Source of the DNA: a virus
Taxonomy: Duplodnaviria > Caudoviricetes
Length of the DNA: 62,242 nucleotides
Reading direction: 5' to 3' (one strand)
IMG/VR virus record: IMGVR_UViG_3300009183_000009
Location: 1 to 62,242 of that record
In this document: positions 1 to 62,242 of the stretch, piece after piece
Position numbering within the stretch: the first letter of the stretch is position 1
How the letters are laid out: the number at the start of each line of letters is the position of its first letter
The notes under the pieces: model-generated
What the model was told of the DNA's origin: nothing
Seen by the model: only the letters and a program-made list of their open reading frames with translations
Database searches by the model: none
Program-made: the position numbers and the translations under genes

Positions 1-123
1 GCCCCCTCATAACAGGAGATTAATTATGCAACAGACAGACGTAAAGGCGGCTCACTTAACTGCCGCTGGATCTTTTATATTGGGACGCACACGCCTCAAA
101 GGTATTGTGGTCAGCCCTAAAGC
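1..123. repeat. Terminal direct repeat (circular assembly overlap), left copy
   Basis: 1-123 is identical to 62120-62242. Confidence 0.97.
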
Positions 124-319
124 AAGCACAGCCGCAACATTTGAGATTCGTGATGGCAGCGCTACTGGCGCTGTGTTGTTTACGATGGACATTGCCAGCG
201 TTACCACGCCTGTGAACTTCAACATCACGATACCCGGTGAAGGTATTTTGGCAACTACAGGACTGCACTTGACAACCAGCGTTGGTACTGTTGTGGGCAT
301 TGAAGTGTTCTATGGCTAA
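26..319 (+). CDS. Conserved small virion-module protein
   Basis: AGGAG RBS at 14-18; beta-rich 97 aa ORF; follows the capsid decoration gene across the circular junction. Confidence 0.8.
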   Translation: MQQTDVKAAHLTAAGSFILGRTRLKGIVVSPKASTAATFEIRDGSATGAVLFTMDIASVTTPVNFNITIPGEGILATTGLHLTTSVGTVVGIEVFYG

Positions 320-566
320 GTCTCCAGCATGGACGCGCAAGGAAGGGAAATCCGAGAAAGGCGGCTTGAACGCCAAAGGTCGGGCTTCCTACAACAAAGC
401 GAATCCGGGGAAGCCGGGGCTGAAAGCTCCGCAGCCCGAGGGCGGCAAACGTCGCGACTCCTTCTGCGCCCGTATGGAAGGCATGAAGAAGAAATTGACG
501 AGCGAAAAAACCGCCAAGGATCCAAATTCGAGGATTAACAAGAGCCTACGGGCTTGGAAGTGTTGA
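312..566 (+). CDS. Small basic phage protein (MAKSPAW...SFCARM...RAWKC)
   Basis: ATG at 312 overlaps the upstream stop; K/R-rich; resembles a family common in aquatic phage head modules. Confidence 0.8.
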   Translation: MAKSPAWTRKEGKSEKGGLNAKGRASYNKANPGKPGLKAPQPEGGKRRDSFCARMEGMKKKLTSEKTAKDPNSRINKSLRAWKC

Positions 567-567
567 C

Positions 568-774
568 ATGACCGAACAAACAGATAACGTCAAAAATGTA
601 ATGGATTTTGTAGCGATCTTCAGCACGTTTGGCGCGTTTTTAGAAATGTTTAACCCACTATTTGCCTTGATTGGTGCAGTAGTGGGTGTCATGCGTATTT
701 ACGAGATGGCTACAGGCAAAGAGTTTTCCGCACTGTGGCGCAAAAAGAAGGCAGATGATGCCGAGCACGAGTAA
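568..774 (+). CDS. Small membrane protein, possibly holin-like
   Basis: Hydrophobic core FVAIFSTFGAFL...LFALIGAVVGVM and a basic C-terminus; tightly packed in the operon. Confidence 0.65.
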   Translation: MTEQTDNVKNVMDFVAIFSTFGAFLEMFNPLFALIGAVVGVMRIYEMATGKEFSALWRKKKADDAEHE

Positions 775-1141
775 GAAACAACACAATTTCATGGCGGCGG
801 TGGCTAACAACCCAGCGTTTGCTAAGAAGGTGGGAGTCCCACAGTCGGTGGGTAAGGATTTTTCAAACGCCGATAAAGGCAAAACTTTTAAAAGAGGTGG
901 TGATATGGCTACAAAAATGAATCCCGGTTTTATGGCAATGATGGCTAAAAAGAAGAGCGCACAAGAAGGCTCTAAAGCTGACATGGCTTCTGACAAAAAG
1001 CAGATGATGGGCATGAAAAAAGGTGGCATGAAGAAGATGGCTGCTGGCGGCTCAGCTTCCGCCCGTGCTGATGGCGTTGCTTCAAAAGGCAAAACCAAAG
1101 GCACAATGATTTCCATGAAGTCTGGCGGCAAAGCCTGTTAA
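758..1141 (+). CDS. Lys/Met-rich basic protein with four xxxGG motifs
   Basis: MPSTSKKQHNFM start; FKRGG, MKKGG, MAAGG, MKSGG; possible internal start at 905 after GAGGTG. Confidence 0.8.
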   Translation: MPSTSKKQHNFMAAVANNPAFAKKVGVPQSVGKDFSNADKGKTFKRGGDMATKMNPGFMAMMAKKKSAQEGSKADMASDKKQMMGMKKGGMKKMAAGGSASARADGVASKGKTKGTMISMKSGGKAC

Positions 1142-1145
1142 ATCC

Positions 1146-1421
1146 ATGAGACCCTCGCGTGGTATGGGGGATATCAATCCCTCAAAAATGCCCAAAGGCG
1201 TGAAAAAAGCACGCCGGGATGACACGGACTTCACCCAGTTCAAAGAGGGTGGAAGTGTTAACGCCGCTGGTAACTACACAAAACCGAGCCTTCGTAAGAA
1301 GATTGTGTCTCAGGTCAAAGCAGCGGCAACTCATGGCACGGGCGCAGGGCAGTGGAGCGCGAGAAAAGCGCAGTTGGTAGCCAAGAAGTATAAGGCTGCT
1401 GGCGGGGGATACAAAGATTGA
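1146..1421 (+). CDS. Small basic protein (GQWSARKAQ motif)
   Basis: K/R-rich ORF in operon order; contains FKEGG. Confidence 0.8.
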   Translation: MRPSRGMGDINPSKMPKGVKKARRDDTDFTQFKEGGSVNAAGNYTKPSLRKKIVSQVKAAATHGTGAGQWSARKAQLVAKKYKAAGGGYKD

Positions 1422-1651
1422 AAGCGCCGCAGACTTCCCTTAAAAACTGGGGCAAACAAGATTGGACAACTAAAAGTGGTAAAAAATCTTCTGACACTGG
1501 TGAACGATACCTTCCAAAAGCTGCGATCAAAAGTCTCAGCCCTTCTGAGTACGCTGCGACAACACGGGCAAAACGTACTGGCAAAGCTAAAGGGAAGCAG
1601 TTCGTAGCCCAACCTAAAACAATTGCAAAGAAAACGGCAGGATTTAGATAA
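1418..1651 (+). CDS. Small basic protein (W..QDW.TKSG...RYLP)
   Basis: TTG start overlaps the upstream TGA; its stop overlaps the next ATG. Confidence 0.75.
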   Translation: MKAPQTSLKNWGKQDWTTKSGKKSSDTGERYLPKAAIKSLSPSEYAATTRAKRTGKAKGKQFVAQPKTIAKKTAGFR

Positions 1652-2586
1652 TGGCAACAACTTCCGGCGCATCATCGTTTAACCTAGACCTCACCGAACT
1701 GGTGGAGGAGGCGTTTGAGCGTGCTGGTTCAGAGTTGCGTACCGGTTATGACCTTAAAACGGCTCGCCGGTCGTTAAATTTGTTGTTTGCTGACTGGGCA
1801 AATCGCGGTATCAACATGTGGACGTTCGAGCAGGGCACGATCACCCTAACTCAAGGCTTGAACACCTATGCAATCCCCACAGATACCGTCGATTTGCTTG
1901 ATCATGTCATCCGAACACAGGCAAATGTGGCGGCAACACAAGCCGATTTGACAATTACCCGCGTGAGTGTTTCCACATACGCTACTTTACCCAACAAATT
2001 GACCCAAGCACGGCCAATTCAGGTCTGGTATCAGCGTTTGGACGGCCAAATCATGCCAACAACGGCAGTTTTGTCTACCAGCATCAGCGCTACCGCAAAC
2101 ACGGTTGTTTTGTCCAACGTAGTGGGGCTTCCTGCCATTGGGTACATCAACCTTGACAGCGAAACCATCTTCTACAACTACATTGACGGCAATACGTTAA
2201 GCAACTGCTTCCGTGGACAGAACGGAACAACGGCTGCGGCCCATACTGCAAGTGCCAGTGCCAAGATTTACATCAACAACGTACCCCGCGTGACCATGTG
2301 GCCTACGCCGGACGGCTCCCAGACATACCAGTTTGTCTATTGGCGGATGCGTCGTGTGCAGGATGCCGGTAGCGGTGTCAATGTAATGGATGTACCGTTC
2401 CGTTTTGTGCCCTGTATGGTGGCGGGGTTGTCCTATTACATTGCTTTGAAGGTTCCCGGTGGCATGGAGCGTCTGGCGGTATTGAAACAGCAGTATGACG
2501 AAGCATGGATGACAGCGGCTGATGAGGATCAGGAACGCGCCGCGTTGCGTTTAGTGCCTAGGCAGATGTTTATTGGGGGCGGATAA
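1651..2586 (+). CDS. Head-tail adaptor / tail tubular-like protein with an inserted beta domain
   Basis: EEAFERAG...ARRSLNLLFADWANRG...WPTPD pattern typical of podovirus adaptors; position in the morphogenesis arm. Confidence 0.65.
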   Translation: MATTSGASSFNLDLTELVEEAFERAGSELRTGYDLKTARRSLNLLFADWANRGINMWTFEQGTITLTQGLNTYAIPTDTVDLLDHVIRTQANVAATQADLTITRVSVSTYATLPNKLTQARPIQVWYQRLDGQIMPTTAVLSTSISATANTVVLSNVVGLPAIGYINLDSETIFYNYIDGNTLSNCFRGQNGTTAAAHTASASAKIYINNVPRVTMWPTPDGSQTYQFVYWRMRRVQDAGSGVNVMDVPFRFVPCMVAGLSYYIALKVPGGMERLAVLKQQYDEAWMTAADEDQERAALRLVPRQMFIGGG

Positions 2587-3080
2587 TGGATACGGATAGT
2601 CTTTTTTTAGCTTGGGCGGCAGGATTCTTTGACGGAGAAGGCTGCGTCATGGTTGAAATGTCCAAGGAAAAGGCTTGTTTGCACGGCTATAGAACCAGTT
2701 TGCACACAACTGTTACCCAAACAAGTTTGCCTTGTCTTCAATTATTTCTTGAGCGCTTTGGTGGCAGTATTTCAACTTCTGAAAACAGAACACCGAATGG
2801 TCGTCGTTGGGCAGTTCAACACCGCTGGGTTGCTCGTAATGAAACTGCATTGGAATTTTTGCAAGCAATTGAGCCGTATGTTGTGGTAAAAAAAGAGCAA
2901 GTGCAAGCCGCTTTGAAATATCAAATGCGCAGTCCCGATGGTCGAAAGTATGGCAATAGCAGCAACCCAATACCCGACCAAGTAATGCAATCAAGGATGG
3001 CTTTGCGAAAGATGCTGCAAGACATTCGCGCAAGTATGAAAACCTTAGCAAAACCCGCCAAGGTACAACATGGGCAATAG
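2586..3080 (+). mobile_element. Free-standing single-motif LAGLIDADG homing endonuclease gene
   Basis: LAWAAGFFDGEGCV motif, then VTQT, FGG, W, and FL..I.PY...KK.Q elements. Confidence 0.88.
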
Positions 3081-3459
3081 ATTTGCATCCGGCAAAAACA
3101 GCATTGCGGAGTGTGACCGTTGCGGTTTTAGATACAAGTTGACTGTTCTAAAAAAAGAAGTAGTTAAAACAAAGCTTTACAATATTTTGGTGTGCCCTGA
3201 ATGTTGGAGTCCAGATCAGCCTCAACTCCAGTTGGGTATGTACCCAGTGGATGACCCGCAAGGGGTGCGCGATCCGCGTCCTGACTTAAGTTACCAAGTT
3301 TCTGGCTTGTTAGCAGATGGGTACAGCGGCGGCGGTAGTCGAGTATTTCAATGGGGCTGGGGGCCGGTTGGCGGTTCGTCTAGTTTTGATGCGGTTCTGA
3401 CCCCAAATAACTTGGCGATGGCAGTAGAAATTGGTACAGTAACGGTAAGCGTAACTTAG
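3070..3459 (+). CDS. Zn-ribbon (CxxC...CxxC) morphogenesis-module protein
   Basis: CDRCG and VCPEC motifs followed by DPQ...DPRPD. Confidence 0.8.
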   Translation: MGNRFASGKNSIAECDRCGFRYKLTVLKKEVVKTKLYNILVCPECWSPDQPQLQLGMYPVDDPQGVRDPRPDLSYQVSGLLADGYSGGGSRVFQWGWGPVGGSSSFDAVLTPNNLAMAVEIGTVTVSVT

Positions 3460-3468
3460 GAGTTAATC

Positions 3469-3681
3469 ATGGCAAAAATGGAATCAGCCGCAGCAGATAA
3501 AAAGCAAGATGTTGCTTTAATCAAAAAGGCTTTTAAACAGCACGACACCCAAGAACACAAAGGTGGCAAGGGCACATCACTGAAGCTGGCCAAAGGCGGC
3601 AAGACCAACGAGATGATGAAGCAGTACGGTCGTGGTATGGCTAAAGTTGTTAACCAGCGCGGAAGCGCAAGGGGTAAATAA
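3469..3681 (+). CDS. Small basic protein with LAKGG motif
   Basis: AGGAG RBS; K-rich. Confidence 0.8.
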   Translation: MAKMESAAADKKQDVALIKKAFKQHDTQEHKGGKGTSLKLAKGGKTNEMMKQYGRGMAKVVNQRGSARGK

Positions 3682-3947
3682 TGGCTAAATTCAGCATGAA
3701 ACAAGACGGTAAAGAAGTTGGCCCAGCCAGCGTCTATGCCGAGCCGCACACTATGGATGGCAAGGCAATGAAGATTTCCTCCAACCCCGGCAAAGAACCT
3801 AACCGCAGCAAAGCCGACACGGTCAACATGAGCGTTGGCAACATCAGCAAAGCTGCTGGCGACCAGCAAGTCAAAACCAGCGGTATCAAAATGCGTGGCA
3901 CTGGCGCGGCTACCAAAGGCGTTATGTCTAGGGGCCCGATGGCATGA
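3681..3947 (+). CDS. Small basic protein (RGTGAATKG...RGPMA)
   Basis: Start and stop overlap both neighbours. Confidence 0.8.
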   Translation: MAKFSMKQDGKEVGPASVYAEPHTMDGKAMKISSNPGKEPNRSKADTVNMSVGNISKAAGDQQVKTSGIKMRGTGAATKGVMSRGPMA

Positions 3948-4870
3948 ATTACACCGAACTCAGTAACGCTATTCAAGCGTATACAGAGAACACGGAGACT
4001 AGCTTCGTGGCGGAGATTCCTGTCTTTGTGGAGCAGGCTGAGCAACGTATTTATAACTCGGTGCAGTTCCCCTCAATTCGTAAGAACGTGACAAGCACTG
4101 TTGCGATAAACACAAAGTATTTGGACTGCCCTCTTGACTTCTTAGCTGTGTATTCTATGGCGGTCATTGATAGTAACGGTAACTACGAATACTTGCTTAA
4201 CAAGGACGTTAACTTTATCCGTCAGGCATACCCAAACCCTACAACAGATGTAGGCATTCCCAAGTACTACGCACTGTTTGGCCCAACGGTATTAAATACT
4301 GTAATTTACGACGAACTCTCGTTCATATTAGGGCCAACAGCCGATGCGAGTTACGGCGTTGAGTTGCACTATTACTACTACCCCGAGTCAATTGTGCAAA
4401 GCCCTGTTGCTGTTTTGGGCGCAATTACTGGTGGCAGCGCATATACGGCGGGTACTTATTTTAATGTGCCCCTGACTGGCAGTACAGGTAGCGGGGCGTT
4501 AGCAACGGTTACTGTTTCTGGTGGCGCGGTAACAGCCGTGACTATTACGAATGGCGGCTTGAACTATACGGCTGGCGGGTCTTTATCTGCCGCCGCCACA
4601 AATATTGGCGGAACAGGTTCTGGTTTTTCTGTGCTAATTAGCACTGTAACTAATTCAGACGGTAGATCATGGCTGGGGGACAACTTTGACACGGTGCTGT
4701 TGTATGCATCTTTGGTTGAGGCTTACACCTATATGAAGGGTGAAACCGACATGATGGCTTTATATAACGGAAAATACACGGAAGCTCTTGCGTTAGCCAA
4801 GCGTTTGGGTGATGGCATGGAGCGTCAAGACGCCTATCGTTCTGGTCAATTTAGACAGGCGGTGACCTGA
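3944..4870 (+). CDS. Second adaptor / head-closure-like protein with Gly/Thr-rich insertion
   Basis: FV.QAE.RIY...G.PKYYA...LLYASLVEAYTYMKG pattern; insert at about aa 150-235. Confidence 0.65.
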   Translation: MNYTELSNAIQAYTENTETSFVAEIPVFVEQAEQRIYNSVQFPSIRKNVTSTVAINTKYLDCPLDFLAVYSMAVIDSNGNYEYLLNKDVNFIRQAYPNPTTDVGIPKYYALFGPTVLNTVIYDELSFILGPTADASYGVELHYYYYPESIVQSPVAVLGAITGGSAYTAGTYFNVPLTGSTGSGALATVTVSGGAVTAVTITNGGLNYTAGGSLSAAATNIGGTGSGFSVLISTVTNSDGRSWLGDNFDTVLLYASLVEAYTYMKGETDMMALYNGKYTEALALAKRLGDGMERQDAYRSGQFRQAVT

Positions 4871-5295
4871 TGGCGTTTACTGGTAACTTCTCCTGTAATG
4901 TCTTTAAGACCGGGCTGATGAACGGCACGTTCAACTTTACTTCGGGGACGTTCTATATTGCACTCTATACCAATGCAGCCACACTTGATGCCTCTACCAC
5001 GGCTTATACGGCTACGGGCGAGGTTGTGGCTTCTGGGTACACGGCTGGTGGGCTGGCACTCACGATTGCGCAGGCTCCCACGGTAGGAAACTCAGGCAGC
5101 ACCGCCTATATCTCATTTGACAACGCGGCTTGGACTTCGGCATTAACTGCTCGTGGAGCTTTAATTTACCAAAGTGGCGGCGGAAACCCCGCAGTTTGCG
5201 TACTTGATTTCGGTGCAGATAAAACTTCAACTGCAACATTCACGGTACAGTTCCCCGCTGTATCAAACACTTCAGCAATCATAAGGATAGCGTAA
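4870..5295 (+). CDS. Virion structural protein, paralog of 5499-5990
   Basis: FYIALYT..AT...TTAY...EV..SGYTAGG motif. Confidence 0.75.
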   Translation: MAFTGNFSCNVFKTGLMNGTFNFTSGTFYIALYTNAATLDASTTAYTATGEVVASGYTAGGLALTIAQAPTVGNSGSTAYISFDNAAWTSALTARGALIYQSGGGNPAVCVLDFGADKTSTATFTVQFPAVSNTSAIIRIA

Positions 5296-5489
5296 TGGCA
5301 CTTGTAACCACAACCAAAGGCGAAATGGATGAATCTTTGCTTGAGAAAAAAGAAGGTTCATTGGATAATGACAACGAAACAACCACATGGGTGGAGTATT
5401 GGTTAGATGGCGAACTTGTCCACCGTTCGGCGCATGTTCAGTTAAAGCAAACAGTCACACTCTCGGCTGAAGCCGCATCTATTACATAA
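5295..5489 (+). CDS. Small acidic hypothetical protein (WVEYW..GELVHRS)
   Basis: Coupled start; lies between the two paralogs. Confidence 0.75.
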   Translation: MALVTTTKGEMDESLLEKKEGSLDNDNETTTWVEYWLDGELVHRSAHVQLKQTVTLSAEAASIT

Positions 5490-5498
5490 GGAAAAATC

Positions 5499-5990
5499 AT
5501 GGCAAATACCCAAGCAATGTGCACATCGTTCATGGGGCAACTGCTCAATGGCGGGCATCAATTTGGAACAATTACGCTGACTTCGCGTACCAGTTTGACT
5601 GCGCCCACTGTTGATACGTTTAAAGCGGCTTTGTATCTAACAACTGCCACGGTAAACGCAAGCACTACAGCATACAGCGCTTCTAATGAAGTGTCTGGCA
5701 CTGGCTATACCGCTGGTGGTGTGACGATTACAGCATGGAATGCTCCAACTGCTACTAATTCGTCTACAACAGCGGGTACTGCATTTACTACGCCTACGGC
5801 TTCGATCACATACACAACTGTGACTTTGGCAACGGCGTTTGACGCAGTGTTGATTTACAACTCTACCCAAAGTAATACGGCTGTCAGTGTTCATACCTTC
5901 GGTTCTCAAACAATCACTGCTGGTACGTTTACATTGACTATGCCTGCTAATACCACTGCTGCTGCGTTGTTGCGTATTGCTACAACTTAA
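5499..5990 (+). CDS. Virion structural protein, paralog of 4870-5295
   Basis: FKAALY..AT...TTAY...EVSGTGYTAGG motif; AAGGA RBS. Confidence 0.75.
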   Translation: MANTQAMCTSFMGQLLNGGHQFGTITLTSRTSLTAPTVDTFKAALYLTTATVNASTTAYSASNEVSGTGYTAGGVTITAWNAPTATNSSTTAGTAFTTPTASITYTTVTLATAFDAVLIYNSTQSNTAVSVHTFGSQTITAGTFTLTMPANTTAAALLRIATT

Positions 5991-5999
5991 AGATAGTGT

Positions 6000-6587
6000 A
6001 TGGCTAACGCATGGGGTTCCGAAGCATGGGGCGACGGCAGATGGGGCACTAACAGTTTTAGTTTGGTGCTTACGGGGGTCGACGCAACAGGTTTAGTTAA
6101 TAGTGTTAGCTTTGTTGAGGAATACAGTGGTGCGGGCGTTAGTGCCACTGGCGCTGTAGGTAGCGTCACTGTTGCTGATCGTCTTATTGCTATAACAGGT
6201 GTTAGCGCTTCTGGCGCAGTGGGCACAGTAGTTAGCATAAATGCTATGGCGCTGACAGGCGTTGGAAGTGCAGGCAGTGTAGGTACGGTTGCGGTTATAA
6301 GTACTCTTGGCTTAACGGGCAATGAGGCTTTTGGTCAAGTAAACCAAATTATTGTGCCGGTGAATTCCAACCAAGCGTTGGCTTTTGTTGGGACTGTACT
6401 CAATGTAACAACCGTGGGATTGACCGGCATATCTGCTTCAGGCGCTTTAGGGACTATGGGGTTGATCAGGACACATAGTCTGACAGGTAATTTGGCAAGC
6501 GGTAGTGTTGGAAATGTGGTGGCTGTTTACTGGAAATTAATTGATGACAACCAGTCAACAATTTGGCAAAATATAAACACTTCGTAA
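6000..6587 (+). CDS. Repeat-rich tail/collar fibre-like protein
   Basis: WG repeats at the N-terminus and recurring LTGV.A.G.VG units. Confidence 0.65.
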   Translation: MANAWGSEAWGDGRWGTNSFSLVLTGVDATGLVNSVSFVEEYSGAGVSATGAVGSVTVADRLIAITGVSASGAVGTVVSINAMALTGVGSAGSVGTVAVISTLGLTGNEAFGQVNQIIVPVNSNQALAFVGTVLNVTTVGLTGISASGALGTMGLIRTHSLTGNLASGSVGNVVAVYWKLIDDNQSTIWQNINTS

Positions 6588-6596
6588 GGAACGGAC

Positions 6597-7724
6597 ATGG
6601 CAGCAACAACAACTCTTTTGAGCTTGGTCACCCCCACACAGGGTACGCTCTCTGGTACGTGGGGCGACACAGTCAACTACGGTATTTCTGACTACCTTGA
6701 CATTGCCATTGCAGGCACACTATCTTTTGCGGGTGACGGCGCTATCACGCTGGCAAACACCACAGGTAGCGCGTCAGGTAACGCAATAACTTCTACAACA
6801 GCCCAGTACATGGTGATCCGTATCACCGGCACACAAACTGTTACCAAGGTTATCACAGGCCCAAGCTACAGCAAGCTGTACATGGTGGATCACGCAGGCG
6901 CTACCAGCGCGGTAACTTTTAAAGCTGCCGGTCAGGCAGGTGTCTCTGTTGCTGTGGGCGAGAAGTGTTTTGTGTACTACAACGGCACTGACTACGTAAA
7001 GGTGGCAACTAGCACAGCTGGCACAGTGACAAGCGCAAGCGTAGTGTCCGCCAACGGCTTTGCAGGCACAGTTGCAACCGCAACGACAACGCCTGCCATA
7101 ACGCTTACAACATCTATCACAGGTGTCTTGAAAGGTAACGGCACTGCAATTTCTGCTGCTACTTCTGGTACTGACTACTTAGCCCCACCCTCGGGCACTG
7201 CGATTCTTAAAGCCAATTCTGGTGGCGCACTGGCTAATGCTACTGCGGGTACTGACTATGTAGCTCCCGGCACGGCAACAACCTTTACAGCTACACAGAC
7301 GTTCTCAGGCACATCATCAGCACTTGCGATGATCTTAACTGACACGGCAGAGGTAGCAACAGTCTCAGCTACAGCAGCCACTGGCACGATTAACTACGAT
7401 GTCACTACGCAGTCTGTCTTGTATTACACGACTTCCGCAAGTGCAAACTGGACAGTTAACTTTAGAGCCTCTAGCGGTACTTCTTTAAATACTGCCATGT
7501 CTACGGGCCAGTCTGTGACTGCGGCTTTCTTGGTAACTCAAGGCACTACGGCCTATTACAACAGCGCGGTTCAGGTTGACGGTAGCAGCGTGACACCAAA
7601 ATATCAAGGCGGCACTGCATATTCGGCAGGTAACGCAAGCAGTGTTGATGTGTATATGTACACGATTATCAAAACGGGTAACGCAGCATTCACTGTGTTT
7701 ACTTCACAAACCAAATTTGCTTAA
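6597..7724 (+). CDS. Tail fibre protein
   Basis: G..SGTWG...N N-terminal anchor; Thr/Ala/Gly-rich; duplicated A..GTDY.AP unit. Confidence 0.7.
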   Translation: MAATTTLLSLVTPTQGTLSGTWGDTVNYGISDYLDIAIAGTLSFAGDGAITLANTTGSASGNAITSTTAQYMVIRITGTQTVTKVITGPSYSKLYMVDHAGATSAVTFKAAGQAGVSVAVGEKCFVYYNGTDYVKVATSTAGTVTSASVVSANGFAGTVATATTTPAITLTTSITGVLKGNGTAISAATSGTDYLAPPSGTAILKANSGGALANATAGTDYVAPGTATTFTATQTFSGTSSALAMILTDTAEVATVSATAATGTINYDVTTQSVLYYTTSASANWTVNFRASSGTSLNTAMSTGQSVTAAFLVTQGTTAYYNSAVQVDGSSVTPKYQGGTAYSAGNASSVDVYMYTIIKTGNAAFTVFTSQTKFA

Positions 7725-7733
7725 GGGACAACT

Positions 7734-9761
7734 ATGCCATTAGTTCAAACTAGAGGTGCGGCATCGGCTCAAGGCTTTGGCGAGTTTGCAAAAAGCGGCC
7801 CTGTTAACTACATCGAGGATGTGTTCTCTACTTGGTTGTACACGGGTAATGGTTCAACTGGGCAAACAATTGCAAATGGAATTGATTTATCAACTAATGG
7901 TGGAATGGTTTGGGCTAAATCTAGAAGCAATGCTCAAACTGGTTTTATATTTGATACATCAAGAGGTAGTGGAAAATATTTAATTCCGTCAGCAACCAAT
8001 GCATCCGCCAATGGAACGCCAAATGGAGTTACTTTTCTTACAAATGGATTTTCTACTGTTGATGGAATTGCGCCAACCTTTGCTAACCTATGCAACCAAA
8101 GCGGATACACCTACGCCTCATGGACATTCCGCGAACAGCCTAAGTTTTTTGATGTTGTGACGTATACGGGGAATGGAAGCACAAGCCAATCTATTAGTCA
8201 TTCACTTTCGTCAACACCAAGATTTATAGTTGTAAAATCAACAAGTACTTCCGCTACAAACTGGAAAGTTTTAGCATGGGATGGAACAAATTATCAGCTT
8301 TTATATTTAAATTTAACTAACGCTGGCGCAAATGTAGGAACGCTTACTTCTTATGTTTCTTCAACCTCAATAGATTATGGTGGAATTAGTACGAATGTTG
8401 AAAGTGGTTTTAATACAAATGGTCAAACATATGTAGCCTACCTATTCGCCCATGACGCAGGTGGCTTTGGCCTGACGGGTACGGACAATGTGATTAGCTG
8501 TGGAAGTTATACAGGTGATGGAACAACTGATGGGTCTTACTTGGTATCCCTTGGTTATGAGCCGCAATGGGTTCTAGTTAAAAGAACAGATTCAAGTACT
8601 AATGGCGGCTGGCACATGATTGATACGATGCGTGGAATGCCAACGGCAACATCTGCGTCGTCAATTACCGCTTTATTGTTAGCCAACACTAGTGCGGCTG
8701 AAGTTTTAGATTCAACTGGAGGCCCAAAAGCAACTGGATTTAGTCCTGTTGCATCTTTAACAAACACAAACGCCGCTACCTACATCTACATAGCCATACG
8801 CCGTGGCCCGATGAAAGTGCCCACGTTGGGTACGAGTGTGTTTAACTCTTTGTTGATTACTGGAAACGGCGCAAACAGAACTGTTACAGGTGTTGGCTTT
8901 CCTGCTGATTTGTTTCACAGCAAAGCAAGAAACATAGGATTTGCTAATTCATTTTATGATCGTTTGCGTGGGGCAACAAAAGAGTTAGTTCCAAACTCTA
9001 CAGCAATAGAAAATACTGATGCGACTTCATTGACTGGTTTTGACGTTCAAGACGGTGTCCGCCTTGGAACTGATAGCGTGGGTAACGCAACAGTAAATTA
9101 TCCGGGCGGGTACGATTACGTTGAGCATTATTTCAGACGTGCCCCATCGTTTTTTGATGAGGTTTGCTATACGGGGAATAATGTTTCAGGCAGAGCAATT
9201 ACACATAACTTGGCGGCAGTGCCTGAGTTAATGATTGTAAAAAGTAGAACTTCTAGCACAAGGGATTGGATAGTTTATGACGCTACCAATGGTGCAACCA
9301 AATACATGAATCTTAATAATAATTCAGCAAGCGGGGCTGGTTCGTTTTGGGTTAGTACTGCGCCAACATCAACTGTATTTACAGTAAGCGATTCAGCGTC
9401 AGTTAATGACTCTGCACAAAACTACGTTGCCTACCTGTTTGCAACCTGCGCTGGTGTAAGCAAAGTAGGCTCATACACAGGCAACGGAACAACCCAAACC
9501 ATTAATTGCGGCTTTGGTGCTGGTGGCGCTAGGTTTGTGTTAATTAAGCGCACAGACTCCACTGGTGATTGGTACGTTTACGACACAGCCCGTGGCATGA
9601 CGGTGTTGACAGACCCGTATTTGTTTTTAAACAGCGTAGCGGCTGAAGTTGCAACCCTTGGCTCAGTAACCACTGTATCAACAGGCTTTGCGCTGAACTC
9701 AACAATCTTGGCGGCAATCAATGTGAGTGCTGGCACATATATCTTCTTGGCAATCGCATAA
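7734..9761 (+). CDS. Tail fibre / receptor-binding protein with YTGNG repeats
   Basis: Repeated FFD.V.YTGNG...H.L...P...I.K and YVAYLFA modules. Confidence 0.75.
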   Translation: MPLVQTRGAASAQGFGEFAKSGPVNYIEDVFSTWLYTGNGSTGQTIANGIDLSTNGGMVWAKSRSNAQTGFIFDTSRGSGKYLIPSATNASANGTPNGVTFLTNGFSTVDGIAPTFANLCNQSGYTYASWTFREQPKFFDVVTYTGNGSTSQSISHSLSSTPRFIVVKSTSTSATNWKVLAWDGTNYQLLYLNLTNAGANVGTLTSYVSSTSIDYGGISTNVESGFNTNGQTYVAYLFAHDAGGFGLTGTDNVISCGSYTGDGTTDGSYLVSLGYEPQWVLVKRTDSSTNGGWHMIDTMRGMPTATSASSITALLLANTSAAEVLDSTGGPKATGFSPVASLTNTNAATYIYIAIRRGPMKVPTLGTSVFNSLLITGNGANRTVTGVGFPADLFHSKARNIGFANSFYDRLRGATKELVPNSTAIENTDATSLTGFDVQDGVRLGTDSVGNATVNYPGGYDYVEHYFRRAPSFFDEVCYTGNNVSGRAITHNLAAVPELMIVKSRTSSTRDWIVYDATNGATKYMNLNNNSASGAGSFWVSTAPTSTVFTVSDSASVNDSAQNYVAYLFATCAGVSKVGSYTGNGTTQTINCGFGAGGARFVLIKRTDSTGDWYVYDTARGMTVLTDPYLFLNSVAAEVATLGSVTTVSTGFALNSTILAAINVSAGTYIFLAIA

Positions 9762-9770
9762 GGAAACATC

Positions 9771-10274
9771 ATGCAAATCAGAATCCAGTCAACAGGCGCA
9801 GTTATGTACGAGGCAGAGTTTCGTGCATACACAAAAGCCAATGGTGGCCCATCATGGGAAACAACAACAGATGAAGTCCTAGAAGCCTTGGGTGCTGACG
9901 TTGTCTTTGAAGGCCCACAAGCATCAGGCGGCACTGTCTACCAGTATTCACAAGCCTCTGGCGTAGAGGAGATCGGTGGCAAGTGGTATACCAAACATGT
10001 GCTTGGCCCTGTCTTCACAGACCGTGCGGCTACAGAAACCGAGCCAGCAATGACTGCCGCTGAACAAGAAGCTGCTTATAAGACCGCTAAAGACGTAGAG
10101 CAAGCCAAATCTATACGCAACTCACGTACAGTAATGCTCAATGACAGCGACTGGACACAACTTGCCGACAGCACTGTTGATAAAGAGGCGTGGGCAACAT
10201 ACCGTCAAGCACTGCGGGACATCACGGCACAGGCTGGTTTTCCTTGGACAATTACTTGGCCTGACGCACCATAG
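9771..10274 (+). CDS. Tail fibre assembly chaperone
   Basis: C-terminal R..L..SDWTQL.D...W..YRQALRDI..Q.GFP..I.WP signature. Confidence 0.85.
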   Translation: MQIRIQSTGAVMYEAEFRAYTKANGGPSWETTTDEVLEALGADVVFEGPQASGGTVYQYSQASGVEEIGGKWYTKHVLGPVFTDRAATETEPAMTAAEQEAAYKTAKDVEQAKSIRNSRTVMLNDSDWTQLADSTVDKEAWATYRQALRDITAQAGFPWTITWPDAP

Positions 10275-10283
10275 GGGCTGTAA

Positions 10284-10952
10284 ATTGATCCTCTCAGCAT
10301 CCTCTTTGCCGCTAACGCTTGCGTTGCCGCCATCAAGCAGGGGTGCAAACTCTATAAAGACGCTAAAACGTCTTTCATGGAGATCAAGAAAACTGTTGAT
10401 GAAGTTGCTTCAGATGTCAAAGCAGTCAGAGGGTTCTGGGCAAAGCTCTTCGGAACAGCGCCCACCACAAGCCCCAAGCCTGTGGCGAAAAAGAAGGAAG
10501 CCTACGTTGCCGTCAACGAAACCCAAGTCATGGCAGACATCGTTACTCAGCTTTCTCAGTTCTTTAAGCTGCAAGAACAGCTTGCTGAGCACATAAGGGA
10601 AGAGGAAGAGAAGAGCAAAACGGTCTACGACCCCGACGCTAACCTGATGGAAGCCGCCCTAAAGAGGGTAATGGCTCAAGACCAAATGGCGCTGTTGGAG
10701 ACGGAGATCAGAGAGGCGATGGTATACGGCGCTCCAAAAGAGATGGGTGCTTTGTATTCCAAAGTGTTTGATATGCGGGATGTCATCAAGGTAGAGCAGG
10801 ACAGGGCAAGGAAGAAACGGGATGATGAGTCATGGCAACGCAAAGAGGAGGAGCGGCTCCTAAGAGAAAGGCAGGCATACCTGCTGGCGACTATCCTATT
10901 CCTCCTGTATATGTGGTTGCTCCTCGGCCTCTTGCACAGGATTGGGAGATAG
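10284..10952 (+). CDS. Coiled-coil protein with C-terminal TM helix; probable ATT start (first ATG at 10377)
   Basis: Frame is open from ATT 10284 directly after an in-frame TAA; AGGGG lies 6 nt upstream; hydrophobic C-terminus. Confidence 0.7.
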   Translation: MDPLSILFAANACVAAIKQGCKLYKDAKTSFMEIKKTVDEVASDVKAVRGFWAKLFGTAPTTSPKPVAKKKEAYVAVNETQVMADIVTQLSQFFKLQEQLAEHIREEEEKSKTVYDPDANLMEAALKRVMAQDQMALLETEIREAMVYGAPKEMGALYSKVFDMRDVIKVEQDRARKKRDDESWQRKEEERLLRERQAYLLATILFLLYMWLLLGLLHRIGR

Positions 10953-10954
10953 TT

Positions 10955-11131
10955 GTGGGATGGATTGCCGCTTGCTTGCTTATAGTAGCGCTGCTCCCTC
11001 TGCTGGGGATGCTGTACTTGGATGTGCTGGAAACAAAGCACGAGGCCAAACAGCAGATTGAAAAGATGGAAAAACTGCGTAGAGACATTGAAAAGGAAAA
11101 ACGAGATGCAAGCGCCGATAGACCCAAATGA
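10955..11131 (+). CDS. Small membrane-anchored coiled-coil protein
   Basis: GGGAG RBS and GTG 10955; TM segment WIAACLLIVALLPLLGMLYL then a charged helix. Confidence 0.65.
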   Translation: MGWIAACLLIVALLPLLGMLYLDVLETKHEAKQQIEKMEKLRRDIEKEKRDASADRPK

Positions 11132-11375
11132 CAGAACGGCTAAACACTTTATCTATTACTTTGCTTGGTTCTGGTCAACAACCTCAGTCGTCTACTTTTT
11201 TTGTGTGACATTTATCACATTGCCTGAGGGTGGTAGAGACTTTGCCAATATCATTTTGGGCTTCTTGCTTGGTACAGCGGTTGCCACCATCATTTCGTTC
11301 TTTTATGGCTCAAGCAAATCAAGCAAAGACAAGACTGATGCCATGATGAAAACCGACGAACCACCAAAACCATAA
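11106..11375 (+). CDS. Holin-like two-TM protein
   Basis: Two hydrophobic helices and a FFYGSS..S..K motif; upstream of spanin and endolysin. Confidence 0.7.
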   Translation: MQAPIDPNDRTAKHFIYYFAWFWSTTSVVYFFCVTFITLPEGGRDFANIILGFLLGTAVATIISFFYGSSKSSKDKTDAMMKTDEPPKP

Positions 11376-11384
11376 GGGGCAAAC

Positions 11385-11627
11385 ATGGAGCAAACATTAC
11401 GAGGCAAGCTAACTTATAGGGTAACCCTGATGGTTGCCTCCACTTTGTGTATTGTGGTGTGTGGCATGGTGTTTACCCTGATGATTGGGTTGTTTGACGA
11501 CAAGGTAGACAACGCCGAAATCTTTAAGCTCATCAGCCCAGCATTTCAAACGGTGGTGGGTGGGTTCATTGGTTTGTTGGCTGGCATCAAGTTGTCCCAT
11601 GACGACGAAGAGGTCACCAAGTCGTGA
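11385..11627 (+). CDS. Second holin/antiholin-like two-TM protein
   Basis: Two TM helices (SPAFQTVVGGFIGLLAGI); lysis cassette context. Confidence 0.65.
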   Translation: MEQTLRGKLTYRVTLMVASTLCIVVCGMVFTLMIGLFDDKVDNAEIFKLISPAFQTVVGGFIGLLAGIKLSHDDEEVTKS

Positions 11628-12091
11628 GTTTATTCAATCCATACGTCTTGCTTGGCATTGTCCTTGCCATTCTTGGCAGTTTTGGAGGCGGGTACTACAA
11701 GGGTGAGCAGAATGAGTATGACCGCCAGCAGATTGAGATTGCCCGTTTAAACCAGCAGGCACGGGAAACAGAACAGCGTATGGGGGAGGTTGCCCAGACA
11801 TACGCCCAGACTTTAAGGAAAGCCAACAATGTTGCAAAAGCTAAAGAAACTCAGCTACGTACTGATATTGCCTCTGGTGAGCGCAAGCTGTTCATTCCTG
11901 TCAAAACCTCCTGCCCCGTACCAAGCGCCGGTAATGCCGCCTCTGCCGCCGGAGATAGCCGAGAAACAAGAACCGAACTTGACAGATCGGTTGCTGAAGC
12001 TCTTATCGCAATCACAGCCGACGGCGACCAAGCCATCCGCAAGCTCAACGCCTGCATCGACCAATACGAAACCTTGAGGAAAATGAAATGA
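11624..12091 (+). CDS. Rz: Rz-like inner-membrane spanin
   Basis: N-terminal TM, coiled coil, G..KL.I...C and D....KLNAC...Y motifs. Confidence 0.85.
   Translation: MSLFNPYVLLGIVLAILGSFGGGYYKGEQNEYDRQQIEIARLNQQARETEQRMGEVAQTYAQTLRKANNVAKAKETQLRTDIASGERKLFIPVKTSCPVPSAGNAASAAGDSRETRTELDRSVAEALIAITADGDQAIRKLNACIDQYETLRKMK
11829..12077 (+). CDS. Rz1: Rz1-like outer-membrane lipoprotein spanin nested in Rz
   Basis: +1 frame inside Rz; signal peptide MLQKLKKLSYVLILPLVSAS-C; Pro-rich mature part. Confidence 0.75.
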   Translation: MLQKLKKLSYVLILPLVSASCSFLSKPPAPYQAPVMPPLPPEIAEKQEPNLTDRLLKLLSQSQPTATKPSASSTPASTNTKP

Positions 12092-12555
12092 CTCAACTCA
12101 CGGCCAACTTTTCCCTGCACGAACTGACCAAATCAGAGACTGCCCTGCGTATGGGCTTTGACAACACCCCCGGCGAGGCCGAGACTGAAGCTTTGCGTTT
12201 GCTGGCTGAGAAGGTTCTCCAACCTGTGCGCGATCACTTTGGTAAAGGGGTTAAGTGTAATTCTGGGTTCCGCAGTGCGGAAAGTAATGCAGCAGTCGGA
12301 GGATCTCGTACCTCAGACCATTGCCTTGGGAGAGCAGCCGATATAGAAATTCCCGGTGTCCCCAACGCAGAACTTGCCCAATGGATCATGGATAACTTAG
12401 AATACACACAACTCATCCTTGAGTTCTACACCCCCGGCATCCCTGATAGCGGCTGGGTGCATGTGTCTTACGACCCAAACAACCTGAAAAAACAGGAGTT
12501 GACCGCAATGAAAGTCGCTGGTAAAACCCAATACGTTGCTGGTCTTGTAGCCTAA
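12088..12555 (+). CDS. Endolysin, peptidase M15A family
   Basis: SGFRS...N..VGG...S.H..G.AAD and WVHVS zinc-peptidase motifs. Confidence 0.92.
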   Translation: MTQLTANFSLHELTKSETALRMGFDNTPGEAETEALRLLAEKVLQPVRDHFGKGVKCNSGFRSAESNAAVGGSRTSDHCLGRAADIEIPGVPNAELAQWIMDNLEYTQLILEFYTPGIPDSGWVHVSYDPNNLKKQELTAMKVAGKTQYVAGLVA

Positions 12556-12557
12556 CC

Positions 12558-14669
12558 ATGCCACTTTCCAAGATCCTATTTAAGCCGGGTGTCAACAAAG
12601 AAAACACTCGCTACACCACCGAAGGGGGTTGGTACGAAGCCGACAAGGTACGCTTTCGCCAAGGCAATCCTGAAGTTGTTGGCGGGTGGGAGCCTTACTC
12701 TGCGGCTACGTACCAAGGCGTATGTCGTTCATTGTGGAATTGGGTAACGCTTGGTGGCAATAATCTACTTGGCGTTGGCACAAACCTCAAGTTCTATATC
12801 AATCAAGGCGGTCTCTACTACGACATCACGCCAATCCGTGCGTCTTCTACGATCAACAACAACCCGTTTGTAGCTACAAATGGCTCCACCACAATCACAG
12901 TAACAGATACAAATCATGGTGCGCTGACAGGAGATTTTGTTACGTTTAGTGGCGCTGTTAGCCTTGGCGGGAATATTACGGCTACGGTATTAAATGCGCA
13001 GTATCAAGTCACAGTCCTCACCGCAAACACATACACATTTACAGCAACAGCTACGGCAAACGCAACGGATGCTTCTGGTTCTCCCGGCGGCGGTGCTTCT
13101 GTTGTAGCTGCATATCAAATTGGTGTTGGCCCTGCAATTCCTACTCCCCTTGTAGGTTGGGGCGCTGGTAGTTGGGGTGAATCAGGTACAACATGGGGCA
13201 ATGGCGGGACATCTACGTCAGCACTTCGTTTGTGGAACCAAATCAACTACGGACAAGACTTGGTCTACGGCCCCCGCACCGGCGGTATTTACTACTGGAG
13301 TGCGACTAACACTGTAAGCACTCGGGGCGTATTACTTAATACGCTTGGCGGCACAGTATCCTTTACAAACGCTTCTCCTACGGCTGTTACTTCAACTGTT
13401 CTCTATACCGAAGGCGCTGCGCTTCAATTTTCTGGCGGCTCACTGCCAACTGGCGTGTCTGCGGCAACTACGTACTATGTATTCCAAGTTAGTGGACTTA
13501 CATTTAACTTAGTAGATGCCTCAGGTAACGTAATCAATACATCGAGTTCAGGCACAGGCACAGTATCCTTAATCGTGGATGTGCCTACAGTTCAGAACAA
13601 CATCACGTCGTCTGACACTTCGCGTTTTATAATTGCGTTTGGTTGTAACGATTACGGCTCAATCGTGCTAGACCCCATGTTAATTCGCTGGTCAGCGCAA
13701 GACGATATCTATAACTGGACACCGTCAATTACAAACCAAGCGGGTAGCATCCGTATATCTCATGGTTCAGAAATTGTAGGTATTGTACAAACTCGACAAG
13801 AAGTTGTAGTATTTACCGACTCGGCTGTATATTCACTTCAGTATCTTGGCCCTCCTTACGTTTGGGTTCCGCAGCTTCTTGGTGACAACATCTCTATCAT
13901 GAGCCCTAATGCGGCTGTGATTGCTTCGGGCGTTGTGTACTGGATGGGGGTAGATAAGTTTTACCAATACGATGGTCGGGTAAATACTTTATCTTGCGAT
14001 CTACGTCGTCATGTGTTTGGTGACCTTAACCAAGAGCAAGCACTACAAGTGTTTGCGGGAACAAGCGAAGGTTTCAATGAGGTCTGGTGGTTCTACTGTT
14101 CGGCCAGTAGTACTGCGGTGGACAAATACGTTATCTATAACTATGAAGAAAAAATCTGGTACTACGGCACTATGTCACGCACAGCTTGGCTTGACTCTGG
14201 GTTACAAGATGTTCCTATCGCGGCAAATTACACCACGACTACGCTCACGGGTAACTTGATTAACCATGAGACAGGTTTAAATGACAACACAACCGGCACT
14301 GCTGTTGCAATTGATGCTTACATTGGTTCGTCTGAGTTTGATATTGGTGACGGGCACAACTTTGGTTTTGTGTGGCGCGTCTTACCTGATTTAAGTTTTG
14401 ATAATTCCACTAACAGTCCTGCCGCCGTTGCCCCACAGGTAACTATGACGCTGTACGGTCTGACTAATTCAGGCTCTGGGGTTACAAACAGTGCTAACGG
14501 CACAGTCGTTAAGGGTAGTACGTATGTTATTACCGAAGAGTTTACGGGGCAAATCTATACACGTATGCGCGGTCGCCAGATGATATTTAAGATTGGCTCC
14601 AACCAAATTAATACAACATGGCAACTGGGCGCACCACGAATTGACATCAGACCTGATGGCAGACGCTAA
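12558..14669 (+). CDS. Tail nozzle / packaged-DNA stabilisation protein
   Basis: PG...E.T.Y..EG.W...DKVRFR start, IRWS.Q, EVWWFY, and final R.D.RPDGRR; has inserted beta domains. Confidence 0.7.
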   Translation: MPLSKILFKPGVNKENTRYTTEGGWYEADKVRFRQGNPEVVGGWEPYSAATYQGVCRSLWNWVTLGGNNLLGVGTNLKFYINQGGLYYDITPIRASSTINNNPFVATNGSTTITVTDTNHGALTGDFVTFSGAVSLGGNITATVLNAQYQVTVLTANTYTFTATATANATDASGSPGGGASVVAAYQIGVGPAIPTPLVGWGAGSWGESGTTWGNGGTSTSALRLWNQINYGQDLVYGPRTGGIYYWSATNTVSTRGVLLNTLGGTVSFTNASPTAVTSTVLYTEGAALQFSGGSLPTGVSAATTYYVFQVSGLTFNLVDASGNVINTSSSGTGTVSLIVDVPTVQNNITSSDTSRFIIAFGCNDYGSIVLDPMLIRWSAQDDIYNWTPSITNQAGSIRISHGSEIVGIVQTRQEVVVFTDSAVYSLQYLGPPYVWVPQLLGDNISIMSPNAAVIASGVVYWMGVDKFYQYDGRVNTLSCDLRRHVFGDLNQEQALQVFAGTSEGFNEVWWFYCSASSTAVDKYVIYNYEEKIWYYGTMSRTAWLDSGLQDVPIAANYTTTTLTGNLINHETGLNDNTTGTAVAIDAYIGSSEFDIGDGHNFGFVWRVLPDLSFDNSTNSPAAVAPQVTMTLYGLTNSGSGVTNSANGTVVKGSTYVITEEFTGQIYTRMRGRQMIFKIGSNQINTTWQLGAPRIDIRPDGRR

Positions 14670-15316
14670 TGGCTTCTAAAAACCGAATCCTTGCTCCAGC
14701 TTCACCCAGCTTACCATTGGCTACGGATCAGTACGAACGGCGTTATCAAGACCAATTTACCAATATTTTGCGTTTGTACTTCAACCAACTACAGAACTCT
14801 TTAGCTGAACTATTTAGTGACGCTGGCGGTAAATACATTGCACTTCCTTACGGGGCGTTTTCAGACTTTACGTCCCAAACAACTACAGTCAATACAGCTA
14901 CGTTGATGGCCCTAAACACCACGGATTTTTCTAACACGGTGTCGTTGCGAACAGGGTCAAAGATAACGGTGGAAAACGCCGGTATTTACAACTTGCAATT
15001 TAGCGCGCAGTTACAGAATTTAGATAATGCACCGCAAGACGTATTCATTTGGCTTAAACAAAATGGCACAGACATAGTTGGTTCTACAGGAAAAGTTGGT
15101 ATGCCCGCTAGAAAAAGTGCGGGCGTTCCGTTTCACGACATCAAAGGCTGGAACTACTTTTTGTCCATGAACGCAAACGACTACGTTCAGATTTACTGGT
15201 CTACAACTAATGCGTCTGTAACCATAGAAACTTATGCGGCTTCAGGCACGCCAACCAAACCGTCAACCGCCTCTGTGGTAGCCACACTTTCATTTGTGTC
15301 TGCGCTCTCAACATGA
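14669..15316 (+). CDS. Tail-associated protein with C-terminal jelly-roll (C1q/TNF-like) domain
   Basis: LRLYFNQL helix followed by G.YNLQFS.Q...W...NG...DYVQIYW. Confidence 0.6.
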   Translation: MASKNRILAPASPSLPLATDQYERRYQDQFTNILRLYFNQLQNSLAELFSDAGGKYIALPYGAFSDFTSQTTTVNTATLMALNTTDFSNTVSLRTGSKITVENAGIYNLQFSAQLQNLDNAPQDVFIWLKQNGTDIVGSTGKVGMPARKSAGVPFHDIKGWNYFLSMNANDYVQIYWSTTNASVTIETYAASGTPTKPSTASVVATLSFVSALST

Positions 15317-15349
15317 TACGATCCAACAACCCATATTTCAGAGGCAAAT

Positions 15350-17443
15350 ATGAATGTATTTAAACGGGCGCTAACTCCCGAAACCTACACAAATGCACTA
15401 GCAGACCCCGGCAGCGCGATCAAGAATGTCGTGTCCGACCCTGCCTTTGGCTTAGTGGCTGGCACTATGTTGGGTATGCCCGCGTTTGGTGGGTTTTCGG
15501 CTGGCACAGCTGCGCTGATGGCTGGCGGTATCTCTGCTTTGGCTACGGGAAGTTTGCAAAAAGGTTTTATGACAGGTCTGAGTGCCTATGGCGGCGCTGG
15601 ATTGGGCGCATCTTTAGCCGGTGCTGGTCAGTCTGCTATTGAGCAAGGAGCATTAAACCAGTCTGCGGCAGAAAGCGCACGCTTGGGCATGTCGCAGGCA
15701 CCTTTTGCAGAAGAAGCGGTTAGGGCTGGCGCAGAAGCATCTGCGTTAGACAAACTCAGTGCCGGTTTTGGCGCAGTTACAAGTTCTCCAGATGCGGCAT
15801 TACAGTTTGCTAAGGATAACTACGGCAAAGCTCTCATGGCCGCAGGCCCCATACTTGCCGATCAGATGGTAGCGACAAAAACACCGTTGCCAACAGCAGG
15901 TTCTCTTTCGGGCCCAAGTTACATCCGCCCATATGCCATGACCCGTAAAGTCCGCCAACCAGAGCCGGATATTGGTTCGCGGCAGCAAAACTGGTTTGAC
16001 ACAACATGGGAGAGAGGCGAGCCCTATAAAGCAGCGAACGGCGGTATTGTTGCGCTTGCCGGTGGCGGTATGACCTCCCAAGGTGCCTATGATTTTTTGA
16101 TGGGCAAGAAGAGTGATACAGGCTCTGCCCCACTGGTTAACACCGTTACCCAAGCGCCCACGTACGAAGGTCACTACGAATATGATGCGGCAACAGGCAC
16201 AAGCCGGTTTGTGCCAGCGCGTATGGACATGACTACAGCGATGAAACCTGTTATTTCAACTACTACGCCTACTACGCCTACAACGGACACTGCTGGGATT
16301 ACTACACTTGTTCCGGGATATGGTAATCCCAATGCCGCAGCAGCCCAAGCTGCTTCTTTTGCTGCCCTGACTCCTGCGCAACAGGCGACTCATCAAGCGC
16401 AATTGGCGGCAATTAACGAGGGTTTGACTCCACTGGCAATTAAAATATTTAAACAAATAAAACAACAAATACTTAACAAACAACCAAACGAAGCTCTTGC
16501 TGATGTTGTGAATATGGATACCCTGTCTCCTGATGCTCAAGCCCAAGCGGACGGTTTTGCCAATGCCGCCGCCGCTAACGCCGCCGCTAATTCTGCTCAA
16601 GGTGTTTCAGCCGCAAATGCAGCCGCTGCAATTGGAGCGGCAAACGCCGCCGGTAATGCTGGGGCCACCGGTACAAGTTCAGGCCCCGGTGGTATGGCGG
16701 GAGCAACAGGTCAAGCAGGTGTTGCTGCATCCGCAGCCGCTGGAAATGCTGGTGTGGCAGGTGCGGCAGGCCCCGGAAGTTCTGGCGGTGTTGGTAGCGG
16801 CGCTGGCGTCGGCGCTGGCAATGGTAGCGGCGGCTCATCTGCCGGTGGTAGCTCTGCTGGATCAGCCTACTCAGATGTCCGGATGAAAGACAATATCAAG
16901 CCAATCGGCAACGCACTCAGCAAAGTCAAGAAGTTAGACGGCATTACTTATGACATGGCTGGCAAGCGCGGCGCAGGCTTAGCGGCTCAACAAGTTGAGA
17001 AAGTATTACCCGAAGTTGTCCACAAAGATGCTAAAGGTATGCGTAAGCTGGACTACGGCAATACTGTGGGCTTGCTGGTTGAGGCTGTAAAAGAGCTTGA
17101 CGCCAAGAAAAAAGCTGGTGGTGGCATATTGCAAGGTTACGCCACTGGTGGGTTATCTGACCTCGGCTCTTACTCAGACGGCGGCAGATTACTGCGCGGC
17201 CCCGGTGACGGCGTGTCCGACTCTATCCCTGCAATGATTGGCAAAAATCAGCCTGCACGTTTAGCCGACGGTGAGTTTGTAGTACCCGCACGTATTGTTT
17301 CTGAAATTGGTAACGGATCCACCGAAGCTGGCGCACGCAAGCTATACGCAATGATGGACAGAATTCAGGCAGCACGTAGGAAAACCGTTGGCAAAGGCAA
17401 GGTAGCCGCAAACACTAAAACAGATAAGTATCTTCCCGCTTAA
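15350..17443 (+). CDS. Internal virion (ejection) protein with Gly-zipper N-terminus, peptidase S74 domain and GPGDG.SDSIPA domain
   Basis: YSDVRMKDNI...G..AQ.VE.VLPE.V...LDY.....LLVEAVKEL at 16871-17100; GPGDGVSDSIPA...LADGEFVVPA near the C-terminus. Confidence 0.8.
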   Translation: MNVFKRALTPETYTNALADPGSAIKNVVSDPAFGLVAGTMLGMPAFGGFSAGTAALMAGGISALATGSLQKGFMTGLSAYGGAGLGASLAGAGQSAIEQGALNQSAAESARLGMSQAPFAEEAVRAGAEASALDKLSAGFGAVTSSPDAALQFAKDNYGKALMAAGPILADQMVATKTPLPTAGSLSGPSYIRPYAMTRKVRQPEPDIGSRQQNWFDTTWERGEPYKAANGGIVALAGGGMTSQGAYDFLMGKKSDTGSAPLVNTVTQAPTYEGHYEYDAATGTSRFVPARMDMTTAMKPVISTTTPTTPTTDTAGITTLVPGYGNPNAAAAQAASFAALTPAQQATHQAQLAAINEGLTPLAIKIFKQIKQQILNKQPNEALADVVNMDTLSPDAQAQADGFANAAAANAAANSAQGVSAANAAAAIGAANAAGNAGATGTSSGPGGMAGATGQAGVAASAAAGNAGVAGAAGPGSSGGVGSGAGVGAGNGSGGSSAGGSSAGSAYSDVRMKDNIKPIGNALSKVKKLDGITYDMAGKRGAGLAAQQVEKVLPEVVHKDAKGMRKLDYGNTVGLLVEAVKELDAKKKAGGGILQGYATGGLSDLGSYSDGGRLLRGPGDGVSDSIPAMIGKNQPARLADGEFVVPARIVSEIGNGSTEAGARKLYAMMDRIQAARRKTVGKGKVAANTKTDKYLPA

Positions 17444-17452
17444 GGAACAGTC

Positions 17453-19033
17453 ATGGCAGATCCAACACAAATCACCCAGTATCAAACCGGCTTTGCGCCA
17501 GAGATTGCCCCTTACGCCCAGACCATGCTGGGCATGACCGGCGGCGCTCTCTATAACTACGAATATCAAGACGCAAACGGCAACATTGTCCCACAGGGAA
17601 CCCCCGGCAGTACGATGGTTTATCGGAACGCAAGCGGTGCAATTGTCCCCGCTGGAACTGCTGGCGCTCAGCCAACCCCTTTAGGCCTTAAACCCTATGA
17701 AAAATATCCGGGCGAAAGAACCGCACTATTTAACGATTTACAAACTAACAAAGCAGGAACTGGCGCGTTTGATCAAGCTGCCAAACTTGGGTACAACCCA
17801 TACTCCACAGGAGCCGCCACAGGTTTACAAGGGCTGGCCCAATTAGCGGGGGCAACTAAATATACCCCGTCAAGTTTTGATTACACAAAAGTTGCAGCAC
17901 CAACTTTACAAAACTATCAAATGACCGGGCCTGCAAATGTTGCAGCGCAAAACGTCAATGCGGGAACAATTAACGCGGCTCAAATGGGGGGCGCTGATAA
18001 AGTAGCAACTAAAAGTTTTACAGATACAGGAACTGCTGGTGCATACATGTCACCCTACATGCAAAAAGTGGTGGACATTCAACAACGTGAAGCCCAACGT
18101 CAGGCGGATATAGCAGGAACACAACGTGGCGCTCAAGCTGCAAAAACAGGCGCTTTTGGCGGGTCTCGTCAGGCTATTATGGATGCGGAAGCAGCGCGTA
18201 ATTTGGCAACTCAAAAAGGTGATATTCAAGCTCAAGGTTTAAACGCAGCATTTCAGCAAGCTCAACAGCAATTTAATGCAGAACAAGGTTATGGGCTGCA
18301 AGGGCAAATTGCAAATCAACAAGCAGGACTCACAGTTGGCGGACAAAACCTAAGCGCGGAGCAACAAGCAAGAGTACAAAATGTTGCCAACCAACTACAA
18401 GCCAGTGGGATGAACGCTCAACAAGCTTTGCAAGCAGCCTTGGCAAATCAGCAAATGGGCTACAACGTAGGTTCTCAGAACTTACAAGCTAACCTTGGCG
18501 TACAGCAACTTGGCTCAGGTCAAAACATGCAAGCTCAATTGGCAAATCAAAATGCCAATCAACAGATGCAACAGTTGGCTGAGCAATCTAAACAGTTTGG
18601 CGCTGGGCTTGGTCTTCAAGGTCTGCAAGCGGGTATGCAGGGATATCAAAACCTTGGCAATATTGGGCAAAACTTATATGGCCAAAACATTAGCAACATA
18701 AACACACAAGCACAGCTTGGCGGACAGCAACAGCAGCAAGCACAGAATATATTAGATCAGAAATACCAAGACTTCATGGCGGAAAAACAAGAGCCGTTTC
18801 AACAGTTGTCCTACATGTCTAACATGTTGCGTGGTGTGCCATTAAGCCAAGGCGCACAGACGGTTTACCAAGCCCCCCCAAGCGCATTTTCTCAGGTAGC
18901 AGGCGCGGGTTTGACTCTTGCGGGTATGAGTAATTTGTTTGGCGGAAAAACCAATGCCAAGGGCGGCGTCATTAAAGAGAAAAAGGGCAGGCCTGCTGGA
19001 TTGTCTGCGCTCGTACTTTCAAAGATGGGATAA
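17453..19033 (+). CDS. Gln-rich DNA transfer / ejection protein
   Basis: YMSPY.Q.V and GAFGGSR motifs, long Q/A/G coiled region, C-terminal Gly-rich helix and NAKGG. Confidence 0.75.
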   Translation: MADPTQITQYQTGFAPEIAPYAQTMLGMTGGALYNYEYQDANGNIVPQGTPGSTMVYRNASGAIVPAGTAGAQPTPLGLKPYEKYPGERTALFNDLQTNKAGTGAFDQAAKLGYNPYSTGAATGLQGLAQLAGATKYTPSSFDYTKVAAPTLQNYQMTGPANVAAQNVNAGTINAAQMGGADKVATKSFTDTGTAGAYMSPYMQKVVDIQQREAQRQADIAGTQRGAQAAKTGAFGGSRQAIMDAEAARNLATQKGDIQAQGLNAAFQQAQQQFNAEQGYGLQGQIANQQAGLTVGGQNLSAEQQARVQNVANQLQASGMNAQQALQAALANQQMGYNVGSQNLQANLGVQQLGSGQNMQAQLANQNANQQMQQLAEQSKQFGAGLGLQGLQAGMQGYQNLGNIGQNLYGQNISNINTQAQLGGQQQQQAQNILDQKYQDFMAEKQEPFQQLSYMSNMLRGVPLSQGAQTVYQAPPSAFSQVAGAGLTLAGMSNLFGGKTNAKGGVIKEKKGRPAGLSALVLSKMG

Positions 19034-19042
19034 GAGGCGGCT

Positions 19043-21418
19043 ATGTACACATCCACACAACGGGGAACATCAGGCATTAGCTCTGGCAGTATCGACGCTT
19101 TGCGCGTCCAGTTAATGAAGATGAATTCACAGCAATTACAAGCGTTTGCAACTGCCAACCAAGACGACGCCATTAAGCTTAGCCTTGCCGCCGAAGCGGA
19201 TAAGTACAAGAAGCAACACGGCCAAGAAGCTATGGCAATGATGGCAGGCCAACAGCAAAAGCCTCCTATTTCTCAGCAAATCCTGCAAAGCATTGGCCAG
19301 CCTCCACAGCAACCTCAACAACAACCTCAACAGCCCATGCCTCCTCAAATGGCGCAAGCTCCCCAAGGTATGCCATCCCAACAAATGGCTCAGGCCCCAC
19401 AAGAAATGCCACCACAAGGTATGGCGGATGGCGGTTATGTGTTACCCGAAAATCAAGGGATTGCTACGCTTCCCGTAGGCGGTATGGACTTTGCCGAAGG
19501 CGGCATCGTTGGGTATGCTGGTGGTGGAGAAGTGCCGGGATATGCTGAAGGCGTATTTACTGGGGTGAAGAAAAAATATAAAGAGTTAAGAGGGTATGAG
19601 TTTGACGGTGGCCCGGAAATGTTTGATAAGGCGCTTGATGCTGAAGGTGTTACAGATATCAAAAAACGCGCATTTTTAAAAGCAATTCACGACAAAGAAT
19701 CAAACCAAGCGCGTATAGCCCCAACGCGAGAAGGATCAGATGCAGCTGGCCCCATGCAGGTCAGGCCCGGCGCATGGACAGATGTTTCTAAAAAAGGTGA
19801 AGAATTAAAAGATCGCAACAACCCTTATGACAATATGCGTGCAGGTATTAGATACGCCTCTATGGGTTGGGAAAAAGCCAAGGGCGATCCTGCGCTGGCA
19901 AGCACTTTTTACTATGGCGGCAAGGGCGGTTTTGACAAAGCCAAAGAGAATAAAGGCGTTGCGGCTGATGAAGATAAAGGTCAGACAACTTTGCAGTATG
20001 GAAAAGATGTTGCTTCAAGGTATTTTAAAATGTTGCCTATCACAGCAACAGCCGCACCCGCAGTTGCTAACTCAGCCATAGATCAAATCCCCGGTCAGTC
20101 TGCAAAGGCACCTCCTTCCAAGGCCGCGCTACAAGATCAAGGTCTAGCTGCATTAGCAGGCGGTGACCCCATGACGGGCTTTACTATGCCTCAAGATGTG
20201 TTTAGCCCAAGCCCAGAGGAAGAGCGCAAGTACGCTGCTGCAAAGGGGCAAGCTAAAAAAGTTGAAGATGTTGTTAGCCAAATCCCCGGCCAGTCCGTTA
20301 AAGCGCCAGCGTTTAAAGACACCAACACTTACTTTGGCGGTGTTGCTGACGAAATGGGCATATCCCCAGAAGTTCAACGCAATGTTTCCAACACAATAAA
20401 TGCAACAAGCGGGTTTACTTCGCCTCTTGGCGGCGTTAACCGTGCAGCTTCAACTGTTTCCAAAGGACTTGAGCCTACGGCAGAGATGATTCAAAAAGCT
20501 AAGCAAGCAAAATTGTTGACCACTATCAACAACGCCGAACAAGTTGTTGAAGCACCTCGCCTACTGCCCCCTGCCAAAGCTGGACTTGAAGCCCTTGATG
20601 AGGCATCTGCGGCTACCCGCGCTGCTGCTGAGAATGCACGCCGTATGCGTCAGCTTGAACAAGACCGCAAAGCCGCAATGGGCGCAGAACAATCCGTAGA
20701 TGCAGCAACAAAATCTGCGGCAATTGCAGACAAGTTAGCCAAAGAACAAGCAGCGCTTGTTGATGCTGCCCGTTTAGGTCAAGCCAAAATGACAGGCGCC
20801 GCTCAAGGTTTAGCCATGACCCAAGCGGCAGACAAAGCCGGATTGATACCTCAAGGTGGTGGCGTATCTGATTTAATTCCAGAAACTGCACCGGCTATGG
20901 CTCCCCCAATTCCATCAGGAATGCTTGCCCCTGTTGCTGGAGAAGAACCCAAAGGTTTGGACGTCAAAGACTTGCCCAAAGACCCCGTAACTGGAGGCAC
21001 TGACTGGAACAAATTAGCTACCTACTTTGGCTTGAACTTAATGGCAGGTAAGTCGCCCAACGCCCTTACTAATGTTGGTGAAGCAGGCATTGGCGCATTG
21101 AACATGCAACAAGCTGAAGCAAGAGCCAACAGCGAAAAGGCTTACCGAGAAGCTATGGCCGCACACGCCCAGATGCCTGCGGCTGAAGTTCAACTGACTG
21201 AGAAATACGCTAACGATCCTAAGTTCCGTAAAGCGTTTGATATGTTGGCTAATGCAAAACGTGAACCAATGACTCGTGAAAGCTTGTTTAAAGAATACAT
21301 CAAGTCTCCAGTTGCAAGCATCAAACCATTTTCTGAATATGTGTCAGAATACGAAAAAGAATTTGGGTCGCTGGGTGGGGGTGCTCCTAAGGGAACCATT
21401 GTCACCCGCGAAAAATAA
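19043..21418 (+). CDS. Ejection protein with lytic transglycosylase (SLT-like) domain
   Basis: AI..KES...A.GPMQV.P...NP.DN.RAG.RY...A...Y.GG at about 19670-19920. Confidence 0.8.
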   Translation: MYTSTQRGTSGISSGSIDALRVQLMKMNSQQLQAFATANQDDAIKLSLAAEADKYKKQHGQEAMAMMAGQQQKPPISQQILQSIGQPPQQPQQQPQQPMPPQMAQAPQGMPSQQMAQAPQEMPPQGMADGGYVLPENQGIATLPVGGMDFAEGGIVGYAGGGEVPGYAEGVFTGVKKKYKELRGYEFDGGPEMFDKALDAEGVTDIKKRAFLKAIHDKESNQARIAPTREGSDAAGPMQVRPGAWTDVSKKGEELKDRNNPYDNMRAGIRYASMGWEKAKGDPALASTFYYGGKGGFDKAKENKGVAADEDKGQTTLQYGKDVASRYFKMLPITATAAPAVANSAIDQIPGQSAKAPPSKAALQDQGLAALAGGDPMTGFTMPQDVFSPSPEEERKYAAAKGQAKKVEDVVSQIPGQSVKAPAFKDTNTYFGGVADEMGISPEVQRNVSNTINATSGFTSPLGGVNRAASTVSKGLEPTAEMIQKAKQAKLLTTINNAEQVVEAPRLLPPAKAGLEALDEASAATRAAAENARRMRQLEQDRKAAMGAEQSVDAATKSAAIADKLAKEQAALVDAARLGQAKMTGAAQGLAMTQAADKAGLIPQGGGVSDLIPETAPAMAPPIPSGMLAPVAGEEPKGLDVKDLPKDPVTGGTDWNKLATYFGLNLMAGKSPNALTNVGEAGIGALNMQQAEARANSEKAYREAMAAHAQMPAAEVQLTEKYANDPKFRKAFDMLANAKREPMTRESLFKEYIKSPVASIKPFSEYVSEYEKEFGSLGGGAPKGTIVTREK

Positions 21419-21440
21419 CCGTAAAACCAGAGAGGCGTAA

Positions 21441-24400
21441 ATGCCGCAGTACAAAGTTGAGATTCCGGGTCAAGGCACATTTAATGTTGACTCCCCGGAA
21501 GAGCTAACCGATGCAGAGGTTTATGCAGCGGTTCGACAACAACTGCGCTCTGAAAAGCCTCAAGAACCCGAAGCACAGCCTGAGTCGGGTTTTTTTCCTG
21601 CACTTAAATCAAGCGCCTCCGCACTTAAGAGCGACATAGCCTCCCTTGCAGGCAGGTCAGGGTTGATGGATTTGGCCAAAGCCGAGCAAATCCGCAAAGA
21701 GTCAGAAGAGTACCAGCGGCAAACTTTTGCCCCTACCCAAGAAGGCTGGACAGAAGCACCCTTTACCAAGTTTAAAGAGTTGGCTGGCGGTTCTTTGCCG
21801 TACATGGCCGCGCCTATAGCGGCGGGTATGTTGGCTCCTGAGGGGGCTATTGGTCTTGGTGTAGCAGGTCTGACTTCTGCCACACAGTTTGCAGGTTCAG
21901 GTTTGTCGCGTCAAATGGACGAAGGCAAGTCTCTTGCTGAAACAAATCTTGGTGCCGCCGTTGCCGCGTCCGTACCACAGGCCGCGCTAGACATATTGTC
22001 TTTACGCATGATTCCCGGTATCCGTGGCATCTTTGGTGCTGTTGGTAAGGAGATGACCGAGGTTGAAGCGCAGGCAATTGCCAAGCAGGGATTGGCTAAA
22101 ACCTTAGGTGATTACGCACTTACAACAGGTAAAACTGCCGGTATGGAGGGTCTGACCGAGGCAGGTCAACAAGTATTTGAGCGTTTGCAAGCAGGGTTAA
22201 ACCTTACTGACCAGCAAGCGCAGGATGAGTATTTTCAGAATTTCCTTGGTGGTGCAGTCCTTGGTGGTGCATTGGCTCCTATTGGACGGTATTCTGAACG
22301 CGGCAAAGAACAACGGCAAGCAAAAGCGTTACTTCAACAACCTGAAGCAGTTGCTCCCCCTGAACCAAGTGCGCCTGTTGCTCCAACCACTGCCGAAGAA
22401 GCAATTCCTGAACCTACTTTACGGCAACCTGTTTCTGAGAAAGCTGCCAAAGAACCAGTGCTCCCCGGAGCCGCCGCATCGTTTAAAGAACGCTTGGAAC
22501 AGCGCAAACAGCTTGAAAAGGCTGTTGCCCCCTATGAAAAAGAGCAGGCCCGTGTAGCCGCCTTGACCCCATTTGACTACTTGATGGAGCAGACAAGTGA
22601 GGTTCCCAAACCCACTAAAGTTAAGGAAGGTGAGGGACTTGTTGCCGCCGACATGACCGGCCTGCCTTACGCCATGAAGTTTGCCAAGCAGCAGATTGAA
22701 GCTGCCAAGTACAACGAGATTGAGCCAGACGTTTCCAAATACATTGAGTATCTGCTTACAAAACCTGACTATGCCAATATCTTGGCTACGCACGCTAAGC
22801 AATTGCCGGGGTTGAACGCCAAACAAAGCAAGTCCGTGTTGGCCGCTTTGCCATCCGCGCTGAAGTTACGGGCCGAGGCAGAAGCTAAGAAAACCGCAGA
22901 AGCAGAGAAACCTGCCGAGACTCCTGATAAAGATTTAAGCCACCTTGAGCCCTTGTTTAATAAGGCTTTTGAGGGTAAAGAACCCATCATTGAGGTTAAT
23001 GAAAACCTCATGCCTACCCGCAACGCCAAAATTGTGCGGGAGAATGTCAATACTTTACTGCAACAAGCTGATGATGTAGAAGCAACATACAGGGCTGCGC
23101 GGCGTGCTGGTAATAGGGCGGCGGCTGTCTCTGCTTTTGCGCAAAAACAAGCCATTACCAAGAAGCTCAATGCACTGACTGAGGAGACCCCTGCCGGTGC
23201 GTTGACTGAGGGAAAGCAGAAACCTCCGGGAGAAATTGATACCCGCGCTTCTTACGCTAGAGAAGTTATACAGCTACGCCGCCAACAGCAAAAGGCGCTG
23301 GAGGACATTGAGATTACGCTTAATACGCTCCGTGCTGGCGATGTGATGGGTAGAGAAGTTGAACCCGTCCGTGACCCTGATACTGGCAAGATCACCATGA
23401 AACCGGTTGAGATTGGCAAAGGTGCGGCAGGTGCATCCGGCGCTGTGCTGGCGCAACGTGCTGAGTCTTTGCGTGGGGACTACATCAACGCCTTGCTGAA
23501 GGAAGCGGCAACACATCGCCGTGCGCTGGGCAAAGCCCCCATAACCGTGGACGAAGCCACCAAAGCCGCCTCACGGGTGTATGACGTTGTAAATGAGTGG
23601 ATTGAGCGCTCCAAAGCCAAGCCGTTGCCAAGGTCTGTCGAGAAGCCTGAGTTTGTAGAAAAGATTGTTCAGCCCGCCCAGAAACGTGCAGGCAAGATCA
23701 TCCGAGGTGCAGTTACTGAACGTGCGTACAGCGATAAGCCGCCAGCCAAAGCTCCTGAGGGATATGACGAAACTGACGGCAAGTGGGAGAAGTTTCCCAC
23801 AGGCAAGCCAAACCCACCTTTTGTTTGGGAATTCATAGACAGCCGCCCAGTAGAGGGCCGGTTTAACGAAATTGCAAGGCTAAGCGACAAGGAAGTTAAG
23901 CACTTCAAGGCTCAGATCGACAATGTAGTCAAGGACTTAGAAGAGATTCCGTCTGAAGTTTCACGTGAAACACCTCTGTTGAAGCAACAGTTTGCTGGCG
24001 CTGAAGCCAAAAAGACAGCCGAAGCCCGAGGTGAAACCGCCGCCACAGCCAGCGGAGAACTGCGTCGCCTACGTGAATACGTGGGCAACATGATTGATAA
24101 AGCGCTGACACGTAACCCACCGGAAGAAATACAGAACTCGTTAGAACGCGCCAAAGAAATCATTGAAGACGGCAAAGCCAGCAAGACTTTGTTGGACGCA
24201 GCCCAGAATCAAGCCGCACGCATCCTGCGCGGTGAAGACCTTGGCAAACAGGTGTACACACGTCGTGAACTTGCTTCGAGCAAACGTGTTGTTGACAATG
24301 TTCCCGGCAGAGAAGCTGAGACACGCATTGGAGAACGTCGCACATACAGACAGGTAGGTTACGAAGCCGCGCTTGCCCCCGAAGGTAGCGCATTACGTGA

Positions 24401-27400
24401 GCTTCAAGATGCCATAAAGCTGTATGAACGTACAGCCCAAGAGGGTGAGATTGCTGGTGAAGGTGCGGCTGGTCAAGGTCAGTTGTTTCCTGAGACACGC
24501 AAAGACATTGGCTACATCCGCGCTAATCCTGCCAACTTTGCCAAGTCACCACAGATTAAACCTGTATGGGAAACGTTGGAGCAGTCCCGCAAGCTCAAGG
24601 CAGAGTTAGATCAGAAGACCAAAATAGATAGAGCCAGAGCCGTTGTAGCCGTCAAGGAAGTTGAAAGCCTTACAGCACTGGTTGACAACATTAAAGCAAA
24701 CACCAAGTTCTTTTGGGCAGACACTACTAAATGGTCAGACCAAGCGTTGGCTAAAGCGTTTGTTCCGTATCCTGATATTGGTAATACAGCCGCAGAACAA
24801 GCGCTTGTTGACATTTACCTTAAAAGCCCTAAGAGCCTTTCCGCACAAGATAAGGTAACCGTTGACGCGCTTATAAAAACTTTTACCGCAAAAGCGTTGC
24901 CTAAATATCAAGAAAAACTAAAACAAGCAGTAAGTATGCTTGCCCAAGGTGAACGGCTTAACGACTTTAACAACAAGTTGCTTGGCTTTATGCAAGACTC
25001 TAACAAGAGTGTTCGTGAAGCGGCAGAAGCTAAGAAGCAAGCGCTTGCCCCTTTGCAAGAAGCATTGGATAGGATTAAGGTTGCGCTCAAAGCGTCGCCT
25101 GTTCTGACAGAAGCTCAGAAAGAGGCAATTGGTTTAGAAGGCAAGATCAGCGACCAACGTGCCAAGTACAGCCAATCTGTTGAAGCAGCTATTAAGAAGA
25201 CCAACGACCAAATGGTCGTGGCAAGAGATGCCATTCTCAACCCACAAATTGAGCCAGTGTTGCGTTCACTCAAAGCCGCAGGTACGCGCCTTGAGAAAGT
25301 GTTGGATGAAATCACTAACGCAGAAGAAGCGTTTGATGCAATGCTAGAGACCGAGGGCGGCGAAGAGCGTCTATTGAGTTCTCCGTACCAAGTTGAAAGC
25401 TTGCGCAAGAATAAAGAAACTGCTGAGAAACTTATTGACCAGATTCAAGAGCAGTCAAAGATATACGAAGACTTGCTCAAGCAAAAGAACGAGGACTTTA
25501 CACGTAGCTCAATAGCTGTGCAAGCGATGCTGGACAAGAACGTCAAGTACGAGCGTGAGTATTTGGAAATACTAGAAGGCCAGCTTGCGTTTGTGCGCGG
25601 TGAAAACATTGACGCAATGCAGGAGAAACCCGGCGAGCGCCGGATGTTTGAAAAAGTAACGGCTACGCAGAAGTATCCGTTTGCTGCTCGCCGCGCTGAA
25701 GAAGCAATTAAAGTTCAACGTGCTGCGCTGGAAGCTGCAAAGAAACGCGCTGACGCGTTTAAGAAAGAAACTGACGATACCAAAGACAAGATTGAGAAGA
25801 CTCAGAAACAAGCAGCTACAGATATTGCAGAGAAGTTGCCCGGCATTCAGATGTCGAAAGGCGAGGTCAGCAAACTTAAAACTGCGGCTGAGAAAGAAGC
25901 TGAGGCAAAGAACAAGGCCGAGCTTGACCTTACCGCTGAGACCATTGATGCTGGCAGACGCGCTCAAATAAAGCAGACCAAGCTGGACGAGTTGAACACC
26001 GAGCTTGAGAATTTGTACCTTGACTTTGCTGGGCGTGCTGGCCCAACAGACCCTGCGCTGTTGCAAGAGTTTGCGCGTAACAAGAAGAAGTCACCCGCTA
26101 CGCGTGCGTATGCACAAGCTAAGCTTGACCTATACAACCAGATTGAAATCCTTGAAGCGCAAGAAGATTCACTTAAAACAGGTAAGCCTTTTAAAAAGCC
26201 CCGCACAGCTACTACGCCGAGCACTGCCGCGTTGGCGGGAGCTAAAGAGTTCCGTTCAGGTTCTGATGCTCAGATAGAGCAACGCCAGAAACGCATTGAT
26301 GCGGCAATTGACAAAGAGTACGCACGCTATGAACGGCTTGAAGCAAAAGCCACGATGCAGGCAGACAAAGAAGCACGTAAGTATGCTGAGAATTTGTTTG
26401 AGAGCGACGACTACATTGAGCCGTCTAGACAGAGCTACGAGTTCTCACGCGGTGTCCCATCGACAGGCTTGACCAAAGCTGAGCTTGAGGCTGAGCTTAC
26501 TGCGGGTATGGGTGAGCCTGTTACTGGTCGAGGTAGAGAAGCGCAGGTTAAGCGTGCATTGAGTGTGTATGAGAATCTTGACGAGTACTTAAGCCAGTTT
26601 AAAGATGCGACACGTCAAAAACTAGAAAGCCAGATTCCATCAGACGCCAAAGGTTTTGTGCAGGACGGTAAGGCTGTATTGTTTGCCAACAACATAGCCA
26701 AGGGCGAAGGTTTAGGCGTATTGCTCCACGAAGTCGGCGTGCATATAGGCTTTCGCAATTTCTTTAACCAAGCTCAGTACAACGCGTTGGTTAAGACAGT
26801 CAAATCATGGGCTGCGCGTGAAGACGGCTCTATGGAAGCGCGTGTTGGTAAAGCCGCAATGGACAGAGTTAAAGCCGCTGAGACTCCTGCAAATCAAATT
26901 GATGACGAGCTTTTAGCGTATGCCGTTGAAGAAGCGATGAAAGCCGGGGTAGACCCAGAAGGCGTGAAGAAAGGTTCTGCTGTGCAGAACTGGTTGCGCA
27001 TGGTGGTCGACGCGTTTAGAAAAGCGCTTGAGAAGTTTGGCATTAACGCCAAGAACTTGACTGCTGGTGACTTGGTTAACTTTGCTTACGGTGCGGCACA
27101 GCTTGAACTTAAAGGAACTTGGCACGGCACTGGCGTGGAGTTTAAAGAGTTTGACCACGCTTATATGAGTTCTGGTGAAGGACACCAAGCATTTGGCTAT
27201 GGCACATATCGTGCACAGCAAAAAGGTATTGGCCAAAACTATCAACGTATTGCGGCAGAAAACCAAACTGAGAAATGGGCGGAACGTCCTGATGTAAAAG
27301 AATGGTTTGAATCACAGAAACCAAAATTTACAGGCACGTTGCCTGAAGGAACGCCTGATTGGTTTTTAGAAAGTGCGTTAGACACAACAGCAGGTGTTAC

Positions 27401-30400
27401 TAAAGGGGTCAACCCCTACCAAGCTTTTAAATTTGCTCTTGAAGATAACATAGAAGAATTGGAAAACTTGCCCTCTGTTGATGAAGCAGGTTTTAAAAAT
27501 GTCACAAATGCTGAGTTTAAAAATAAAATAAAAGAACTTAAAGACCTTGCAAAAAATGCGGGTAGTTATTTAACGGCTGTCTACGATGAGCCTGTATATA
27601 AAGGCAGACCACACTATGATTTGTTTGGAGACAATCCAGCCGCACATGCCGTTTTAAAGTTTTTTAGAACCGCCCTTGCAACGGGGAAAGAACCATCTTG
27701 GGAAAACGCTTTTGCAGAAGCAAAAGCGGATGCTGAACACACCATAAAAGTGTTTGAGCAAACTGACCTTGAAAAAGAAGGCAATGCTTTTTATAAACGT
27801 TTTAAACAAATATACGAAGACTTAGATACGCTTGATGTAAAAGACTTTAAATACAACCCACCGTCTGGCGCGCCTGTGCCAGAACCTGTTGGCTATTTGT
27901 TGCGCACGCTCCATACCCGCCCAGAAAACGAATACGTTCATTGGGACGACCTTGCAGACAAACAACCACCGGTTGTAAAAACTGTTTTTAAACGTATTTA
28001 CGATTCGTTTACACCGCCGCAAAAAGAATTTTTTGACCGTGCCATAAGCACGACTCCGCTTGATCGCCAAAATGGACAGGATTTGTACCAAGCATTGAGT
28101 GCTGTGTTTGAGAAATCCGGCACACCAAGCAAATTGTCTGACATGATGGCGTCTGAAATGCTTCACGCCGAAGGTGTTGCAGGCATTAAGTTCTTTGATA
28201 ACCCATCAAGAAAAACAAAACAAGGCACGTTTAACTACGTTGACTTTAGCGACAAGGGGGAAGGCGCTCAAATACTTGGTGTTGACCTTGAGCCTGTGGG
28301 GCAGACCAAAGAGATGCTGTTCTCCCGCGCTGTTGCTCCGGGGTTTGAGGATGCGTTGAACACAGCCAACGACATTATTGCTAAGCCCAAAACAGTTCGT
28401 CAGCGGGTTGAAGCTAACCTTGGTCTGGCATTCCGTACACAGGTGCTGGACAGACTGGCTCCGCTGGAACAAATTGCCAATACTATGCTTGACCCACTCA
28501 AGGGCACGCAGATGATGTACTACCTGCGCATGTCAGACCAGCGCATGTCTTTTGTTCAGCAAGCTGTTGGTCGTGGTGTTCCACAACTTGTTGGCTACAA
28601 GCGCAAAGACGGACAGACTGAGTACCTGATTGAAAGCAAAGAAGGTGTCAACCTGTCGTCTGTGGTCGACACCTTGAAGGACGCACCCGGCATGAATGCT
28701 GAAGCGGCCAATAAGTTGTTTACGCTGTACTTGGCTGGCAAACGTGCTGAACGTGTTGGCTACAACAAGCTGAACTTCTCCAAGACAGAATCTGAGATAC
28801 GCAGTGCCGTTACTCAAATCGAAGGTAACAAAGAACTGTTGGGCGTGTTTGAAAAAGCACGCACTCAATACAACAACTACAACCGCAACCTGATGAAGTT
28901 CATGGAGTCTACGGGCGCTATGTCTAAGGAAGTTGCTGAACAGCTTGCCAGCACCAACGACTACATTCCCTACTACCGTGAGCGCAACGGCAACGCCGAA
29001 CTGGTCATTGGCGGCGAAGGCACGTTTAAGATGGGTAGTCTTAAAGATCAACCACAACTGAAAGAGTTGATTGGTGGTGAAGAAAAGATCATGGACTTCC
29101 TGACAAGCTCAGTGGAGAACACGTCCATCATTATGGATATTGGTTTGCGCAACAAGGCTACTACCAACGCCATGTTTGAGTTGGTTGATCTGGGTATTGC
29201 CCGATTCGTTAAGCCTGACTCAACTGGCCCCAACATTGTGCGCTTTAAAGATCGCGGTGAAGAGAAGGCGGTTGAGATCAACACACGCAATACCGACTTC
29301 CCTGCCGACTTACTGGTCAAAGGGCTTGAGGGTATTCCTGTAAACAACTCTGCGCTTGTCAGAGCTATGGGAGTTCCATCTAACTTTTTACGTAAAGCTA
29401 TTACCCTGAACCCGTTGTACTCTATGCGGCAGATATTCCGTGACTCTGTTGCGGCTCCTCTGATGTCCGGCGCAGACATGTTGCCCATTATTGGTGCTCT
29501 CAAACAAATTGGTGCGTCGGCAACAAAAGAAAAGCTGGAGGCTCGCGGCATTGTTGGTGGGCAAGTATTCACTGGCACAAACGAAGACCTTACCACTATC
29601 CTTAGAGAGTTCCAGTCAGGCAAGATGGGGTTGTCTCAGTTGATGGCACGCGCCGAAGGCATTGCAATGGAGGCTGACGCAACTACTCGCCGTGCTCAGT
29701 ACGACTCTTACATCAAGCAAGGACTGTCCGAGATGGAAGCTACGCTGATGTCGCTGGAGTCAATGAACTTCAACCGCAAAGGCTTGTCGCCCAGCGTGCG
29801 CATGGCGTCTACGCTGATACCTTTCTTCAATGCCCAGTTGCAGAGCTTGGACGTTTTATACCGCGCTATGACAGGCAAGATGCCGTTTAATGAGCGCCTA
29901 GACATTCAAGGAAAGCTGTACCGCCGTGGCATGTTGCTGGCTGGCACAGCCGTGGCCTACGCCATGCTCATGCAGGACGACGAAGCCTACAAGAACGCCA
30001 ACCCTGATGAGAAGTACGGCAACTTCTTTGTGCGCATCCCCGGATTGAAAGAACCTATTCGTGTACCAGTTCCGTTTGAAATTGGCTATATCTTTAAGGC
30101 TCTGCCCGAAGCTATGGTCAACATCATGGCAAACAAACATGGCGACGAGGAAGCCTACAAAGCATTCAAACAGATTGCGCTTCAGACCATACCGGGCGGC
30201 ACATCTTTGTTCCTGCCAGCCGCTGTGAAACCTATGATTGAGAACGCCGCCAACTACTCGTTCTTTACTGGGCGCTCACTTGAGACTAAGCGAGAGCAGA
30301 ATCTTGAGGCGGCTTACCGCTACCGAGACAACACTTCTGAGATTGCCAAGATCATTGGTCAGGCGGGCAATGTGTCACCTATCAAAATAGAGAACCTGAT

Positions 30401-30875
30401 ACGCGGCTACACCGGCTCTATGGGTATGGCGCTGGCTCAGAGTTTTAACGTGGCAATGCCAACGCCCAAGGGCACACCAGAGCAAGCTACCAAGCGTTTG
30501 TCCGACACTCCTGTGATCGGCCCTTTGTTCCAGCCCAACGATGCTGGCGGCATTGTGGGCGCTGTCTATGACCGCATGACTGAGGTGAAAGAAGTCAAGC
30601 ACACGTTCGACGAGTTGGTAAAAGAAGGCCGTAGGGCAGAGGCCAAGGAGTATCTCCAGACGCATCTCAACGACTACGCCGCGTCAGCAGTGGGCGGCAA
30701 CGCTCAACAGCAGATGACGCTGATTACTCAAGCAATGAATGCGGTCAAAGCGTCCAATCTTCCTCCAGATCAGAAGCGAGCAAAGCTGGACGAGTTGCAG
30801 GCTTTGCGTATAAAGATCGCCACGAACATCCGGGAAGTCTTCGATAGAACCACACTCCAAGCATCCCGTCCTTGA
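21441..30875 (+). CDS. Large polyvalent virion protein (metallopeptidase-like, ART-like and LPD38-like domains)
   Basis: 3144 aa; LLHEVGVH at 26721; WHGT...GEG.QAFGYG.Y at 27120; RVPVPFEIG (LPD38-like) at about 30060. Confidence 0.8.
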   Translation: MPQYKVEIPGQGTFNVDSPEELTDAEVYAAVRQQLRSEKPQEPEAQPESGFFPALKSSASALKSDIASLAGRSGLMDLAKAEQIRKESEEYQRQTFAPTQEGWTEAPFTKFKELAGGSLPYMAAPIAAGMLAPEGAIGLGVAGLTSATQFAGSGLSRQMDEGKSLAETNLGAAVAASVPQAALDILSLRMIPGIRGIFGAVGKEMTEVEAQAIAKQGLAKTLGDYALTTGKTAGMEGLTEAGQQVFERLQAGLNLTDQQAQDEYFQNFLGGAVLGGALAPIGRYSERGKEQRQAKALLQQPEAVAPPEPSAPVAPTTAEEAIPEPTLRQPVSEKAAKEPVLPGAAASFKERLEQRKQLEKAVAPYEKEQARVAALTPFDYLMEQTSEVPKPTKVKEGEGLVAADMTGLPYAMKFAKQQIEAAKYNEIEPDVSKYIEYLLTKPDYANILATHAKQLPGLNAKQSKSVLAALPSALKLRAEAEAKKTAEAEKPAETPDKDLSHLEPLFNKAFEGKEPIIEVNENLMPTRNAKIVRENVNTLLQQADDVEATYRAARRAGNRAAAVSAFAQKQAITKKLNALTEETPAGALTEGKQKPPGEIDTRASYAREVIQLRRQQQKALEDIEITLNTLRAGDVMGREVEPVRDPDTGKITMKPVEIGKGAAGASGAVLAQRAESLRGDYINALLKEAATHRRALGKAPITVDEATKAASRVYDVVNEWIERSKAKPLPRSVEKPEFVEKIVQPAQKRAGKIIRGAVTERAYSDKPPAKAPEGYDETDGKWEKFPTGKPNPPFVWEFIDSRPVEGRFNEIARLSDKEVKHFKAQIDNVVKDLEEIPSEVSRETPLLKQQFAGAEAKKTAEARGETAATASGELRRLREYVGNMIDKALTRNPPEEIQNSLERAKEIIEDGKASKTLLDAAQNQAARILRGEDLGKQVYTRRELASSKRVVDNVPGREAETRIGERRTYRQVGYEAALAPEGSALRELQDAIKLYERTAQEGEIAGEGAAGQGQLFPETRKDIGYIRANPANFAKSPQIKPVWETLEQSRKLKAELDQKTKIDRARAVVAVKEVESLTALVDNIKANTKFFWADTTKWSDQALAKAFVPYPDIGNTAAEQALVDIYLKSPKSLSAQDKVTVDALIKTFTAKALPKYQEKLKQAVSMLAQGERLNDFNNKLLGFMQDSNKSVREAAEAKKQALAPLQEALDRIKVALKASPVLTEAQKEAIGLEGKISDQRAKYSQSVEAAIKKTNDQMVVARDAILNPQIEPVLRSLKAAGTRLEKVLDEITNAEEAFDAMLETEGGEERLLSSPYQVESLRKNKETAEKLIDQIQEQSKIYEDLLKQKNEDFTRSSIAVQAMLDKNVKYEREYLEILEGQLAFVRGENIDAMQEKPGERRMFEKVTATQKYPFAARRAEEAIKVQRAALEAAKKRADAFKKETDDTKDKIEKTQKQAATDIAEKLPGIQMSKGEVSKLKTAAEKEAEAKNKAELDLTAETIDAGRRAQIKQTKLDELNTELENLYLDFAGRAGPTDPALLQEFARNKKKSPATRAYAQAKLDLYNQIEILEAQEDSLKTGKPFKKPRTATTPSTAALAGAKEFRSGSDAQIEQRQKRIDAAIDKEYARYERLEAKATMQADKEARKYAENLFESDDYIEPSRQSYEFSRGVPSTGLTKAELEAELTAGMGEPVTGRGREAQVKRALSVYENLDEYLSQFKDATRQKLESQIPSDAKGFVQDGKAVLFANNIAKGEGLGVLLHEVGVHIGFRNFFNQAQYNALVKTVKSWAAREDGSMEARVGKAAMDRVKAAETPANQIDDELLAYAVEEAMKAGVDPEGVKKGSAVQNWLRMVVDAFRKALEKFGINAKNLTAGDLVNFAYGAAQLELKGTWHGTGVEFKEFDHAYMSSGEGHQAFGYGTYRAQQKGIGQNYQRIAAENQTEKWAERPDVKEWFESQKPKFTGTLPEGTPDWFLESALDTTAGVTKGVNPYQAFKFALEDNIEELENLPSVDEAGFKNVTNAEFKNKIKELKDLAKNAGSYLTAVYDEPVYKGRPHYDLFGDNPAAHAVLKFFRTALATGKEPSWENAFAEAKADAEHTIKVFEQTDLEKEGNAFYKRFKQIYEDLDTLDVKDFKYNPPSGAPVPEPVGYLLRTLHTRPENEYVHWDDLADKQPPVVKTVFKRIYDSFTPPQKEFFDRAISTTPLDRQNGQDLYQALSAVFEKSGTPSKLSDMMASEMLHAEGVAGIKFFDNPSRKTKQGTFNYVDFSDKGEGAQILGVDLEPVGQTKEMLFSRAVAPGFEDALNTANDIIAKPKTVRQRVEANLGLAFRTQVLDRLAPLEQIANTMLDPLKGTQMMYYLRMSDQRMSFVQQAVGRGVPQLVGYKRKDGQTEYLIESKEGVNLSSVVDTLKDAPGMNAEAANKLFTLYLAGKRAERVGYNKLNFSKTESEIRSAVTQIEGNKELLGVFEKARTQYNNYNRNLMKFMESTGAMSKEVAEQLASTNDYIPYYRERNGNAELVIGGEGTFKMGSLKDQPQLKELIGGEEKIMDFLTSSVENTSIIMDIGLRNKATTNAMFELVDLGIARFVKPDSTGPNIVRFKDRGEEKAVEINTRNTDFPADLLVKGLEGIPVNNSALVRAMGVPSNFLRKAITLNPLYSMRQIFRDSVAAPLMSGADMLPIIGALKQIGASATKEKLEARGIVGGQVFTGTNEDLTTILREFQSGKMGLSQLMARAEGIAMEADATTRRAQYDSYIKQGLSEMEATLMSLESMNFNRKGLSPSVRMASTLIPFFNAQLQSLDVLYRAMTGKMPFNERLDIQGKLYRRGMLLAGTAVAYAMLMQDDEAYKNANPDEKYGNFFVRIPGLKEPIRVPVPFEIGYIFKALPEAMVNIMANKHGDEEAYKAFKQIALQTIPGGTSLFLPAAVKPMIENAANYSFFTGRSLETKREQNLEAAYRYRDNTSEIAKIIGQAGNVSPIKIENLIRGYTGSMGMALAQSFNVAMPTPKGTPEQATKRLSDTPVIGPLFQPNDAGGIVGAVYDRMTEVKEVKHTFDELVKEGRRAEAKEYLQTHLNDYAASAVGGNAQQQMTLITQAMNAVKASNLPPDQKRAKLDELQALRIKIATNIREVFDRTTLQASRP

Positions 30876-31014
30876 CGCCGGGTATGCCATAAACTTTAAA
30901 GGGTTGGGGAACGGCGGCGCGTAGCCCCCGCTCCTTTATCTCCTCAACATTCAGGCCGGGCACAAAGAACCCATCACCCGGTTCAAGCTTCTCCCACGGA
31001 TACATTATTACCAT
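30745..31014 (-). CDS. Small hypothetical protein (YPW..L..GDGFFVP)
   Basis: Motif resembles small phage DNA-binding proteins; GAGG upstream; overlaps both neighbours. Confidence 0.65.
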   Translation of the reverse strand: MVIMYPWEKLEPGDGFFVPGLNVEEIKERGLRAAVPQPFKVYGIPGVKDGMLGVWFYRRLPGCSWRSLYAKPATRPALLASDLEEDWTL

Positions 31015-33901
31015 TGAAGTGTTCTTCCTCAAACGTGATGTGCATTGCGTTAACTCTCATAACAGGGCCGTTGGTCTTGCCGAGCATATCTTTCTTGGTG
31101 TACTTGACGCGGAACATTTTCTCCATCTGCTTCTTGAACTCGTCGTAGCTAAAGCTCATGCTGACGCAATGCTTCTTGAGTAGCTGTTCCTCGATGTAGT
31201 ACTCCCTGAACCCATCAGCAAGCGTGCCATGCTCCACACGCCCCAGCACCTTAGACCTAGTGAGCGACTTGTCAACCGACTCGCCATCTCCCCATGCAGC
31301 CAGCAATCGGCCATCCGCTTTCTTGATGATGATAAAGCTGCCGTAGTTGTCGCCGGTATAAGCATTGAGCACGTCCTCGGCTGTGCGCACACTGCCACGG
31401 ATGATGCCGCGTGCTTTGTCCACAACGAGTTTCAAAGCGTTAATAACTTTCTGTACTTCCACATCAATGATGTTGGCGTAGTCCCTGCGCAGGAGAATGG
31501 CAGACGCAACAATTACAGTACAGCCAGCGTGCCAGTAGCGCTCGTCGTCATCAAAGTCCATGACCTTTTTCAAGTGCGCGTGCGTCTTAGCAACTACTTC
31601 TTTAGCAACATCTTGGTGCTTGGTCAACCATCTAACCCACGCTTCACCAGCCACACCGTAGTGACGCTTTATGTCCAGCAGGACTTCACGCTCTTTAGGA
31701 GTCCACGACAGCTTGATGTTTGGGTTCCACTCCAGCATACGCAGAAGTTCGCCGTTTGAACTGAACTTCCTTGCGCCAGCCATGTAGTCGGTCAGGCTTT
31801 CGTTGGAGGTCATGGTGCAGGTGGTTTTCCAAGACGTGTTGTTGAGACGCTCCTTGTTGGCTCCCGCCTCCATACGCTCCTTGCCCTGCGCTTCAGCAAA
31901 GTCAAAAATGAACACTGGTGCCCATTCCATGTTGGCACGTTGGGTGTTGGTGATCTCGTCCACAAGCAGAGGCATACTGTTGAGCAAGCCAGCGCGTTGT
32001 TGCATGGCTACTGGGGATGTGCCTTTGCCTGTCCTATACCTCAGGGGGTGACCCCATACACCAGCCTTGGCACTCAGCACCAGCGACTTACCAGTACCAG
32101 ACTCGCGGGAACCGATGTGCCACACGAAGCCCTCATACTCGGTGAACCGCATCAAGGATGCACCAAACGAATCCAGACATACAGCCAGCGCCGTCTCCAT
32201 GTTGAGCTTGTCCACAAAGATGGTCTGCCACATCTTCTTCCATGTCTGCAAGTCACCGTCGCTGTTGGTGTTGCGGTTGATGTTCTCCAGACCGGGCATG
32301 GGGATGCGTGTCTCTCTGCCGTCCTTGGTGAACACGCGGTTGTTGTAGACGAAGCTGTCGTCCTCCTGCCAACCACATTGATAGGGCACGACGATGGGCT
32401 TCTTGGCTTGCGATGCCTCGCCTACACAAGCACGCACATACTCATAAAGCTGTTTGTCGTAGCCTGCAAAGGTAGACACAATGTTCTGACTAGCCAACCA
32501 CTTGAGAGTCTCGTCCTTGCTGACAACCGATTTCTGTGGAAAGTTCAGCGTTAACACGCCTTCGGGACGCACAGCGGCCATGTGAACCAAGTGCTCGTTT
32601 TCCATCTTGAGCAAGTCAACCACAAACAAGTCGTAGGGAACAAGCTGGATGGTCTTCTTGCTTTTCTTGCCCTCCTCGTCTGCCTCCTCCTTAACAAAGT
32701 ACACACCGCCGTTCTCGCCGTAGCTGTAACCCCTTGGTGGGAGTGGGCGTCTTACTGCGGGTATGTTGTCTGGCGTGTCGCCCTCATCGCTTTCATCCAG
32801 CGCAAAGAACTCCTCCTCAACAAACTCCTCGCTGACAGTCGACAAAGGGATTACTTTCTCTGTGTTGTCTGCCTTAAGTTCCCGCCCCAGTATCAAGGGG
32901 TTGGTGATCTTACCCCAGTGTGGACAACCTGTGCATATCCCGGGATTGAGTGAGTCCATTGCCACGCAGGAGTACGGCCCTTTGATCTCAGACAACTTTT
33001 GTTGCATCCGATCTAGCGGGTATGGGTGCATCTCTGACAGCCACACCGCCTTTTCATCGCCGTCATTGCAGACCTTGGCCCAAGAGAGCAGACCGCGCCA
33101 TACAGGTTCCTTGCCGTCATCCTGCGCCGTGTTGAGATAATCCACAACCTGACCGCATTTCGACTCAAAGCTGGCAAACAGCGTGGTGCTGTTCTCAATG
33201 AGCTTGACTTGCGCCTTGGTCATTGCCTTTGAGGGACGTGCGCCGGGCAGGGAGAGTGTCTCAACCCTTTGTATCGGATCAGCTTTTTCAACAAGGTGTT
33301 TGTCGATGAGCGCCGCAATGTCTTCAAACTTAAAGATGTCGCCCTCGGCCAGCAGTTTCACTGGCATCGGCTTGCTGTACTTCTTCTTGTGATTGAAAGT
33401 TTCTGGGAAGCGCATCACCCTTGCGGAGTCAGCCGTCACCGACATGTCGATAGACATCTTCTCCTGCGCACACAGACGTTTCAAGTTTTCAGCAACAGGT
33501 TTCCAAACAGCAGTTGACAGTTCTTCTGTCAGAGGCCAGTAACAATGTATTCCACCACCTGAAGACACAATCCACGGCTTGCCCAGTTCAGACAAGCCAA
33601 CCTTCTCCATAAAGGCATCCAACGCAAGGGCGGCGGCTTTCTTGGACTCGTACCCATCCATGTCGATGAAGAACGCTTTGATCTTCAGCGTGTTCTCTGC
33701 CGTGCGCTTACCTGCCTTTGCAAAAGTGGATAAAGCAAAGAAAATGTTGTAGTCGGCTTTGTTCCAGCGGTCTACATAGGGTAGTAAGTCCTCAAGTTTT
33801 TCAACAAAGGCGTGTTCTCTCTTTTTGGTTAATTCGACCGCGCAGTAGTACCCCGTACCCGGAGACGGAAGAACCACCGCTAAAAATTCAAGCGGAGTCA
33901 T
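30983..33901 (-). CDS. Primase-helicase (AEP-type primase, Cys cluster, DUF927/Cch-like helicase)
   Basis: FFIDMD, SSGGGIHCYW, D..RVMR.P primase motifs; C...C..CPH cluster; ESGTGKS Walker A and LVDE Walker B. Confidence 0.88.
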   Translation of the reverse strand: MTPLEFLAVVLPSPGTGYYCAVELTKKREHAFVEKLEDLLPYVDRWNKADYNIFFALSTFAKAGKRTAENTLKIKAFFIDMDGYESKKAAALALDAFMEKVGLSELGKPWIVSSGGGIHCYWPLTEELSTAVWKPVAENLKRLCAQEKMSIDMSVTADSARVMRFPETFNHKKKYSKPMPVKLLAEGDIFKFEDIAALIDKHLVEKADPIQRVETLSLPGARPSKAMTKAQVKLIENSTTLFASFESKCGQVVDYLNTAQDDGKEPVWRGLLSWAKVCNDGDEKAVWLSEMHPYPLDRMQQKLSEIKGPYSCVAMDSLNPGICTGCPHWGKITNPLILGRELKADNTEKVIPLSTVSEEFVEEEFFALDESDEGDTPDNIPAVRRPLPPRGYSYGENGGVYFVKEEADEEGKKSKKTIQLVPYDLFVVDLLKMENEHLVHMAAVRPEGVLTLNFPQKSVVSKDETLKWLASQNIVSTFAGYDKQLYEYVRACVGEASQAKKPIVVPYQCGWQEDDSFVYNNRVFTKDGRETRIPMPGLENINRNTNSDGDLQTWKKMWQTIFVDKLNMETALAVCLDSFGASLMRFTEYEGFVWHIGSRESGTGKSLVLSAKAGVWGHPLRYRTGKGTSPVAMQQRAGLLNSMPLLVDEITNTQRANMEWAPVFIFDFAEAQGKERMEAGANKERLNNTSWKTTCTMTSNESLTDYMAGARKFSSNGELLRMLEWNPNIKLSWTPKEREVLLDIKRHYGVAGEAWVRWLTKHQDVAKEVVAKTHAHLKKVMDFDDDERYWHAGCTVIVASAILLRRDYANIIDVEVQKVINALKLVVDKARGIIRGSVRTAEDVLNAYTGDNYGSFIIIKKADGRLLAAWGDGESVDKSLTRSKVLGRVEHGTLADGFREYYIEEQLLKKHCVSMSFSYDEFKKQMEKMFRVKYTKKDMLGKTNGPVMRVNAMHITFEEEHFNGNNVSVGEA

Positions 33902-33915
33902 ATCTGTCCTTTGGG

Positions 33916-34137
33916 TTATTTATAGTCGTCTGTCGCGTGGTCTATGCCTTGCTTAAAGCCATCCTCAAAACCTTCGTGAAAAGCTTTCTCTTTGCTGTCA
34001 ATAAGCTCAGCCGTGCGCTCCACAAGCACCTCAATCCAATCAGGGGTAACTTTGTCGAAACCCATGATGTAGATATAGCGCAGAAGTTCGTTGTTACTCA
34101 GTTGTCGAGGCTGAATGCTTTGCATGTTTTTCTCCAA
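33916..34137 (-). CDS. Hypothetical protein
   Basis: Fills the gap in the operon; true start may be the internal MQSIQPR. Confidence 0.65.
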   Translation of the reverse strand: MEKNMQSIQPRQLSNNELLRYIYIMGFDKVTPDWIEVLVERTAELIDSKEKAFHEGFEDGFKQGIDHATDDYK

Positions 34138-34376
34138 GCCTCGTCGGCGCTACTAGATGTTTGCAGGATTTTGAGAAGCGAACTGACAACAGGCCGGTAC
34201 GCTACGAAGACTTCACCACCACCGAACCAGTTGTAAACAGACTGCCGTGAAGCGCCTGTTGCCTTGGCTATTTTGATGACTGGGAAATTGTGATGGACAG
34301 CCCAGCGCCCGAGTTGGTTGCCCAACGTCTTTGGCGCTTTCATGACCATGTTGATTGTTTGATTAGAGTAAGCCAT
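34098..34376 (-). CDS. Cro-like helix-turn-helix protein
   Basis: V.KIAKATGASRQSVYNWF.G helix-turn-helix. Confidence 0.8.
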   Translation of the reverse strand: MAYSNQTINMVMKAPKTLGNQLGRWAVHHNFPVIKIAKATGASRQSVYNWFGGGEVFVAYRPVVSSLLKILQTSSSADEAWRKTCKAFSLDN

Positions 34377-34406
34377 TTTGATAGGGGCTTGCGCCCCACC
34401 CCTTTC

Positions 34407-35354
34407 TTACTCGTCCCAATCGTCAACCATTGCCGCCAAGGATGACTTCTTGGCAGGCACGGCACTCGGCTTCTTCTCTTCCTTGCGGACAGTAGGCTCT
34501 TCGCTTTCCTCCTCAACAACAGGCTCGGCCTTGGCTTTCGCTTTGGGCTTGGATGCTGGCGCTTCTTCCTCTTCTTCAACCACCTTGGCAGTTGGACGCT
34601 TGCCGCCAATGGCTAGGGGAGCCGCCACATTGTTGGAAACAAACATAGCGATAGCTTTCTGCGCTTCGGGGCTCTGACCTTTCTCCGCAATGTTGGGGTA
34701 CTCATCATCACTCAACCAACGCATAGCCTTGAAGAACAGCTTGGGGGACTCAGACTGGGTATCAAACTTCAAGCGTGTCACAACCTCGCTGGGGTCAACA
34801 GGGTTGGGGGTCTGCGCCAACAAGAAGCGAGCATAGGCTTGCAGGGGGCGGTTGTCGCCTTCTTCTTTACCAAAGATTGACTTGGCTGGCAGAGTCAGTT
34901 GCAGGACATCTCCCTCCATGTCGTTGGCAAGAACTACAGCAACACGTTGTTGGTAGCGGCAAGCACGGCTGTTACCTTGACCGGAGCCAGCGACATTCTG
35001 TTGGCAGTCAGTACAGGTAGCGGCTTGCTTGTTGGATGCGTCAGCGCTTGGCTTCTCACCATCGCCAGACCAGCAGTCAGGTGCGTTGGCTTCGCCGTCA
35101 TAGGACTTCATGTAGAACACACGTCCGATTTTGGGAGCGGCGGCGACAATCACTACGTCAAGGTAGCGTTCTTCGATAGCGGCAACTTCTTTGCCAGAGC
35201 TATACAAGCGGAACACGCCGCCTTTGATTGAGATGCGTTTGCCGCCATCACCGCCACCACTGCCAGCGAGGGCTTTGGCTACGGCAGACAGACCTGTGCG
35301 GTTTTTTACAAATGCAGGAACCGCGCCCTGATTAAAAATGGTCACGTTACTCAC
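34407..35354 (-). CDS. ssDNA-binding / annealing protein
   Basis: RISIKGG.F, PDCWS..G..P, C..C, RAC Zn-type motifs; acidic aromatic tail DDWDE; AGGAG RBS with GTG start. Confidence 0.7.
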   Translation of the reverse strand: MSNVTIFNQGAVPAFVKNRTGLSAVAKALAGSGGGDGGKRISIKGGVFRLYSSGKEVAAIEERYLDVVIVAAAPKIGRVFYMKSYDGEANAPDCWSGDGEKPSADASNKQAATCTDCQQNVAGSGQGNSRACRYQQRVAVVLANDMEGDVLQLTLPAKSIFGKEEGDNRPLQAYARFLLAQTPNPVDPSEVVTRLKFDTQSESPKLFFKAMRWLSDDEYPNIAEKGQSPEAQKAIAMFVSNNVAAPLAIGGKRPTAKVVEEEEEAPASKPKAKAKAEPVVEEESEEPTVRKEEKKPSAVPAKKSSLAAMVDDWDE

Positions 35355-35370
35355 GTTATATTTCTCCTGA

Positions 35371-35820
35371 TTACTTGGTTGGTTTACGAACAGAGATTGC
35401 GTACTCAGATACTGAGTTCAATCCGGGGGGTACAAGGCCGGGGTTTTCTTCAAGGAATGTCGACATGTTGGTCTGCGCTATGCGCTTCTCAAGCAAGTCA
35501 ACTGCTTCGTGCTGAAGCACAAAGGTCTTGAACGAGTCCCAGTCTTGTGTGTTGTAGCGTGTCTTGGTAGACAGCACTACAGTGCCTTGGTCAGTGCGCA
35601 CAGAGGACACGCCTAGTGCAAGCATCTGATCTTTTAGTGCGATCTTCACGGTGTCTTGTTGCCGCTTGATCTCTTCAACTTCATTTTCGTACCCTTGAGT
35701 TAGCTCTTGAATTCGAGCCGCCATTCTGCGGTACACCTTAGCCAGTTTGTCCATTGGGACGTTGGCTAACTCCTTGCTCTCTTCTGTGAGAGGTGCTTCA
35801 TCATCTATGACTGAGGTCAT
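35371..35820 (-). CDS. Coiled-coil replication-module protein (Gam-like architecture)
   Basis: N-terminal coiled coil then SVRT..GT, DWD.F, LLEKRI; AGGAG RBS. Confidence 0.7.
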   Translation of the reverse strand: MTSVIDDEAPLTEESKELANVPMDKLAKVYRRMAARIQELTQGYENEVEEIKRQQDTVKIALKDQMLALGVSSVRTDQGTVVLSTKTRYNTQDWDSFKTFVLQHEAVDLLEKRIAQTNMSTFLEENPGLVPPGLNSVSEYAISVRKPTK

Positions 35821-35838
35821 TTGCTTCTCCTATTTTTT

Positions 35839-35881
35839 TGTCTAAGGTTTAACATCATACACGGAACAAAATCTCTTGCAA
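35839..35881 (-). promoter_or_regulatory. Sigma70-like promoter with a TGTC-N8-(G/A)ACA operator at the start site
   Basis: TTGCAA-16-TATGAT on the minus strand; imperfect palindrome at 35839-35854. Confidence 0.55.
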
Positions 35882-35889
35882 CTCCTTTC

Positions 35890-37452
35890 TTAAATATTTT
35901 TTACTTCGCTATCAAACATGCCGACAAGCAACGCATGGTCAGTAACTTTAGCGGCCATTGCTTTGAATAGTTTTTTCTCAATTGGGCTTGACTCAATGTG
36001 TACCACAGTAACTTTGTCAGAGTCTTGACCCTTGCGATCTGCGCGAGCAATACATTGTGTGTACATCTCAACAGACATCAGAGGGCCAAAGAATACAACT
36101 GTGTCAGCGGCAGTCAGGGTAATCCCGTGGGCAGTTGCTTGAGGTTGCAACACGAGCACGCGTATCTTGTCAGTAGTCTGAAAGTCCGCAATGATCTGAC
36201 CGCGTTTTGTTGCTGTCACGTCGCCATGAATTTGTCCCACGGCAACGCCATTGCCTGACAAGTGCCGCACAATCGACTCAATGCTTGACCTGAACAGCGC
36301 AAAGATAATGACTTTTCTTTGTGTCTCCTCGAGCACTTCGTCCAACACATTGAGGCGTGGGGACGCATCGAACTCCACAACTTCTTTGTCGTCTGTGTAC
36401 GCCGCACCGCAAGATATTTGTAGCAACTTGTTTACCGCAACACCGGCATTGACTGCGCTGATGGTCTCCCCCGCCGCACGCACCATCATCTGCTCTTTGA
36501 GTAGGCGGTAGTATTTGTTTTGCTGGGGTGTCATGGGCACCTCACGCGTCACCGTGATAACTGGTGGCAGGTCAAGGCACTGGTCTTTTGTAAAACGTAT
36601 TGCTGGTTGAAGCACCTCGTACACCATGTCGCGTGCGTTAGCTTTGGGTGCCCACTTGAACATGCTGATCTTGTTCATCACCTTGTCGCGCCATGCAGTC
36701 TGAAACTTGGGCACGCCTGTAGGGTTGACCAGTCGAGCTAAGCCATACGCGTCCACAGGAGACTGCGAGGCAGGAGTGCCAGTCATCATCCACAGGTGGG
36801 TGTCGGGTCTGATGATTGATGCCAACGCCTTCCATCGCCGCGTAGACGGATTCTTGTATGCGTTTGCCTCATCGACAATCACAAGATCAAAGCGCCCATC
36901 ATTAATAATCTCTGTGGCAATCAAGTTGAGCCCATCGTAGTTGGCAATGACAAACTCGTAGTCTTGCTGAATCATCTCTATACGCCGTGAGGCTTGTTGA
37001 TGGTGTGCGACCACAGCGCTTCTGTGAATGATGCTTCGGTTGATGTCACCCATCCATGCGCTGTGCATGATGGACAAGGGGCACAGTATCAGCACCCTAC
37101 GCACCTCGCCTTTGTTCATCAAGTAGTCTGCCGCCCACAAGGCAGAGAGCGTCTTACCAGTTCCGGGGTCGTTAAAACAGAACGATCTGCGGTTCAAAGT
37201 CATGAACGCGGAGGTTTCTATTTGGTGAGCCATTGGTATAAACTTTCCCGGCCAGTGGTAGCGCTTAGTGATGGGCGACGGCACATCTTTTACTCCGAGA
37301 TTTTTGAGTACGCGTGTCTCGTCAAGCCCCCAGTACACAGCCACTTGATAGACGCCATCCTCATGACCAAGGACTTTGTGTTTGGGGATGATGCTGTACT
37401 TGTTTGGATTGCGCGTGCGTAGTATCAGCGCTTTGTTGTCAACAATTTCCAT
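35890..37452 (-). CDS. SNF2-family (SF2) helicase
   Basis: DPGTGKT, IVDEAN, MTGTP and Q...R..R.GQ motifs; ATG overlaps the upstream stop at 37452. Confidence 0.9.
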   Translation of the reverse strand: MEIVDNKALILRTRNPNKYSIIPKHKVLGHEDGVYQVAVYWGLDETRVLKNLGVKDVPSPITKRYHWPGKFIPMAHQIETSAFMTLNRRSFCFNDPGTGKTLSALWAADYLMNKGEVRRVLILCPLSIMHSAWMGDINRSIIHRSAVVAHHQQASRRIEMIQQDYEFVIANYDGLNLIATEIINDGRFDLVIVDEANAYKNPSTRRWKALASIIRPDTHLWMMTGTPASQSPVDAYGLARLVNPTGVPKFQTAWRDKVMNKISMFKWAPKANARDMVYEVLQPAIRFTKDQCLDLPPVITVTREVPMTPQQNKYYRLLKEQMMVRAAGETISAVNAGVAVNKLLQISCGAAYTDDKEVVEFDASPRLNVLDEVLEETQRKVIIFALFRSSIESIVRHLSGNGVAVGQIHGDVTATKRGQIIADFQTTDKIRVLVLQPQATAHGITLTAADTVVFFGPLMSVEMYTQCIARADRKGQDSDKVTVVHIESSPIEKKLFKAMAAKVTDHALLVGMFDSEVKNI

Positions 37453-37778
37453 TACGCATCTTCCTTCAACCGCGCCCACGGCGTGTTGCTTTCTCTGAAC
37501 TCAACCTCTTCCATCAGTTTGTTTCTGTGAAGTCTTGATGATGCGTCCAACCAAAACTCATCATCTAGTTCAGACACATCAATCCACAAGTCTCCAAACT
37601 TTACTCGCCACGCATTGACCAATGTTGATAGCGGGATGGAATACGCTTCACGTTTATTGGGGTCGTCTACTTTCATGGCGGTGTATGGTTTTTTTGGTCT
37701 TAGCGCTTCTCTTGCATAAACGGACAAGTCTTCTAAGTCTTCTGTCAGTTGTTGACCAAGTGTTTTCATTCTTCCCAT
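37452..37778 (-). CDS. Hypothetical protein, paralog of 37793-38167
   Basis: GGAGAAGCAA-ATG start; EAYSIPLSTLVNAW...FGD.W. Confidence 0.7.
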   Translation of the reverse strand: MGRMKTLGQQLTEDLEDLSVYAREALRPKKPYTAMKVDDPNKREAYSIPLSTLVNAWRVKFGDLWIDVSELDDEFWLDASSRLHRNKLMEEVEFRESNTPWARLKEDA

Positions 37779-37792
37779 TTGCTTCTCCTGTT

Positions 37793-38167
37793 TTATTCTG
37801 GCATTCGGCACACATAACGTGCCCTGTCTGTTAAAAAATGAACTTCAACTTCTCCGAGTTGTTTAAGTCTGTTAAAAACTAATCTAAAAAATTCTTCTTC
37901 TTCTATTGACTCCATCGGCACCCAATCGTTTCCAAAACGTGCTATCCAAAGATTGACCAACCTGTCAACTGGAATTTTGAATGCTTCATTTTCAAGCATT
38001 GCGCTTGTGATTTCACTTTCAACAACACGCTTTGCTTTTAACGTCCAGTCATTTGATGCTGTGGTCTGATTTACGTTTGAAGCTTCGATTGTCAGATGCT
38101 GATTTGACGCGTAGATTGCTTCTATTTGTTGCCCCGCCTTTTGAAAGGGGTTGTTTATGATCGACAT
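37793..38167 (-). CDS. Hypothetical protein, paralog of 37452-37778 (start uncertain)
   Basis: EAFKIPVDRLVNLW...FGNDW; ATG 38167 has GGAG 9 nt upstream and lies inside the HNH gene. Confidence 0.6.
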   Translation of the reverse strand: MSIINNPFQKAGQQIEAIYASNQHLTIEASNVNQTTASNDWTLKAKRVVESEITSAMLENEAFKIPVDRLVNLWIARFGNDWVPMESIEEEEFFRLVFNRLKQLGEVEVHFLTDRARYVCRMPE

Positions 38168-38309
38168 CTTTTCCATCTCCTTTTTGTACGATACCTTCTT
38201 TCATAAGCATTGCGCGTGCTTTATTTCGAGCGGTTCTTTTTTTAATGATCTCAGGCTTCTGCTCATACTTTGCGTAAGAGGGGCGGTCTGCGGGGTTTTT
38301 GTAAGGCAT
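38049..38309 (-). CDS. HNH endonuclease
   Basis: DVDHK.PLSKGG....NLR.....N. Confidence 0.85.
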   Translation of the reverse strand: MPYKNPADRPSYAKYEQKPEIIKKRTARNKARAMLMKEGIVQKGDGKDVDHKQPLSKGGATNRSNLRVKSASDNRSFKRKSDHSIK

Positions 38310-38318
38310 GAGTTTTCC

Positions 38319-38984
38319 TTAATGTTTTGGATGAAATTCACACGTTTTTACAGCACACCAACCACACAGAGGCGTTTGGTTTGGGTTCCATACATCGTGC
38401 TCAAAGCATGACTCCAAGCGAGCGTAGCGTTCACGGTAGTCCCACCAGTGCTTAGACGCTTCGTCCGAGGTCATACTCATCTTGACCATATCATTTTTTA
38501 CAATAAACATCAACGCTGAGTTGACTCTGCGGATGTGGGGGAAGTGGGCAAACAACATGATAGACATGAGAACAAGTTGGTCTCTGTCAGGATACTTGTT
38601 GTTGCCTGTTTTCCAGTCTGCCACCCACGCCGTCAGGTTCTCATCATCAATGATGATTAAGTCTGCAATGCCTCTGACCCACACGTTGTCATCTTCCCAA
38701 GACACAGGGTTTAGGTTTGCATCCAGCGCCATCTCATACTCAGGCAGTCTGCGCCCTGCCTTTTTCAGCAACGCGTCAACAACAGGTTGGAACTGAGAGT
38801 GCTCGGGCGGTATGGGTTTGCCGTCCTTGATATACAACTCCAAGCTCTCATGCACCTGTGTGCCGTACCGCGTAGCCTCAGTCTCTACAAATGGGTAGTT
38901 CTTCAAGACTTTGATTTCGTGGTAGCGGCGTTGACACCCCTCAAAGTCTTTGAGGGACGAGTGTGACCATGCGGGTTTTTTCAT
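38319..38984 (-). CDS. Cas4/RecB-like PD-(D/E)XK exonuclease
   Basis: WS.S.L..F..C, G..VH, RGIAD, DWKTG, Q, and C..C.....C motifs. Confidence 0.88.
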   Translation of the reverse strand: MKKPAWSHSSLKDFEGCQRRYHEIKVLKNYPFVETEATRYGTQVHESLELYIKDGKPIPPEHSQFQPVVDALLKKAGRRLPEYEMALDANLNPVSWEDDNVWVRGIADLIIIDDENLTAWVADWKTGNNKYPDRDQLVLMSIMLFAHFPHIRRVNSALMFIVKNDMVKMSMTSDEASKHWWDYRERYARLESCFEHDVWNPNQTPLCGWCAVKTCEFHPKH

Positions 38985-39277
38985 AGTTTGGCTGAGTTGA
39001 TTGCTTGCGTTAATCTGTTGGCAAAAGCTGTGACGAAGTTCTCGTTGTCGGTCAAGTCGTTGCCCATATCTTGCAGAATGATGTGCGTCAACTCATGCCA
39101 AAACGTGTCGTCGATTTCTCCTTGTTCAAACGGGTTGCCAAAGTCGTCGTACTTTGCTATCTCAACTAACTTCTTGCGGTAGTACGTGCGCCCCATTGCG
39201 GCGGGGTTCTGTATGGTGTGCCGCCACTCGACGTTGTATGTCGTCGGCCCCACCGTGAACTGCTTCGGTATCTTCAC
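38981..39277 (-). CDS. Small HExxH metallopeptidase-like protein
   Basis: TFWHELTH..L....NE motif; GGAGAAGCAA-GTG start. Confidence 0.7.
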   Translation of the reverse strand: MKIPKQFTVGPTTYNVEWRHTIQNPAAMGRTYYRKKLVEIAKYDDFGNPFEQGEIDDTFWHELTHIILQDMGNDLTDNENFVTAFANRLTQAINSAKL

Positions 39278-39287
39278 TTGCTTCTCC

Positions 39288-41255
39288 TTATGATTTTGCT
39301 AGTCCATATCTACGGTGCGCACCACCGTCAGCGGCCAAGGGTATCCCCGGCATGTAACTCGGCTCCATAGTCATCTGCGCCAAGACCCAAGTCTTCGCGT
39401 CAACAACTTCTGCGTCAGGCACCAACACGATCTGTTCATCGTGCACAGTACCAACCACAGGGTATCTCTTTGTCACCCTCAACATTCCATCGGTCATGAC
39501 AATGCGTGCCAATGCCTGCGTAACATTGTTTGTTATTTTTCCTGCATACAACTTCGTTGCACGCTCTCCGTACACCCACTGCGTTTTGCCTTTATCGTCT
39601 AACTCAGGGCGCAGATTTGGGTACAGAAGTTTCATTCCGTTTGGTAATTCTATCTCGCCTTTGCGGAATGTCAAACACTTGTGCGTGTACTCTTTGCCCA
39701 AATACAGCGACTTGTATATAAGCTCACTGAACAACGCCCACAACGCCACGATAGGCCAAGCAGTCCGGCGGTATGAGTCAATGATTGCCTTGGCGGCAAG
39801 GGCATGAGTCAAGAGTTCCTTGTCAGAACAAGTGTGGGGGATGTCAAACAGCTTGTCGTCGTTGCCGTCCCACTCCACAAACTTCTGCGCGTACTCAGAA
39901 CTCACCCCCAGTGCTTTGGCAAAGTCTTTGGAGTACCTGACTGGCGGTGCGCCAAGGAAGCCAGTTAGAAGTTGCGACGCAAAGGATGCCCAACCGAGGC
40001 CATACCCACAACCGAGTAGGGCACTCTTCGCAGATTGTCTAAGATCTGGATGGGAATCTTTGGTGAGGTTTGGTATGTTGAACATCTGAGCCCCGAACGC
40101 CGCATAAGGGTCACCGCCTGCCCTGAAGATGTCAAGCATATCTTGGTAGTCACCAAGCCACGCGAGTACTCGCGGTTCAATTTGCGATAAATCCCCAACG
40201 ACAAGTTGATAGCCTTCGGGAGCCATAATTGCTTTGCGTAGGAAACTACCTCGCTTGAGGTTTTGCATGTTGATTGCACTGCCCTTTGCCGCCGTCCACC
40301 TGCCCGAGAGAGCACCGTAATACGATAAAGGTACAGGTAACTTGCCGCGCTGGGATATATCGAGGAAGCGCTGGGCTCTGGTTCGTTCGGTCGTAGACTT
40401 AACCCGAAGGCGTGCTTCGCAAAGGAGGGCAACGTCCTCACGTTCACCATTGAGCAACGCTTGGAAGAGGGCGTCGTTCTTTGCCAGCGCGAGCGTTTGC
40501 TTGCCGGTAGTTTTACTAATTTTTGTGGGGGCAACAACCCCGAGGCTTTTAAGTATGTCAGCAAACTTCGGGTTCGACGCAAGTTCAGTTTCTTGTATGC
40601 CGAGCTTTTGTAATAGACCTTCACGTGTTTCTCCTTCTTCTGTTAGTGCCTTGATAAGCATCTTGTGGTCAAGCTCAAGCGTTGGTCGTGTGTACATCTT
40701 GAGCGTCATGTCGATAAGCCTTAGCTCACTCTTGGGGTATCCTTTGACCAAGCGATCAAAGATTCGTTCGCATAGATATACGTCGTGTTTGCAATAGTCT
40801 GCAAGTTCAGATTCCACGAGCGCGTCCAGCTCGGCCATACCATCGGTACTATGCACGGCTGTCCCTTTTGGGGGAAGATTAAAATCTCCCGCAAGTTTGG
40901 CGAGACTGTTGCCAACTTCCACGCCGCGTAAAGCTCTCGCCATTGACAGGGTGTCGAAGATAAAGGCTGGTCTAGCGTTATATATCCACTCCATAATGGA
41001 TACATCGAACTGTGCGTTGTGCGCAAGCACTGCGGTTCGTCCCCAGTCGATTCCAAAAAAGAATTCAGGTAGGTCTGATCCTCTAACCCATCTAATGTCG
41101 TCTGCGCTTCCGTACTCATGGACACAAGCGCCGAAAGATATGAACCTTTTATCACGTATGTACTCCTCAGTTGTCATCTTTGATAACGTGTAGTCACGCT
41201 TGTCCCACCGAGTTTCAAAGTCGATGGTCAGTATCCTGTCAAATGGTTTAGTCAA
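39288..41255 (-). CDS. polA: Family A DNA polymerase with 3'-5' exonuclease (Leu762 type)
   Basis: IDFET, AHNAQFD, YC..D exonuclease motifs; DLSQIE.R (A), R..AK...LG..YG (B), TVHDE (C). Confidence 0.95.
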   Translation of the reverse strand: MTKPFDRILTIDFETRWDKRDYTLSKMTTEEYIRDKRFISFGACVHEYGSADDIRWVRGSDLPEFFFGIDWGRTAVLAHNAQFDVSIMEWIYNARPAFIFDTLSMARALRGVEVGNSLAKLAGDFNLPPKGTAVHSTDGMAELDALVESELADYCKHDVYLCERIFDRLVKGYPKSELRLIDMTLKMYTRPTLELDHKMLIKALTEEGETREGLLQKLGIQETELASNPKFADILKSLGVVAPTKISKTTGKQTLALAKNDALFQALLNGEREDVALLCEARLRVKSTTERTRAQRFLDISQRGKLPVPLSYYGALSGRWTAAKGSAINMQNLKRGSFLRKAIMAPEGYQLVVGDLSQIEPRVLAWLGDYQDMLDIFRAGGDPYAAFGAQMFNIPNLTKDSHPDLRQSAKSALLGCGYGLGWASFASQLLTGFLGAPPVRYSKDFAKALGVSSEYAQKFVEWDGNDDKLFDIPHTCSDKELLTHALAAKAIIDSYRRTAWPIVALWALFSELIYKSLYLGKEYTHKCLTFRKGEIELPNGMKLLYPNLRPELDDKGKTQWVYGERATKLYAGKITNNVTQALARIVMTDGMLRVTKRYPVVGTVHDEQIVLVPDAEVVDAKTWVLAQMTMEPSYMPGIPLAADGGAHRRYGLAKS

Positions 41256-41518
41256 TTAAATGCCTCCTTTGGCGGTGCGCCAGCCATATTTAGATAGCCG
41301 AAAAAATCATTTGCCTCGAGCAAAAGCTCCGCAGCTTCCATATCATCAGCGTTCATGGTGATGAGTCCTGCCATCTCCCCCTTCGACTTGATGAGCAGTA
41401 CCGCTTGGTCTGGGTCATCGCCGTAGCACCTGACCAGTTGCAGTACGACCATCTTGAAGTGCTCACGCTCTTCCTCAGTCATTACTGTGAGTCGTTGTTC
41501 GATTGCGTCTTGTTCCAT
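41252..41518 (-). CDS. Hypothetical protein
   Basis: GAGGAG RBS; overlaps the polA start. Confidence 0.7.
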   Translation of the reverse strand: MEQDAIEQRLTVMTEEEREHFKMVVLQLVRCYGDDPDQAVLLIKSKGEMAGLITMNADDMEAAELLLEANDFFGYLNMAGAPPKEAFN

Positions 41519-41796
41519 AGTAGCTCCTCTAGTTCGTTGATGTTGTCTTCGTTGATGACCATTGACACCCCCCCTGACCTGCGTATGCGGTACAGGTTGT
41601 CCTCTTGTAAAGTTGTTGGTTTATTCTTTCCTGCCTTTGCTTCAATGCCAACAAATCTGCCGTTGACGCAGACCAAGAAGTCAGGCACGCCTGAGTTTCC
41701 ATAACCTGTGCCAATAGGCATAGCGTAGTACACGCCTGATGCTTCCAACAGTTTGCGTATCTGCTTCTTTACTTTTACTTCGGGTGTCGATGCCAT
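41482..41796 (-). CDS. VRR-NUC domain nuclease / Holliday junction resolvase-like
   Basis: PE..VK..I, GVPD, IEAK....PT.LQ. Confidence 0.88.
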   Translation of the reverse strand: MASTPEVKVKKQIRKLLEASGVYYAMPIGTGYGNSGVPDFLVCVNGRFVGIEAKAGKNKPTTLQEDNLYRIRRSGGVSMVINEDNINELEELLWNKTQSNNDSQ

Positions 41797-41809
41797 ACAG
41801 TTTCCTTTG

Positions 41810-41970
41810 AATTGGTGAGGGGGTCAAGTAGATTACACGCCCCCTCGGTCGTGTTGTGGAGTGAATGCAGAAGCTCACTTTCCAAAGGGCTAACACCCCC
41901 GCATCCAACAAAACGTGTTCGCATCTACTAGGCTTGCACGCGGTGTTCAATTAAATTGTTAGCCCTTTTG
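41810..41970 (-). ncRNA. Candidate structured RNA with kissing-loop / pseudoknot pairings
   Basis: Complementary pairs at 41884-41895/41957-41968 (12 bp), 41817-41823/41840-41846 (7 bp) and loop-loop 41827-41833/41923-41929 (7 bp) in an intergenic gap. Confidence 0.6.
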
Positions 41971-42111
41971 TTTTTTGTCTCTGATGTCTTGTAGCATTTT
42001 TCTCAGCCATGTTCCTCCTCCTAGTTTTATGTACTCCTCATACTCACTCTGTGTTACACGTATGCCAATGGCTTTGCCACTCTTGGTTAACTCACTCTTT
42101 GGTCTCGGCAT
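41959..42111 (-). CDS. 50-aa ribbon-helix-helix-like DNA-binding protein (absent from ORF track)
   Basis: Translated by hand: MPRPKSELTKSGKAIGIRVTQSEYEEYIKLGGGTWLRKMLQDIRDKKQKG. Confidence 0.7.
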   Translation of the reverse strand: MPRPKSELTKSGKAIGIRVTQSEYEEYIKLGGGTWLRKMLQDIRDKKQKG

Positions 42112-42298
42112 CTTTTCTCATCCTTACTATTGAATCTTGAAAACGATATTCACAACTGTGTTGGTCGCCAGCTTGTTTAGTTAAGAACACCAATCTACAC
42201 TCTGTGCAATACCACGCCGTCCCTTGTGCAACGACAGTCGTCTTGTCTTGATGTATCCCTTTGGTTCTCCCAAAGAATGTGCGTATCTTCTCAATCAT
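42092..42298 (-). CDS. Small Zn-finger protein (C..C...H.C)
   Basis: WYCTECRLVF......HSC. Confidence 0.65.
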   Translation of the reverse strand: MIEKIRTFFGRTKGIHQDKTTVVAQGTAWYCTECRLVFLTKQAGDQHSCEYRFQDSIVRMRKDAETKE

Positions 42299-42510
42299 GC
42301 GTCATCCTCTGCGTGTTGCGCCAATCGCCTCTCCAGCCTTTGAATACGCTCTTCGTTGTAGTGCATAGCAGCATTGGCATACTCAGCGGCAGTCTCAGCT
42401 TCCAACTTACGCAAGTGCGCCTGTCGTAGCTCTACTTTAATCACTTCGGAGATAGTCCTTGCTCTGAGAATATCCTTGATGTATTTGATTGTGATTTCTC
42501 GGAAGTTCAT
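42295..42510 (-). CDS. Hypothetical helical protein
   Basis: AGGAG RBS; ATGA overlaps at both ends. Confidence 0.7.
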   Translation of the reverse strand: MNFREITIKYIKDILRARTISEVIKVELRQAHLRKLEAETAAEYANAAMHYNEERIQRLERRLAQHAEDDA

Positions 42511-42782
42511 GTGTTCTTCTCCTTAAGCTTTTCTTCAATAGCAACGGCGAAAAGACCCCACATTTGGATTTTTCTGTCCTTTTCGGCATAGATTTCGCCA
42601 AGCACTTCAATCTCTTCAACCGTCAAACCTACCCATTTGCGCTTGCCCCTCCACTCATCCCACTGCTTCATTTTTTCATCGTTCAATAGCTGTGCAAATC
42701 GGTATATCTCAGGGGTCATTTCTTTTATGCCAGCTTCAGCACCAAGCCTGTCCAGCTTTGCAATCAATCGCTCAGTCATCAT
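42507..42782 (-). CDS. Hypothetical protein (WVGLT.EEI...FA.AIE.KLKEKN tail)
   Basis: GGAGG RBS; C-terminal motif frequent in small phage genes. Confidence 0.7.
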   Translation of the reverse strand: MMTERLIAKLDRLGAEAGIKEMTPEIYRFAQLLNDEKMKQWDEWRGKRKWVGLTVEEIEVLGEIYAEKDRKIQMWGLFAVAIEEKLKEKNT

Positions 42783-42903
42783 CGCCTCCGTTCTGCGTTG
42801 TGTAAATCATCCAACCAATCATCGCGCATACAAAGACAAACATAATAGCGCCTAGTGCCAACATCGTTGCCATTACAAGAATGCTCGTAATCATTTCTAC
42901 CAT
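42772..42903 (-). CDS. 43-aa single-TM membrane protein (absent from ORF track)
   Basis: MVEMITSILVMATMLALGAIMFVFVCAMIGWMIYTTQNGGDDD; GGAGG RBS; fills the gap exactly. Confidence 0.65.
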   Translation of the reverse strand: MVEMITSILVMATMLALGAIMFVFVCAMIGWMIYTTQNGGDDD

Positions 42904-42904
42904 G

Positions 42905-43402
42905 TCAACCTCCGAAGATTTTCTTCAGCGCATCGTACATGGCACGAGCTTGCATGATGCTCATGGTGTTGAGTACCGCATCAACATCCCACACCAGTCT
43001 TTGCGTAGGCTGAGCACTGAGGGCGGCGATGCCCTCACCGCGTGTAGCTTTGGCTTTCTGTATAACTTGCGTGGCTTTGATTTGCTTGCGTACTTTTATG
43101 GGTGAGTACTCGTTGGCTATCGTCGTGTAGTTGCTGTTCGCATCCCTCATGCACAAACCATTCTTAACAAACTGCGTGAGTAGTGAGCCAATAGATGACG
43201 GCTTGTATCCCTGCTTCTCCAACGCCGCGCAGATGGTCTTGCACGACTGGTGTGGGTTGTTCTTCACGAAGTCGAATGTTGCTCGTGTTACGTTGTTGCT
43301 AACTTTAAAATGTGGCACGTGTTTCATTTTTTTCTCCTGTTGTTGACTATCTAGCTCCCATTCGCTGAGTATTCCAGTCAGCGCAGTTTTTATATCAGGC
43401 AT
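42905..43402 (-). CDS. Winged-helix-like DNA-binding protein
   Basis: F.FVK.NP...I...L...G....SIGSLL.Q..K.G pattern; GAGG RBS. Confidence 0.6.
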   Translation of the reverse strand: MPDIKTALTGILSEWELDSQQQEKKMKHVPHFKVSNNVTRATFDFVKNNPHQSCKTICAALEKQGYKPSSIGSLLTQFVKNGLCMRDANSNYTTIANEYSPIKVRKQIKATQVIQKAKATRGEGIAALSAQPTQRLVWDVDAVLNTMSIMQARAMYDALKKIFGG

Positions 43403-43417
43403 GAGTGTTCCCTCCTC

Positions 43418-44296
43418 TTAGAAATTAAACTTGTCGAGTATTGCATCGACATTCTTCTTGACATCCTGTCGGATGGTCTCGTCTTTACGCAACTCGCTAG
43501 GAGTCACGCCTACCAACAACTGCTCAAGCTCACGCCGCGCTGTCTCCAACGCAGGGTCATTGGTAATGTTGAGTGACTTAGCTAAGTCACACATCTCTAG
43601 CGCACCATCGACAAGGGTGTCGTGGAAGCGTCGAGTCTTAGCCTCACCCTGCACGTAGTCAGTAGTGAGTCTGTCAGAGATACGCTTGAGTCGTTCACCC
43701 AGTCGAGCACGAACATCTGCCATAGCGTAGTCGATGCGTTCCTGAGTTAGTGACTCAAGCTTAGCCTTGAGTTCTTCCTGCGCCTTGTTGCCCACATCCA
43801 CTCGGAAGTCACCCGCTGTTGGCACGGGCATGTAGTTGACGCGGAATGAGAACTTGGTAACCAAGTCGTTGGGGGTTGGGAAGTCATCTCGTCTAAACAT
43901 ATCACCAAGAGCCATAGCCTGTGCTGTGATAAGCGAGGGGTAGATGGTGATGAATGCCTTGACCAATGCGGCAATCTCCTCATCGAACTCGTTCATGCGT
44001 TCAGCAAACTTAATGAAGCGCGTGTTGGGTAACAAGCGCAGACCAGAGTCAGACCAAGGCGATGTGTTGTCGTACACATACTGACGAGCACGACCGACTG
44101 CTTGTTGGATGACCTCCAACTCTGTGCGACCTGCGAGCAGGTGCTTGTTGACACGCGCCGCATCCTTGGCGGCGTGCTTGTTTGTTGTGACCTCATCGGT
44201 AGTGGACTTGTCCAGCTTGCGAGCCGTCCACACAGAGGCGTTGAATTCCACCAGCATTGCACAGGTGTCGATGTTGAAGCGAGGTGTTGTGTTCAT
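43418..44296 (-). CDS. Conserved helical phage protein (DUF3150-like) partnered with the AAA/vWA pair
   Basis: W...K.D, K.LL, T.PW...G.RLLP, F...DFP, LNIT.DP.LE motifs; synteny. Confidence 0.6.
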   Translation of the reverse strand: MNTTPRFNIDTCAMLVEFNASVWTARKLDKSTTDEVTTNKHAAKDAARVNKHLLAGRTELEVIQQAVGRARQYVYDNTSPWSDSGLRLLPNTRFIKFAERMNEFDEEIAALVKAFITIYPSLITAQAMALGDMFRRDDFPTPNDLVTKFSFRVNYMPVPTAGDFRVDVGNKAQEELKAKLESLTQERIDYAMADVRARLGERLKRISDRLTTDYVQGEAKTRRFHDTLVDGALEMCDLAKSLNITNDPALETARRELEQLLVGVTPSELRKDETIRQDVKKNVDAILDKFNF

Positions 44297-44318
44297 ATTG
44301 AATACTCCTTTTAGTTAC

Positions 44319-45443
44319 TTACTTGGTTGAGAAAAAGATTTTGTGTTCAGCCAACATCTTGCCGAAGTCGGTCAAGGTGATGAACAAGTCCACACGCTGA
44401 GATGTAGCCACGGTGTTGCAGAAGATTGACTGCATCTCTGCACGCATACGCCACACGTATGTGACGATTGCTTCTGCTTCTGTTCTATCCTTGGCACGCG
44501 ATACGAACTGGAAGACTTGAATCAACTGAGCAGTAGGGTTGGTAGACAAAGGTGCAGTCGCAGGGTCTTTGATGACACGCGCATAGTCACAAATCTCACG
44601 ACCAAAGCGAACGAACGATGCCAACGCTTCAGCAGTTGTGTAACCGACAGTACCAATCAACGCTTGCTCAATGGTTGTGTCGTCGAGTATGCCAAGACCC
44701 TCATCCAAGATGTCACCAGCGGCGGCAAGTGAGCGAGGTGTCGCGTATGCTTGCTGTGTTGACTTGGGATTGAAGACGAAGCCATTGTCCTTAGACATAT
44801 CCTTGCCCTCGTATGCACCACCCTTCTCGTAGTCAAGGAACGATGCCATGACGCGAGGCTCGTTGGATACGAACGCGATGACCATAGGATTGATACCGGC
44901 ATCGGTTGCCCACTTGACCCACTCTTCAGCGGTAGGCTTACGCATCTTCACGAACACAAGACGATTACGCAAGTGAGCTTGGATGGAGTCACCGAGACCC
45001 TCGATTGAAAGATTGGTAGCGGCAAAGATAACGCTACCCTCAACGAAGTGGAGGTTACCAACGCGTTGCTCGTAGACGATAGGCGCAAGCACATTCTTGA
45101 TGAACTGCGGTGCCTTGGCTATCTCATCTAAGAACACCATGATTGGCTTGCCACCATTGACGCCACGCTGATTGGTCTTGCTAACACCGAAGCGTTCGTT
45201 GGGAAGCTCACGCGAGATGCCGTTCTCGCGGTCAAGGTCAGGCATCCATACAGAGCCATCGGACAACTGAGTGCAGTCGATGGGGTCAACGGCAATGTGA
45301 TTGGCAAACTTGGGAAGACGCTTGAGTTGATGGAACAACGCGGTCTTGCCGATGCCGTTCTCGCCCTCGACGATTACTGTACGCTTGTGACCCACAGCGG
45401 CGATGAGGTTGATGACTTGAGAAGAAGAAAGATATTGATTCAT
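44319..45443 (-). CDS. MoxR/dynein-related AAA+ ATPase
   Basis: GENGIGKT Walker A, VFLDE Walker B, AATN sensor, LRNR finger, TPRS. Confidence 0.88.
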   Translation of the reverse strand: MNQYLSSSQVINLIAAVGHKRTVIVEGENGIGKTALFHQLKRLPKFANHIAVDPIDCTQLSDGSVWMPDLDRENGISRELPNERFGVSKTNQRGVNGGKPIMVFLDEIAKAPQFIKNVLAPIVYEQRVGNLHFVEGSVIFAATNLSIEGLGDSIQAHLRNRLVFVKMRKPTAEEWVKWATDAGINPMVIAFVSNEPRVMASFLDYEKGGAYEGKDMSKDNGFVFNPKSTQQAYATPRSLAAAGDILDEGLGILDDTTIEQALIGTVGYTTAEALASFVRFGREICDYARVIKDPATAPLSTNPTAQLIQVFQFVSRAKDRTEAEAIVTYVWRMRAEMQSIFCNTVATSQRVDLFITLTDFGKMLAEHKIFFSTK

Positions 45444-45468
45444 GTTGATTACTCCAAAGGTTGATTGA

Positions 45469-46662
45469 TTAAACAGAGATACGAACTAACTTGCCGTGAG
45501 TGGGAACGAAGTCTTCGTTCTCCACCACACCCCACAGAGACGGCATCGGGGTATTCGGGGTATCGCAACCGAGGTAGCCATCAGTCAGCCACACGATTGC
45601 TTTAGCATTGATTTTGTGGTGCAGTATGTAGTCAACAACTGCTTGCGGTGTAGTGCCGCCACCACCTTGAGGTTTGAGTAGTGTCGCAATCTGCTCGTAG
45701 TCAACAGGCTTGAACACTTGGTCACCGCACACACCATCGTCCCACCACAAGATGCGAACAGACTCGGGTCTTACTTGCGTGAGCATACGAGCAATCTCAC
45801 CGAAGATGAGTCGATAGTATGGCGACATCGAACCTGATGTATCGGGTGCAAGGATAAGCTCACCGACTGTCTCGTTGAAGTGCGATGGCATGATGAAGCC
45901 CGATGCAAGCAAGCGCTTGTTGGGAGGACAGAAGCGTGAGTTCTCGTCGCCACTACACACAGACACAAGCCAGTCCTGCATAGCCTCGACATAGTTGGTT
46001 GTGCGTTCCTTGGCTGTGCCGAAGATGTCACGACCCCCCTTGCCCTTGCCTGCCAACTTACGCGCAAGCATCTCGCCTTGACGATTGGCATCGTCAACAT
46101 TCTTGCTGTGCTCTTGCTCATCCTCTAAGTCATCGAACACAGGGTCTTCATGCACATCGATAGGTTCATCGAAGTCATCGCCACTACCATTGCCATGCTT
46201 GTCAGGTTCTTTGCGACCTTGCTTGATGAGGTCATTGAGCACCTGAGGGAATGACCAACCGAAGTACTTGCGGTCAATGCACAGCGTATCAGTAGGTCTC
46301 TCAACGAATGTGAAGTTAGGGTCAAGCTCTTCGATGAGAGCATTGACCACATAGTCCTGCGCGATGTTGGAAAGCCTCGGCATTGCTCTGGTCTCTCTCC
46401 TGTACAGGATGCAATGCTTGAGTGCCACATGAAAGTTCTCATGCAGTACAAGGTAGCGCAGTTGCTTGCGGTTGAGTGGTGCGATAAATTCCTCGCCATA
46501 CTTCTTGTCACGCCCATTGGTTGCGGCTGTGGGTGTGGTCTTTGAGACCTCTGACTTGCCCATACATATCACACCGCTGAGCAGTGCATATTGTGGGTGC
46601 CGCATACAGTCAATGTTCGCGGCTTGTACACGCTGGTTGAGCGTCATCTTCTCGAATGTCAT
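45469..46662 (-). CDS. Metallopeptidase-vWA domain protein (DUF2201-like)
   Basis: TAATNG, HENFH..H, N.AQD..VN; MIDAS DTSGS, GGGGT, LTDG. Confidence 0.88.
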   Translation of the reverse strand: MTFEKMTLNQRVQAANIDCMRHPQYALLSGVICMGKSEVSKTTPTAATNGRDKKYGEEFIAPLNRKQLRYLVLHENFHVALKHCILYRRETRAMPRLSNIAQDYVVNALIEELDPNFTFVERPTDTLCIDRKYFGWSFPQVLNDLIKQGRKEPDKHGNGSGDDFDEPIDVHEDPVFDDLEDEQEHSKNVDDANRQGEMLARKLAGKGKGGRDIFGTAKERTTNYVEAMQDWLVSVCSGDENSRFCPPNKRLLASGFIMPSHFNETVGELILAPDTSGSMSPYYRLIFGEIARMLTQVRPESVRILWWDDGVCGDQVFKPVDYEQIATLLKPQGGGGTTPQAVVDYILHHKINAKAIVWLTDGYLGCDTPNTPMPSLWGVVENEDFVPTHGKLVRISV

Positions 46663-46689
46663 AGTGCTTCTCCTGTAGTGTTTGACATT

Positions 46690-46718
46690 ATTCTAACATA
46701 GGTGTCCAAGATTAGACA
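46690..46718 (-). promoter_or_regulatory. Extended -10 promoter with TGTC-N8-GACA operator
   Basis: TGtTAGAAT on the minus strand at 46690-46698; palindrome TGTCCAAGATTAGACA at 46703-46718. Confidence 0.55.
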
Positions 46719-46729
46719 CCCTCGGGTTT

Positions 46730-47695
46730 CTACCAATTCACATTACTGCGGGGGTAGTCTTTCTCCACAACGAATTGTGGAATAGTCTGTTTGACGGACT
46801 TCTTTTCCAAGTCCAGCGCCTTGAGGATGCGGGTCGACACCGCCTTACGCACATCCTTTTCGGTGACTGGCTTGTCTAGCTTGTCTATGCCGTCGATTTG
46901 TTGGTTGGGTGCGTGCCAACGTGGGCTTAGCATGAAGTCTCTCTGCTTCCATGCACGCTTGGATGCGAGCACATTGAACGCGTCCTGACACATCTCAAAG
47001 AAAGCGTGGATGTCAGCTGATGTAGCTGAGTCATCCGCAATCTTTCCAACGCACTTGCGTGCATCCCACTCTGACACAGCACCGCCAGCCCAAGGACGAC
47101 CCAAGCGGTCAGACAAAGCAACCTCAGCGGTGAACTCAGGCAGACGCATCTGCACAAGCATGAGGTAGTTGTCAAACTTCTTGAGTATCTCTGCGCGTGC
47201 CGTCTTGTCCTCGTTGCCCGACACCATTCTGTAGTGCGGTGTGTGGGATGACTTGGTTGTGTCGAGCACGCCATCAACATACATGAAGTCAGCGCTGAAC
47301 GGCGTGTCGCCGTCATACGTGAATACCTTGTTGTACACAGGCGCAATCACCTCACCAACTTGTGAGTTCTCGACACGCCTCCAACTGTCCTTGCCAAGAA
47401 CATAGTGCATGAAGTCCTTACTCGTTATTGAGTTGTCACCCATGAACAAGCGGCGTTCGTGTTGCTTGCCGTCGACCATCGTTGGTGCGTAGTAGCGAGC
47501 CATAACTGTGTGGTACAGAATGATGTCGAAGTGGTCTTCGTACTTGGCTACCCTGTAGTGATGGTAGGTCTTGTGGAGTGGGCGTTCGTTCTCTGCCCAC
47601 TTGTTGCTACGGACTGCGCCGCGATGATTGAATACTTTCTCTGCGTCAGCGTAGCTGTGTACGCGAGGTAAAGACCGAGCTGTGTTTCCAAACAT
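46730..47695 (-). CDS. Hypothetical early protein
   Basis: 321 aa ORF with GGAGTAATCAAT-ATG leader. Confidence 0.8.
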   Translation of the reverse strand: MFGNTARSLPRVHSYADAEKVFNHRGAVRSNKWAENERPLHKTYHHYRVAKYEDHFDIILYHTVMARYYAPTMVDGKQHERRLFMGDNSITSKDFMHYVLGKDSWRRVENSQVGEVIAPVYNKVFTYDGDTPFSADFMYVDGVLDTTKSSHTPHYRMVSGNEDKTARAEILKKFDNYLMLVQMRLPEFTAEVALSDRLGRPWAGGAVSEWDARKCVGKIADDSATSADIHAFFEMCQDAFNVLASKRAWKQRDFMLSPRWHAPNQQIDGIDKLDKPVTEKDVRKAVSTRILKALDLEKKSVKQTIPQFVVEKDYPRSNVNW

Positions 47696-47700
47696 ATTGA

Positions 47701-48099
47701 TTACTCCTTTGTGGTTGTGGTTGATTTAACTGCGGGAAAATCTGTGTTGAGTGCGTGGGATGTGTGGATGTAATCGTAGAGGTCGTCGTCGTTGCCGCCC
47801 TCATTGGTTTCTTCTGCGCCATCCTCACCTATTTGCACGATGCGAAAACCTGCATTGGGGTAAAGTTCTACTGCCCATTCCATGATTGCGTCGTGTGCTC
47901 GCACCTCGTCAAAGCTGTCGTACCATTTCACATCACTCGTTTCAAATGTGATGATTGGCTCTTCGTAGTTTGTCTCGCACTCTTCGATTGCATTTGTCCA
48001 ATGCTCATCGTTGCGATGCTTGACTAACTCAACGAATGTGTCTCGTTGCTCTACTGTTTCAAAGCGTATGACATACGCTACATCTGACCTATATCCCAT
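47701..48099 (-). CDS. Acidic hypothetical protein (MGYRSDV...VKWY...IGED)
   Basis: GGAGG RBS; its stop lies inside the next gene's RBS. Confidence 0.8.
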   Translation of the reverse strand: MGYRSDVAYVIRFETVEQRDTFVELVKHRNDEHWTNAIEECETNYEEPIITFETSDVKWYDSFDEVRAHDAIMEWAVELYPNAGFRIVQIGEDGAEETNEGGNDDDLYDYIHTSHALNTDFPAVKSTTTTKE

Positions 48100-48760
48100 G
48101 GGACACCTCCTCTTCAGTTGAAATATTGCCTTTGCTATCGAAGCGCCAGCCGTTTATATAGATGATTTCTTTAAAAGTTTCCTCGCTTGTGTATGCCTCA
48201 TACTCATCACGAAGTGCCTTATAAATATCATCAGCCAATGACTTTGCCTCTTTGAGCACCCACTCTTCTAAGTCATTGACCAGACTCTCAATATCTATTG
48301 CACGCGCCACACCATTGACGCCAGCACCTTGGAAGATGCCTTGCCTAAACACCGAGTCGTTGTCATCAGCATCAATGTCCGCAGTAATGGTCACGCCCTC
48401 CAACCGCATACCACCTGAGTGGACATACATGAATGAAGTGGTATAGATGAGTGCCCTGATGCCTATCCACTCCTCCTGCATCAACGCAAGCAGAACTGTG
48501 TACCGCCCTGCATTGGGGTGCGTAGGCGTTACATAATGCTGAATGAAGTCATCGAGGTTGACTCGTCCTGTCCACGATGCGCCATCGCCTTGCGAGTAGA
48601 AACCTGAGTAGTAGATTTGGTCAACCAACATACCTGTAGCTTCTACTGCTTTGTCACCGATGTACTGTGCGTAGACTTCCTCATACCAATCATCGGGCGG
48701 CTCGCCATACTGGGATATGGCGTTGCTCTTTGCGTTCTGTTCTAAGTCTTCAAACTCCAT
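48089..48760 (-). CDS. Acidic protein with YSGF.SQGDGAS motif
   Basis: Motif recalled from mobile-element proteins loosely annotated as antitoxin-like; function unverified. Confidence 0.7.
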   Translation of the reverse strand: MEFEDLEQNAKSNAISQYGEPPDDWYEEVYAQYIGDKAVEATGMLVDQIYYSGFYSQGDGASWTGRVNLDDFIQHYVTPTHPNAGRYTVLLALMQEEWIGIRALIYTTSFMYVHSGGMRLEGVTITADIDADDNDSVFRQGIFQGAGVNGVARAIDIESLVNDLEEWVLKEAKSLADDIYKALRDEYEAYTSEETFKEIIYINGWRFDSKGNISTEEEVSHGI

Positions 48761-49304
48761 TTAGTTTCTCCAAAAGTTTTATCAATGTGCTTGCCAACTT
48801 CTCTTCAAGTACCTCCTCAATAATCTCCTGCACGCGGTCTGCGTCAGGGTAGTCGTTGCTGTCTAAATAATTTTCTATCTTGTCGTCAACGTCGTACGCA
48901 TCAAACTTGTCATCGAAGTCGTAGTCTGTGATGGCGTCATGCACTTGGTTGCTGATGTCGGTGTCACGCACCTCTCTGCGAACCTGTTCTGTGATGATGT
49001 CGTCCATGATTTCCTTGACTCTGTCCTCGTTGACATGGTCGTCGTCATCGATGTGGGTATTGACTACAAAGGTTGCGATGTCGTGTATTGACTCCCTGAA
49101 CGACTCGTCGATGTACTTCACAGTACCATGAGCTTGCAAGACGGCGCTGACCTTCTCCTCGACTTGTTGGTCAATGTGCGTATTGATTGCATGAAGCAAG
49201 GTGTGTATCAGCGTTGAGGTAGGGGGCTTGGGTTGAAGTTCGTGAGGTGTATCCAAGTCGGGGACTGTGGTTTCTGTTTGGTTTGTGTGGTCGATGTATG
49301 TCAT
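48750..49304 (-). CDS. Highly acidic helical protein
   Basis: Start moved to ATG 49304 behind GGAGTAATCAAC; D/E-rich C-terminal half. Confidence 0.75.
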   Translation of the reverse strand: MTYIDHTNQTETTVPDLDTPHELQPKPPTSTLIHTLLHAINTHIDQQVEEKVSAVLQAHGTVKYIDESFRESIHDIATFVVNTHIDDDDHVNEDRVKEIMDDIITEQVRREVRDTDISNQVHDAITDYDFDDKFDAYDVDDKIENYLDSNDYPDADRVQEIIEEVLEEKLASTLIKLLEKLNGV

Positions 49305-49351
49305 GTTGATTACTCCATTTAAAATACTGGTGAGGCGCACCAGCAACGCAA

Positions 49352-49374
49352 CTTAGTATCAGAGTGATACTGAG
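49352..49374. promoter_or_regulatory. Palindromic operator AGTATCA-N3-TGATACT, copy 1
   Basis: CTTAGTATCA-GAG-TGATACTGAG. Confidence 0.8.
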
Positions 49375-49404
49375 ATTTAAAAGGCAATGAGTGTTCCCTG
49401 TGCG

Positions 49405-49518
49405 TCACAGGTAGCACATCACGCCCATCCGCCACACGAACAAGTCGAGGGCGAGAACTACGCACGCTATCAGATACGCCATCACAAAGGTGATGCGTAT
49501 GGGTGTGAACCTTGTCAT
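49405..49518 (-). CDS. 37-aa membrane protein (absent from ORF track)
   Basis: MTRFTPIRITFVMAYLIACVVLALDLFVWRMGVMCYL; ATGA overlap and AGGAG RBS. Confidence 0.6.
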   Translation of the reverse strand: MTRFTPIRITFVMAYLIACVVLALDLFVWRMGVMCYL

Positions 49519-49718
49519 TCTTCTATCTCCTTGGGATACTGCATGAACAGTATCCTGCCCTTGTAGTCGTGCGGTGAGAGGAAGTCACAGTTGTTTAGCT
49601 CTGCGGCTTTCGCCTCTATGTCACCATCGGCTATGTACTCGGCGCTGTGGACGCGATGCACAAGTGCTGAGTCCCCGTCAAAGAACTCTATGTCCCCAAA
49701 GATTACGAATCGTTTCAT
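49515..49718 (-). CDS. Hypothetical protein
   Basis: GGGAG RBS; ATGA overlaps. Confidence 0.65.
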   Translation of the reverse strand: MKRFVIFGDIEFFDGDSALVHRVHSAEYIADGDIEAKAAELNNCDFLSPHDYKGRILFMQYPKEIEE

Positions 49719-49903
49719 TCTGCTCTCCCTTCAATTTCAAAACCATACGCATAGGTATCCGATGCCTCATTTGCAAGCGTCTTACCTACCCCAATGTCAT
49801 CGACTACATTTTGTAGTGCTTCTCCCAAATCGTTCGCCTCGTCATAAGTTATGACCAACACGAACCTGTTGCCTGCGCCCTTGTTGTATTTATCTATGTT
49901 CAT
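49715..49903 (-). CDS. Hypothetical acidic protein
   Basis: AGGAG RBS before ATG 49903. Confidence 0.65.
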   Translation of the reverse strand: MNIDKYNKGAGNRFVLVITYDEANDLGEALQNVVDDIGVGKTLANEASDTYAYGFEIEGRAE

Positions 49904-50133
49904 TTCACTTCTCCTAAAGTTGTTTGGCAATACCCCACATACCCATTCTGTTCATACAGTTTGGTTGCTTCTTCATCGCTCTGCGCCTCTTCAGGGTGCT
50001 TGTAGCCGACCACCTTTATGTGTTCCTCATCAAGACTACCGAGATAGCCCAAGTCGTCCATGAGATTTGTAATGGCTTCACTCTTGTCTTCGCCCACTAC
50101 CCACACATCAACAGTTATTTTGTATACATTCAT
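49900..50133 (-). CDS. Hypothetical protein
   Basis: AGGAG RBS; stop overlaps the next ATG. Confidence 0.65.
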   Translation of the reverse strand: MNVYKITVDVWVVGEDKSEAITNLMDDLGYLGSLDEEHIKVVGYKHPEEAQSDEEATKLYEQNGYVGYCQTTLGEVK

Positions 50134-50144
50134 GTTGTTTCTCC

Positions 50145-50405
50145 TTACTTTGTTCTAAGTTCTACGATGAACGGTGATGGGAGTGCTTCATATAACTCTT
50201 TGGTTATTTCTTTCAACTCACCTGCTCGGCTTGCGTGGTCACCGAACCAATACCATTCATCTTCACGACTATGGCAGTCGCCCCAAAAGCTTTTGGTTAA
50301 CCTATCCAAGTATTTGTCGGGGTCACCCTTGGTTTTGAATTTGACGACTGAATCACTATCCATATCGCCATTACGAGTTTCGATTGCACCGATGTAATAT
50401 TTCAT
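50145..50405 (-). CDS. Hypothetical protein
   Basis: AGGAGAAGCAGA-ATG leader. Confidence 0.7.
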   Translation of the reverse strand: MKYYIGAIETRNGDMDSDSVVKFKTKGDPDKYLDRLTKSFWGDCHSREDEWYWFGDHASRAGELKEITKELYEALPSPFIVELRTK

Positions 50406-50434
50406 TCTGCTTCTCCTAAAGTTGTTTGTGTAAA

Positions 50435-50457
50435 CTCAGTATCAGGGTGATACTCAG
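50435..50457. promoter_or_regulatory. Palindromic operator, copy 2
   Basis: CTCAGTATCA-GGG-TGATACTCAG. Confidence 0.8.
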
Positions 50458-51086
50458 TCGTCTCTGCGCCGAGACAATAGCTCGGGCACTTTCATGTGCT
50501 CTCTGTCCTCCCTTCCTATTGATAGCCAGCGGTCACGCAATGACTCAATGGCAAACGATGAGACCAACTCCCACCAGTTACGCTTCTCTTTCTTGTACTT
50601 GCTTGGCTCAGACTCGAAGTCGAGCAGTATCCTGCTCTTCTCCCTTGTCAGTATTGATAGGTACTTTTTTAGTAACCCCTCGTACTCGCCTTGTCCCATC
50701 TGTTCGGCGTAGCTACGCTGTGCTCTCACCTTTTTGATTTCATAACCCATCGGGTCTAAGGTTTGTTTGAGTTGGTTGCGCCACTTGTCTACCCATGCCT
50801 CGTAGCGTGCCTTGCTCATGATGAGCCGCGCCATGCGTTGGCGTTCCTCAATGATGGATTCCATCTTTGATTTCCCTATGTCGCCACTCACCACCATGTT
50901 GTGCAATTCCTTGCGGGTCTTCTTGCTTGGGGGTGTGCGCTTGGGTTGGCAAGCTTTGCAATTCTTGGAGGAGATGGTCATAAGCACATCACCTTTCATG
51001 CCTCGGGCTTGCATTTGTGCGCGTGTGAGTCTGCGGTTGAACTCGGCGAGAGGCTTTTCTTCTCCGCATTTGTTACACTTTTTCAT
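50454..51086 (-). CDS. Basic protein with N-terminal CxxC...CxxC Zn finger
   Basis: MKKCNKCGEEKPL.EF...CKAC; adjacent to the large inverted repeat. Confidence 0.75.
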   Translation of the reverse strand: MKKCNKCGEEKPLAEFNRRLTRAQMQARGMKGDVLMTISSKNCKACQPKRTPPSKKTRKELHNMVVSGDIGKSKMESIIEERQRMARLIMSKARYEAWVDKWRNQLKQTLDPMGYEIKKVRAQRSYAEQMGQGEYEGLLKKYLSILTREKSRILLDFESEPSKYKKEKRNWWELVSSFAIESLRDRWLSIGREDREHMKVPELLSRRRDD

Positions 51087-51112
51087 ACATTTGTCCACTT
51101 CGTTGTTCGAGC

Positions 51113-51390
51113 ATACCCACCATTTTTCCTTACTGGACAACCTAGTGGGTATCTCGGTTGTCCGATGTTTACTGGCGATTCTACTACTCTATCCCACGAT
51201 ACCTATCGCATACGGACATATCAAAGGATAAATAACTTTTCACACCCACCTCAACCTGTATATATATATATTTATCTTTTTATCTCTTATATATATATAG
51301 GTATTGTGGGATGGGTATGGCTTGAAGCCCCGCCAGTATTGGGATGCGCGATACCCACCAGATTGTCCACATGGGAAAAATAGTGGGTAT
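51113..51390. repeat. Large nested inverted repeat with AT core; candidate replication origin
   Basis: 51113-51153 vs 51350-51390 match 34/41 as inverted arms; inner pairs TACTGGCG and 51191-51206/51297-51312; (TA)n core. Confidence 0.75.
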
Positions 51391-51428
51391 CGTTCCCACA
51401 CCTGTATATAAACACAGTTGTGGTTAAA

Positions 51429-51451
51429 CACAGTATCACATTGATACTGAG
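51429..51451. promoter_or_regulatory. Palindromic operator, copy 3
   Basis: CACAGTATCA-CAT-TGATACTGAG. Confidence 0.8.
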
Positions 51452-51454
51452 TCG

Positions 51455-51652
51455 TCATATCAGGCGCAGTTGTTGGGCTGAACGCTTGATGTCTTGCCAC
51501 TCATCGAGGGCGGCTTCTTCTTTGAGCTTGCGCTTCTTGTCGTGGTATGCCTTGGGGTTCTTGTCGTATAGGTCTGCCATAGCTTTGCAGTCTTTGCGTA
51601 GCTCGGCGAGCTTGGTGCGGGTATCGGATGGGATGTGGATGCGGTATTTCAT
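51455..51652 (-). CDS. Small basic hypothetical protein
   Basis: GGAGTAATCAA-ATG leader. Confidence 0.7.
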   Translation of the reverse strand: MKYRIHIPSDTRTKLAELRKDCKAMADLYDKNPKAYHDKKRKLKEEAALDEWQDIKRSAQQLRLI

Positions 51653-51656
51653 TTGA

Positions 51657-51836
51657 TTACTCCTTGTCGTTGTTGAAGATTTGCATGAGTTGTACGCCGA
51701 GCATGAAGGCGCAGAGTAGGGGCAACATAAGCCACAAGGGCGGGATGTATTCGAGTGCTACCTCAATGTGGGTCTTGATGACGACTACGCAGATAGCGCT
51801 GAGGAATACATGGGACAGGACTTGTGTGGATTTCAT
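51657..51836 (-). CDS. 59-aa two-TM membrane protein
   Basis: GGAG RBS before ATG 51836; two hydrophobic stretches. Confidence 0.65.
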   Translation of the reverse strand: MKSTQVLSHVFLSAICVVVIKTHIEVALEYIPPLWLMLPLLCAFMLGVQLMQIFNNDKE

Positions 51837-51883
51837 TGTGGTTCTCCAGTTGAATCGGGATGAGAGTGATTCGTATTTGACAG

Positions 51884-51921
51884 AAAAAGAAATAGCGGCG
51901 GGACTTGGCATCCACGCCGCT
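51884..51921 (-). terminator. Intrinsic terminator after the first early gene
   Basis: AGCGGCG/CGCCGCT stem followed by a T-rich tract on the minus strand. Confidence 0.6.
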
Positions 51922-51930
51922 TGGAAAAAA

Positions 51931-51953
51931 CTCAGTATCAAGTTGATACTAAG
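51931..51953. promoter_or_regulatory. Palindromic operator, copy 4
   Basis: CTCAGTATCA-AGT-TGATACTAAG. Confidence 0.8.
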
Positions 51954-51956
51954 CTG

Positions 51957-52331
51957 TTACACAGAAGCCAAGAAGCGGCGTTTCTCAGCCGCAGTCAACT
52001 TACCGAAACTTGTTACCAAACGAGCAACCTTGTCAGTCTTGCTGTTGGTCTTAGCCTTGGGTTTGCTTGGTGCTATCTCATCGCCAAAGATGCGGTTAAG
52101 CACTCTGTTCATTGCCATTCGCGCGGTGCTACCTTGCTTGAATGTCGTGCCGCGTTGACCCTCGTAGGGCTTGCAGTTGTACTTCTTAGATGCCCATTCG
52201 ATGACCAATGGCTTTGCGTCAGTACGAGAGGCGATGCCTAAGGGCAACAAGTCAGAGAGAAGAACGACTGACACATTGTCAGCTTTGTTGAACACGGCGA
52301 AAGCCTGTGCTTTGATGGATGCGAGTTGCAT
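51957..52331 (-). CDS. First early gene, basic Ala/Lys-rich protein
   Basis: Start moved to ATG 52331 behind GGAGTAATCAAT. Confidence 0.75.
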   Translation of the reverse strand: MQLASIKAQAFAVFNKADNVSVVLLSDLLPLGIASRTDAKPLVIEWASKKYNCKPYEGQRGTTFKQGSTARMAMNRVLNRIFGDEIAPSKPKAKTNSKTDKVARLVTSFGKLTAAEKRRFLASV

Positions 52332-52343
52332 ATTGATTACTCC

Positions 52344-52372
52344 AAAAGAAAAGCCCCGCATAGTGGCGGGGC
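52344..52372 (-). terminator. Intrinsic terminator-like hairpin in the early leader
   Basis: GCCCCGC/GCGGGGC stem then TTTTCTTTT directly before the RBS. Confidence 0.65.
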
Positions 52373-52407
52373 GTCACAGCGAATGAGTTCCCCCAATCGA
52401 TGCATCT

Positions 52408-52416
52408 AGTATACCA
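52408..52416 (-). promoter_or_regulatory. Extended -10 early promoter
   Basis: TGgTATACT on the minus strand at the head of the early arm. Confidence 0.5.
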
Positions 52417-52451
52417 CAATGCGTTTGGAAAGACCCTTTACACCACTCGGA

Positions 52452-52474
52452 CTCAGTATCAGTTTGATACTGAC
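52452..52474. promoter_or_regulatory. Palindromic operator, copy 5
   Basis: CTCAGTATCA-GTT-TGATACTGAC. Confidence 0.8.
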
Positions 52475-52611
52475 CCCACCTACCCCCCACCCCCCAATAT
52501 GCACAGCCATGCCCCGTCCCTGTGTGAACACTATTCCCCAGCCATTCTAAATACTTCAGTAAACCTTATTTACTACACCCCATAAATTTTATAAAAATTC
52601 CAAATAACCTA

Positions 52612-52627
52612 TGTCAAACTTTGGACA
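52612..52627. promoter_or_regulatory. TGTC-N8-GACA operator, upstream of terminase
   Basis: TGTCAAACTTTGGACA. Confidence 0.55.
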
Positions 52628-52636
52628 TTCCACCAT

Positions 52637-52668
52637 AAAAAAAGCCCCCTGACTTACATCAAGGGGCT
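52637..52668 (-). terminator. Intrinsic terminator insulating the early arm from antisense transcription
   Basis: 10-bp stem with one G-U, followed by a T run on the minus strand. Confidence 0.6.
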
Positions 52669-52767
52669 GAAGAGACTTTGCAGTCTAGGAGAAGCAACGG
52701 ACAACTGCTTGCCGCATCACTTAAGAAATAGTATACACTTCGGCCATCGAGGTTGCAAGGGCCGCGC

Positions 52768-53364
52768 ATGTTAGAACACTTGGTGCAATTTGAGCCAGAC
52801 GTCACCAGTCTGGAAGATTTCAGGGAACTGGATGATGTGTCATCTGGGGATTTGCTGTCTGCGCAAGTTGCTACAACAGAATGGCTTAAAGAACTTGGTG
52901 TTGCCGCAGATGCAGAAGTAAATAAGGAAGCGCAAACTACCGCCGCCCGTGAAGCTTTCAATGTCGTCACCACAAACACAGACGATGCAACACAAAAATC
53001 CAAACTGCTCCAACTTAAAACCCCAGAGGCTGTGCGCCACATTACAGGCATGTTGACAGCCTATGACTGGGAGTTTGTGGAGATGGCCAAAGAGTTGCGC
53101 GGGTACACCGTAGCAAAACTTTTTGAAGAAACCCAATCCCCCAACGCCAACATCCGCCTTAAAGCCTTAGGACTACTGGGTAAAGTTACAGAGGTGGGTT
53201 TATTTACAGATAAGCTTGAAGTCAAGAAGACTGACCTCACCGATGAGGAGATCGACCGCAAGCTTAAAGACAAGCTGGCCAAGTTCATGGGCGTGCAAGA
53301 CGCTGATGTAGTAGAAGACATCGAGATAAATGAAACTGAACGACCTGACACTGAATCCAACTGA
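52768..53364 (+). CDS. terS: Probable terminase small subunit
   Basis: Directly upstream of and overlapping terL; RLKAL.LLGK...VGLF motif. Confidence 0.65.
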   Translation: MLEHLVQFEPDVTSLEDFRELDDVSSGDLLSAQVATTEWLKELGVAADAEVNKEAQTTAAREAFNVVTTNTDDATQKSKLLQLKTPEAVRHITGMLTAYDWEFVEMAKELRGYTVAKLFEETQSPNANIRLKALGLLGKVTEVGLFTDKLEVKKTDLTDEEIDRKLKDKLAKFMGVQDADVVEDIEINETERPDTESN

Positions 53365-54868
53365 GATTCAGGCCATCCAGAAAGCTCTCCCCACCCTAAA
53401 CTTGGCGGAGAAGGTGGAGCTTATGGGTATGTTGGAAGAGCGTGAGAAACGCTACCAAGTCAACGTGGGTCGTACAAACATGATTGACTTTGCCAAACAC
53501 GTTTACCCCGGATTCAAAGTCGGGCCACACCACAAGAAGTTGGCGCGGATATTCCAAGACGTGTTAGACGGTAAAAAGAAGAGAGTAATTATCAACATTG
53601 CCCCACGTATGGGTAAGTCCGAGTTTTCGTCTTATTTGTTCCCCGCGTTCTTCCTAGGTAAAAACCCTAACAAGAAGATCATTATGGGGACGCACACTGC
53701 GTCGCTGTCTGAAGACTTTGGACGGCGGGTTCGTAACTTACTGGATGATGAGCACTATCATGAGTTATTTCCCCAAACACTTGTGGCAGATGACCAGAAG
53801 GCCGCTGGAAAATGGTCAACAGCCGCCGGTGGTCAGTACTACGCCGCCGGTGTCGGCGGTGCTCTTGCTGGACGCGGCGCTGACCTATTCGTTATTGATG
53901 ACCCGCATTCGGAACAAGACGTAAAAGCAAACAGTCGTCTAGCGTTTGACACAGCGTGGAGTTGGTTCCAGACTGGCCCTTTGCAACGTCTGATGCCGGG
54001 CGGTGCGATCATAGTCATCATGACGCGCTGGGGGCCGTTGGACTTAACTGGCAGACTCATACAGTATCAGGTGAGTAACCCTGACTCCCCCGTTTGGGAG
54101 ATCGTGGAGCTTCCAGCCATCCTGAACGAGAACACGGAGAACGAGAAGTCGCTCTGGCCGGAGCAGTGGCCGCTCGAGGCGTTGAAGTCTGCCAAGTCCT
54201 CAATGGATCCACGGTACTGGAACGCGCAGTACATGCAGCAGCCTACCTCGGATACGGCGGCAATCATCTCAAGGAAGCACTGGCGTATATGGCAGGGGGA
54301 CGACCCACCCACTTGTGAGTACATCATTCAGTCTTGGGACACGGCGCATGAAACCAAAACAACATCCGACTATTCTGCCTGTACTACTTGGGGGGTCTGG
54401 TACAACGAGGAGGAGAACGACAAGCCCCAGCTTATCCTCCTTGACGCTTTCAAAGACCGGATCGCATTCCCAGAACTCAAACAAGCTGCCTTTAAGCACT
54501 GGAAGGAATGGCAACCCGATGCCTTCATTGTGGAGAAAAAGGCGGCAGGTGGGCCACTGATCCAAGAACTCAGGGCGATGGGCATCCCTGTACAAGAATT
54601 TACACCGAGCCGTGGAAACGATAAGATGGTGCGTGTGCAGGCTATTGCGGACTTGTTCTCCTCTGGTATGGTGTGGGCACCCGACACTCGCTGGGCACGT
54701 GAAGTGATTGAGGAAGTTGCGTCCTTCCCAGTTGGCGAGCACGATGATTATGTGGACACGACCAGCCAAGCACTGCTTCGATTCAGACAAGGCGGCTTCA
54801 TCACGCTAGACACTGATGAGCAAGATGAGCCACAACTTTTTAAGCGCCGTACTGCGGCATACTATTGA
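53330..54868 (+). CDS. terL: Terminase large subunit
   Basis: INIAPRMGKS Walker A, FVIDDP Walker B, MTRW, QSWDTA and HDDYVD nuclease motifs. Confidence 0.95.
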   Translation: MKLNDLTLNPTEIQAIQKALPTLNLAEKVELMGMLEEREKRYQVNVGRTNMIDFAKHVYPGFKVGPHHKKLARIFQDVLDGKKKRVIINIAPRMGKSEFSSYLFPAFFLGKNPNKKIIMGTHTASLSEDFGRRVRNLLDDEHYHELFPQTLVADDQKAAGKWSTAAGGQYYAAGVGGALAGRGADLFVIDDPHSEQDVKANSRLAFDTAWSWFQTGPLQRLMPGGAIIVIMTRWGPLDLTGRLIQYQVSNPDSPVWEIVELPAILNENTENEKSLWPEQWPLEALKSAKSSMDPRYWNAQYMQQPTSDTAAIISRKHWRIWQGDDPPTCEYIIQSWDTAHETKTTSDYSACTTWGVWYNEEENDKPQLILLDAFKDRIAFPELKQAAFKHWKEWQPDAFIVEKKAAGGPLIQELRAMGIPVQEFTPSRGNDKMVRVQAIADLFSSGMVWAPDTRWAREVIEEVASFPVGEHDDYVDTTSQALLRFRQGGFITLDTDEQDEPQLFKRRTAAYY

Positions 54869-54875
54869 GGTACGG

Positions 54876-55142
54876 ATGGAAACACAGAAGTTCATGGGCA
54901 AAAACCAACTAATAGACCGACTGGCAGCGCAGATCGGTTCTCGGGAGACGGCGCTTGAAGTTCTACAAAAGCGGGGGCACGTAGATGCCAAAGGCAACTT
55001 GACCGTTGAAGGCAAAAAACGCGACGCCATGACCGCCGAAGAGCGTGCACTGGACAGAGCAAAAACTCGCACGGGGAAACCCACATCAGCATTTAAATAT
55101 AGCCCAACAACAAATCGGGCTACTCTGAGAAAGAAGTACTGA
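54876..55142 (+). CDS. Small basic protein between terL and portal
   Basis: GAGG RBS, ATG 54876, 88 aa. Confidence 0.7.
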   Translation: METQKFMGKNQLIDRLAAQIGSRETALEVLQKRGHVDAKGNLTVEGKKRDAMTAEERALDRAKTRTGKPTSAFKYSPTTNRATLRKKY

Positions 55143-55143
55143 C

Positions 55144-57663
55144 ATGGCAACCAACATAGACAAAGCCCTGTACCAGCAACCCCAAGGTATGGAAGAACTG
55201 GCACAAGATGAAGATGCCATTGAGATTGAAATTGTTGATCCTGAAGCGGTCAACATCAGCATTGGTGACTTAGAAATCAGCATGATTCCCAGTGAAGATG
55301 AGGATGACTTCAACGTAAACTTGGCCGAGGACATGGACGAAGGTGCAATGTCTTCACTGGCAGGAGACTTAGCCGGAGACGTTGAGCAAGACAAAGGCGC
55401 ACGCAAAGACTGGGAGAAAGCATATACCGAGGGACTCAAACTCCTCGGCTTGCAGTACGAGGAACGTACTGAACCTTGGAACGGCGCTTGTGGCGTGTTC
55501 CACCCCATGATTACAGAAGCGGTAGTACGTTTCCAGTCAGAGACAATTACAGAACAATTCCCAGCCGCAGGCCCAGTGCGTACAAAAATCTTGGGTAAAG
55601 AGACTCCTGAGAAACAAGAAGCTGCTGTGCGTGTCGAGGCTGACATGAACTACGAGTTGACAGAAGTCATGCGCGAGTTTAGGCCTGAGCATGAGCGTAT
55701 GTTGTGGAGCCTCCCCGCTACTGGTTCAGCGTTCAAGAAGGTTTACTACGACCCAAACATTGGCCGTCAAGTATCTATATTTATACCAGCAGAAGATATT
55801 ATTCTGCCCTACGGAACAACAGACTTAGACACTTGCTACCGCTTGACACACGTCATGCGCAAGACCAAGAACGAGATTATCAAGCTCCAGCAAGCAGGCT
55901 TTTACCGTGACATTGAGTTGCCTGACCCCAGTAAAGAACAAGACAACATCAAGAAAGCCAAAGACAAAGAGACAGGGTTCTCTGACTTAAATGATGAGCG
56001 CTACACCTTGTATGAGTGCCATGTTGACTTGGTGCTGGAAGGTGATGAAGACAAAGACGACGACGGTGAACCTACCGGCGTAATGCAACCATACGTAGTT
56101 ACCCTAATAAAAGGAAGCAATGATGTCCTCGCCATCCGCAGAAACTGGGAACAAGACGATCCCCTCAGACTTAAGCGACAACACTTTGTTCACTACCAAT
56201 ACATCCCGGGTTTTGGAGCTTACGGCTTTGGCCTTTTCCACCTCATTGGAGGATACGCCAAGTCAGCCACCAGTCTCATGCGTCAGCTTGTCGATGCTGG
56301 GACGCTTTCTAACTTACCCGGAGGTCTTAAGACTCGCGGAATGCGCATTAAAGGAGACGACACCCCCATCGCTCCCGGAGAATGGCGAGACGTAGACATT
56401 GCTTCTGGGGCACTGCGTGACAGCATCCTGCCCCTACCCTACAAGGAGCCAAGCATTGTCCTGTCTGGCTTGCTGGACAAGATCGTAGAAGAAGGCCGTC
56501 GCTTTGCCGCAACAGCGGATATGAACGTGTCGGACATGTCCGCACAGGCTCCTGTGGGTACGACACTGGCTCTTTTGGAGCGCCAGCTTAAGGTTATGTC
56601 TGCTGTGCAAGCCCGTCTGCACTACACCTTCAAACAAGAGTTGCGTCTGTTGGCTGCGATCATTCGGGACTACACCGAGCCAGATTACGACTACGACCCC
56701 GTTGATGCTCCTCGCAAGGCCAAGAAAAAAGACTATGACCATGTAGACATCATCCCTGTAAGCGACCCTAACGCGGCAACAATGAGCCAGCGGGTTGTGC
56801 AGTACCAAGCCGTCATTCAAATGGCGCAGATGGCGCCCGATATTTATGACTTGCCGCAGTTGCACCGCAACATGCTCCAAGTTTTGGGTATCAAGGATGC
56901 CGATAAACTTGTTCCCCTACCTGACGACATGAAGCCCAAAGATCCTGTGACTGAAAACATGGGAATCATAAAGAGCGAGCCAGTCAAGGCGTTCTTCTAC
57001 CAAGACCATCAGGCGCATATGCAGGTGCATATGGCTCTTATACAAGACCCAACTATTGCACAGATGCTTGGCCAAAACCCCAAGGCACAGCAGATTTCAG
57101 CCGCACTTATGGCGCACATTGCTGAACACGTTGGTTTTGAATATCGTCGTAAGGTTGAGGAGCAACTGGGTGCAGCGCTGCCGCAACAGGATGAAAACCT
57201 GCCTCCAGAAGCAGAATTTGCATTGTCTACTTTATTGGCGCAAGCATCTCAACAAGTGGTGCAACAAGGCCAAACGCAAGCGGCACAACAGCAAGCTCAG
57301 CAGCAAGCGCAAGATCCCATCTTACAAATGCAGCAAGCCGAGCTTCAATTAAAGCAACAAGAGTTGCAAATGAAGGCTCAAGAGGCACAGGCTAAAAACC
57401 AAATTGCACAACAGGAATTGCAGCTAAAGATGCAGATTGCTGGACAGCAAATGGAATTAGATAAAGCAAAAATGCAATCAAAACTGGAATACGACGGCAC
57501 CAAACTTGGAGCGCAAATTAAGAAAGATCAAGCTGAAATAGAGGCTAACCAACAAAGAGAGGGTATGCGCATGGGTATTGATATGGCCAAGCACAAAGCC
57601 CAAAAAGATTTAGATGCTCGGCAGACAGCACTTGATTATTCAAAGGAGAAACCAATTAAATGA
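55144..57663 (+). CDS. Portal protein with Gln-rich C-terminal barrel
   Basis: HP.I.EA.V.FQ, GSAFKKVYYD, YGFGL.HL, DAGTL.N motifs; position after terL. Confidence 0.9.
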   Translation: MATNIDKALYQQPQGMEELAQDEDAIEIEIVDPEAVNISIGDLEISMIPSEDEDDFNVNLAEDMDEGAMSSLAGDLAGDVEQDKGARKDWEKAYTEGLKLLGLQYEERTEPWNGACGVFHPMITEAVVRFQSETITEQFPAAGPVRTKILGKETPEKQEAAVRVEADMNYELTEVMREFRPEHERMLWSLPATGSAFKKVYYDPNIGRQVSIFIPAEDIILPYGTTDLDTCYRLTHVMRKTKNEIIKLQQAGFYRDIELPDPSKEQDNIKKAKDKETGFSDLNDERYTLYECHVDLVLEGDEDKDDDGEPTGVMQPYVVTLIKGSNDVLAIRRNWEQDDPLRLKRQHFVHYQYIPGFGAYGFGLFHLIGGYAKSATSLMRQLVDAGTLSNLPGGLKTRGMRIKGDDTPIAPGEWRDVDIASGALRDSILPLPYKEPSIVLSGLLDKIVEEGRRFAATADMNVSDMSAQAPVGTTLALLERQLKVMSAVQARLHYTFKQELRLLAAIIRDYTEPDYDYDPVDAPRKAKKKDYDHVDIIPVSDPNAATMSQRVVQYQAVIQMAQMAPDIYDLPQLHRNMLQVLGIKDADKLVPLPDDMKPKDPVTENMGIIKSEPVKAFFYQDHQAHMQVHMALIQDPTIAQMLGQNPKAQQISAALMAHIAEHVGFEYRRKVEEQLGAALPQQDENLPPEAEFALSTLLAQASQQVVQQGQTQAAQQQAQQQAQDPILQMQQAELQLKQQELQMKAQEAQAKNQIAQQELQLKMQIAGQQMELDKAKMQSKLEYDGTKLGAQIKKDQAEIEANQQREGMRMGIDMAKHKAQKDLDARQTALDYSKEKPIK

Positions 57664-57854
57664 TCCAAGACTTCGCACGCGTATTGCGCGAAAAATTACG
57701 CACCGATATGAACAACTACGCAGATGACTGCGCTGGTGGGGCATGTCGCAATTTTGACGAGTACCAAAAACTCTGCGGGATTATTCAGGGTCTAGCCATC
57801 GCAGAGCGCCACTTACTTGACCTTGCAAAGAAAGTAGAAGAAACCAATGAGTGA
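57660..57854 (+). CDS. Small conserved head-module protein
   Basis: Y..LCG.I.GL helix; AGGAG RBS. Confidence 0.75.
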   Translation: MIQDFARVLREKLRTDMNNYADDCAGGACRNFDEYQKLCGIIQGLAIAERHLLDLAKKVEETNE

Positions 57855-58284
57855 ACTTGTTCTAGAACCGGGGCAATACGCCCTGCCTGATGTAATCCAA
57901 CCCGTCGATGCACCCGTGCAAGACGCTACAGACGAAGAAAAAGCCACCATGCTGCCAGAGCCGACAGGCTGGAAGTTGCTGTGTGCCGTGCCCCCAGTCT
58001 CTGAAAAGATTGATGGGACTGCGCTTGATCTTGTACGCGATACAAGCAGTATGCGACAAGAAGAAAGCGCTACCACCGTGTTGTTTGTAATGAAAGTTGG
58101 CCCTGATGCGTATAAAGATCAGACCAAGTTCCCCGCAGGCGCGTGGTGCAAAGAGGGCGATTTTGTCCTTGTTCGTACCTATTCTGGTACGCGGTTCAAA
58201 ATCTTTGGAAAAGAGTTCCGGCTCATCAATGATGACCAAGTGGACGCTGTTGTGCAAGACCCACGCGGGTTAACCCGCGCTTAA
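57847..58284 (+). CDS. groES: GroES-like co-chaperonin
   Basis: P.GW.LL, V..VGPDAY, WC.EGD.V....YSG, E.RLINDD.V.AVV. Confidence 0.88.
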   Translation: MSELVLEPGQYALPDVIQPVDAPVQDATDEEKATMLPEPTGWKLLCAVPPVSEKIDGTALDLVRDTSSMRQEESATTVLFVMKVGPDAYKDQTKFPAGAWCKEGDFVLVRTYSGTRFKIFGKEFRLINDDQVDAVVQDPRGLTRA

Positions 58285-58294
58285 AGGAGTAGAA

Positions 58295-59233
58295 ATGGCA
58301 GAGCAATATAAGTTTCCCGATGAACTTGACGACAACAAAAGTCAAAAGGTTGAGATACTTCAGCCCGAAGATGACGTTGAAATTGAGATTGTTGACGACA
58401 CACCCATACAAGACCGTGGGCGTAGACCGTTAGACAAAGAGGTTGAAGACCCCACGGATGACGAAATTGAGAACTACTCCGATAAGGTTAAGGTACGCAT
58501 TAAAGAGTTAACTCATGCGCGGCACGACGAGCGCAGGGCAAAAGAAACTCTTTACCGTGAAAAACAAGACCTTGAGCGTCTTGCACAGCATATGGTTGAA
58601 GAAAACAACCGTCTCAAACAATATGTAAATAACGGGTCTGAGCAGTATGGGGCTATGGCCAAGACCGCTGCCGAGGCGGAAATGGATAAAGCCCGTCGAG
58701 AGTACAAGGTGGCACAGGAGGCGTTTGACACTGATGCCATCATTGCGGCTCAGGAAGCGTTGTTTGACGCTAAGTCAAAATTACAACAAGCACAAAATTT
58801 TCGTCCACCCCCTTTACAAGTTGAAGAAAGTGCGGTACAACCGCGACAACAACAGACCCAATCTGTTCAACCGGACGAAAAAACCCTGCGCTGGCAGGCA
58901 AAAAACCAGTGGTTCGGTTCTGATGGGTTTGAGGAAGTTTCCAGCTTCGCACTAGGGCTGCATCAAAAATTAGTGTCAAACGGGGTTGACCCCCGCTCTG
59001 ATGAGTACTTCGAGCAAATTGATGCTCGCGTGAAGTCTACGTTCCCCGACATGTTCGGTGGCGTTAGCGAAAAGTCCCGGCGACCTTCTTCAGTGGTTGC
59101 TCCGGCAACACGTTCTACAGGAACAAGGAAGGTTCAATTGACGCCGTCACAAGCTGCGTTAATTAAAAAGTACAACCTTGACCCTAAGAAGTATGTTGCT
59201 GAAGTTTTAAAATTGGAGAACCAAAATGGCTGA
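58295..59233 (+). CDS. Capsid scaffolding protein
   Basis: Acidic N-terminus, long coiled coil, W...N.WFG and V.LT.SQ motifs; between portal and capsid. Confidence 0.7.
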   Translation: MAEQYKFPDELDDNKSQKVEILQPEDDVEIEIVDDTPIQDRGRRPLDKEVEDPTDDEIENYSDKVKVRIKELTHARHDERRAKETLYREKQDLERLAQHMVEENNRLKQYVNNGSEQYGAMAKTAAEAEMDKARREYKVAQEAFDTDAIIAAQEALFDAKSKLQQAQNFRPPPLQVEESAVQPRQQQTQSVQPDEKTLRWQAKNQWFGSDGFEEVSSFALGLHQKLVSNGVDPRSDEYFEQIDARVKSTFPDMFGGVSEKSRRPSSVVAPATRSTGTRKVQLTPSQAALIKKYNLDPKKYVAEVLKLENQNG

Positions 59234-59675
59234 AAATCGCACCCCCCGTGATAATGCATCACGCGAAAAATCAACTCGATACGTGTATAAACCTTCGAGT
59301 GCGCTGCCCGATCCTACCCCTGAACCCGGATGGGAGTTTCGCTACATAGCGACTCATGTCTTGGGACAGTCCATGCCAACCAATGTGTCTAGCAAGATGC
59401 GGGATGGCTGGGAACCGGTGAAAGCAGCAGACCATCCAGAACTGATGCTTGAAGGTAATGACAAAGGTAATGTGGAAATTGGTGGATTGATGCTTTGCAA
59501 AATTCCTACTGAAAAACTCATGGCCATGAAAGAGTATTACGACACACAAGCGCAGAATCAGATGGATTCAGTGGACAACCACTTCATGAGAAATAATGAC
59601 CCGCGTATGCCTCTGTTTGCTGACCGCAAGTCAACAACCAGTCGTGGAAGCGGATTTGGTACAGGTTCAAAATAA
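59226..59675 (+). CDS. Conserved head-module protein
   Basis: LP.P...G..FR....GWEPV....GGL.LCK.P. Confidence 0.75.
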   Translation: MAENRTPRDNASREKSTRYVYKPSSALPDPTPEPGWEFRYIATHVLGQSMPTNVSSKMRDGWEPVKAADHPELMLEGNDKGNVEIGGLMLCKIPTEKLMAMKEYYDTQAQNQMDSVDNHFMRNNDPRMPLFADRKSTTSRGSGFGTGSK

Positions 59676-59686
59676 AGGAGTCTTAA

Positions 59687-60511
59687 ATGGCTTATCCAGT
59701 GGTCTCAGCCCCGTACGGGCTAAAACCAATCAACTTGATTGGTGGTCAGGTATTTGCGGGGTCAACCCGTGAACTACCTATCACCTACGGCTACGCTACA
59801 AACATCTTTTATGGTGATTTTGTAACGTTAGTTCGTGGGAATTTGGAACGCATAAGCGTTACAACAGGTGTTGTTGGCACATTAATGGGGGTTTTCCTCG
59901 GATGTTCGTACACCAACCCTTTAACCGGACAAAAAACCTTCTCGCAATACTGGCCTGCGTCTACGCTTGCTGGTGATGCAGTGGCTATTGTCTGTGATGA
60001 CCCTGATACAGTGTTTAAAGCTGTGATGGTTTCTGGTACTACAGTGGTGACTTCTGGTGCTCGCGCCATGATTGGTCAAAACTTAGCAGCAGTTAACAAC
60101 ACAGGTAGCACTGCAACAGGTAATTCAGCTAACGCTGTTTTGGCAGATACCTCCCTAGCACTTACTGCGGCTTTGCCAATTCGTGTTATTGGGTTGGTTC
60201 CTGACTCTGTAGTGGCACAAGGTACGGGCGTTTACTCCAGTATCAGTACCGCTACCGTTACGCTTGCTTCGGCTCTTACGTTTACGCCAGTGGTTGGCTC
60301 TGACGTTGGTTCCATTGCTGCAAATGGTCAGTACATTGCCAGCGGTTCGTATGTTGCGTCTGTAACAAACTCTACAACGGTTGTGCTGAATCAAGCACCT
60401 CTGGTAGCGTTTGCTTCGGCCTCAACACTTGTCTTTAACCAATATCCAGAAGTACTCGTGAAAATCAATTTTGGTTTGCACAAATACTATGCTGGTACAG
60501 CTGTTGCATAA
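59687..60511 (+). CDS. Capsid cement / decoration protein
   Basis: APYGLKP, IF.GD.V, GVF.GC.YT, DDP motifs; directly upstream of the capsid gene. Confidence 0.65.
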   Translation: MAYPVVSAPYGLKPINLIGGQVFAGSTRELPITYGYATNIFYGDFVTLVRGNLERISVTTGVVGTLMGVFLGCSYTNPLTGQKTFSQYWPASTLAGDAVAIVCDDPDTVFKAVMVSGTTVVTSGARAMIGQNLAAVNNTGSTATGNSANAVLADTSLALTAALPIRVIGLVPDSVVAQGTGVYSSISTATVTLASALTFTPVVGSDVGSIAANGQYIASGSYVASVTNSTTVVLNQAPLVAFASASTLVFNQYPEVLVKINFGLHKYYAGTAVA

Positions 60512-60524
60512 GGAGTAACATAAA

Positions 60525-61436
60525 ATGGCTATTTCACGCGCACAGCTACTTAAAGAGTTGCTCCCCGGACTGAATGCTTTGTTTGGTATGGAGTACTCCC
60601 GCTACGGCGAAGAGCATAAAGAAATCTACGAAACTGAGAAATCAGAGCGTAGCTTTGAAGAAGAGACCAAGCTTGCTGGTTTCTCCGCTGCTCCCGTCAA
60701 GAACGAAGGTTCTGCCATTGCTTATGACAATGCGCAAGAAGCGTTCACAGCACGCTACAACCACGAAACCATTGCCTTGGGTTTCTCAATCACTGAAGAA
60801 GCGATTGAAGATAACTTGTACGACAGCTTGTCTGCTCGTTACACCAAAGCTTTGGCCCGTGCTATGGCATACACTAAGCAAGTCAAGGCAGCTTCTGTTT
60901 TGAATAATGGTTTCTCTGCCGGTTATGTCGGTGGCGATGGCGTTGCTCTATTCAGCACAGCTCACCCCTTGGTTTCTGGTGGCACCAACAGTAATCGCCC
61001 AACTACCAACGCTGACTTGAACGAGACTTCTCTTGAGAACGCCGTCATTCAAATTGCAGCTTGGACAGACGAGCGCGGCCTGTTGATTGCAGCAAAACCC
61101 CGCAAGTTGGTGATTCCTCCTGCTCTGATGTTCGTGGCTACCCGCCTGTTGGAAACCAACCTCCGTGTTGGCACTACCGACAACGACATCAACGCGTTGA
61201 AGAACAACGGCTCAATCCCTGAAGGCTACACTGTCAATCACTTCTTGACAGATGCCAACGGCTGGTTCTTGATGACCGATGTTCCCAACGGCTTGAAGCA
61301 TTTCGAGCGTATGCCTTTGGAGAATAAAATGGATGGTGACTTCGATACTGGTAACGTACGTTACAAGGCTCGTGAGCGTTATTCATTCGGCTGGTCTGAC
61401 CCATTGGGAGCTTTTGGTTCCCCCGGTACGACCTAA
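60525..61436 (+). CDS. Major capsid protein (Mu gpT-like, HK97 fold)
   Basis: S.R.FEE, K.EG..I.YD, F.IT.EA.EDN, DG..LFS.AHP, P.KL..PP.L, RERYSFG motifs. Confidence 0.9.
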   Translation: MAISRAQLLKELLPGLNALFGMEYSRYGEEHKEIYETEKSERSFEEETKLAGFSAAPVKNEGSAIAYDNAQEAFTARYNHETIALGFSITEEAIEDNLYDSLSARYTKALARAMAYTKQVKAASVLNNGFSAGYVGGDGVALFSTAHPLVSGGTNSNRPTTNADLNETSLENAVIQIAAWTDERGLLIAAKPRKLVIPPALMFVATRLLETNLRVGTTDNDINALKNNGSIPEGYTVNHFLTDANGWFLMTDVPNGLKHFERMPLENKMDGDFDTGNVRYKARERYSFGWSDPLGAFGSPGTT

Positions 61437-61443
61437 TAAGTTA

Positions 61444-61470
61444 AGGGGGCCTTGTGCCCCCTTTTCTTTT
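61444..61470 (+). terminator. Intrinsic terminator after the capsid gene, overlapping a possible promoter
   Basis: GGGGGC/GCCCCC stem plus TTTTCTTTT; TTGTGC(61452)-17-TATATT(61475). Confidence 0.8.
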
Positions 61471-61489
61471 GGTGTATATTGAACACATT

Positions 61490-61560
61490 CCGAGAATCAT
61501 CGGCGTATCAAACAGGCTCGGCTGACCTCATGCAGATTGATACGCTATAACGCATGGAGA
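61490..61560 (+). ncRNA. Double-pseudoknot RNA downstream of the gpT-like capsid gene (probably the Mu-gpT-DE motif)
   Basis: Interleaved helices 61490-94/61517-21, 61503-11/61537-45 and 61529-33/61552-56; location fits the described motif, identity not searched. Confidence 0.6.
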
Positions 61561-61567
61561 ATTAAAC

Positions 61568-62101
61568 ATGGGATTCGCAACTCACCTTGGCCCTTGGTTG
61601 TTGGGCACTGTTAAAAACACAACTGGCACTACCGCTGGTACTATCCAAAACACCGGCGCTACTAGCGTTACCCAAACCAAAAAAGTTAATTACGCTGGCG
61701 TTGTTTACACTGCCGATACAACAACCACCCTGTTCACTATTCCTGCTGGCGCTCAAATTACCAGCATTCATATTGACACGTTGGTGGCGTTTACTGGTTC
61801 TACTGCCGCAAATATGTCTTTAGGTATTACAGGCTCAACAGCTTTGTACTTTGCTTCTACAGACATTACAACCCAAGGTCGTTTAGCCAATACTGGCGCA
61901 GCGGCTAAATTGGGCAACTGGGCTGGAGCAGCTACTACAGCTTCTCCTAACGGTGCTGGCGTTGGTACAACTGATGTAACAATTATTGCTACTGTACGTC
62001 CTACTGTTGCTGACGTTACCGCAGGGACTGTGCAATACACCATTGTGTACTCTGTAGCAAATTCAGACGGTACTCAGTCTCCTGCTCCTTCTCAACAATA
62101 A
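61568..62101 (+). CDS. Minor capsid / head decoration protein
   Basis: THLGP...GT start, IPAGAQI..I jelly-roll pattern; GGAG RBS. Confidence 0.7.
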   Translation: MGFATHLGPWLLGTVKNTTGTTAGTIQNTGATSVTQTKKVNYAGVVYTADTTTTLFTIPAGAQITSIHIDTLVAFTGSTAANMSLGITGSTALYFASTDITTQGRLANTGAAAKLGNWAGAATTASPNGAGVGTTDVTIIATVRPTVADVTAGTVQYTIVYSVANSDGTQSPAPSQQ

Positions 62102-62109
62102 TTAATCAC

Positions 62110-62125
62110 GGGGGCTTCGGCCCCC
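62110..62125 (+). other. GC hairpin with UUCG tetraloop (no U tract)
   Basis: GGGGGC-TTCG-GCCCCC between a stop codon and the next RBS. Confidence 0.6.
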
Positions 62126-62242
62126 TCATAACAGGAGATTAATTATGCAACAGACAGACGTAAAGGCGGCTCACTTAACTGCCGCTGGATCTTTTATATT
62201 GGGACGCACACGCCTCAAAGGTATTGTGGTCAGCCCTAAAGC
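62120..62242. repeat. Terminal direct repeat (circular assembly overlap), right copy
   Basis: Identical to 1-123. Confidence 0.97.

What the first reader, a model, noticed from the sequence alone, without database searches (positions are those of the whole stretch)
16540..17443. Peptidase S74 auto-cleaving chaperone domain inside an ejection-type protein
Seen: after a long Gly/Ala/Ser linker comes YSDVRMKDNI...LLVEAVKEL (Ser codon at 16871), then three GG motifs and a GPGDGVSDSIPA domain. Known: S74 domains normally end trimeric tail spikes and cut themselves off through a Ser-Lys dyad. Here the domain is internal and the N-terminus is Gly-zipper-like, not a beta-helix. Inference: self-processing releases the membrane-active N-terminal part from a C-terminal packaging module.
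Basis: partly seen in the sequence, partly recalled or inferred. Interest (0 to 1): 0.7.

Follow-up and report, generated by a model that had tools for sequence, protein, structure and literature searches.

The report
Self-cleaving fibre domain inside ejection-type protein
A phage protein that sits where short-tailed phages encode their DNA-ejection proteins carries, in its middle, an intact self-cutting folding domain normally found only at the very end of tail fibres, so it probably cuts itself in two.

Summary
ORF 15350-17443 (+, 697 aa) has a complete Peptidase_S74 intramolecular-chaperone domain at residues 506-589 (Pfam 49.5 bits against a cut-off of 22). Ser508 and Lys513 lie in the catalytic columns, and 108 unrelated residues follow the domain.

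The window is a ~62 kb uncultured freshwater podovirus-like phage. The gene follows a homologue of the Pa223 tail hub and a needle-sized gene. It precedes a 526-aa protein, an SLT-bearing 791-aa protein and a 3144-aa polyvalent-type protein. By synteny it occupies the outer-membrane-channel slot (T7 gp14 / Pa223 gp56).

The S74 unit is an optional cassette inserted between a Gly-rich linker and an extremely conserved C-terminal module. That module ends 79 of 79 related viral-contig genes. Only the closest kin carry S74 (3 of 65 distinct relatives), and its presence is patchy on the N-domain tree. It is still under strong purifying selection (dN/dS 0-0.10).

One relative has an intein at the same junction, and another has a CFI-box domain there.

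Self-cleavage, trimerisation, virion location and the "packaging" role of the C-module are inferred, not shown. The complex predictor was unavailable.

This scan has noted S74 domains in ejection-type proteins on other DNA before. I rate this a new variant of a known kind, of moderate interest.

The parts
15350..17443 (+). Gene X: 697-aa virion (ejection-type) protein; ATG at 15350 preceded by AGAGG at 15340-15344; stop at 17441-17443
   Evidence: orthologs
15437..15640 (+). Residues 30-97: hydrophobic Gly/Ala-rich 'glycine-zipper' stretch (G59, G76, Y80, G81 invariant across 58 family members)
15350..16099 (+). Residues 1-250: N-terminal domain shared with the wider family (23-36% identity to distant members); predicted helical over 31-176; ends with the NGGIVALAGGG...AYDFLMG motif
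16550..16864 (+). Residues 401-505: Ala/Gly/Ser/Asn low-complexity linker; a recombination-prone junction
16865..17116 (+). Residues 506-589: Peptidase_S74 intramolecular-chaperone (ICA/CIMCD) domain
16871..16873 (+). Ser508 codon: predicted nucleophile; predicted scissile bond Tyr507|Ser508
16886..16888 (+). Lys513 codon: predicted general base of the Ser-Lys dyad
17141..17440 (+). Residues 598-697: conserved C-terminal module (GGLSDLGSYSDGGRLLRGPGDGVSDSIPA...ADGEFVVPARIVSE...YAMMDRIQ...KYLPA); no Pfam, PHROG or NCBIfam family
12558..14669 (+). 703-aa tail hub/nozzle homologue (context)
14669..15316 (+). 215-aa protein in the position and size range of a tail needle (context; inference only)
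17453..19033 (+). 526-aa Gln-rich protein in the position and size of the periplasmic-tunnel ejection protein (context)
19043..21418 (+). 791-aa protein with an SLT lytic transglycosylase domain; T7 gp16-like position (context)
21441..30875 (+). 3144-aa protein with LPD38 (polyvalent-protein domain) (context)

Best explanation
Gene X encodes an internal-virion (ejection-type) protein of a short-tailed phage and occupies the outer-membrane-channel slot of the ejection operon. Its family has a conserved helical, Gly-rich hydrophobic N-domain, a variable and often low-complexity middle, and a highly constrained ~100-residue C-terminal module.

In this phage and its closest kin, a tail-fibre-type S74 intramolecular-chaperone cassette has been recombined into the Gly-rich linker just upstream of the C-module. 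The last ~20 linker residues came with it.

The domain is intact and selectively maintained. The proposed mechanism has four steps.
1. Three chains associate through their S74 domains.
2. Ser508, activated by Lys513, attacks the Tyr507-Ser508 bond.
3. The precursor splits into an N-fragment (residues 1-507, about 49 kDa by my estimate, left trimerised at its C-terminal end) and a C-fragment (residues 508-697, about 20 kDa, S74 plus C-module).
4. In functional terms this resembles MYRF, where an internal ICA domain frees an N-terminal trimer from a C-terminal anchor.

Shown here: the domain identity, intact dyad, internal position, cassette nature, purifying selection and synteny. Inferred: trimerisation, cleavage, presence inside the capsid, and any role of the C-module.
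For: - Domain identity: Pfam 49.5 bits against a cut-off of 22, over the full profile. PHROG fibre families extend the match to residue 588.
- Conserved columns: against 160 representative S74 domains, X keeps S508 (99% of the domains have Ser), D509 (99%), K513 (100%), G531, G543, A546, Q547, P554 and Y569.
- Solved relatives: a profile of the domain finds 6f45, 8jov, the MYRF ICA 7dc3, and the phi29 gp12 chaperone fragment 3gud, which begins at the aligned SDERHK.
- Selection: dN/dS of the S74 segment is 0.06, 0.00 and 0.10 in three pairwise comparisons, with dS 0.16-0.25. The N-domain gives 0.14-0.23 and the linker 0.19-0.40.
- Internal position is unusual: among the 150 best of 44,503 S74 hits in 1.84 billion representatives, 140 have 25 or fewer residues after the domain. 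Five have more than 50, and two of those five are this protein's own clusters.
- Cassette: orthologs P0010, P0011, P0012 and P0015 lack exactly this segment. On the N-domain tree of 16 orthologs, S74 presence needs at least 4 changes.
- Context: the 703-aa upstream protein matches the Pa223 tail hub gp59 (9nwi_Y, E 7.8e-13). The Pa223 gene order is hub gp59, needle gp58, gp57, gp56 (putative outer-membrane channel), gp55, gp54 (505-aa tunnel protein), gp53 (gp16-like). The window order is 703 aa, 215 aa, X, 526 aa, then 791 aa with SLT.
- Fold: the N-domain is predicted helical over residues 31-176 at pLDDT 64-76.
- Separate fibre: a tail fibre plus assembly chaperone is encoded at 7734-10274.
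Against: - No sequence or profile similarity links X to any characterised ejection protein. hhalign against Pa223 gp56 gives probability 1.5%, aligning only a Gly-zipper. tblastn of the N-part against 50,697 phage records finds nothing. Fold searches gave nothing above background.
- Hydropathy of the 'membrane' stretch is modest, 1.0-1.3.
- The segment upstream of Ser508 is low-complexity, not a recognisable trimeric stalk. The AF2 monomer model of the S74 plus C-module region was poor, mean pLDDT 47.
- Relatives without S74 keep the N-part and C-module joined, so separation is not needed for the family's basic function.
- The variable middles carry domains typical of extracellular proteins: DUF4214 in 7 of 65, plus RTX repeats and cEGF in single cases. 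The gene is a recombination hot spot, a pattern also seen in receptor-binding proteins.
- No virion proteomics exist for this phage group.
Confidence: 0.55

Rival explanations
1. X is an external, trimeric fibre-like or needle-associated host-contact protein rather than an internal ejection protein. On this reading the S74 domain does its ordinary job of folding a trimeric fibre. The conserved C-module would be an attachment or assembly handle that is shed with the chaperone.
For: - S74 is otherwise a fibre or spike module: 140 of the 150 nearest representatives are terminal, and many are short fibre proteins.
- The N-part and middle of X are swapped even between phages whose hub is 97% identical (L045, L058, L068), as happens with receptor-binding proteins.
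- Middle domains in relatives include DUF4214 (7 of 65), RTX repeats and cEGF.
- CFI-box-CTERM, whose name indicates a C-terminal domain, occurs at the same junction in P0013.
Against: - The conserved N-domain is predicted helical with a hydrophobic Gly-rich stretch and shows no fibre repeats.
- Minimal family members contain little beyond the N-terminal hydrophobic part and the C-module: 256-aa L043, 294-aa Pag-Yong1 UMO76003 and 379-aa L025.
- S74-less orthologs have only a Gly/Ala/Ser linker where a shaft would be.
- The phage has its own fibre plus chaperone upstream.
- The gene sits after the hub and needle positions and before the SLT protein.
Confidence: 0.15
2. The S74 cassette is a recombinational passenger. 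It folds, and may trimerise the protein, but it does not cleave here, or cleavage has no functional consequence. It is retained because it is harmless or helps folding of the Gly-rich precursor.
For: - Presence is patchy among near-identical N-domains, needing at least 4 changes on the tree.
- Only 3 of 65 distinct family members from viral contigs carry it.
- S74-less, intein-bearing and CFI-box-bearing versions coexist.
- There is no recognisable trimeric stalk upstream.
Against: - The dyad and all conserved columns are intact.
- dN/dS of 0-0.10 at dS 0.16-0.25 is lower than in the flanking N-domain and linker. A neutral passenger would not be expected to show this.
- The internal ICA domain of MYRF does cleave (abstracts only, PMC3742443 and PMC6972908).
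Confidence: 0.2
3. X is a tape-measure-like protein, as GenBank annotators labelled its relatives in phage DSL-LC04 and Caulobacter phage GB2A.
For: - The annotations appear.
- Length varies widely in the family, 191-1217 aa.
- Composition is Gly/Ala-rich.
Against: - The gene set is that of a short-tailed phage: a Pa223/SU10-type hub and adaptors, with no tail-tube or sheath hits among the proteins scanned.
- No Pfam, PHROG or NCBIfam tape-measure family matches X.
Confidence: 0.05

Closest known systems
C-terminal intramolecular chaperone / Peptidase_S74 domains of phage tail fibres and spikes (K1F endosialidase, T5 pb1, phi29 gp12; these names are recalled, while 3gud, 6f45 and 8jov were matched)
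   Same: The same domain by HMM. The Ser-x4-Lys dyad is present. The full ~85-residue length is present, with all strongly conserved columns.
   Different: The domain is not at the C-terminus: 108 unrelated, highly conserved residues follow it. What lies upstream is a low-complexity linker on a helical, hydrophobic N-domain, not a beta-helical or coiled-coil fibre. The host gene sits in the ejection block rather than the fibre block.
MYRF (myelin regulatory factor) internal ICA domain (PMC3742443, PMC3742440, PMC8326128, PMC6972908; search listing and abstract starts only; PDB 7dc3 matched)
   Same: An internal S74/ICA domain whose trimerisation-dependent self-cleavage separates a functional N-terminal part from a C-terminal part.
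   Different: MYRF is eukaryotic. It has a beta-helical stalk upstream and a transmembrane anchor downstream. X is viral and has neither recognisable feature. The resemblance is one of mechanism, not orthology.
Outer-membrane-channel class of podovirus ejection proteins (T7 gp14, DEV gp73, Pa223 gp56; PMC8954989 passages; Pa223 preprint 10.1101/2025.06.11.659172 passages and section 10)
   Same: The gene position matches: after the tail hub and needle, before a ~500-aa tunnel-sized protein and a large protein with a peptidoglycan hydrolase. Both have a helical, Gly-rich hydrophobic segment.
   Different: No detectable sequence or profile similarity. X is two to three times longer. X carries a variable middle, a self-cleaving domain and a conserved C-module, none of which those proteins are described as having.
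Earlier notes of this scan on S74 domains in ejection-type proteins of other uncultured podoviruses (e1-3422298, e1-3503292, e1-3442746)
   Same: The same general idea: S74 domains inside or at the end of proteins in ejection-protein positions.
   Different: They concern different genomes and different proteins. None shares sequence with X by the word look-ups. One was later marked 'part of it fell'. They are unchecked leads, not evidence.

Membership tests
Peptidase_S74 / intramolecular chaperone auto-processing domain | Match to the family HMM above its curated threshold, over the whole model | tested here: met
   PF13884: 49.5 bits against 22, profile positions 1-58 of 58, residues 508-558. 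A local HMM built from 160 representative domains matches positions 6-91 of 93, E 1.1e-33.
Peptidase_S74 / intramolecular chaperone auto-processing domain | Catalytic Ser and a Lys five residues downstream, in the conserved columns | tested here: met
   S508 and K513 are present, and these columns hold Ser in 99% and Lys in 100% of 160 representative domains. They align to SDERHK at the start of the phi29 gp12 chaperone fragment 3gud and to the equivalent MYRF site in 7dc3.
Peptidase_S74 / intramolecular chaperone auto-processing domain | Location at the extreme C-terminus of the precursor | tested here: not met
   108 residues follow the domain. Of the 150 nearest representatives, 140 have 25 or fewer residues after it. 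This concerns the architecture, not the identity of the domain.
Peptidase_S74 / intramolecular chaperone auto-processing domain | A trimeric fibrous segment (triple beta-helix or coiled coil) immediately upstream | tested here: inconclusive
   The upstream 100 residues are Ala/Gly/Ser/Asn low complexity. The AF2 monomer model has pLDDT below 50 there.
Peptidase_S74 / intramolecular chaperone auto-processing domain | Trimerisation and autocatalytic cleavage | not testable with these tools
Cleavage needs a biochemical test.
Podovirus ejection protein, outer-membrane-channel class (T7 gp14-like) | Position in the gene order: after hub/nozzle (and needle), before the tunnel protein and the large gp16-like protein | tested here: met
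   The upstream 703-aa protein is a homologue of the Pa223 tail hub. The Pa223 gene order comes from its GenBank record and preprint. The downstream 791-aa protein has an SLT domain.
Podovirus ejection protein, outer-membrane-channel class (T7 gp14-like) | Several predicted transmembrane helices | tested here: inconclusive
   Helices are predicted over residues 31-176, but hydropathy peaks at only 1.0-1.3. No dedicated transmembrane predictor was available.
Podovirus ejection protein, outer-membrane-channel class (T7 gp14-like) | Sequence, profile or fold similarity to a characterised member | tested here: inconclusive
   hhalign against Pa223 gp56 gives probability 1.5%. tblastn finds no match in phages. 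Foldseek and VIA give nothing above background on a low-confidence model. The review PMC8954989 states that members of these classes are usually matched by size and synteny.
Podovirus ejection protein, outer-membrane-channel class (T7 gp14-like) | Packaged in the capsid and ejected into the host envelope | not testable with these tools
   The phage is uncultured, and I found no proteomics for cultured relatives.
Tail fibre / receptor-binding protein | Fibre-type repeats or a beta-rich shaft with a distal binding domain | tested here: not met
   PHROG fibre hits cover only the S74 region and the low-complexity linker, residues 294-588 at the widest. The N-domain is predicted helical. A separate fibre (DUF7483) and its chaperone lie at 7734-10274.

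The most novel reading that the evidence does not exclude
The junction behind the poly-Gly linker of this ejection-protein family may act as a landing pad for self-processing or 'terminal' modules. An S74 protease, an intein and CFI-box domains all occur there, and each begins with a Ser or Cys nucleophile directly after the glycine run. On this reading the ultra-conserved C-module is a transient assembly or loading handle. In the S74 clade the protein removes that handle itself once three chains have come together. This would be a viral counterpart of MYRF's release switch, pre-forming trimers of a channel-building ejection protein. The nonameric (3 x 3) channels reported for DEV, and predicted only at nine copies for Pa223, would fit such trimers.
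Probability: 0.2. Interest if true: 0.7.

Novelty: new variant of a known kind. Interest (0 to 1): 0.5.

Why it matters
S74 domains are treated as end-caps of trimeric fibres and spikes. Here one sits intact and under selection in the middle of a non-fibre protein in the ejection operon of a large group of uncultured freshwater phages.

If it cleaves, it adds autoproteolysis to the known ways ejection proteins mature. By recall, those ways include P22 gp7 leader removal by a host peptidase. It would also give a phage parallel to MYRF.

It also gives annotators a concrete warning: an S74 hit does not by itself make a gene a tail fibre.

The work defines a widespread, unnamed protein family. Its C-terminal 100 residues stay 80-100% identical where the neighbouring tail hub has dropped to 43-55%. 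That points to a strongly constrained, unknown interaction that can be studied in cultured relatives such as the Caulobacter Riverwalk-cluster phages and Planktothrix phage Pag-Yong1.

Tried and rejected
- **Homotrimer prediction.** Residues 430-697 in three copies with alignment A1 were handed to the complex predictor 8 times. It never ran, because the queue was full and then the tool was declared unavailable. There is no result in either direction.
- **AF2 monomer of residues 495-697**, with a 67-row alignment: mean pLDDT 47, too poor for a fold search.
- **AF2 of residues 1-260**, with 58 rows: mean pLDDT 55. Foldseek against PDB found no match at E <= 0.001. VIA wide search gave a best Z of 6.1 on 50-residue helical hairpins, which is within background for helical models.
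- **First composite alignment A2** misaligned the S74 representatives onto the C-module, so I discarded it and did not fold it.
- **Single-sequence PDB search** of residues 481-697 gave only a weak 6f45 hit, E 0.042. The profile search superseded it.
- **Lead that Pag-Yong1 UMO76004 carries S74**, as its GenBank label 'peptidase S74 domain-containing protein' says. My S74 HMM finds nothing in it even with filters off. It is the homologue of the 526-aa downstream protein. I dropped the lead.
- **Tail-fibre S74 domains of related loci as donors of the cassette.** They are only 34-36% identical to the domain in X. The nearest non-ortholog is P0122 at 74-79%. The donor remains unknown.
- **Family for the C-module.** Nothing real in Pfam, even at E <= 5 across 67 members; 12 of 67 gave a weak Myelin-PO_C hit, best E 0.0082, which I take as chance. 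Nothing in NCBIfam or PHROGs. The ESM Atlas shows only unnamed viral clusters, and the nearest named cluster (crAss_CARG1, 0.85) is below the level the tool treats as meaningful.
- **L076** comes from a contig of the same length (62,242) as the window, but blastn found no similarity. I treat this as coincidence.
- **Host.** The C-module occurs only on contigs of freshwater MAGs assigned to many phyla (18 loci). I read this as binning of phage contigs, not as host evidence.
- **Literature.** Three searches combined intramolecular chaperone, Peptidase_S74 or S74 with internal virion protein, ejection protein or ejectosome. None of the listed papers describes an S74 domain in an ejection protein. 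The library lacks most subscription journals.
Full report
**What the window is.** The 62,242-base window reads as a near-complete phage genome. It encodes a terminase large subunit (53330-54868), a portal (55144-57663), a major head protein (60525-61436) and two SU10-adaptor-like proteins (1651-2586, 3944-4870). It also encodes a tail fibre with DUF7483 (7734-9761), a fibre-assembly chaperone (9771-10274), a spanin and an endolysin. DNA polymerase, helicase and primase lie on the minus strand. No cultured phage is close. blastn of the terminase-portal region finds only a 94-base stretch in phage DSL-LC04. The passages I read in PMC10611076 describe DSL-LC04 as a metagenome-assembled lake phage with no known family.

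**The observation.** ORF 15350-17443 (+) encodes 697 residues. An AGAGG lies 5 bases upstream of the ATG.
- Pfam finds one family, Peptidase_S74, at residues 508-558 over the full 58-position model, 49.5 bits against a cut-off of 22.
- PHROG tail-fibre families carry the match on to residues 586-588.
- The Gly/Ala/Ser linker, the three GG motifs and the GPGDGVSDSIPA segment are all present.

**Is the domain intact?** I searched the domain alone (93 residues) against 1.84 billion representative proteins. That gave 44,503 hits at E <= 0.001. I aligned X to 160 domains taken from the 150 best proteins. X keeps every strongly conserved column: S508 (Ser in 99% of the domains), D509 (99%), K513 (100%), G531, G543, A546, Q547, P554, Y569, E578 and K581. 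A profile of the domain finds four solved relatives:
- the phage S16 fibre (6f45);
- another fibre (8jov);
- the MYRF ICA domain (7dc3);
- the phi29 gp12 chaperone fragment (3gud), whose first residues SDERHK align to SDVRMK of X.

I compared codons with three orthologous loci (L001, L002, L005). The S74 segment has dN/dS of 0.06, 0.00 and 0.10 at dS 0.16-0.25. The N-domain gives 0.14-0.23 and the linker 0.19-0.40. The domain is therefore selectively maintained, not decaying.

**Is an internal position unusual?** Among those 150 nearest proteins, 140 have at most 25 residues after the domain. Five have 26-50 and five have more than 50. Two of the last five are this protein's own clusters (P0008, P0123), and the other three carry two S74 copies. 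An S74 domain followed by an unrelated conserved module is therefore rare among its nearest relatives. Earlier notes of this scan report other internal S74 domains on other DNA.

**The family and the cassette.** A word-indexed search found 316 relatives, of which 120 were listed. A scan of viral contigs found 284, of which 79 loci were kept.
- In 79 of 79 loci the last ~100 residues of X (the C-module) form the very end of an ORF of 191-1217 residues.
- The gene order 703-aa protein, 215-aa protein, X, 526-aa protein is kept across these loci.
- The C-module is 80-100% identical throughout, even where the 703-aa neighbour is only 43-55% identical.
- Its dN/dS is 0-0.025 at dS 0.16-0.36, so the constraint acts on the protein.
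- Of 65 distinct X proteins from these loci, 53 contain a conserved head motif ending NPxTGLPEAGF in their first 120 residues. X and its closest kin have only a divergent remnant of it.
- The N-domain of X (residues ~30-250) aligns with the family at 23-36% identity.
- The middle is hypervariable. Pfam finds S74 in 3 of 65, DUF4214 in 7 of 65, and nothing in 55 of 65.
- Loci L045, L058 and L068 have a hub 97% identical to the window's but an X N-part with no detectable similarity. The gene is a recombination hot spot.

Among 16 close orthologs the S74 segment is a clean presence/absence unit.
- P0002-P0006, P0008 and P0009 have it.
- P0010, P0011, P0012 and P0015 join the Gly-rich linker directly to the C-module.
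- P0013 has a different insert.
- P0016-18 end in a different C-terminus and lack the C-module.

On a maximum-likelihood tree of the N-domain, S74 presence needs at least 4 changes, forced by well-supported branches. The cassette is therefore shuffled among co-circulating phages.

P0122 is a 348-residue protein with the same last 20 linker residues and a 74-79% identical S74 domain. It ends right after the domain. Tail-fibre genes of related loci do carry terminal S74 domains (L015, L021-23, L033, L050, L056). Those are only 34-36% identical to the one in X, so the donor is unknown.

**Other modules at the same junction.** P0048 has a 132-residue intein directly after a glycine run and directly before the C-module. 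It starts with Cys and ends in His-Asn followed by Ser. It matches PT-HINT at 25.5 bits, below the 27.7 cut-off, and intein_Cterm at 16.7 bits, above the 15.6 cut-off. It is the only such case among the 185 family proteins I scanned. P0013 has a CFI_box_CTERM domain at residues 496-567, 47.8 bits against a cut-off of 40. P0016-18, P0108 and P0109 have a Cys-Cys-Phe-Ile start after the glycine run. An intein would be expected to splice and rejoin the flanks. It therefore does not show that separating the two halves is selected.

**Context: ejection block or fibre?** The upstream 703-aa protein matches PDB 9nwi chain Y (E 7.8e-13, six copies in the entry). The Pa223 preprint identifies that chain as the hexameric tail hub gp59 (passages). 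In the GenBank record of Pa223 the order is gp60 fibre, gp59 hub, gp58, gp57, gp56, gp55, gp54, gp53. Section 10 of the preprint makes these assignments:
- gp58 is the trimeric needle.
- gp56 is the putative outer-membrane channel.
- gp54 (505 aa) is the periplasmic tunnel protein seen around the portal.
- gp53 is the gp16-like inner-membrane component.
- gp53, gp54 and gp56 were all found in virions by mass spectrometry.

The window's order is hub homologue (703 aa), a 215-aa protein, X, a 526-aa protein, then a 791-aa protein with an SLT domain and a 3144-aa protein with LPD38. X therefore occupies the outer-membrane-channel slot. The review PMC8954989 (passages) says that gp14-like proteins have several predicted transmembrane helices. 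It also says that ejection proteins are mostly matched by size and synteny.

X has no detectable similarity to Pa223 gp56. hhalign gives a probability of 1.5%, aligning only a glycine-zipper. The same holds for any phage record. Its N-domain is predicted helical over residues 31-176 at pLDDT 64-76. Hydropathy there is modest. The placement rests on synteny and composition, which is the normal basis for this class but is not proof.

**Mechanism proposed.**
- Shown: an intact, constrained S74 domain with its dyad, placed between a family-typical N-part and C-module.
- Inferred from the established behaviour of S74/ICA domains: three chains associate through the domain, Ser508 cleaves the Tyr507-Ser508 bond, and this gives an N-fragment (1-507) and a C-fragment (508-697). 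The phage examples are recalled. For MYRF I saw abstracts only.
- Relevant to the C-module: S74-less relatives keep both parts joined, and P0016-18 lack the C-module. The C-module therefore cannot be indispensable for the N-part's basic role. This is compatible with a transient or accessory function, but I have no evidence for what that function is.
- The window has no second copy of the C-module, so it is not a tag shared by several ejection proteins.

**Rivals.**
- An external fibre-like or needle-associated protein. The mosaicism and the extracellular-type middle domains in relatives favour this. The helical N-domain, the minimal 256-379-residue members and the gene position count against it.
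- A passenger cassette without functional cleavage. The patchy distribution favours this. The dN/dS values count against it.
- A tape measure, as in the GenBank labels. The short-tailed gene set counts against it.

**Novelty.** Three literature searches listed no paper describing an S74 domain in an ejection or internal virion protein, though the library is incomplete. MYRF is the known precedent for an internal ICA domain. This scan has flagged S74 domains in ejection-type proteins of other uncultured podoviruses (e1-3422298, e1-3503292, e1-3442746; one was later marked partly fallen). I did not test those notes and they do not count as support. I rate this as a new variant of a known kind, with moderate interest.

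**Limits.** No oligomer prediction could be run. Both monomer models were of low confidence. The phage and its host are uncultured. The supplements of the Pa223 preprint could not be read.

Noticed in passing
window 17141-17440 (residues 598-697 of X) and the ends of the X genes in L001-L079: An unnamed ~100-residue C-terminal module is 80-100% identical across 79 of 79 viral-contig loci, while the neighbouring tail hub is often only 43-55% identical. Its dN/dS is 0-0.025. It has no Pfam, PHROG or NCBIfam family, and the ESM Atlas shows an unnamed viral cluster of 1201 members. Weak relatives occur in cultured Caulobacter phages RW/GB2A, Planktothrix phage Pag-Yong1 and phage DSL-LC04.
   Followed up: partly
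P0048 residues 551-682 (a relative of X): A 132-residue mini-intein sits exactly at the junction where X has its S74 domain. It begins with Cys after a glycine run and ends in His-Asn followed by Ser, and it matches intein_Cterm above the cut-off. It is the only case among 185 family proteins scanned.
   Followed up: partly
P0013/L004 residues 496-567; P0016-18, P0108 and P0109 C-termini: A CFI_box_CTERM domain (NF041770, 47.8 bits against 40) lies internally, before the C-module, in P0013. A related-looking CCFI... module replaces the C-module in P0016-18, P0108 and P0109. I do not know what this domain does.
   Followed up: partly
First ~60 residues of the X homologues in 53 of 65 distinct loci (e.g. 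L076:6036-6215): A strongly conserved N-terminal head (MSLQLAA.HL...GRG.D..LVHM...E...L......GG.LTINP.TGLPEAGF) precedes the hydrophobic segment. The window's X has only a divergent remnant. An earlier scan note (e1-5947769) on a shared N-terminal tag of ejection proteins shares a few words with this family.
   Followed up: partly
window 16031-16108 (X residues 228-253) and 19415-19555 (791-aa protein residues ~125-171): Short 'hydrophobic-A-x-G-G-hydrophobic' boxes recur. Examples are ANGGIVALAGGG...AYDFLMG in X, three more before the C-module, and MADGGYV and FAEGGIVGYAGGG in the SLT protein. The box plus AY.YLMG pair is repeated in relatives such as P0035. Their meaning is unknown.
   Followed up: no
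window 21441-30875: A 3144-residue ORF with an LPD38 domain (112.7 bits) near its C-terminus. It is a polyvalent-type giant protein at the end of the ejection block, where N4-like phages place their virion RNA polymerase (the N4 comparison rests on abstracts).
   Followed up: no
window 1651-2586 and 3944-4870: Two separate genes both match the SU10 adaptor family (PF24175). The Pa223 preprint describes two coaxial adaptor rings built from one protein. Here two paralogues might build them.
   Followed up: no
L082 (Planktothrix phage Pag-Yong1) 9244-10194: The GenBank product 'peptidase S74 domain-containing protein' (UMO76004) is not supported by an S74 HMM run with filters off. The protein is the homologue of the window's 526-aa protein.
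   Followed up: yes
window 15350-17440 compared with L001, L002 and L005: Synonymous divergence changes sharply along the gene. Against L001, dS is 0.02 for residues 331-400 and 0.27 for residues 1-330. Against L002, dS is 0.03 in the linker and 0.18-0.27 on either side. This indicates recombination tracts inside the gene.
   Followed up: partly

Follow-up and report, generated by a model that had tools for sequence, protein, structure and literature searches.

The stretch of viral DNA considered here (the window, 62,242 nucleotides; IMG/VR record IMGVR_UViG_3300009183_000009) carries a ~160-nt structured RNA on the minus strand at 41812-41972, these limits being the extent of a covariance-model match. 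It belongs to a long operon read from the same strand: the RNA comes ~7.5 kb into a leftward arm of 18 kb and has ~11 kb of genes downstream of it. A 50-aa ORF precedes it and the gene for a 104-aa nuclease follows; the nuclease opens a polymerase/exonuclease/helicase block, which places the RNA just ahead of the DNA-replication genes (Table 1). The initial annotation of this region named the nuclease VRR-NUC, a label that is approximate: Pfam gave nothing for the 104-aa protein at E <= 0.01, PHROG 93 ‘endonuclease’ does match it, and a relative matches Hjc above the cut-off and VRR_NUC just below it. We refer to it as an Hjc/VRR-NUC-like nuclease.

Table 1. Parts of the structured RNA and its flanking genes (window coordinates)
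Feature	Position	Strand	Remark
Upstream 50-aa ORF, MPRPK... family	41959..42111	-	last codons and stop inside P1
P1 5' arm	41957..41968	-	holds the stop TAA (41959-41961) of the upstream 50-aa ORF
P2 5' arm	41937..41947	-	9 pairs, 2x2 internal mismatch
P2 loop	41918..41936	-	19 nt, near-invariant GCC-N-N-GUAGAUG
Loop-loop helix 5' strand AGUAGAU	41923-41929	-	within P2 loop
P2 3' arm	41907..41917	-	partner of 41937..41947
P3 pseudoknot 5' arm	41896..41906	-	inside P1 loop, abuts P1 3' arm
P1 3' arm	41884..41895	-	covaries with 5' arm
P3 pseudoknot 3' arm	41863..41873	-	11 bp with 41896-41906
Linker J3/5	41855..41862	-	pyrimidine tract CUCC (41858-41861), anti-Shine-Dalgarno-like
P5 pseudoknot 5' arm	41850..41854	-	5 bp with 41835-41839
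P4 5' arm GAGGGGG	41840..41846	-	also recovered by RNAalifold
P5 pseudoknot 3' arm	41835..41839	-	first 5 nt of P4 loop
Loop-loop helix 3' strand AUCUACU	41827..41833	-	in P4 loop
P4 3' arm CCCCCUC	41817..41823	-	partner of 41840..41846
Ribosome-binding site AAGGA (41803-41807) and ATG (41794-41796)	41794..41807	-	start of downstream nuclease gene
Downstream 104-aa Hjc/VRR-NUC-like nuclease gene	41482..41796	-	followed by an 88-aa ORF and a family-A DNA polymerase (39288-41255)

The element matches the R1 covariance model with 146.1 bits (E 3e-43) and is the sole significant copy in the 62-kb genome; a second match at 61438-61550 (10.4 bits, E 0.76) was not significant and was discarded. Its architecture consists of two classical H-type pseudoknots, PK1 and PK2, joined by a 7-bp loop-loop helix. 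PK1 is formed by P1 and P3, with the hairpin P2 sitting in its first loop; since P3 abuts P1, both may stack to give a rod of ~23 bp. PK2 is formed by P5 and P4, which have no nucleotides between them and make up a 12-bp stack. The bridging helix pairs the P2 loop with the third loop of PK2, and RNAalifold predicts two further possible pairs inside the P2 loop (41933/41921 and 41932/41922). The family has ~40 invariant or near-invariant nucleotides, concentrated in the pseudoknots, the junctions and the non-varying tertiary helix. The minus strand has a folding energy of -55.6 kcal/mol (z = -2.38; 5/200 shuffles equally good), while the plus strand is weaker (z = -1.47; 17/200 shuffles equally good). 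G-U pairs are common when the minus strand is read, which favours that strand, as the initial annotation held.

The conservation of this architecture was assessed in two alignments. In the first (A1), 33 sequences were aligned with MAFFT without reference to structure and the pairing was compared with that of slid partners and of shuffles: 84.5% of cells pair as against 42.5-50.8% with slid partners, and both sides change in 27 of the 51 pairs, a figure that none of 500 shuffles reaches. The second contains 100 distinct homologs from uncultured phage contigs and was made with the model; here 85.5% of cells pair (41.6-46.0% in slid controls), both sides change in 37/48 pairs, and double-change cells number 849, where shuffles average 290. 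P5 and the loop-loop helix, both outside the model that made this alignment, are nonetheless 98% and 99.7% paired. Helix by helix, the seven core pairs of P1 are 92% paired in the 100 sequences and all seven change on both sides; P2 is 81-86% paired with both-side changes in 9/9 pairs (A3 alignment); P3 is 78.8% paired in an unfitted MAFFT alignment, with 9 of its 11 pairs changing on both sides; P4 is 99.8% paired in the 100 sequences; and P5, although absent from the model, changes on both sides in three of its five pairs and is 100% paired in the A1 alignment. RNAalifold run on the MAFFT alignment finds only the top of P2 (4 pairs) and P4, because P1 is misaligned there and P3 and P5 are pseudoknots. 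Six of the seven loop-loop pairs are invariant in 100/100 sequences, and the seventh covaries (AU 51, UA 34, GC 10, GU 3, unpaired 2). Variation in a loop-loop pair was first noticed in loci L073 and L024.

Much of the fold proposed in the initial annotation is recovered here. Its 12-bp helix corresponds to P1 and its 7-bp GC hairpin to P4, its inner hairpin (41913-17/41937-41) is the top of P2, and the two complementary loop words that it pointed out form the loop-loop helix; all of these are conserved in the homologs, and the covariation in relatives that it proposed as a check is strong in both alignments. It also correctly placed the upstream stop codon under the 5' arm of the main helix and the 3' end of the RNA just before a ribosome-binding site, which begins 10 nt further on. 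Three of its seven listed helices did not hold up in the 33 sequences: a middle hairpin (41860-64/41875-79), a ‘second long-range pair’ (41852-56/41906-10) and a helix thought to compete with P1 (41892-97/41942-47) are not conserved, being jointly 49.1% paired as against a shuffled mean of 47.9% and 31-46% with slid partners. The pseudoknots P3 and P5, both backed by compensatory changes, had been missed.

The pairing and compensation statistics of the 33 and the 100 sequences exclude a chance fold. Nor is the region coding: all three sense frames carry stops in 82/100 members, element lengths range from 145 to 178 nt with no multiple-of-three pattern, and the two ORFs that run through the element, one of 49 aa (41775-41924) and one of 89 aa (41681-41950), are not conserved. 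That the element is an evolutionarily conserved non-coding RNA with the architecture described above is near certain. We give hardly any credence to the alternative that it acts as DNA, whether as an origin, a single-stranded DNA structure or a protein-binding site, or that it is a chance fold after all. It does adjoin replication genes, and in one clade of relatives it abuts a -35 box; however, the compensatory changes include many G-U pairs, which are A-C mismatches on the other strand, and two pseudoknots with a loop-loop helix are an RNA-type architecture. GC skew tracks the direction of transcription with no turn at 41.9 kb, on which ground a replication origin was rejected, and the phage encodes a primase/helicase.

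A loose pattern search matched at least 119 IMG/VR stretches, and all 80 of the loci examined among them match the model at 28-162 bits. The RNA of the window is thus a member of a family found in uncultured phages and is common to well over a hundred of them. One further locus (L358, 13.6 bits) was rejected as a member by eye. The RNA is abundant in freshwater phage contigs. A search of bacterial and archaeal genomes of 185,579 species gave 30 pattern matches; one is genuine, from a Rhodoferax metagenome-assembled genome in which it lies on a contig of 6.5 kb, and the other 29 were judged to be chance matches by model score and by eye. In blastn searches of 50,697 phage records, 41000-43000 and the element itself had either no match or 24-nt chance hits (E 6), and in tblastn no match of the polymerase exceeded 33% identity; these searches brought up no cultured phage that carries the RNA.

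The initial annotation could match the RNA to no known family, and Rfam agrees. Rfam 15 at gathering thresholds gave no match in the whole window, an E-value scan of 41600-42200 returned only DapZ (16.7 bits against a threshold of 56, E 3.1), and a scan of 20 diverse homologous loci gave a single match, outside the element. ARAGORN found no tRNA or tmRNA genes in the window. Belonging to no catalogued family, the RNA makes a good candidate for a new class of regulatory or catalytic RNA, and the passages searched in 2026 preprints on non-coding element discovery hold nothing relevant to it. A comparable survey is that of Fremin, Bhatt and Kyrpides (2023; PMC10690425), which likewise drew on IMG/VR intergenic regions and lists 8,495 unnamed structured RNA candidates of 29-151 nt, some of them ‘consistently positioned upstream of genes’. 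The RNA described here (~160 nt, two pseudoknots) is longer than the longest model in that survey, and some of its parts may overlap with candidates there; the words ‘polymerase’ and ‘nuclease’ each occur 0 times in the survey's main text, and the loop words are absent from the smaller supplementary files searched.

The surroundings of the RNA vary across the family. In most members the end of the upstream ORF falls between -11 and +5 nt relative to the first base of P1, leaving no room for a promoter of the RNA's own, and in 50/100 homologs the upstream stop lies inside P1 at an offset of +4/+5 from that base. A start codon lies 14-27 nt 3' of P4 in 66/100 homologs, whatever the downstream gene. 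Most often it is that of an Hjc/VRR-NUC-like nuclease (62/99 called downstream ORFs), with a polymerase or exonuclease in some others. The upstream genes include DUF3310 (30/89), wHTH (16), the MPRPK family (14, with one further locus where it is downstream of the RNA) and others. Elsewhere in the arm the RNA is found between an AAA ATPase and DUF2201 or after DUF2201, and in some members it immediately precedes the polymerase or a PD-(D/E)XK nuclease; in several of these alternatively placed members the start codon is 35-61 nt away. Some relatives in which the same gene pair flanks the site lack the RNA altogether, and such patchy presence between the same two genes indicates that it is dispensable. 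No sigma-70-like or terminator-like site flanking the element was found in the window. Contigs from RNA libraries of two studies span the upstream ORF, the element and the nuclease gene (X15, 41400-42031; X17, 41659-42109), although these data consist only of contigs that may contain DNA, from which transcript ends, strand and level cannot be read. Two other contigs, X16 and X18, stop inside the element at 41942 and 41861, respectively; contig ends prove nothing about transcript ends.

These arrangements have led us to propose, as the best and still tentative reading of an RNA whose function is not settled, that it is a cis-acting leader gating expression of the downstream replication genes. 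The RNA would act on its own transcript and gate the following cistron, usually the Hjc/VRR-NUC-like nuclease that heads the polymerase/exonuclease/helicase block. The compact fold, lying 9-12 nt upstream of the Shine-Dalgarno sequence, would bring the CUCC tract of J3/5 within reach of it, so that with the fold intact initiation would be blocked or held back. The gate could be reset by a ribosome terminating at the upstream stop buried in P1, or by a conserved partner at the invariant loop-loop core, which might be a small ligand, the ribosome, RNA polymerase or a phage protein. The cis reading is supported by the end of the upstream ORF at P1, the 14-27 nt between P4 and a start codon in two thirds of members, the anti-Shine-Dalgarno-like tract, the lack of promoter-like or terminator-like sites beside the element in the window and the contigs bridging both neighbors. 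Tight gene packing is normal in phages and is not itself proof of coupling. A CUCC/UUCC-type word is present in 76/92 members without a downstream promoter and in 0/8 with one, a contrast to which just one or two clades contribute. Pairing of J3/5 with the ribosome-binding site is stronger than that of shuffled J3/5 sequences (-4.8 vs -3.5 kcal/mol). Against the same reading stand the absence of cognate preference or covariation between J3/5 and the ribosome-binding site (cognate mean -4.78, permuted -5.00 kcal/mol) and that of any conserved alternative, mutually exclusive helix in the 33 sequences, together with the variable gene position, the relatives that lack the RNA and the promoter-followed clade described below.

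A leader that gates translation has precedents in the operators of T4 gene 32, the E. coli alpha operon (S4) and rpsO (S15), which share with this RNA a pseudoknot just 5' of the ribosome-binding site in a polycistronic message. The T4 gene 32 operator regulates a replication gene, and the alpha-operon leader has two pseudoknots. In the window, too, the pseudoknot is directly upstream of the ribosome-binding site, an arrangement that does not hold in the promoter-followed clade. The present RNA differs from these operators in being larger, in its loop-loop bridge and in having neither sequence nor model similarity to them; its core does not vary between phages whose proteins differ widely, and about a tenth of its members do not lie beside a ribosome-binding site. 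Among the neighboring genes no candidate binding protein co-occurs in all members.

In a low-GC clade, TTGACA-17-TGnTAnnAT comes after the RNA, with an ATG ~7 nt further on. This arrangement occurs in 8/100 aligned members and in all 31 of the RNA-carrying loci among 80 low-GC-clade loci. Judged from its sequence, it is a predicted promoter giving a leaderless nuclease mRNA. With such a promoter and leaderless start after it, the RNA cannot lead the main transcript in this clade and has no Shine-Dalgarno sequence to hide. The initial annotation's description of the RNA as leader of a nuclease-polymerase operon therefore holds in the window and is not universal, since in roughly one member in ten a promoter comes after the RNA and in others the genes behind it differ. 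The low-GC clade keeps open the readings of the RNA as a trans-acting RNA, a ribozyme or a riboswitch. In this clade the RNA abuts the -35 box of the promoter.

The first of these would make it a stable RNA, cut from the polycistronic transcript or forming its 3' end, which acts in trans as a putative decoy, sponge or regulator of a universally conserved partner (ribosome, RNA polymerase, RNase or a defence protein), the locus being a mere insertion site. An RNA of this kind would be expected to tolerate the changing upstream and downstream genes, the position upstream of a promoter in the low-GC clade and the patchy presence between the same two genes. Its core, moreover, is better conserved than the surrounding proteins (96% identity across 53 nt, as against 76-80% for the nuclease), and the loop-loop core is unchanged across phages of 36-63% G+C, which points to a partner common to diverse hosts. 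We nevertheless regard the trans-acting reading as unlikely: the window showed neither a promoter nor a terminator dedicated to it, the RNA-library contigs bridge the element to both neighbors, and, besides the ARAGORN result, the tail after P4 is ACC in only 52/100 members (ACCA in 16/100) and so provides no tRNA-like end.

A somewhat unlikely but broader proposal is that the RNA is the first of a new phage-specific functional class, either a riboswitch/aptamer or a self-cleaving ribozyme, that times expression of the nuclease and polymerase. The active core would then be the invariant loop-loop helix, clamped by the two H-type pseudoknots. This core may bind a universal host machine or a defence component and for that reason be invariant across hosts. 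Complex covarying folds with dozens of invariant nucleotides have repeatedly proved to be riboswitches, ribozymes or binders of core machinery.

Taken separately, a putative new self-cleaving ribozyme or processing element, which would cut the operon transcript ahead of the replication block and set mRNA ends and stability, seems decidedly unlikely. The clustering of the ~40 invariant or near-invariant nucleotides at pseudoknots, at junctions and in a tertiary helix recalls the pattern of the twister, pistol, hatchet and glmS ribozymes. With phage twister, pistol, hatchet, twister-sister and HDV-like ribozymes and with glmS the RNA also shares a fold rich in pseudoknots, conservation at the junctions and a location between the genes of phage operons, the last typical of many orphan ribozymes. 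Cleavage would also fit both the leadered and the promoter-followed arrangements and the movable position. However, none of the known self-cleaving classes (hammerhead, twister, twister-sister, pistol, hatchet, HDV-like, glmS) was matched at E <= 10 in this region of the window or at E <= 5 in the 20 homologous loci; the order of helices differs from that of the nested double pseudoknot of HDV when the two are compared; ~160 nt is large for a small self-cleaver, and no cleavage site could be inferred. The contigs X15 and X17 cover the element from end to end in one piece, but contig evidence does not exclude cleavage.

A riboswitch for a metabolite or second messenger, with the loop-loop/PK2 core as a putative aptamer pocket timing the replication genes to a nucleotide-related signal, is very unlikely. 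Like SAM-II, preQ1-II/III, c-di-GMP-II and the cobalamin kissing loop, this RNA folds compactly around pseudoknots, keeps unpaired nucleotides invariant, occupies a 5' position and uses a tertiary loop-loop helix as structural keystone. The covariation supports so elaborate a fold, the downstream genes form a coherent set in which the nuclease predominates, invariance of the core across host G+C is what a small-molecule ligand would lead one to expect, and the anti-Shine-Dalgarno-like tract could serve as an expression platform. Yet the RNA has no Rfam match, no conserved alternative pairing to act as a switching helix and no terminator; the leaderless clade is without a platform, and gene content suggests no ligand. 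Riboswitches are usually cellular as well, whereas this family is confined to one phage group, with the Rhodoferax contig as its only genuine cellular match.

Processive antitermination, in which the RNA would attach to the RNA polymerase that transcribed it and enable that enzyme to cross the ~11 kb of genes that follow, is highly improbable. HK022 putL/putR and the Bacillus EAR element are likewise cis-acting folded RNAs that head or lie within long operons, EAR being an intergenic pseudoknotted RNA. The mid-operon location at an exact position that can move would be in keeping with such a role, as would an invariant core if it met a universal protein such as RNA polymerase. The RNA differs from put and EAR in architecture and matches no Rfam model, theirs included; terminator-like sites downstream of it are at chance level (12 vs 11.1 expected), and in the low-GC clade the strong promoter after the RNA would make antitermination redundant.

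The family combines features in an unusual way, being abundant in freshwater phage contigs, almost absent from cellular genomes and placed at the entry to DNA-replication genes, and its architecture of two H-type pseudoknots bridged by a helix invariant in six of seven pairs is unusual as well. If regulatory, it would reveal an RNA-level means by which phages control the timing of replication genes; if catalytic or ligand-binding, it would add a new natural RNA class. Either way it offers a compact, well-defined target for structure determination.

One resemblance concerns the loop-loop core itself. The stem of the Cas12a crRNA handle is a 6-bp word that matches this core, and a role as a decoy for the Cas12a handle is conceivable, if at the far edge of likelihood. 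Mimicry of the CRISPR repeat as such was rejected: in this RNA the two strands are ~90 nt apart, lie in two different loops and run in reverse order, with no contiguous hairpin, and the two RNAs share only the stem word of 6 bp and two A residues that flank it.

The initial annotation had described the RNA ahead of the nuclease gene (window 41812-41972, minus strand) as a set of seven helices. Four of these, the 12-bp helix, its inner hairpin, the GC hairpin and the complementary words in two loops, lie exactly where they had been placed, and the remaining three (a middle hairpin, a second long-range pair and a competing helix) behave as random pairings. The finding is real, is more elaborate than first described, and deserves bench work: P1/P3 and P5/P4 each match a classical H-type pseudoknot in strand order and loop lengths, zero nucleotides separate the stacked helices in both, and a loop-loop helix connects loop 3 of the second pseudoknot to the hairpin that the first carries in its loop 1. 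RNAalifold places two extra pairs within the P2 loop (window 41932-41933 with 41921-41922), one G-C (A-U or G-U in some sequences) and one invariant C-G, which would leave a 9-nt loop with the 7-nt loop-loop word displayed and, below it, a CAA/GAA internal loop.

Genes around the RNA (window coordinates) and helices of the RNA (minus-strand numbering, position n = window 41976 - n)
Feature	Position	Strand	Remarks
50-aa ORF	41959-42111	-	upstream of gap
Gap holding the RNA		-	162 nt, between 50-aa ORF and nuclease gene
104-aa nuclease gene	41482-41796	-	downstream of gap
88-aa ORF	41252-41518	-	after nuclease gene
Family-A DNA polymerase	39288-41255	-	after 88-aa ORF
PD-(D/E)XK nuclease and SNF2-type helicase		-	beyond polymerase
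P1	8-19 with 81-92	-	12 bp
P2	29-39 with 59-69	-	loop of 19 nt
P3	70-80 with 103-113	-	pseudoknot; 5' arm in P1 loop, directly adjoining P1 3' arm
P5	122-126 with 137-141	-	pseudoknot
P4	130-136 with 153-159	-	GC hairpin
Loop-loop helix	47-53 with 143-149	-	connects P2 loop and P4 loop

Folding energy alone is a modest signal (-55.6 kcal/mol for the minus strand, z = -2.38, matched by 5 of 200 shuffles; z = -1.47 for the plus strand), and the decisive evidence comes from relatives. The expected conservation and covariation were indeed found, with compensatory changes in alignments of both 33 and 100 sequences. In the first, made with MAFFT without structure, 84.5% of cells are paired versus 42.5-50.8% after sliding partners 1-3 columns, and both sides have changed at 27 of 51 pairs, a figure equalled in none of 500 shuffles; P3 has changed on both sides at 9 of its 11 pairs, while P5 is 100% paired, with one pair AU in 19 sequences and CG in 13. 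In the second, 100 distinct sequences fitted to a model containing P1, P2 and P4 only, 85.5% of cells are paired versus 41.6-46.0% slid, and double-change cells number 849 versus a shuffled mean of 290. Outside that model, P5 is 98% paired with three covarying pairs, and the loop-loop helix has six invariant pairs and a seventh that varies (AU 51, UA 34, GC 10, GU 3, unpaired 2). P3 is only 61% paired here; its arms, also outside the model, are misaligned in divergent members. G-U pairs are frequent in this orientation across relatives, so the gene-sense strand is the folded strand, as had been proposed. We regard a DNA-level element or a chance fold as extremely improbable; an origin-type reading was rejected, as GC skew tracks the direction of transcription and shows no turn at the element.

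Stops occur in all three sense frames in 82 of 100 members, and element length (145-178 nt) follows no multiple-of-three pattern. The initial annotation could match the RNA to no family, and a search of the whole window with Rfam 15 at gathering thresholds likewise returned zero matches. A permissive Rfam scan of the region gave a sole, chance-level match to DapZ, that of 20 diverse loci gave nothing within the element, and ARAGORN found neither tRNA nor tmRNA. Full-text searches of the literature on phage structured and non-coding RNA turned up no description of it, and passages of 2026 preprints on non-coding element discovery nothing relevant; an unnamed partial model may exist among the 8,495 unnamed IMG/VR structured-RNA candidates (29-151 nt) of PMC10690425, since that catalogue was compared by text. 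Every model-based test of membership in known families failed. Two H-type pseudoknots bridged by a near-invariant loop-loop helix match no family tested, and we therefore rate the element a new RNA class of unknown function, the comparison with PMC10690425 being one of text only.

The 62,242-bp window represents a complete viral record that carries direct terminal repeats, and the genes around the RNA, all on the minus strand, belong to a single long leftward block (~49.3 kb to 31 kb) that also encodes an AAA ATPase, a DUF2201 VWA/metallopeptidase protein and a primase/helicase. This arm had been called otherwise packed, which is not strictly true, since 42783-42904 (122 nt) and 33902-34097 (196 nt) are also non-coding. 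The nuclease ORF overlaps the 88-aa ORF by 37 nt (41482-41518) in different frames. Elsewhere, a single 3,144-aa ORF (21441-30875, plus strand) encodes a giant protein of a type found in some podophage groups and matches only PHROGs of unknown function.

Parts of the region are covered by RNA-library contigs of four studies, and two of the contigs (X15, 41400-42031; X17, 41659-42109) extend across the entire RNA, linking the upstream ORF to the nuclease gene. This span fits co-transcription, although contigs cannot reveal transcript ends and may include DNA. A new ribozyme or processing element is an unlikely reading. No sigma-70-like or terminator-like site flanks the gap in the window. An antitermination RNA of the put/EAR kind is very improbable. 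The data establish an RNA fold that is conserved, non-coding and compact and that lies within the operon transcript.

A nuclease-protein search of IMG/VR gave 322 relatives. Among the best 80, which were fetched, blastn found the gap homologue in 61 and the covariance model added two (L073 and L024); the RNA is absent from 17, one of them (L053) without upstream DNA, and in several the same two flanking genes directly abut. In loci L068-L080 (e.g. L068:1241-1506), the same upstream gene family and nuclease are joined by a TAG stop followed directly by GGAG, which makes the RNA a gain-or-loss module. A strict motif pattern matched 85 IMG/VR stretches and a looser one at least 119; all 80 loci fetched from the looser scan match the covariance model (28-162 bits), and the combined set holds 101 distinct core sequences. 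A further protein search that started from the low-GC branch yielded the RNA in 31 of 80 loci. Homologous loci range in G+C from 0.36 to 0.63. Among bacteria and archaea, 185,579 species represented by one genome each gave 30 loose-pattern matches; the single genuine one lies in a Rhodoferax metagenome-assembled genome, on a contig of 6.5 kb. The RNA is present once in the window and is widespread among contigs of uncultured phages, mostly from fresh water.

In 50 of 100 members the end of the upstream ORF falls at base five or six of the P1 5' arm, and in most others at most 11 nt before P1 (6 have no upstream ORF of 40 codons); UAA, UGA and UAG are all seen in P1, each with a matching 3'-arm change. 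Upstream genes (89 called) include DUF3310 (30), a small wHTH protein (16) and the MPRPK family of the window (14). The downstream ORF is a Hjc/VRR-NUC-like nuclease in 62 of 99 called, others being coiled-coil proteins of 138-175 aa, a PD-(D/E)XK nuclease, the polymerase itself and DUF2201. In 66 of 100 members a start codon lies 14-27 nt past P4; in-spacer TTG codons cause a few others to be miscalled short. The linker before P5 carries a CUCC/UUCC-type tract in 76 of the 92 members lacking a downstream promoter, and pairs with the ribosome-binding region at -4.8 kcal/mol (own shuffles, -3.5).

These features have led us to propose, tentatively, that in most members the RNA acts in cis on the following cistron. 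The P5/P4 stack is predicted to end 9-12 nt ahead of the Shine-Dalgarno sequence, roughly the distance required to reach back over the 12-bp stack to an anti-SD-like tract at its far end, so that the intact fold could hide or obstruct the ribosome-binding site. Because the stop codon lies within P1, a ribosome ending the upstream ORF would have to unwind this helix, loosening the first pseudoknot and the loop-loop clamp, a way in which initiation downstream could plausibly be coupled to translation upstream. Such a leader would most resemble the pseudoknotted leaders governing translation of T4 gene 32 and the S4 and S15 operons; pseudoknot riboswitches are likewise among the closest in working mode. 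Alternatively or additionally, the invariant core could bind a ligand or a conserved machine. A metabolite riboswitch is quite improbable.

Three observations count against action in cis. First, the linker tract shows no cognate preference for the ribosome-binding region (-4.78 kcal/mol with its own partner versus -5.00 with those of other members). Second, the position is movable: in L214, L191, L216, L180 and L123 the RNA occupies other sites in this gene arm, either between the AAA ATPase gene and that of DUF2201, behind DUF2201, immediately ahead of the polymerase, or ahead of a PD-(D/E)XK nuclease of 293 aa. A stable RNA acting in trans is somewhat unlikely. Third, in a low-GC clade (L192, L194-L196, L200, L230, L249, L256, L316-L347; e.g. 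L194:1611-1686) the RNA lacks the CUCC-type tract, and after it come TTGACA, a spacer of 17 nt, an extended -10 box (TGnTAnnAT) and, ~7 nt later, ATG. This is a conserved promoter of the nuclease gene, and the mRNA it gives looks leaderless, which hints at hosts making heavy use of leaderless translation. The -10 region lies within a short palindrome.

The invariant loop-loop helix (window 41923-41929 and 41827-41834) pairs GUAGAU with AUCUAC, preceded by AA, a word shared with the stem of the 5' handle of the Cas12a guide RNA, whose strings occur in 134 papers. Unlike in the handle, the strands here lie in separate loops, ~90 nt apart and in reverse order. The shared word is probably a coincidence; a decoy role is conceivable.
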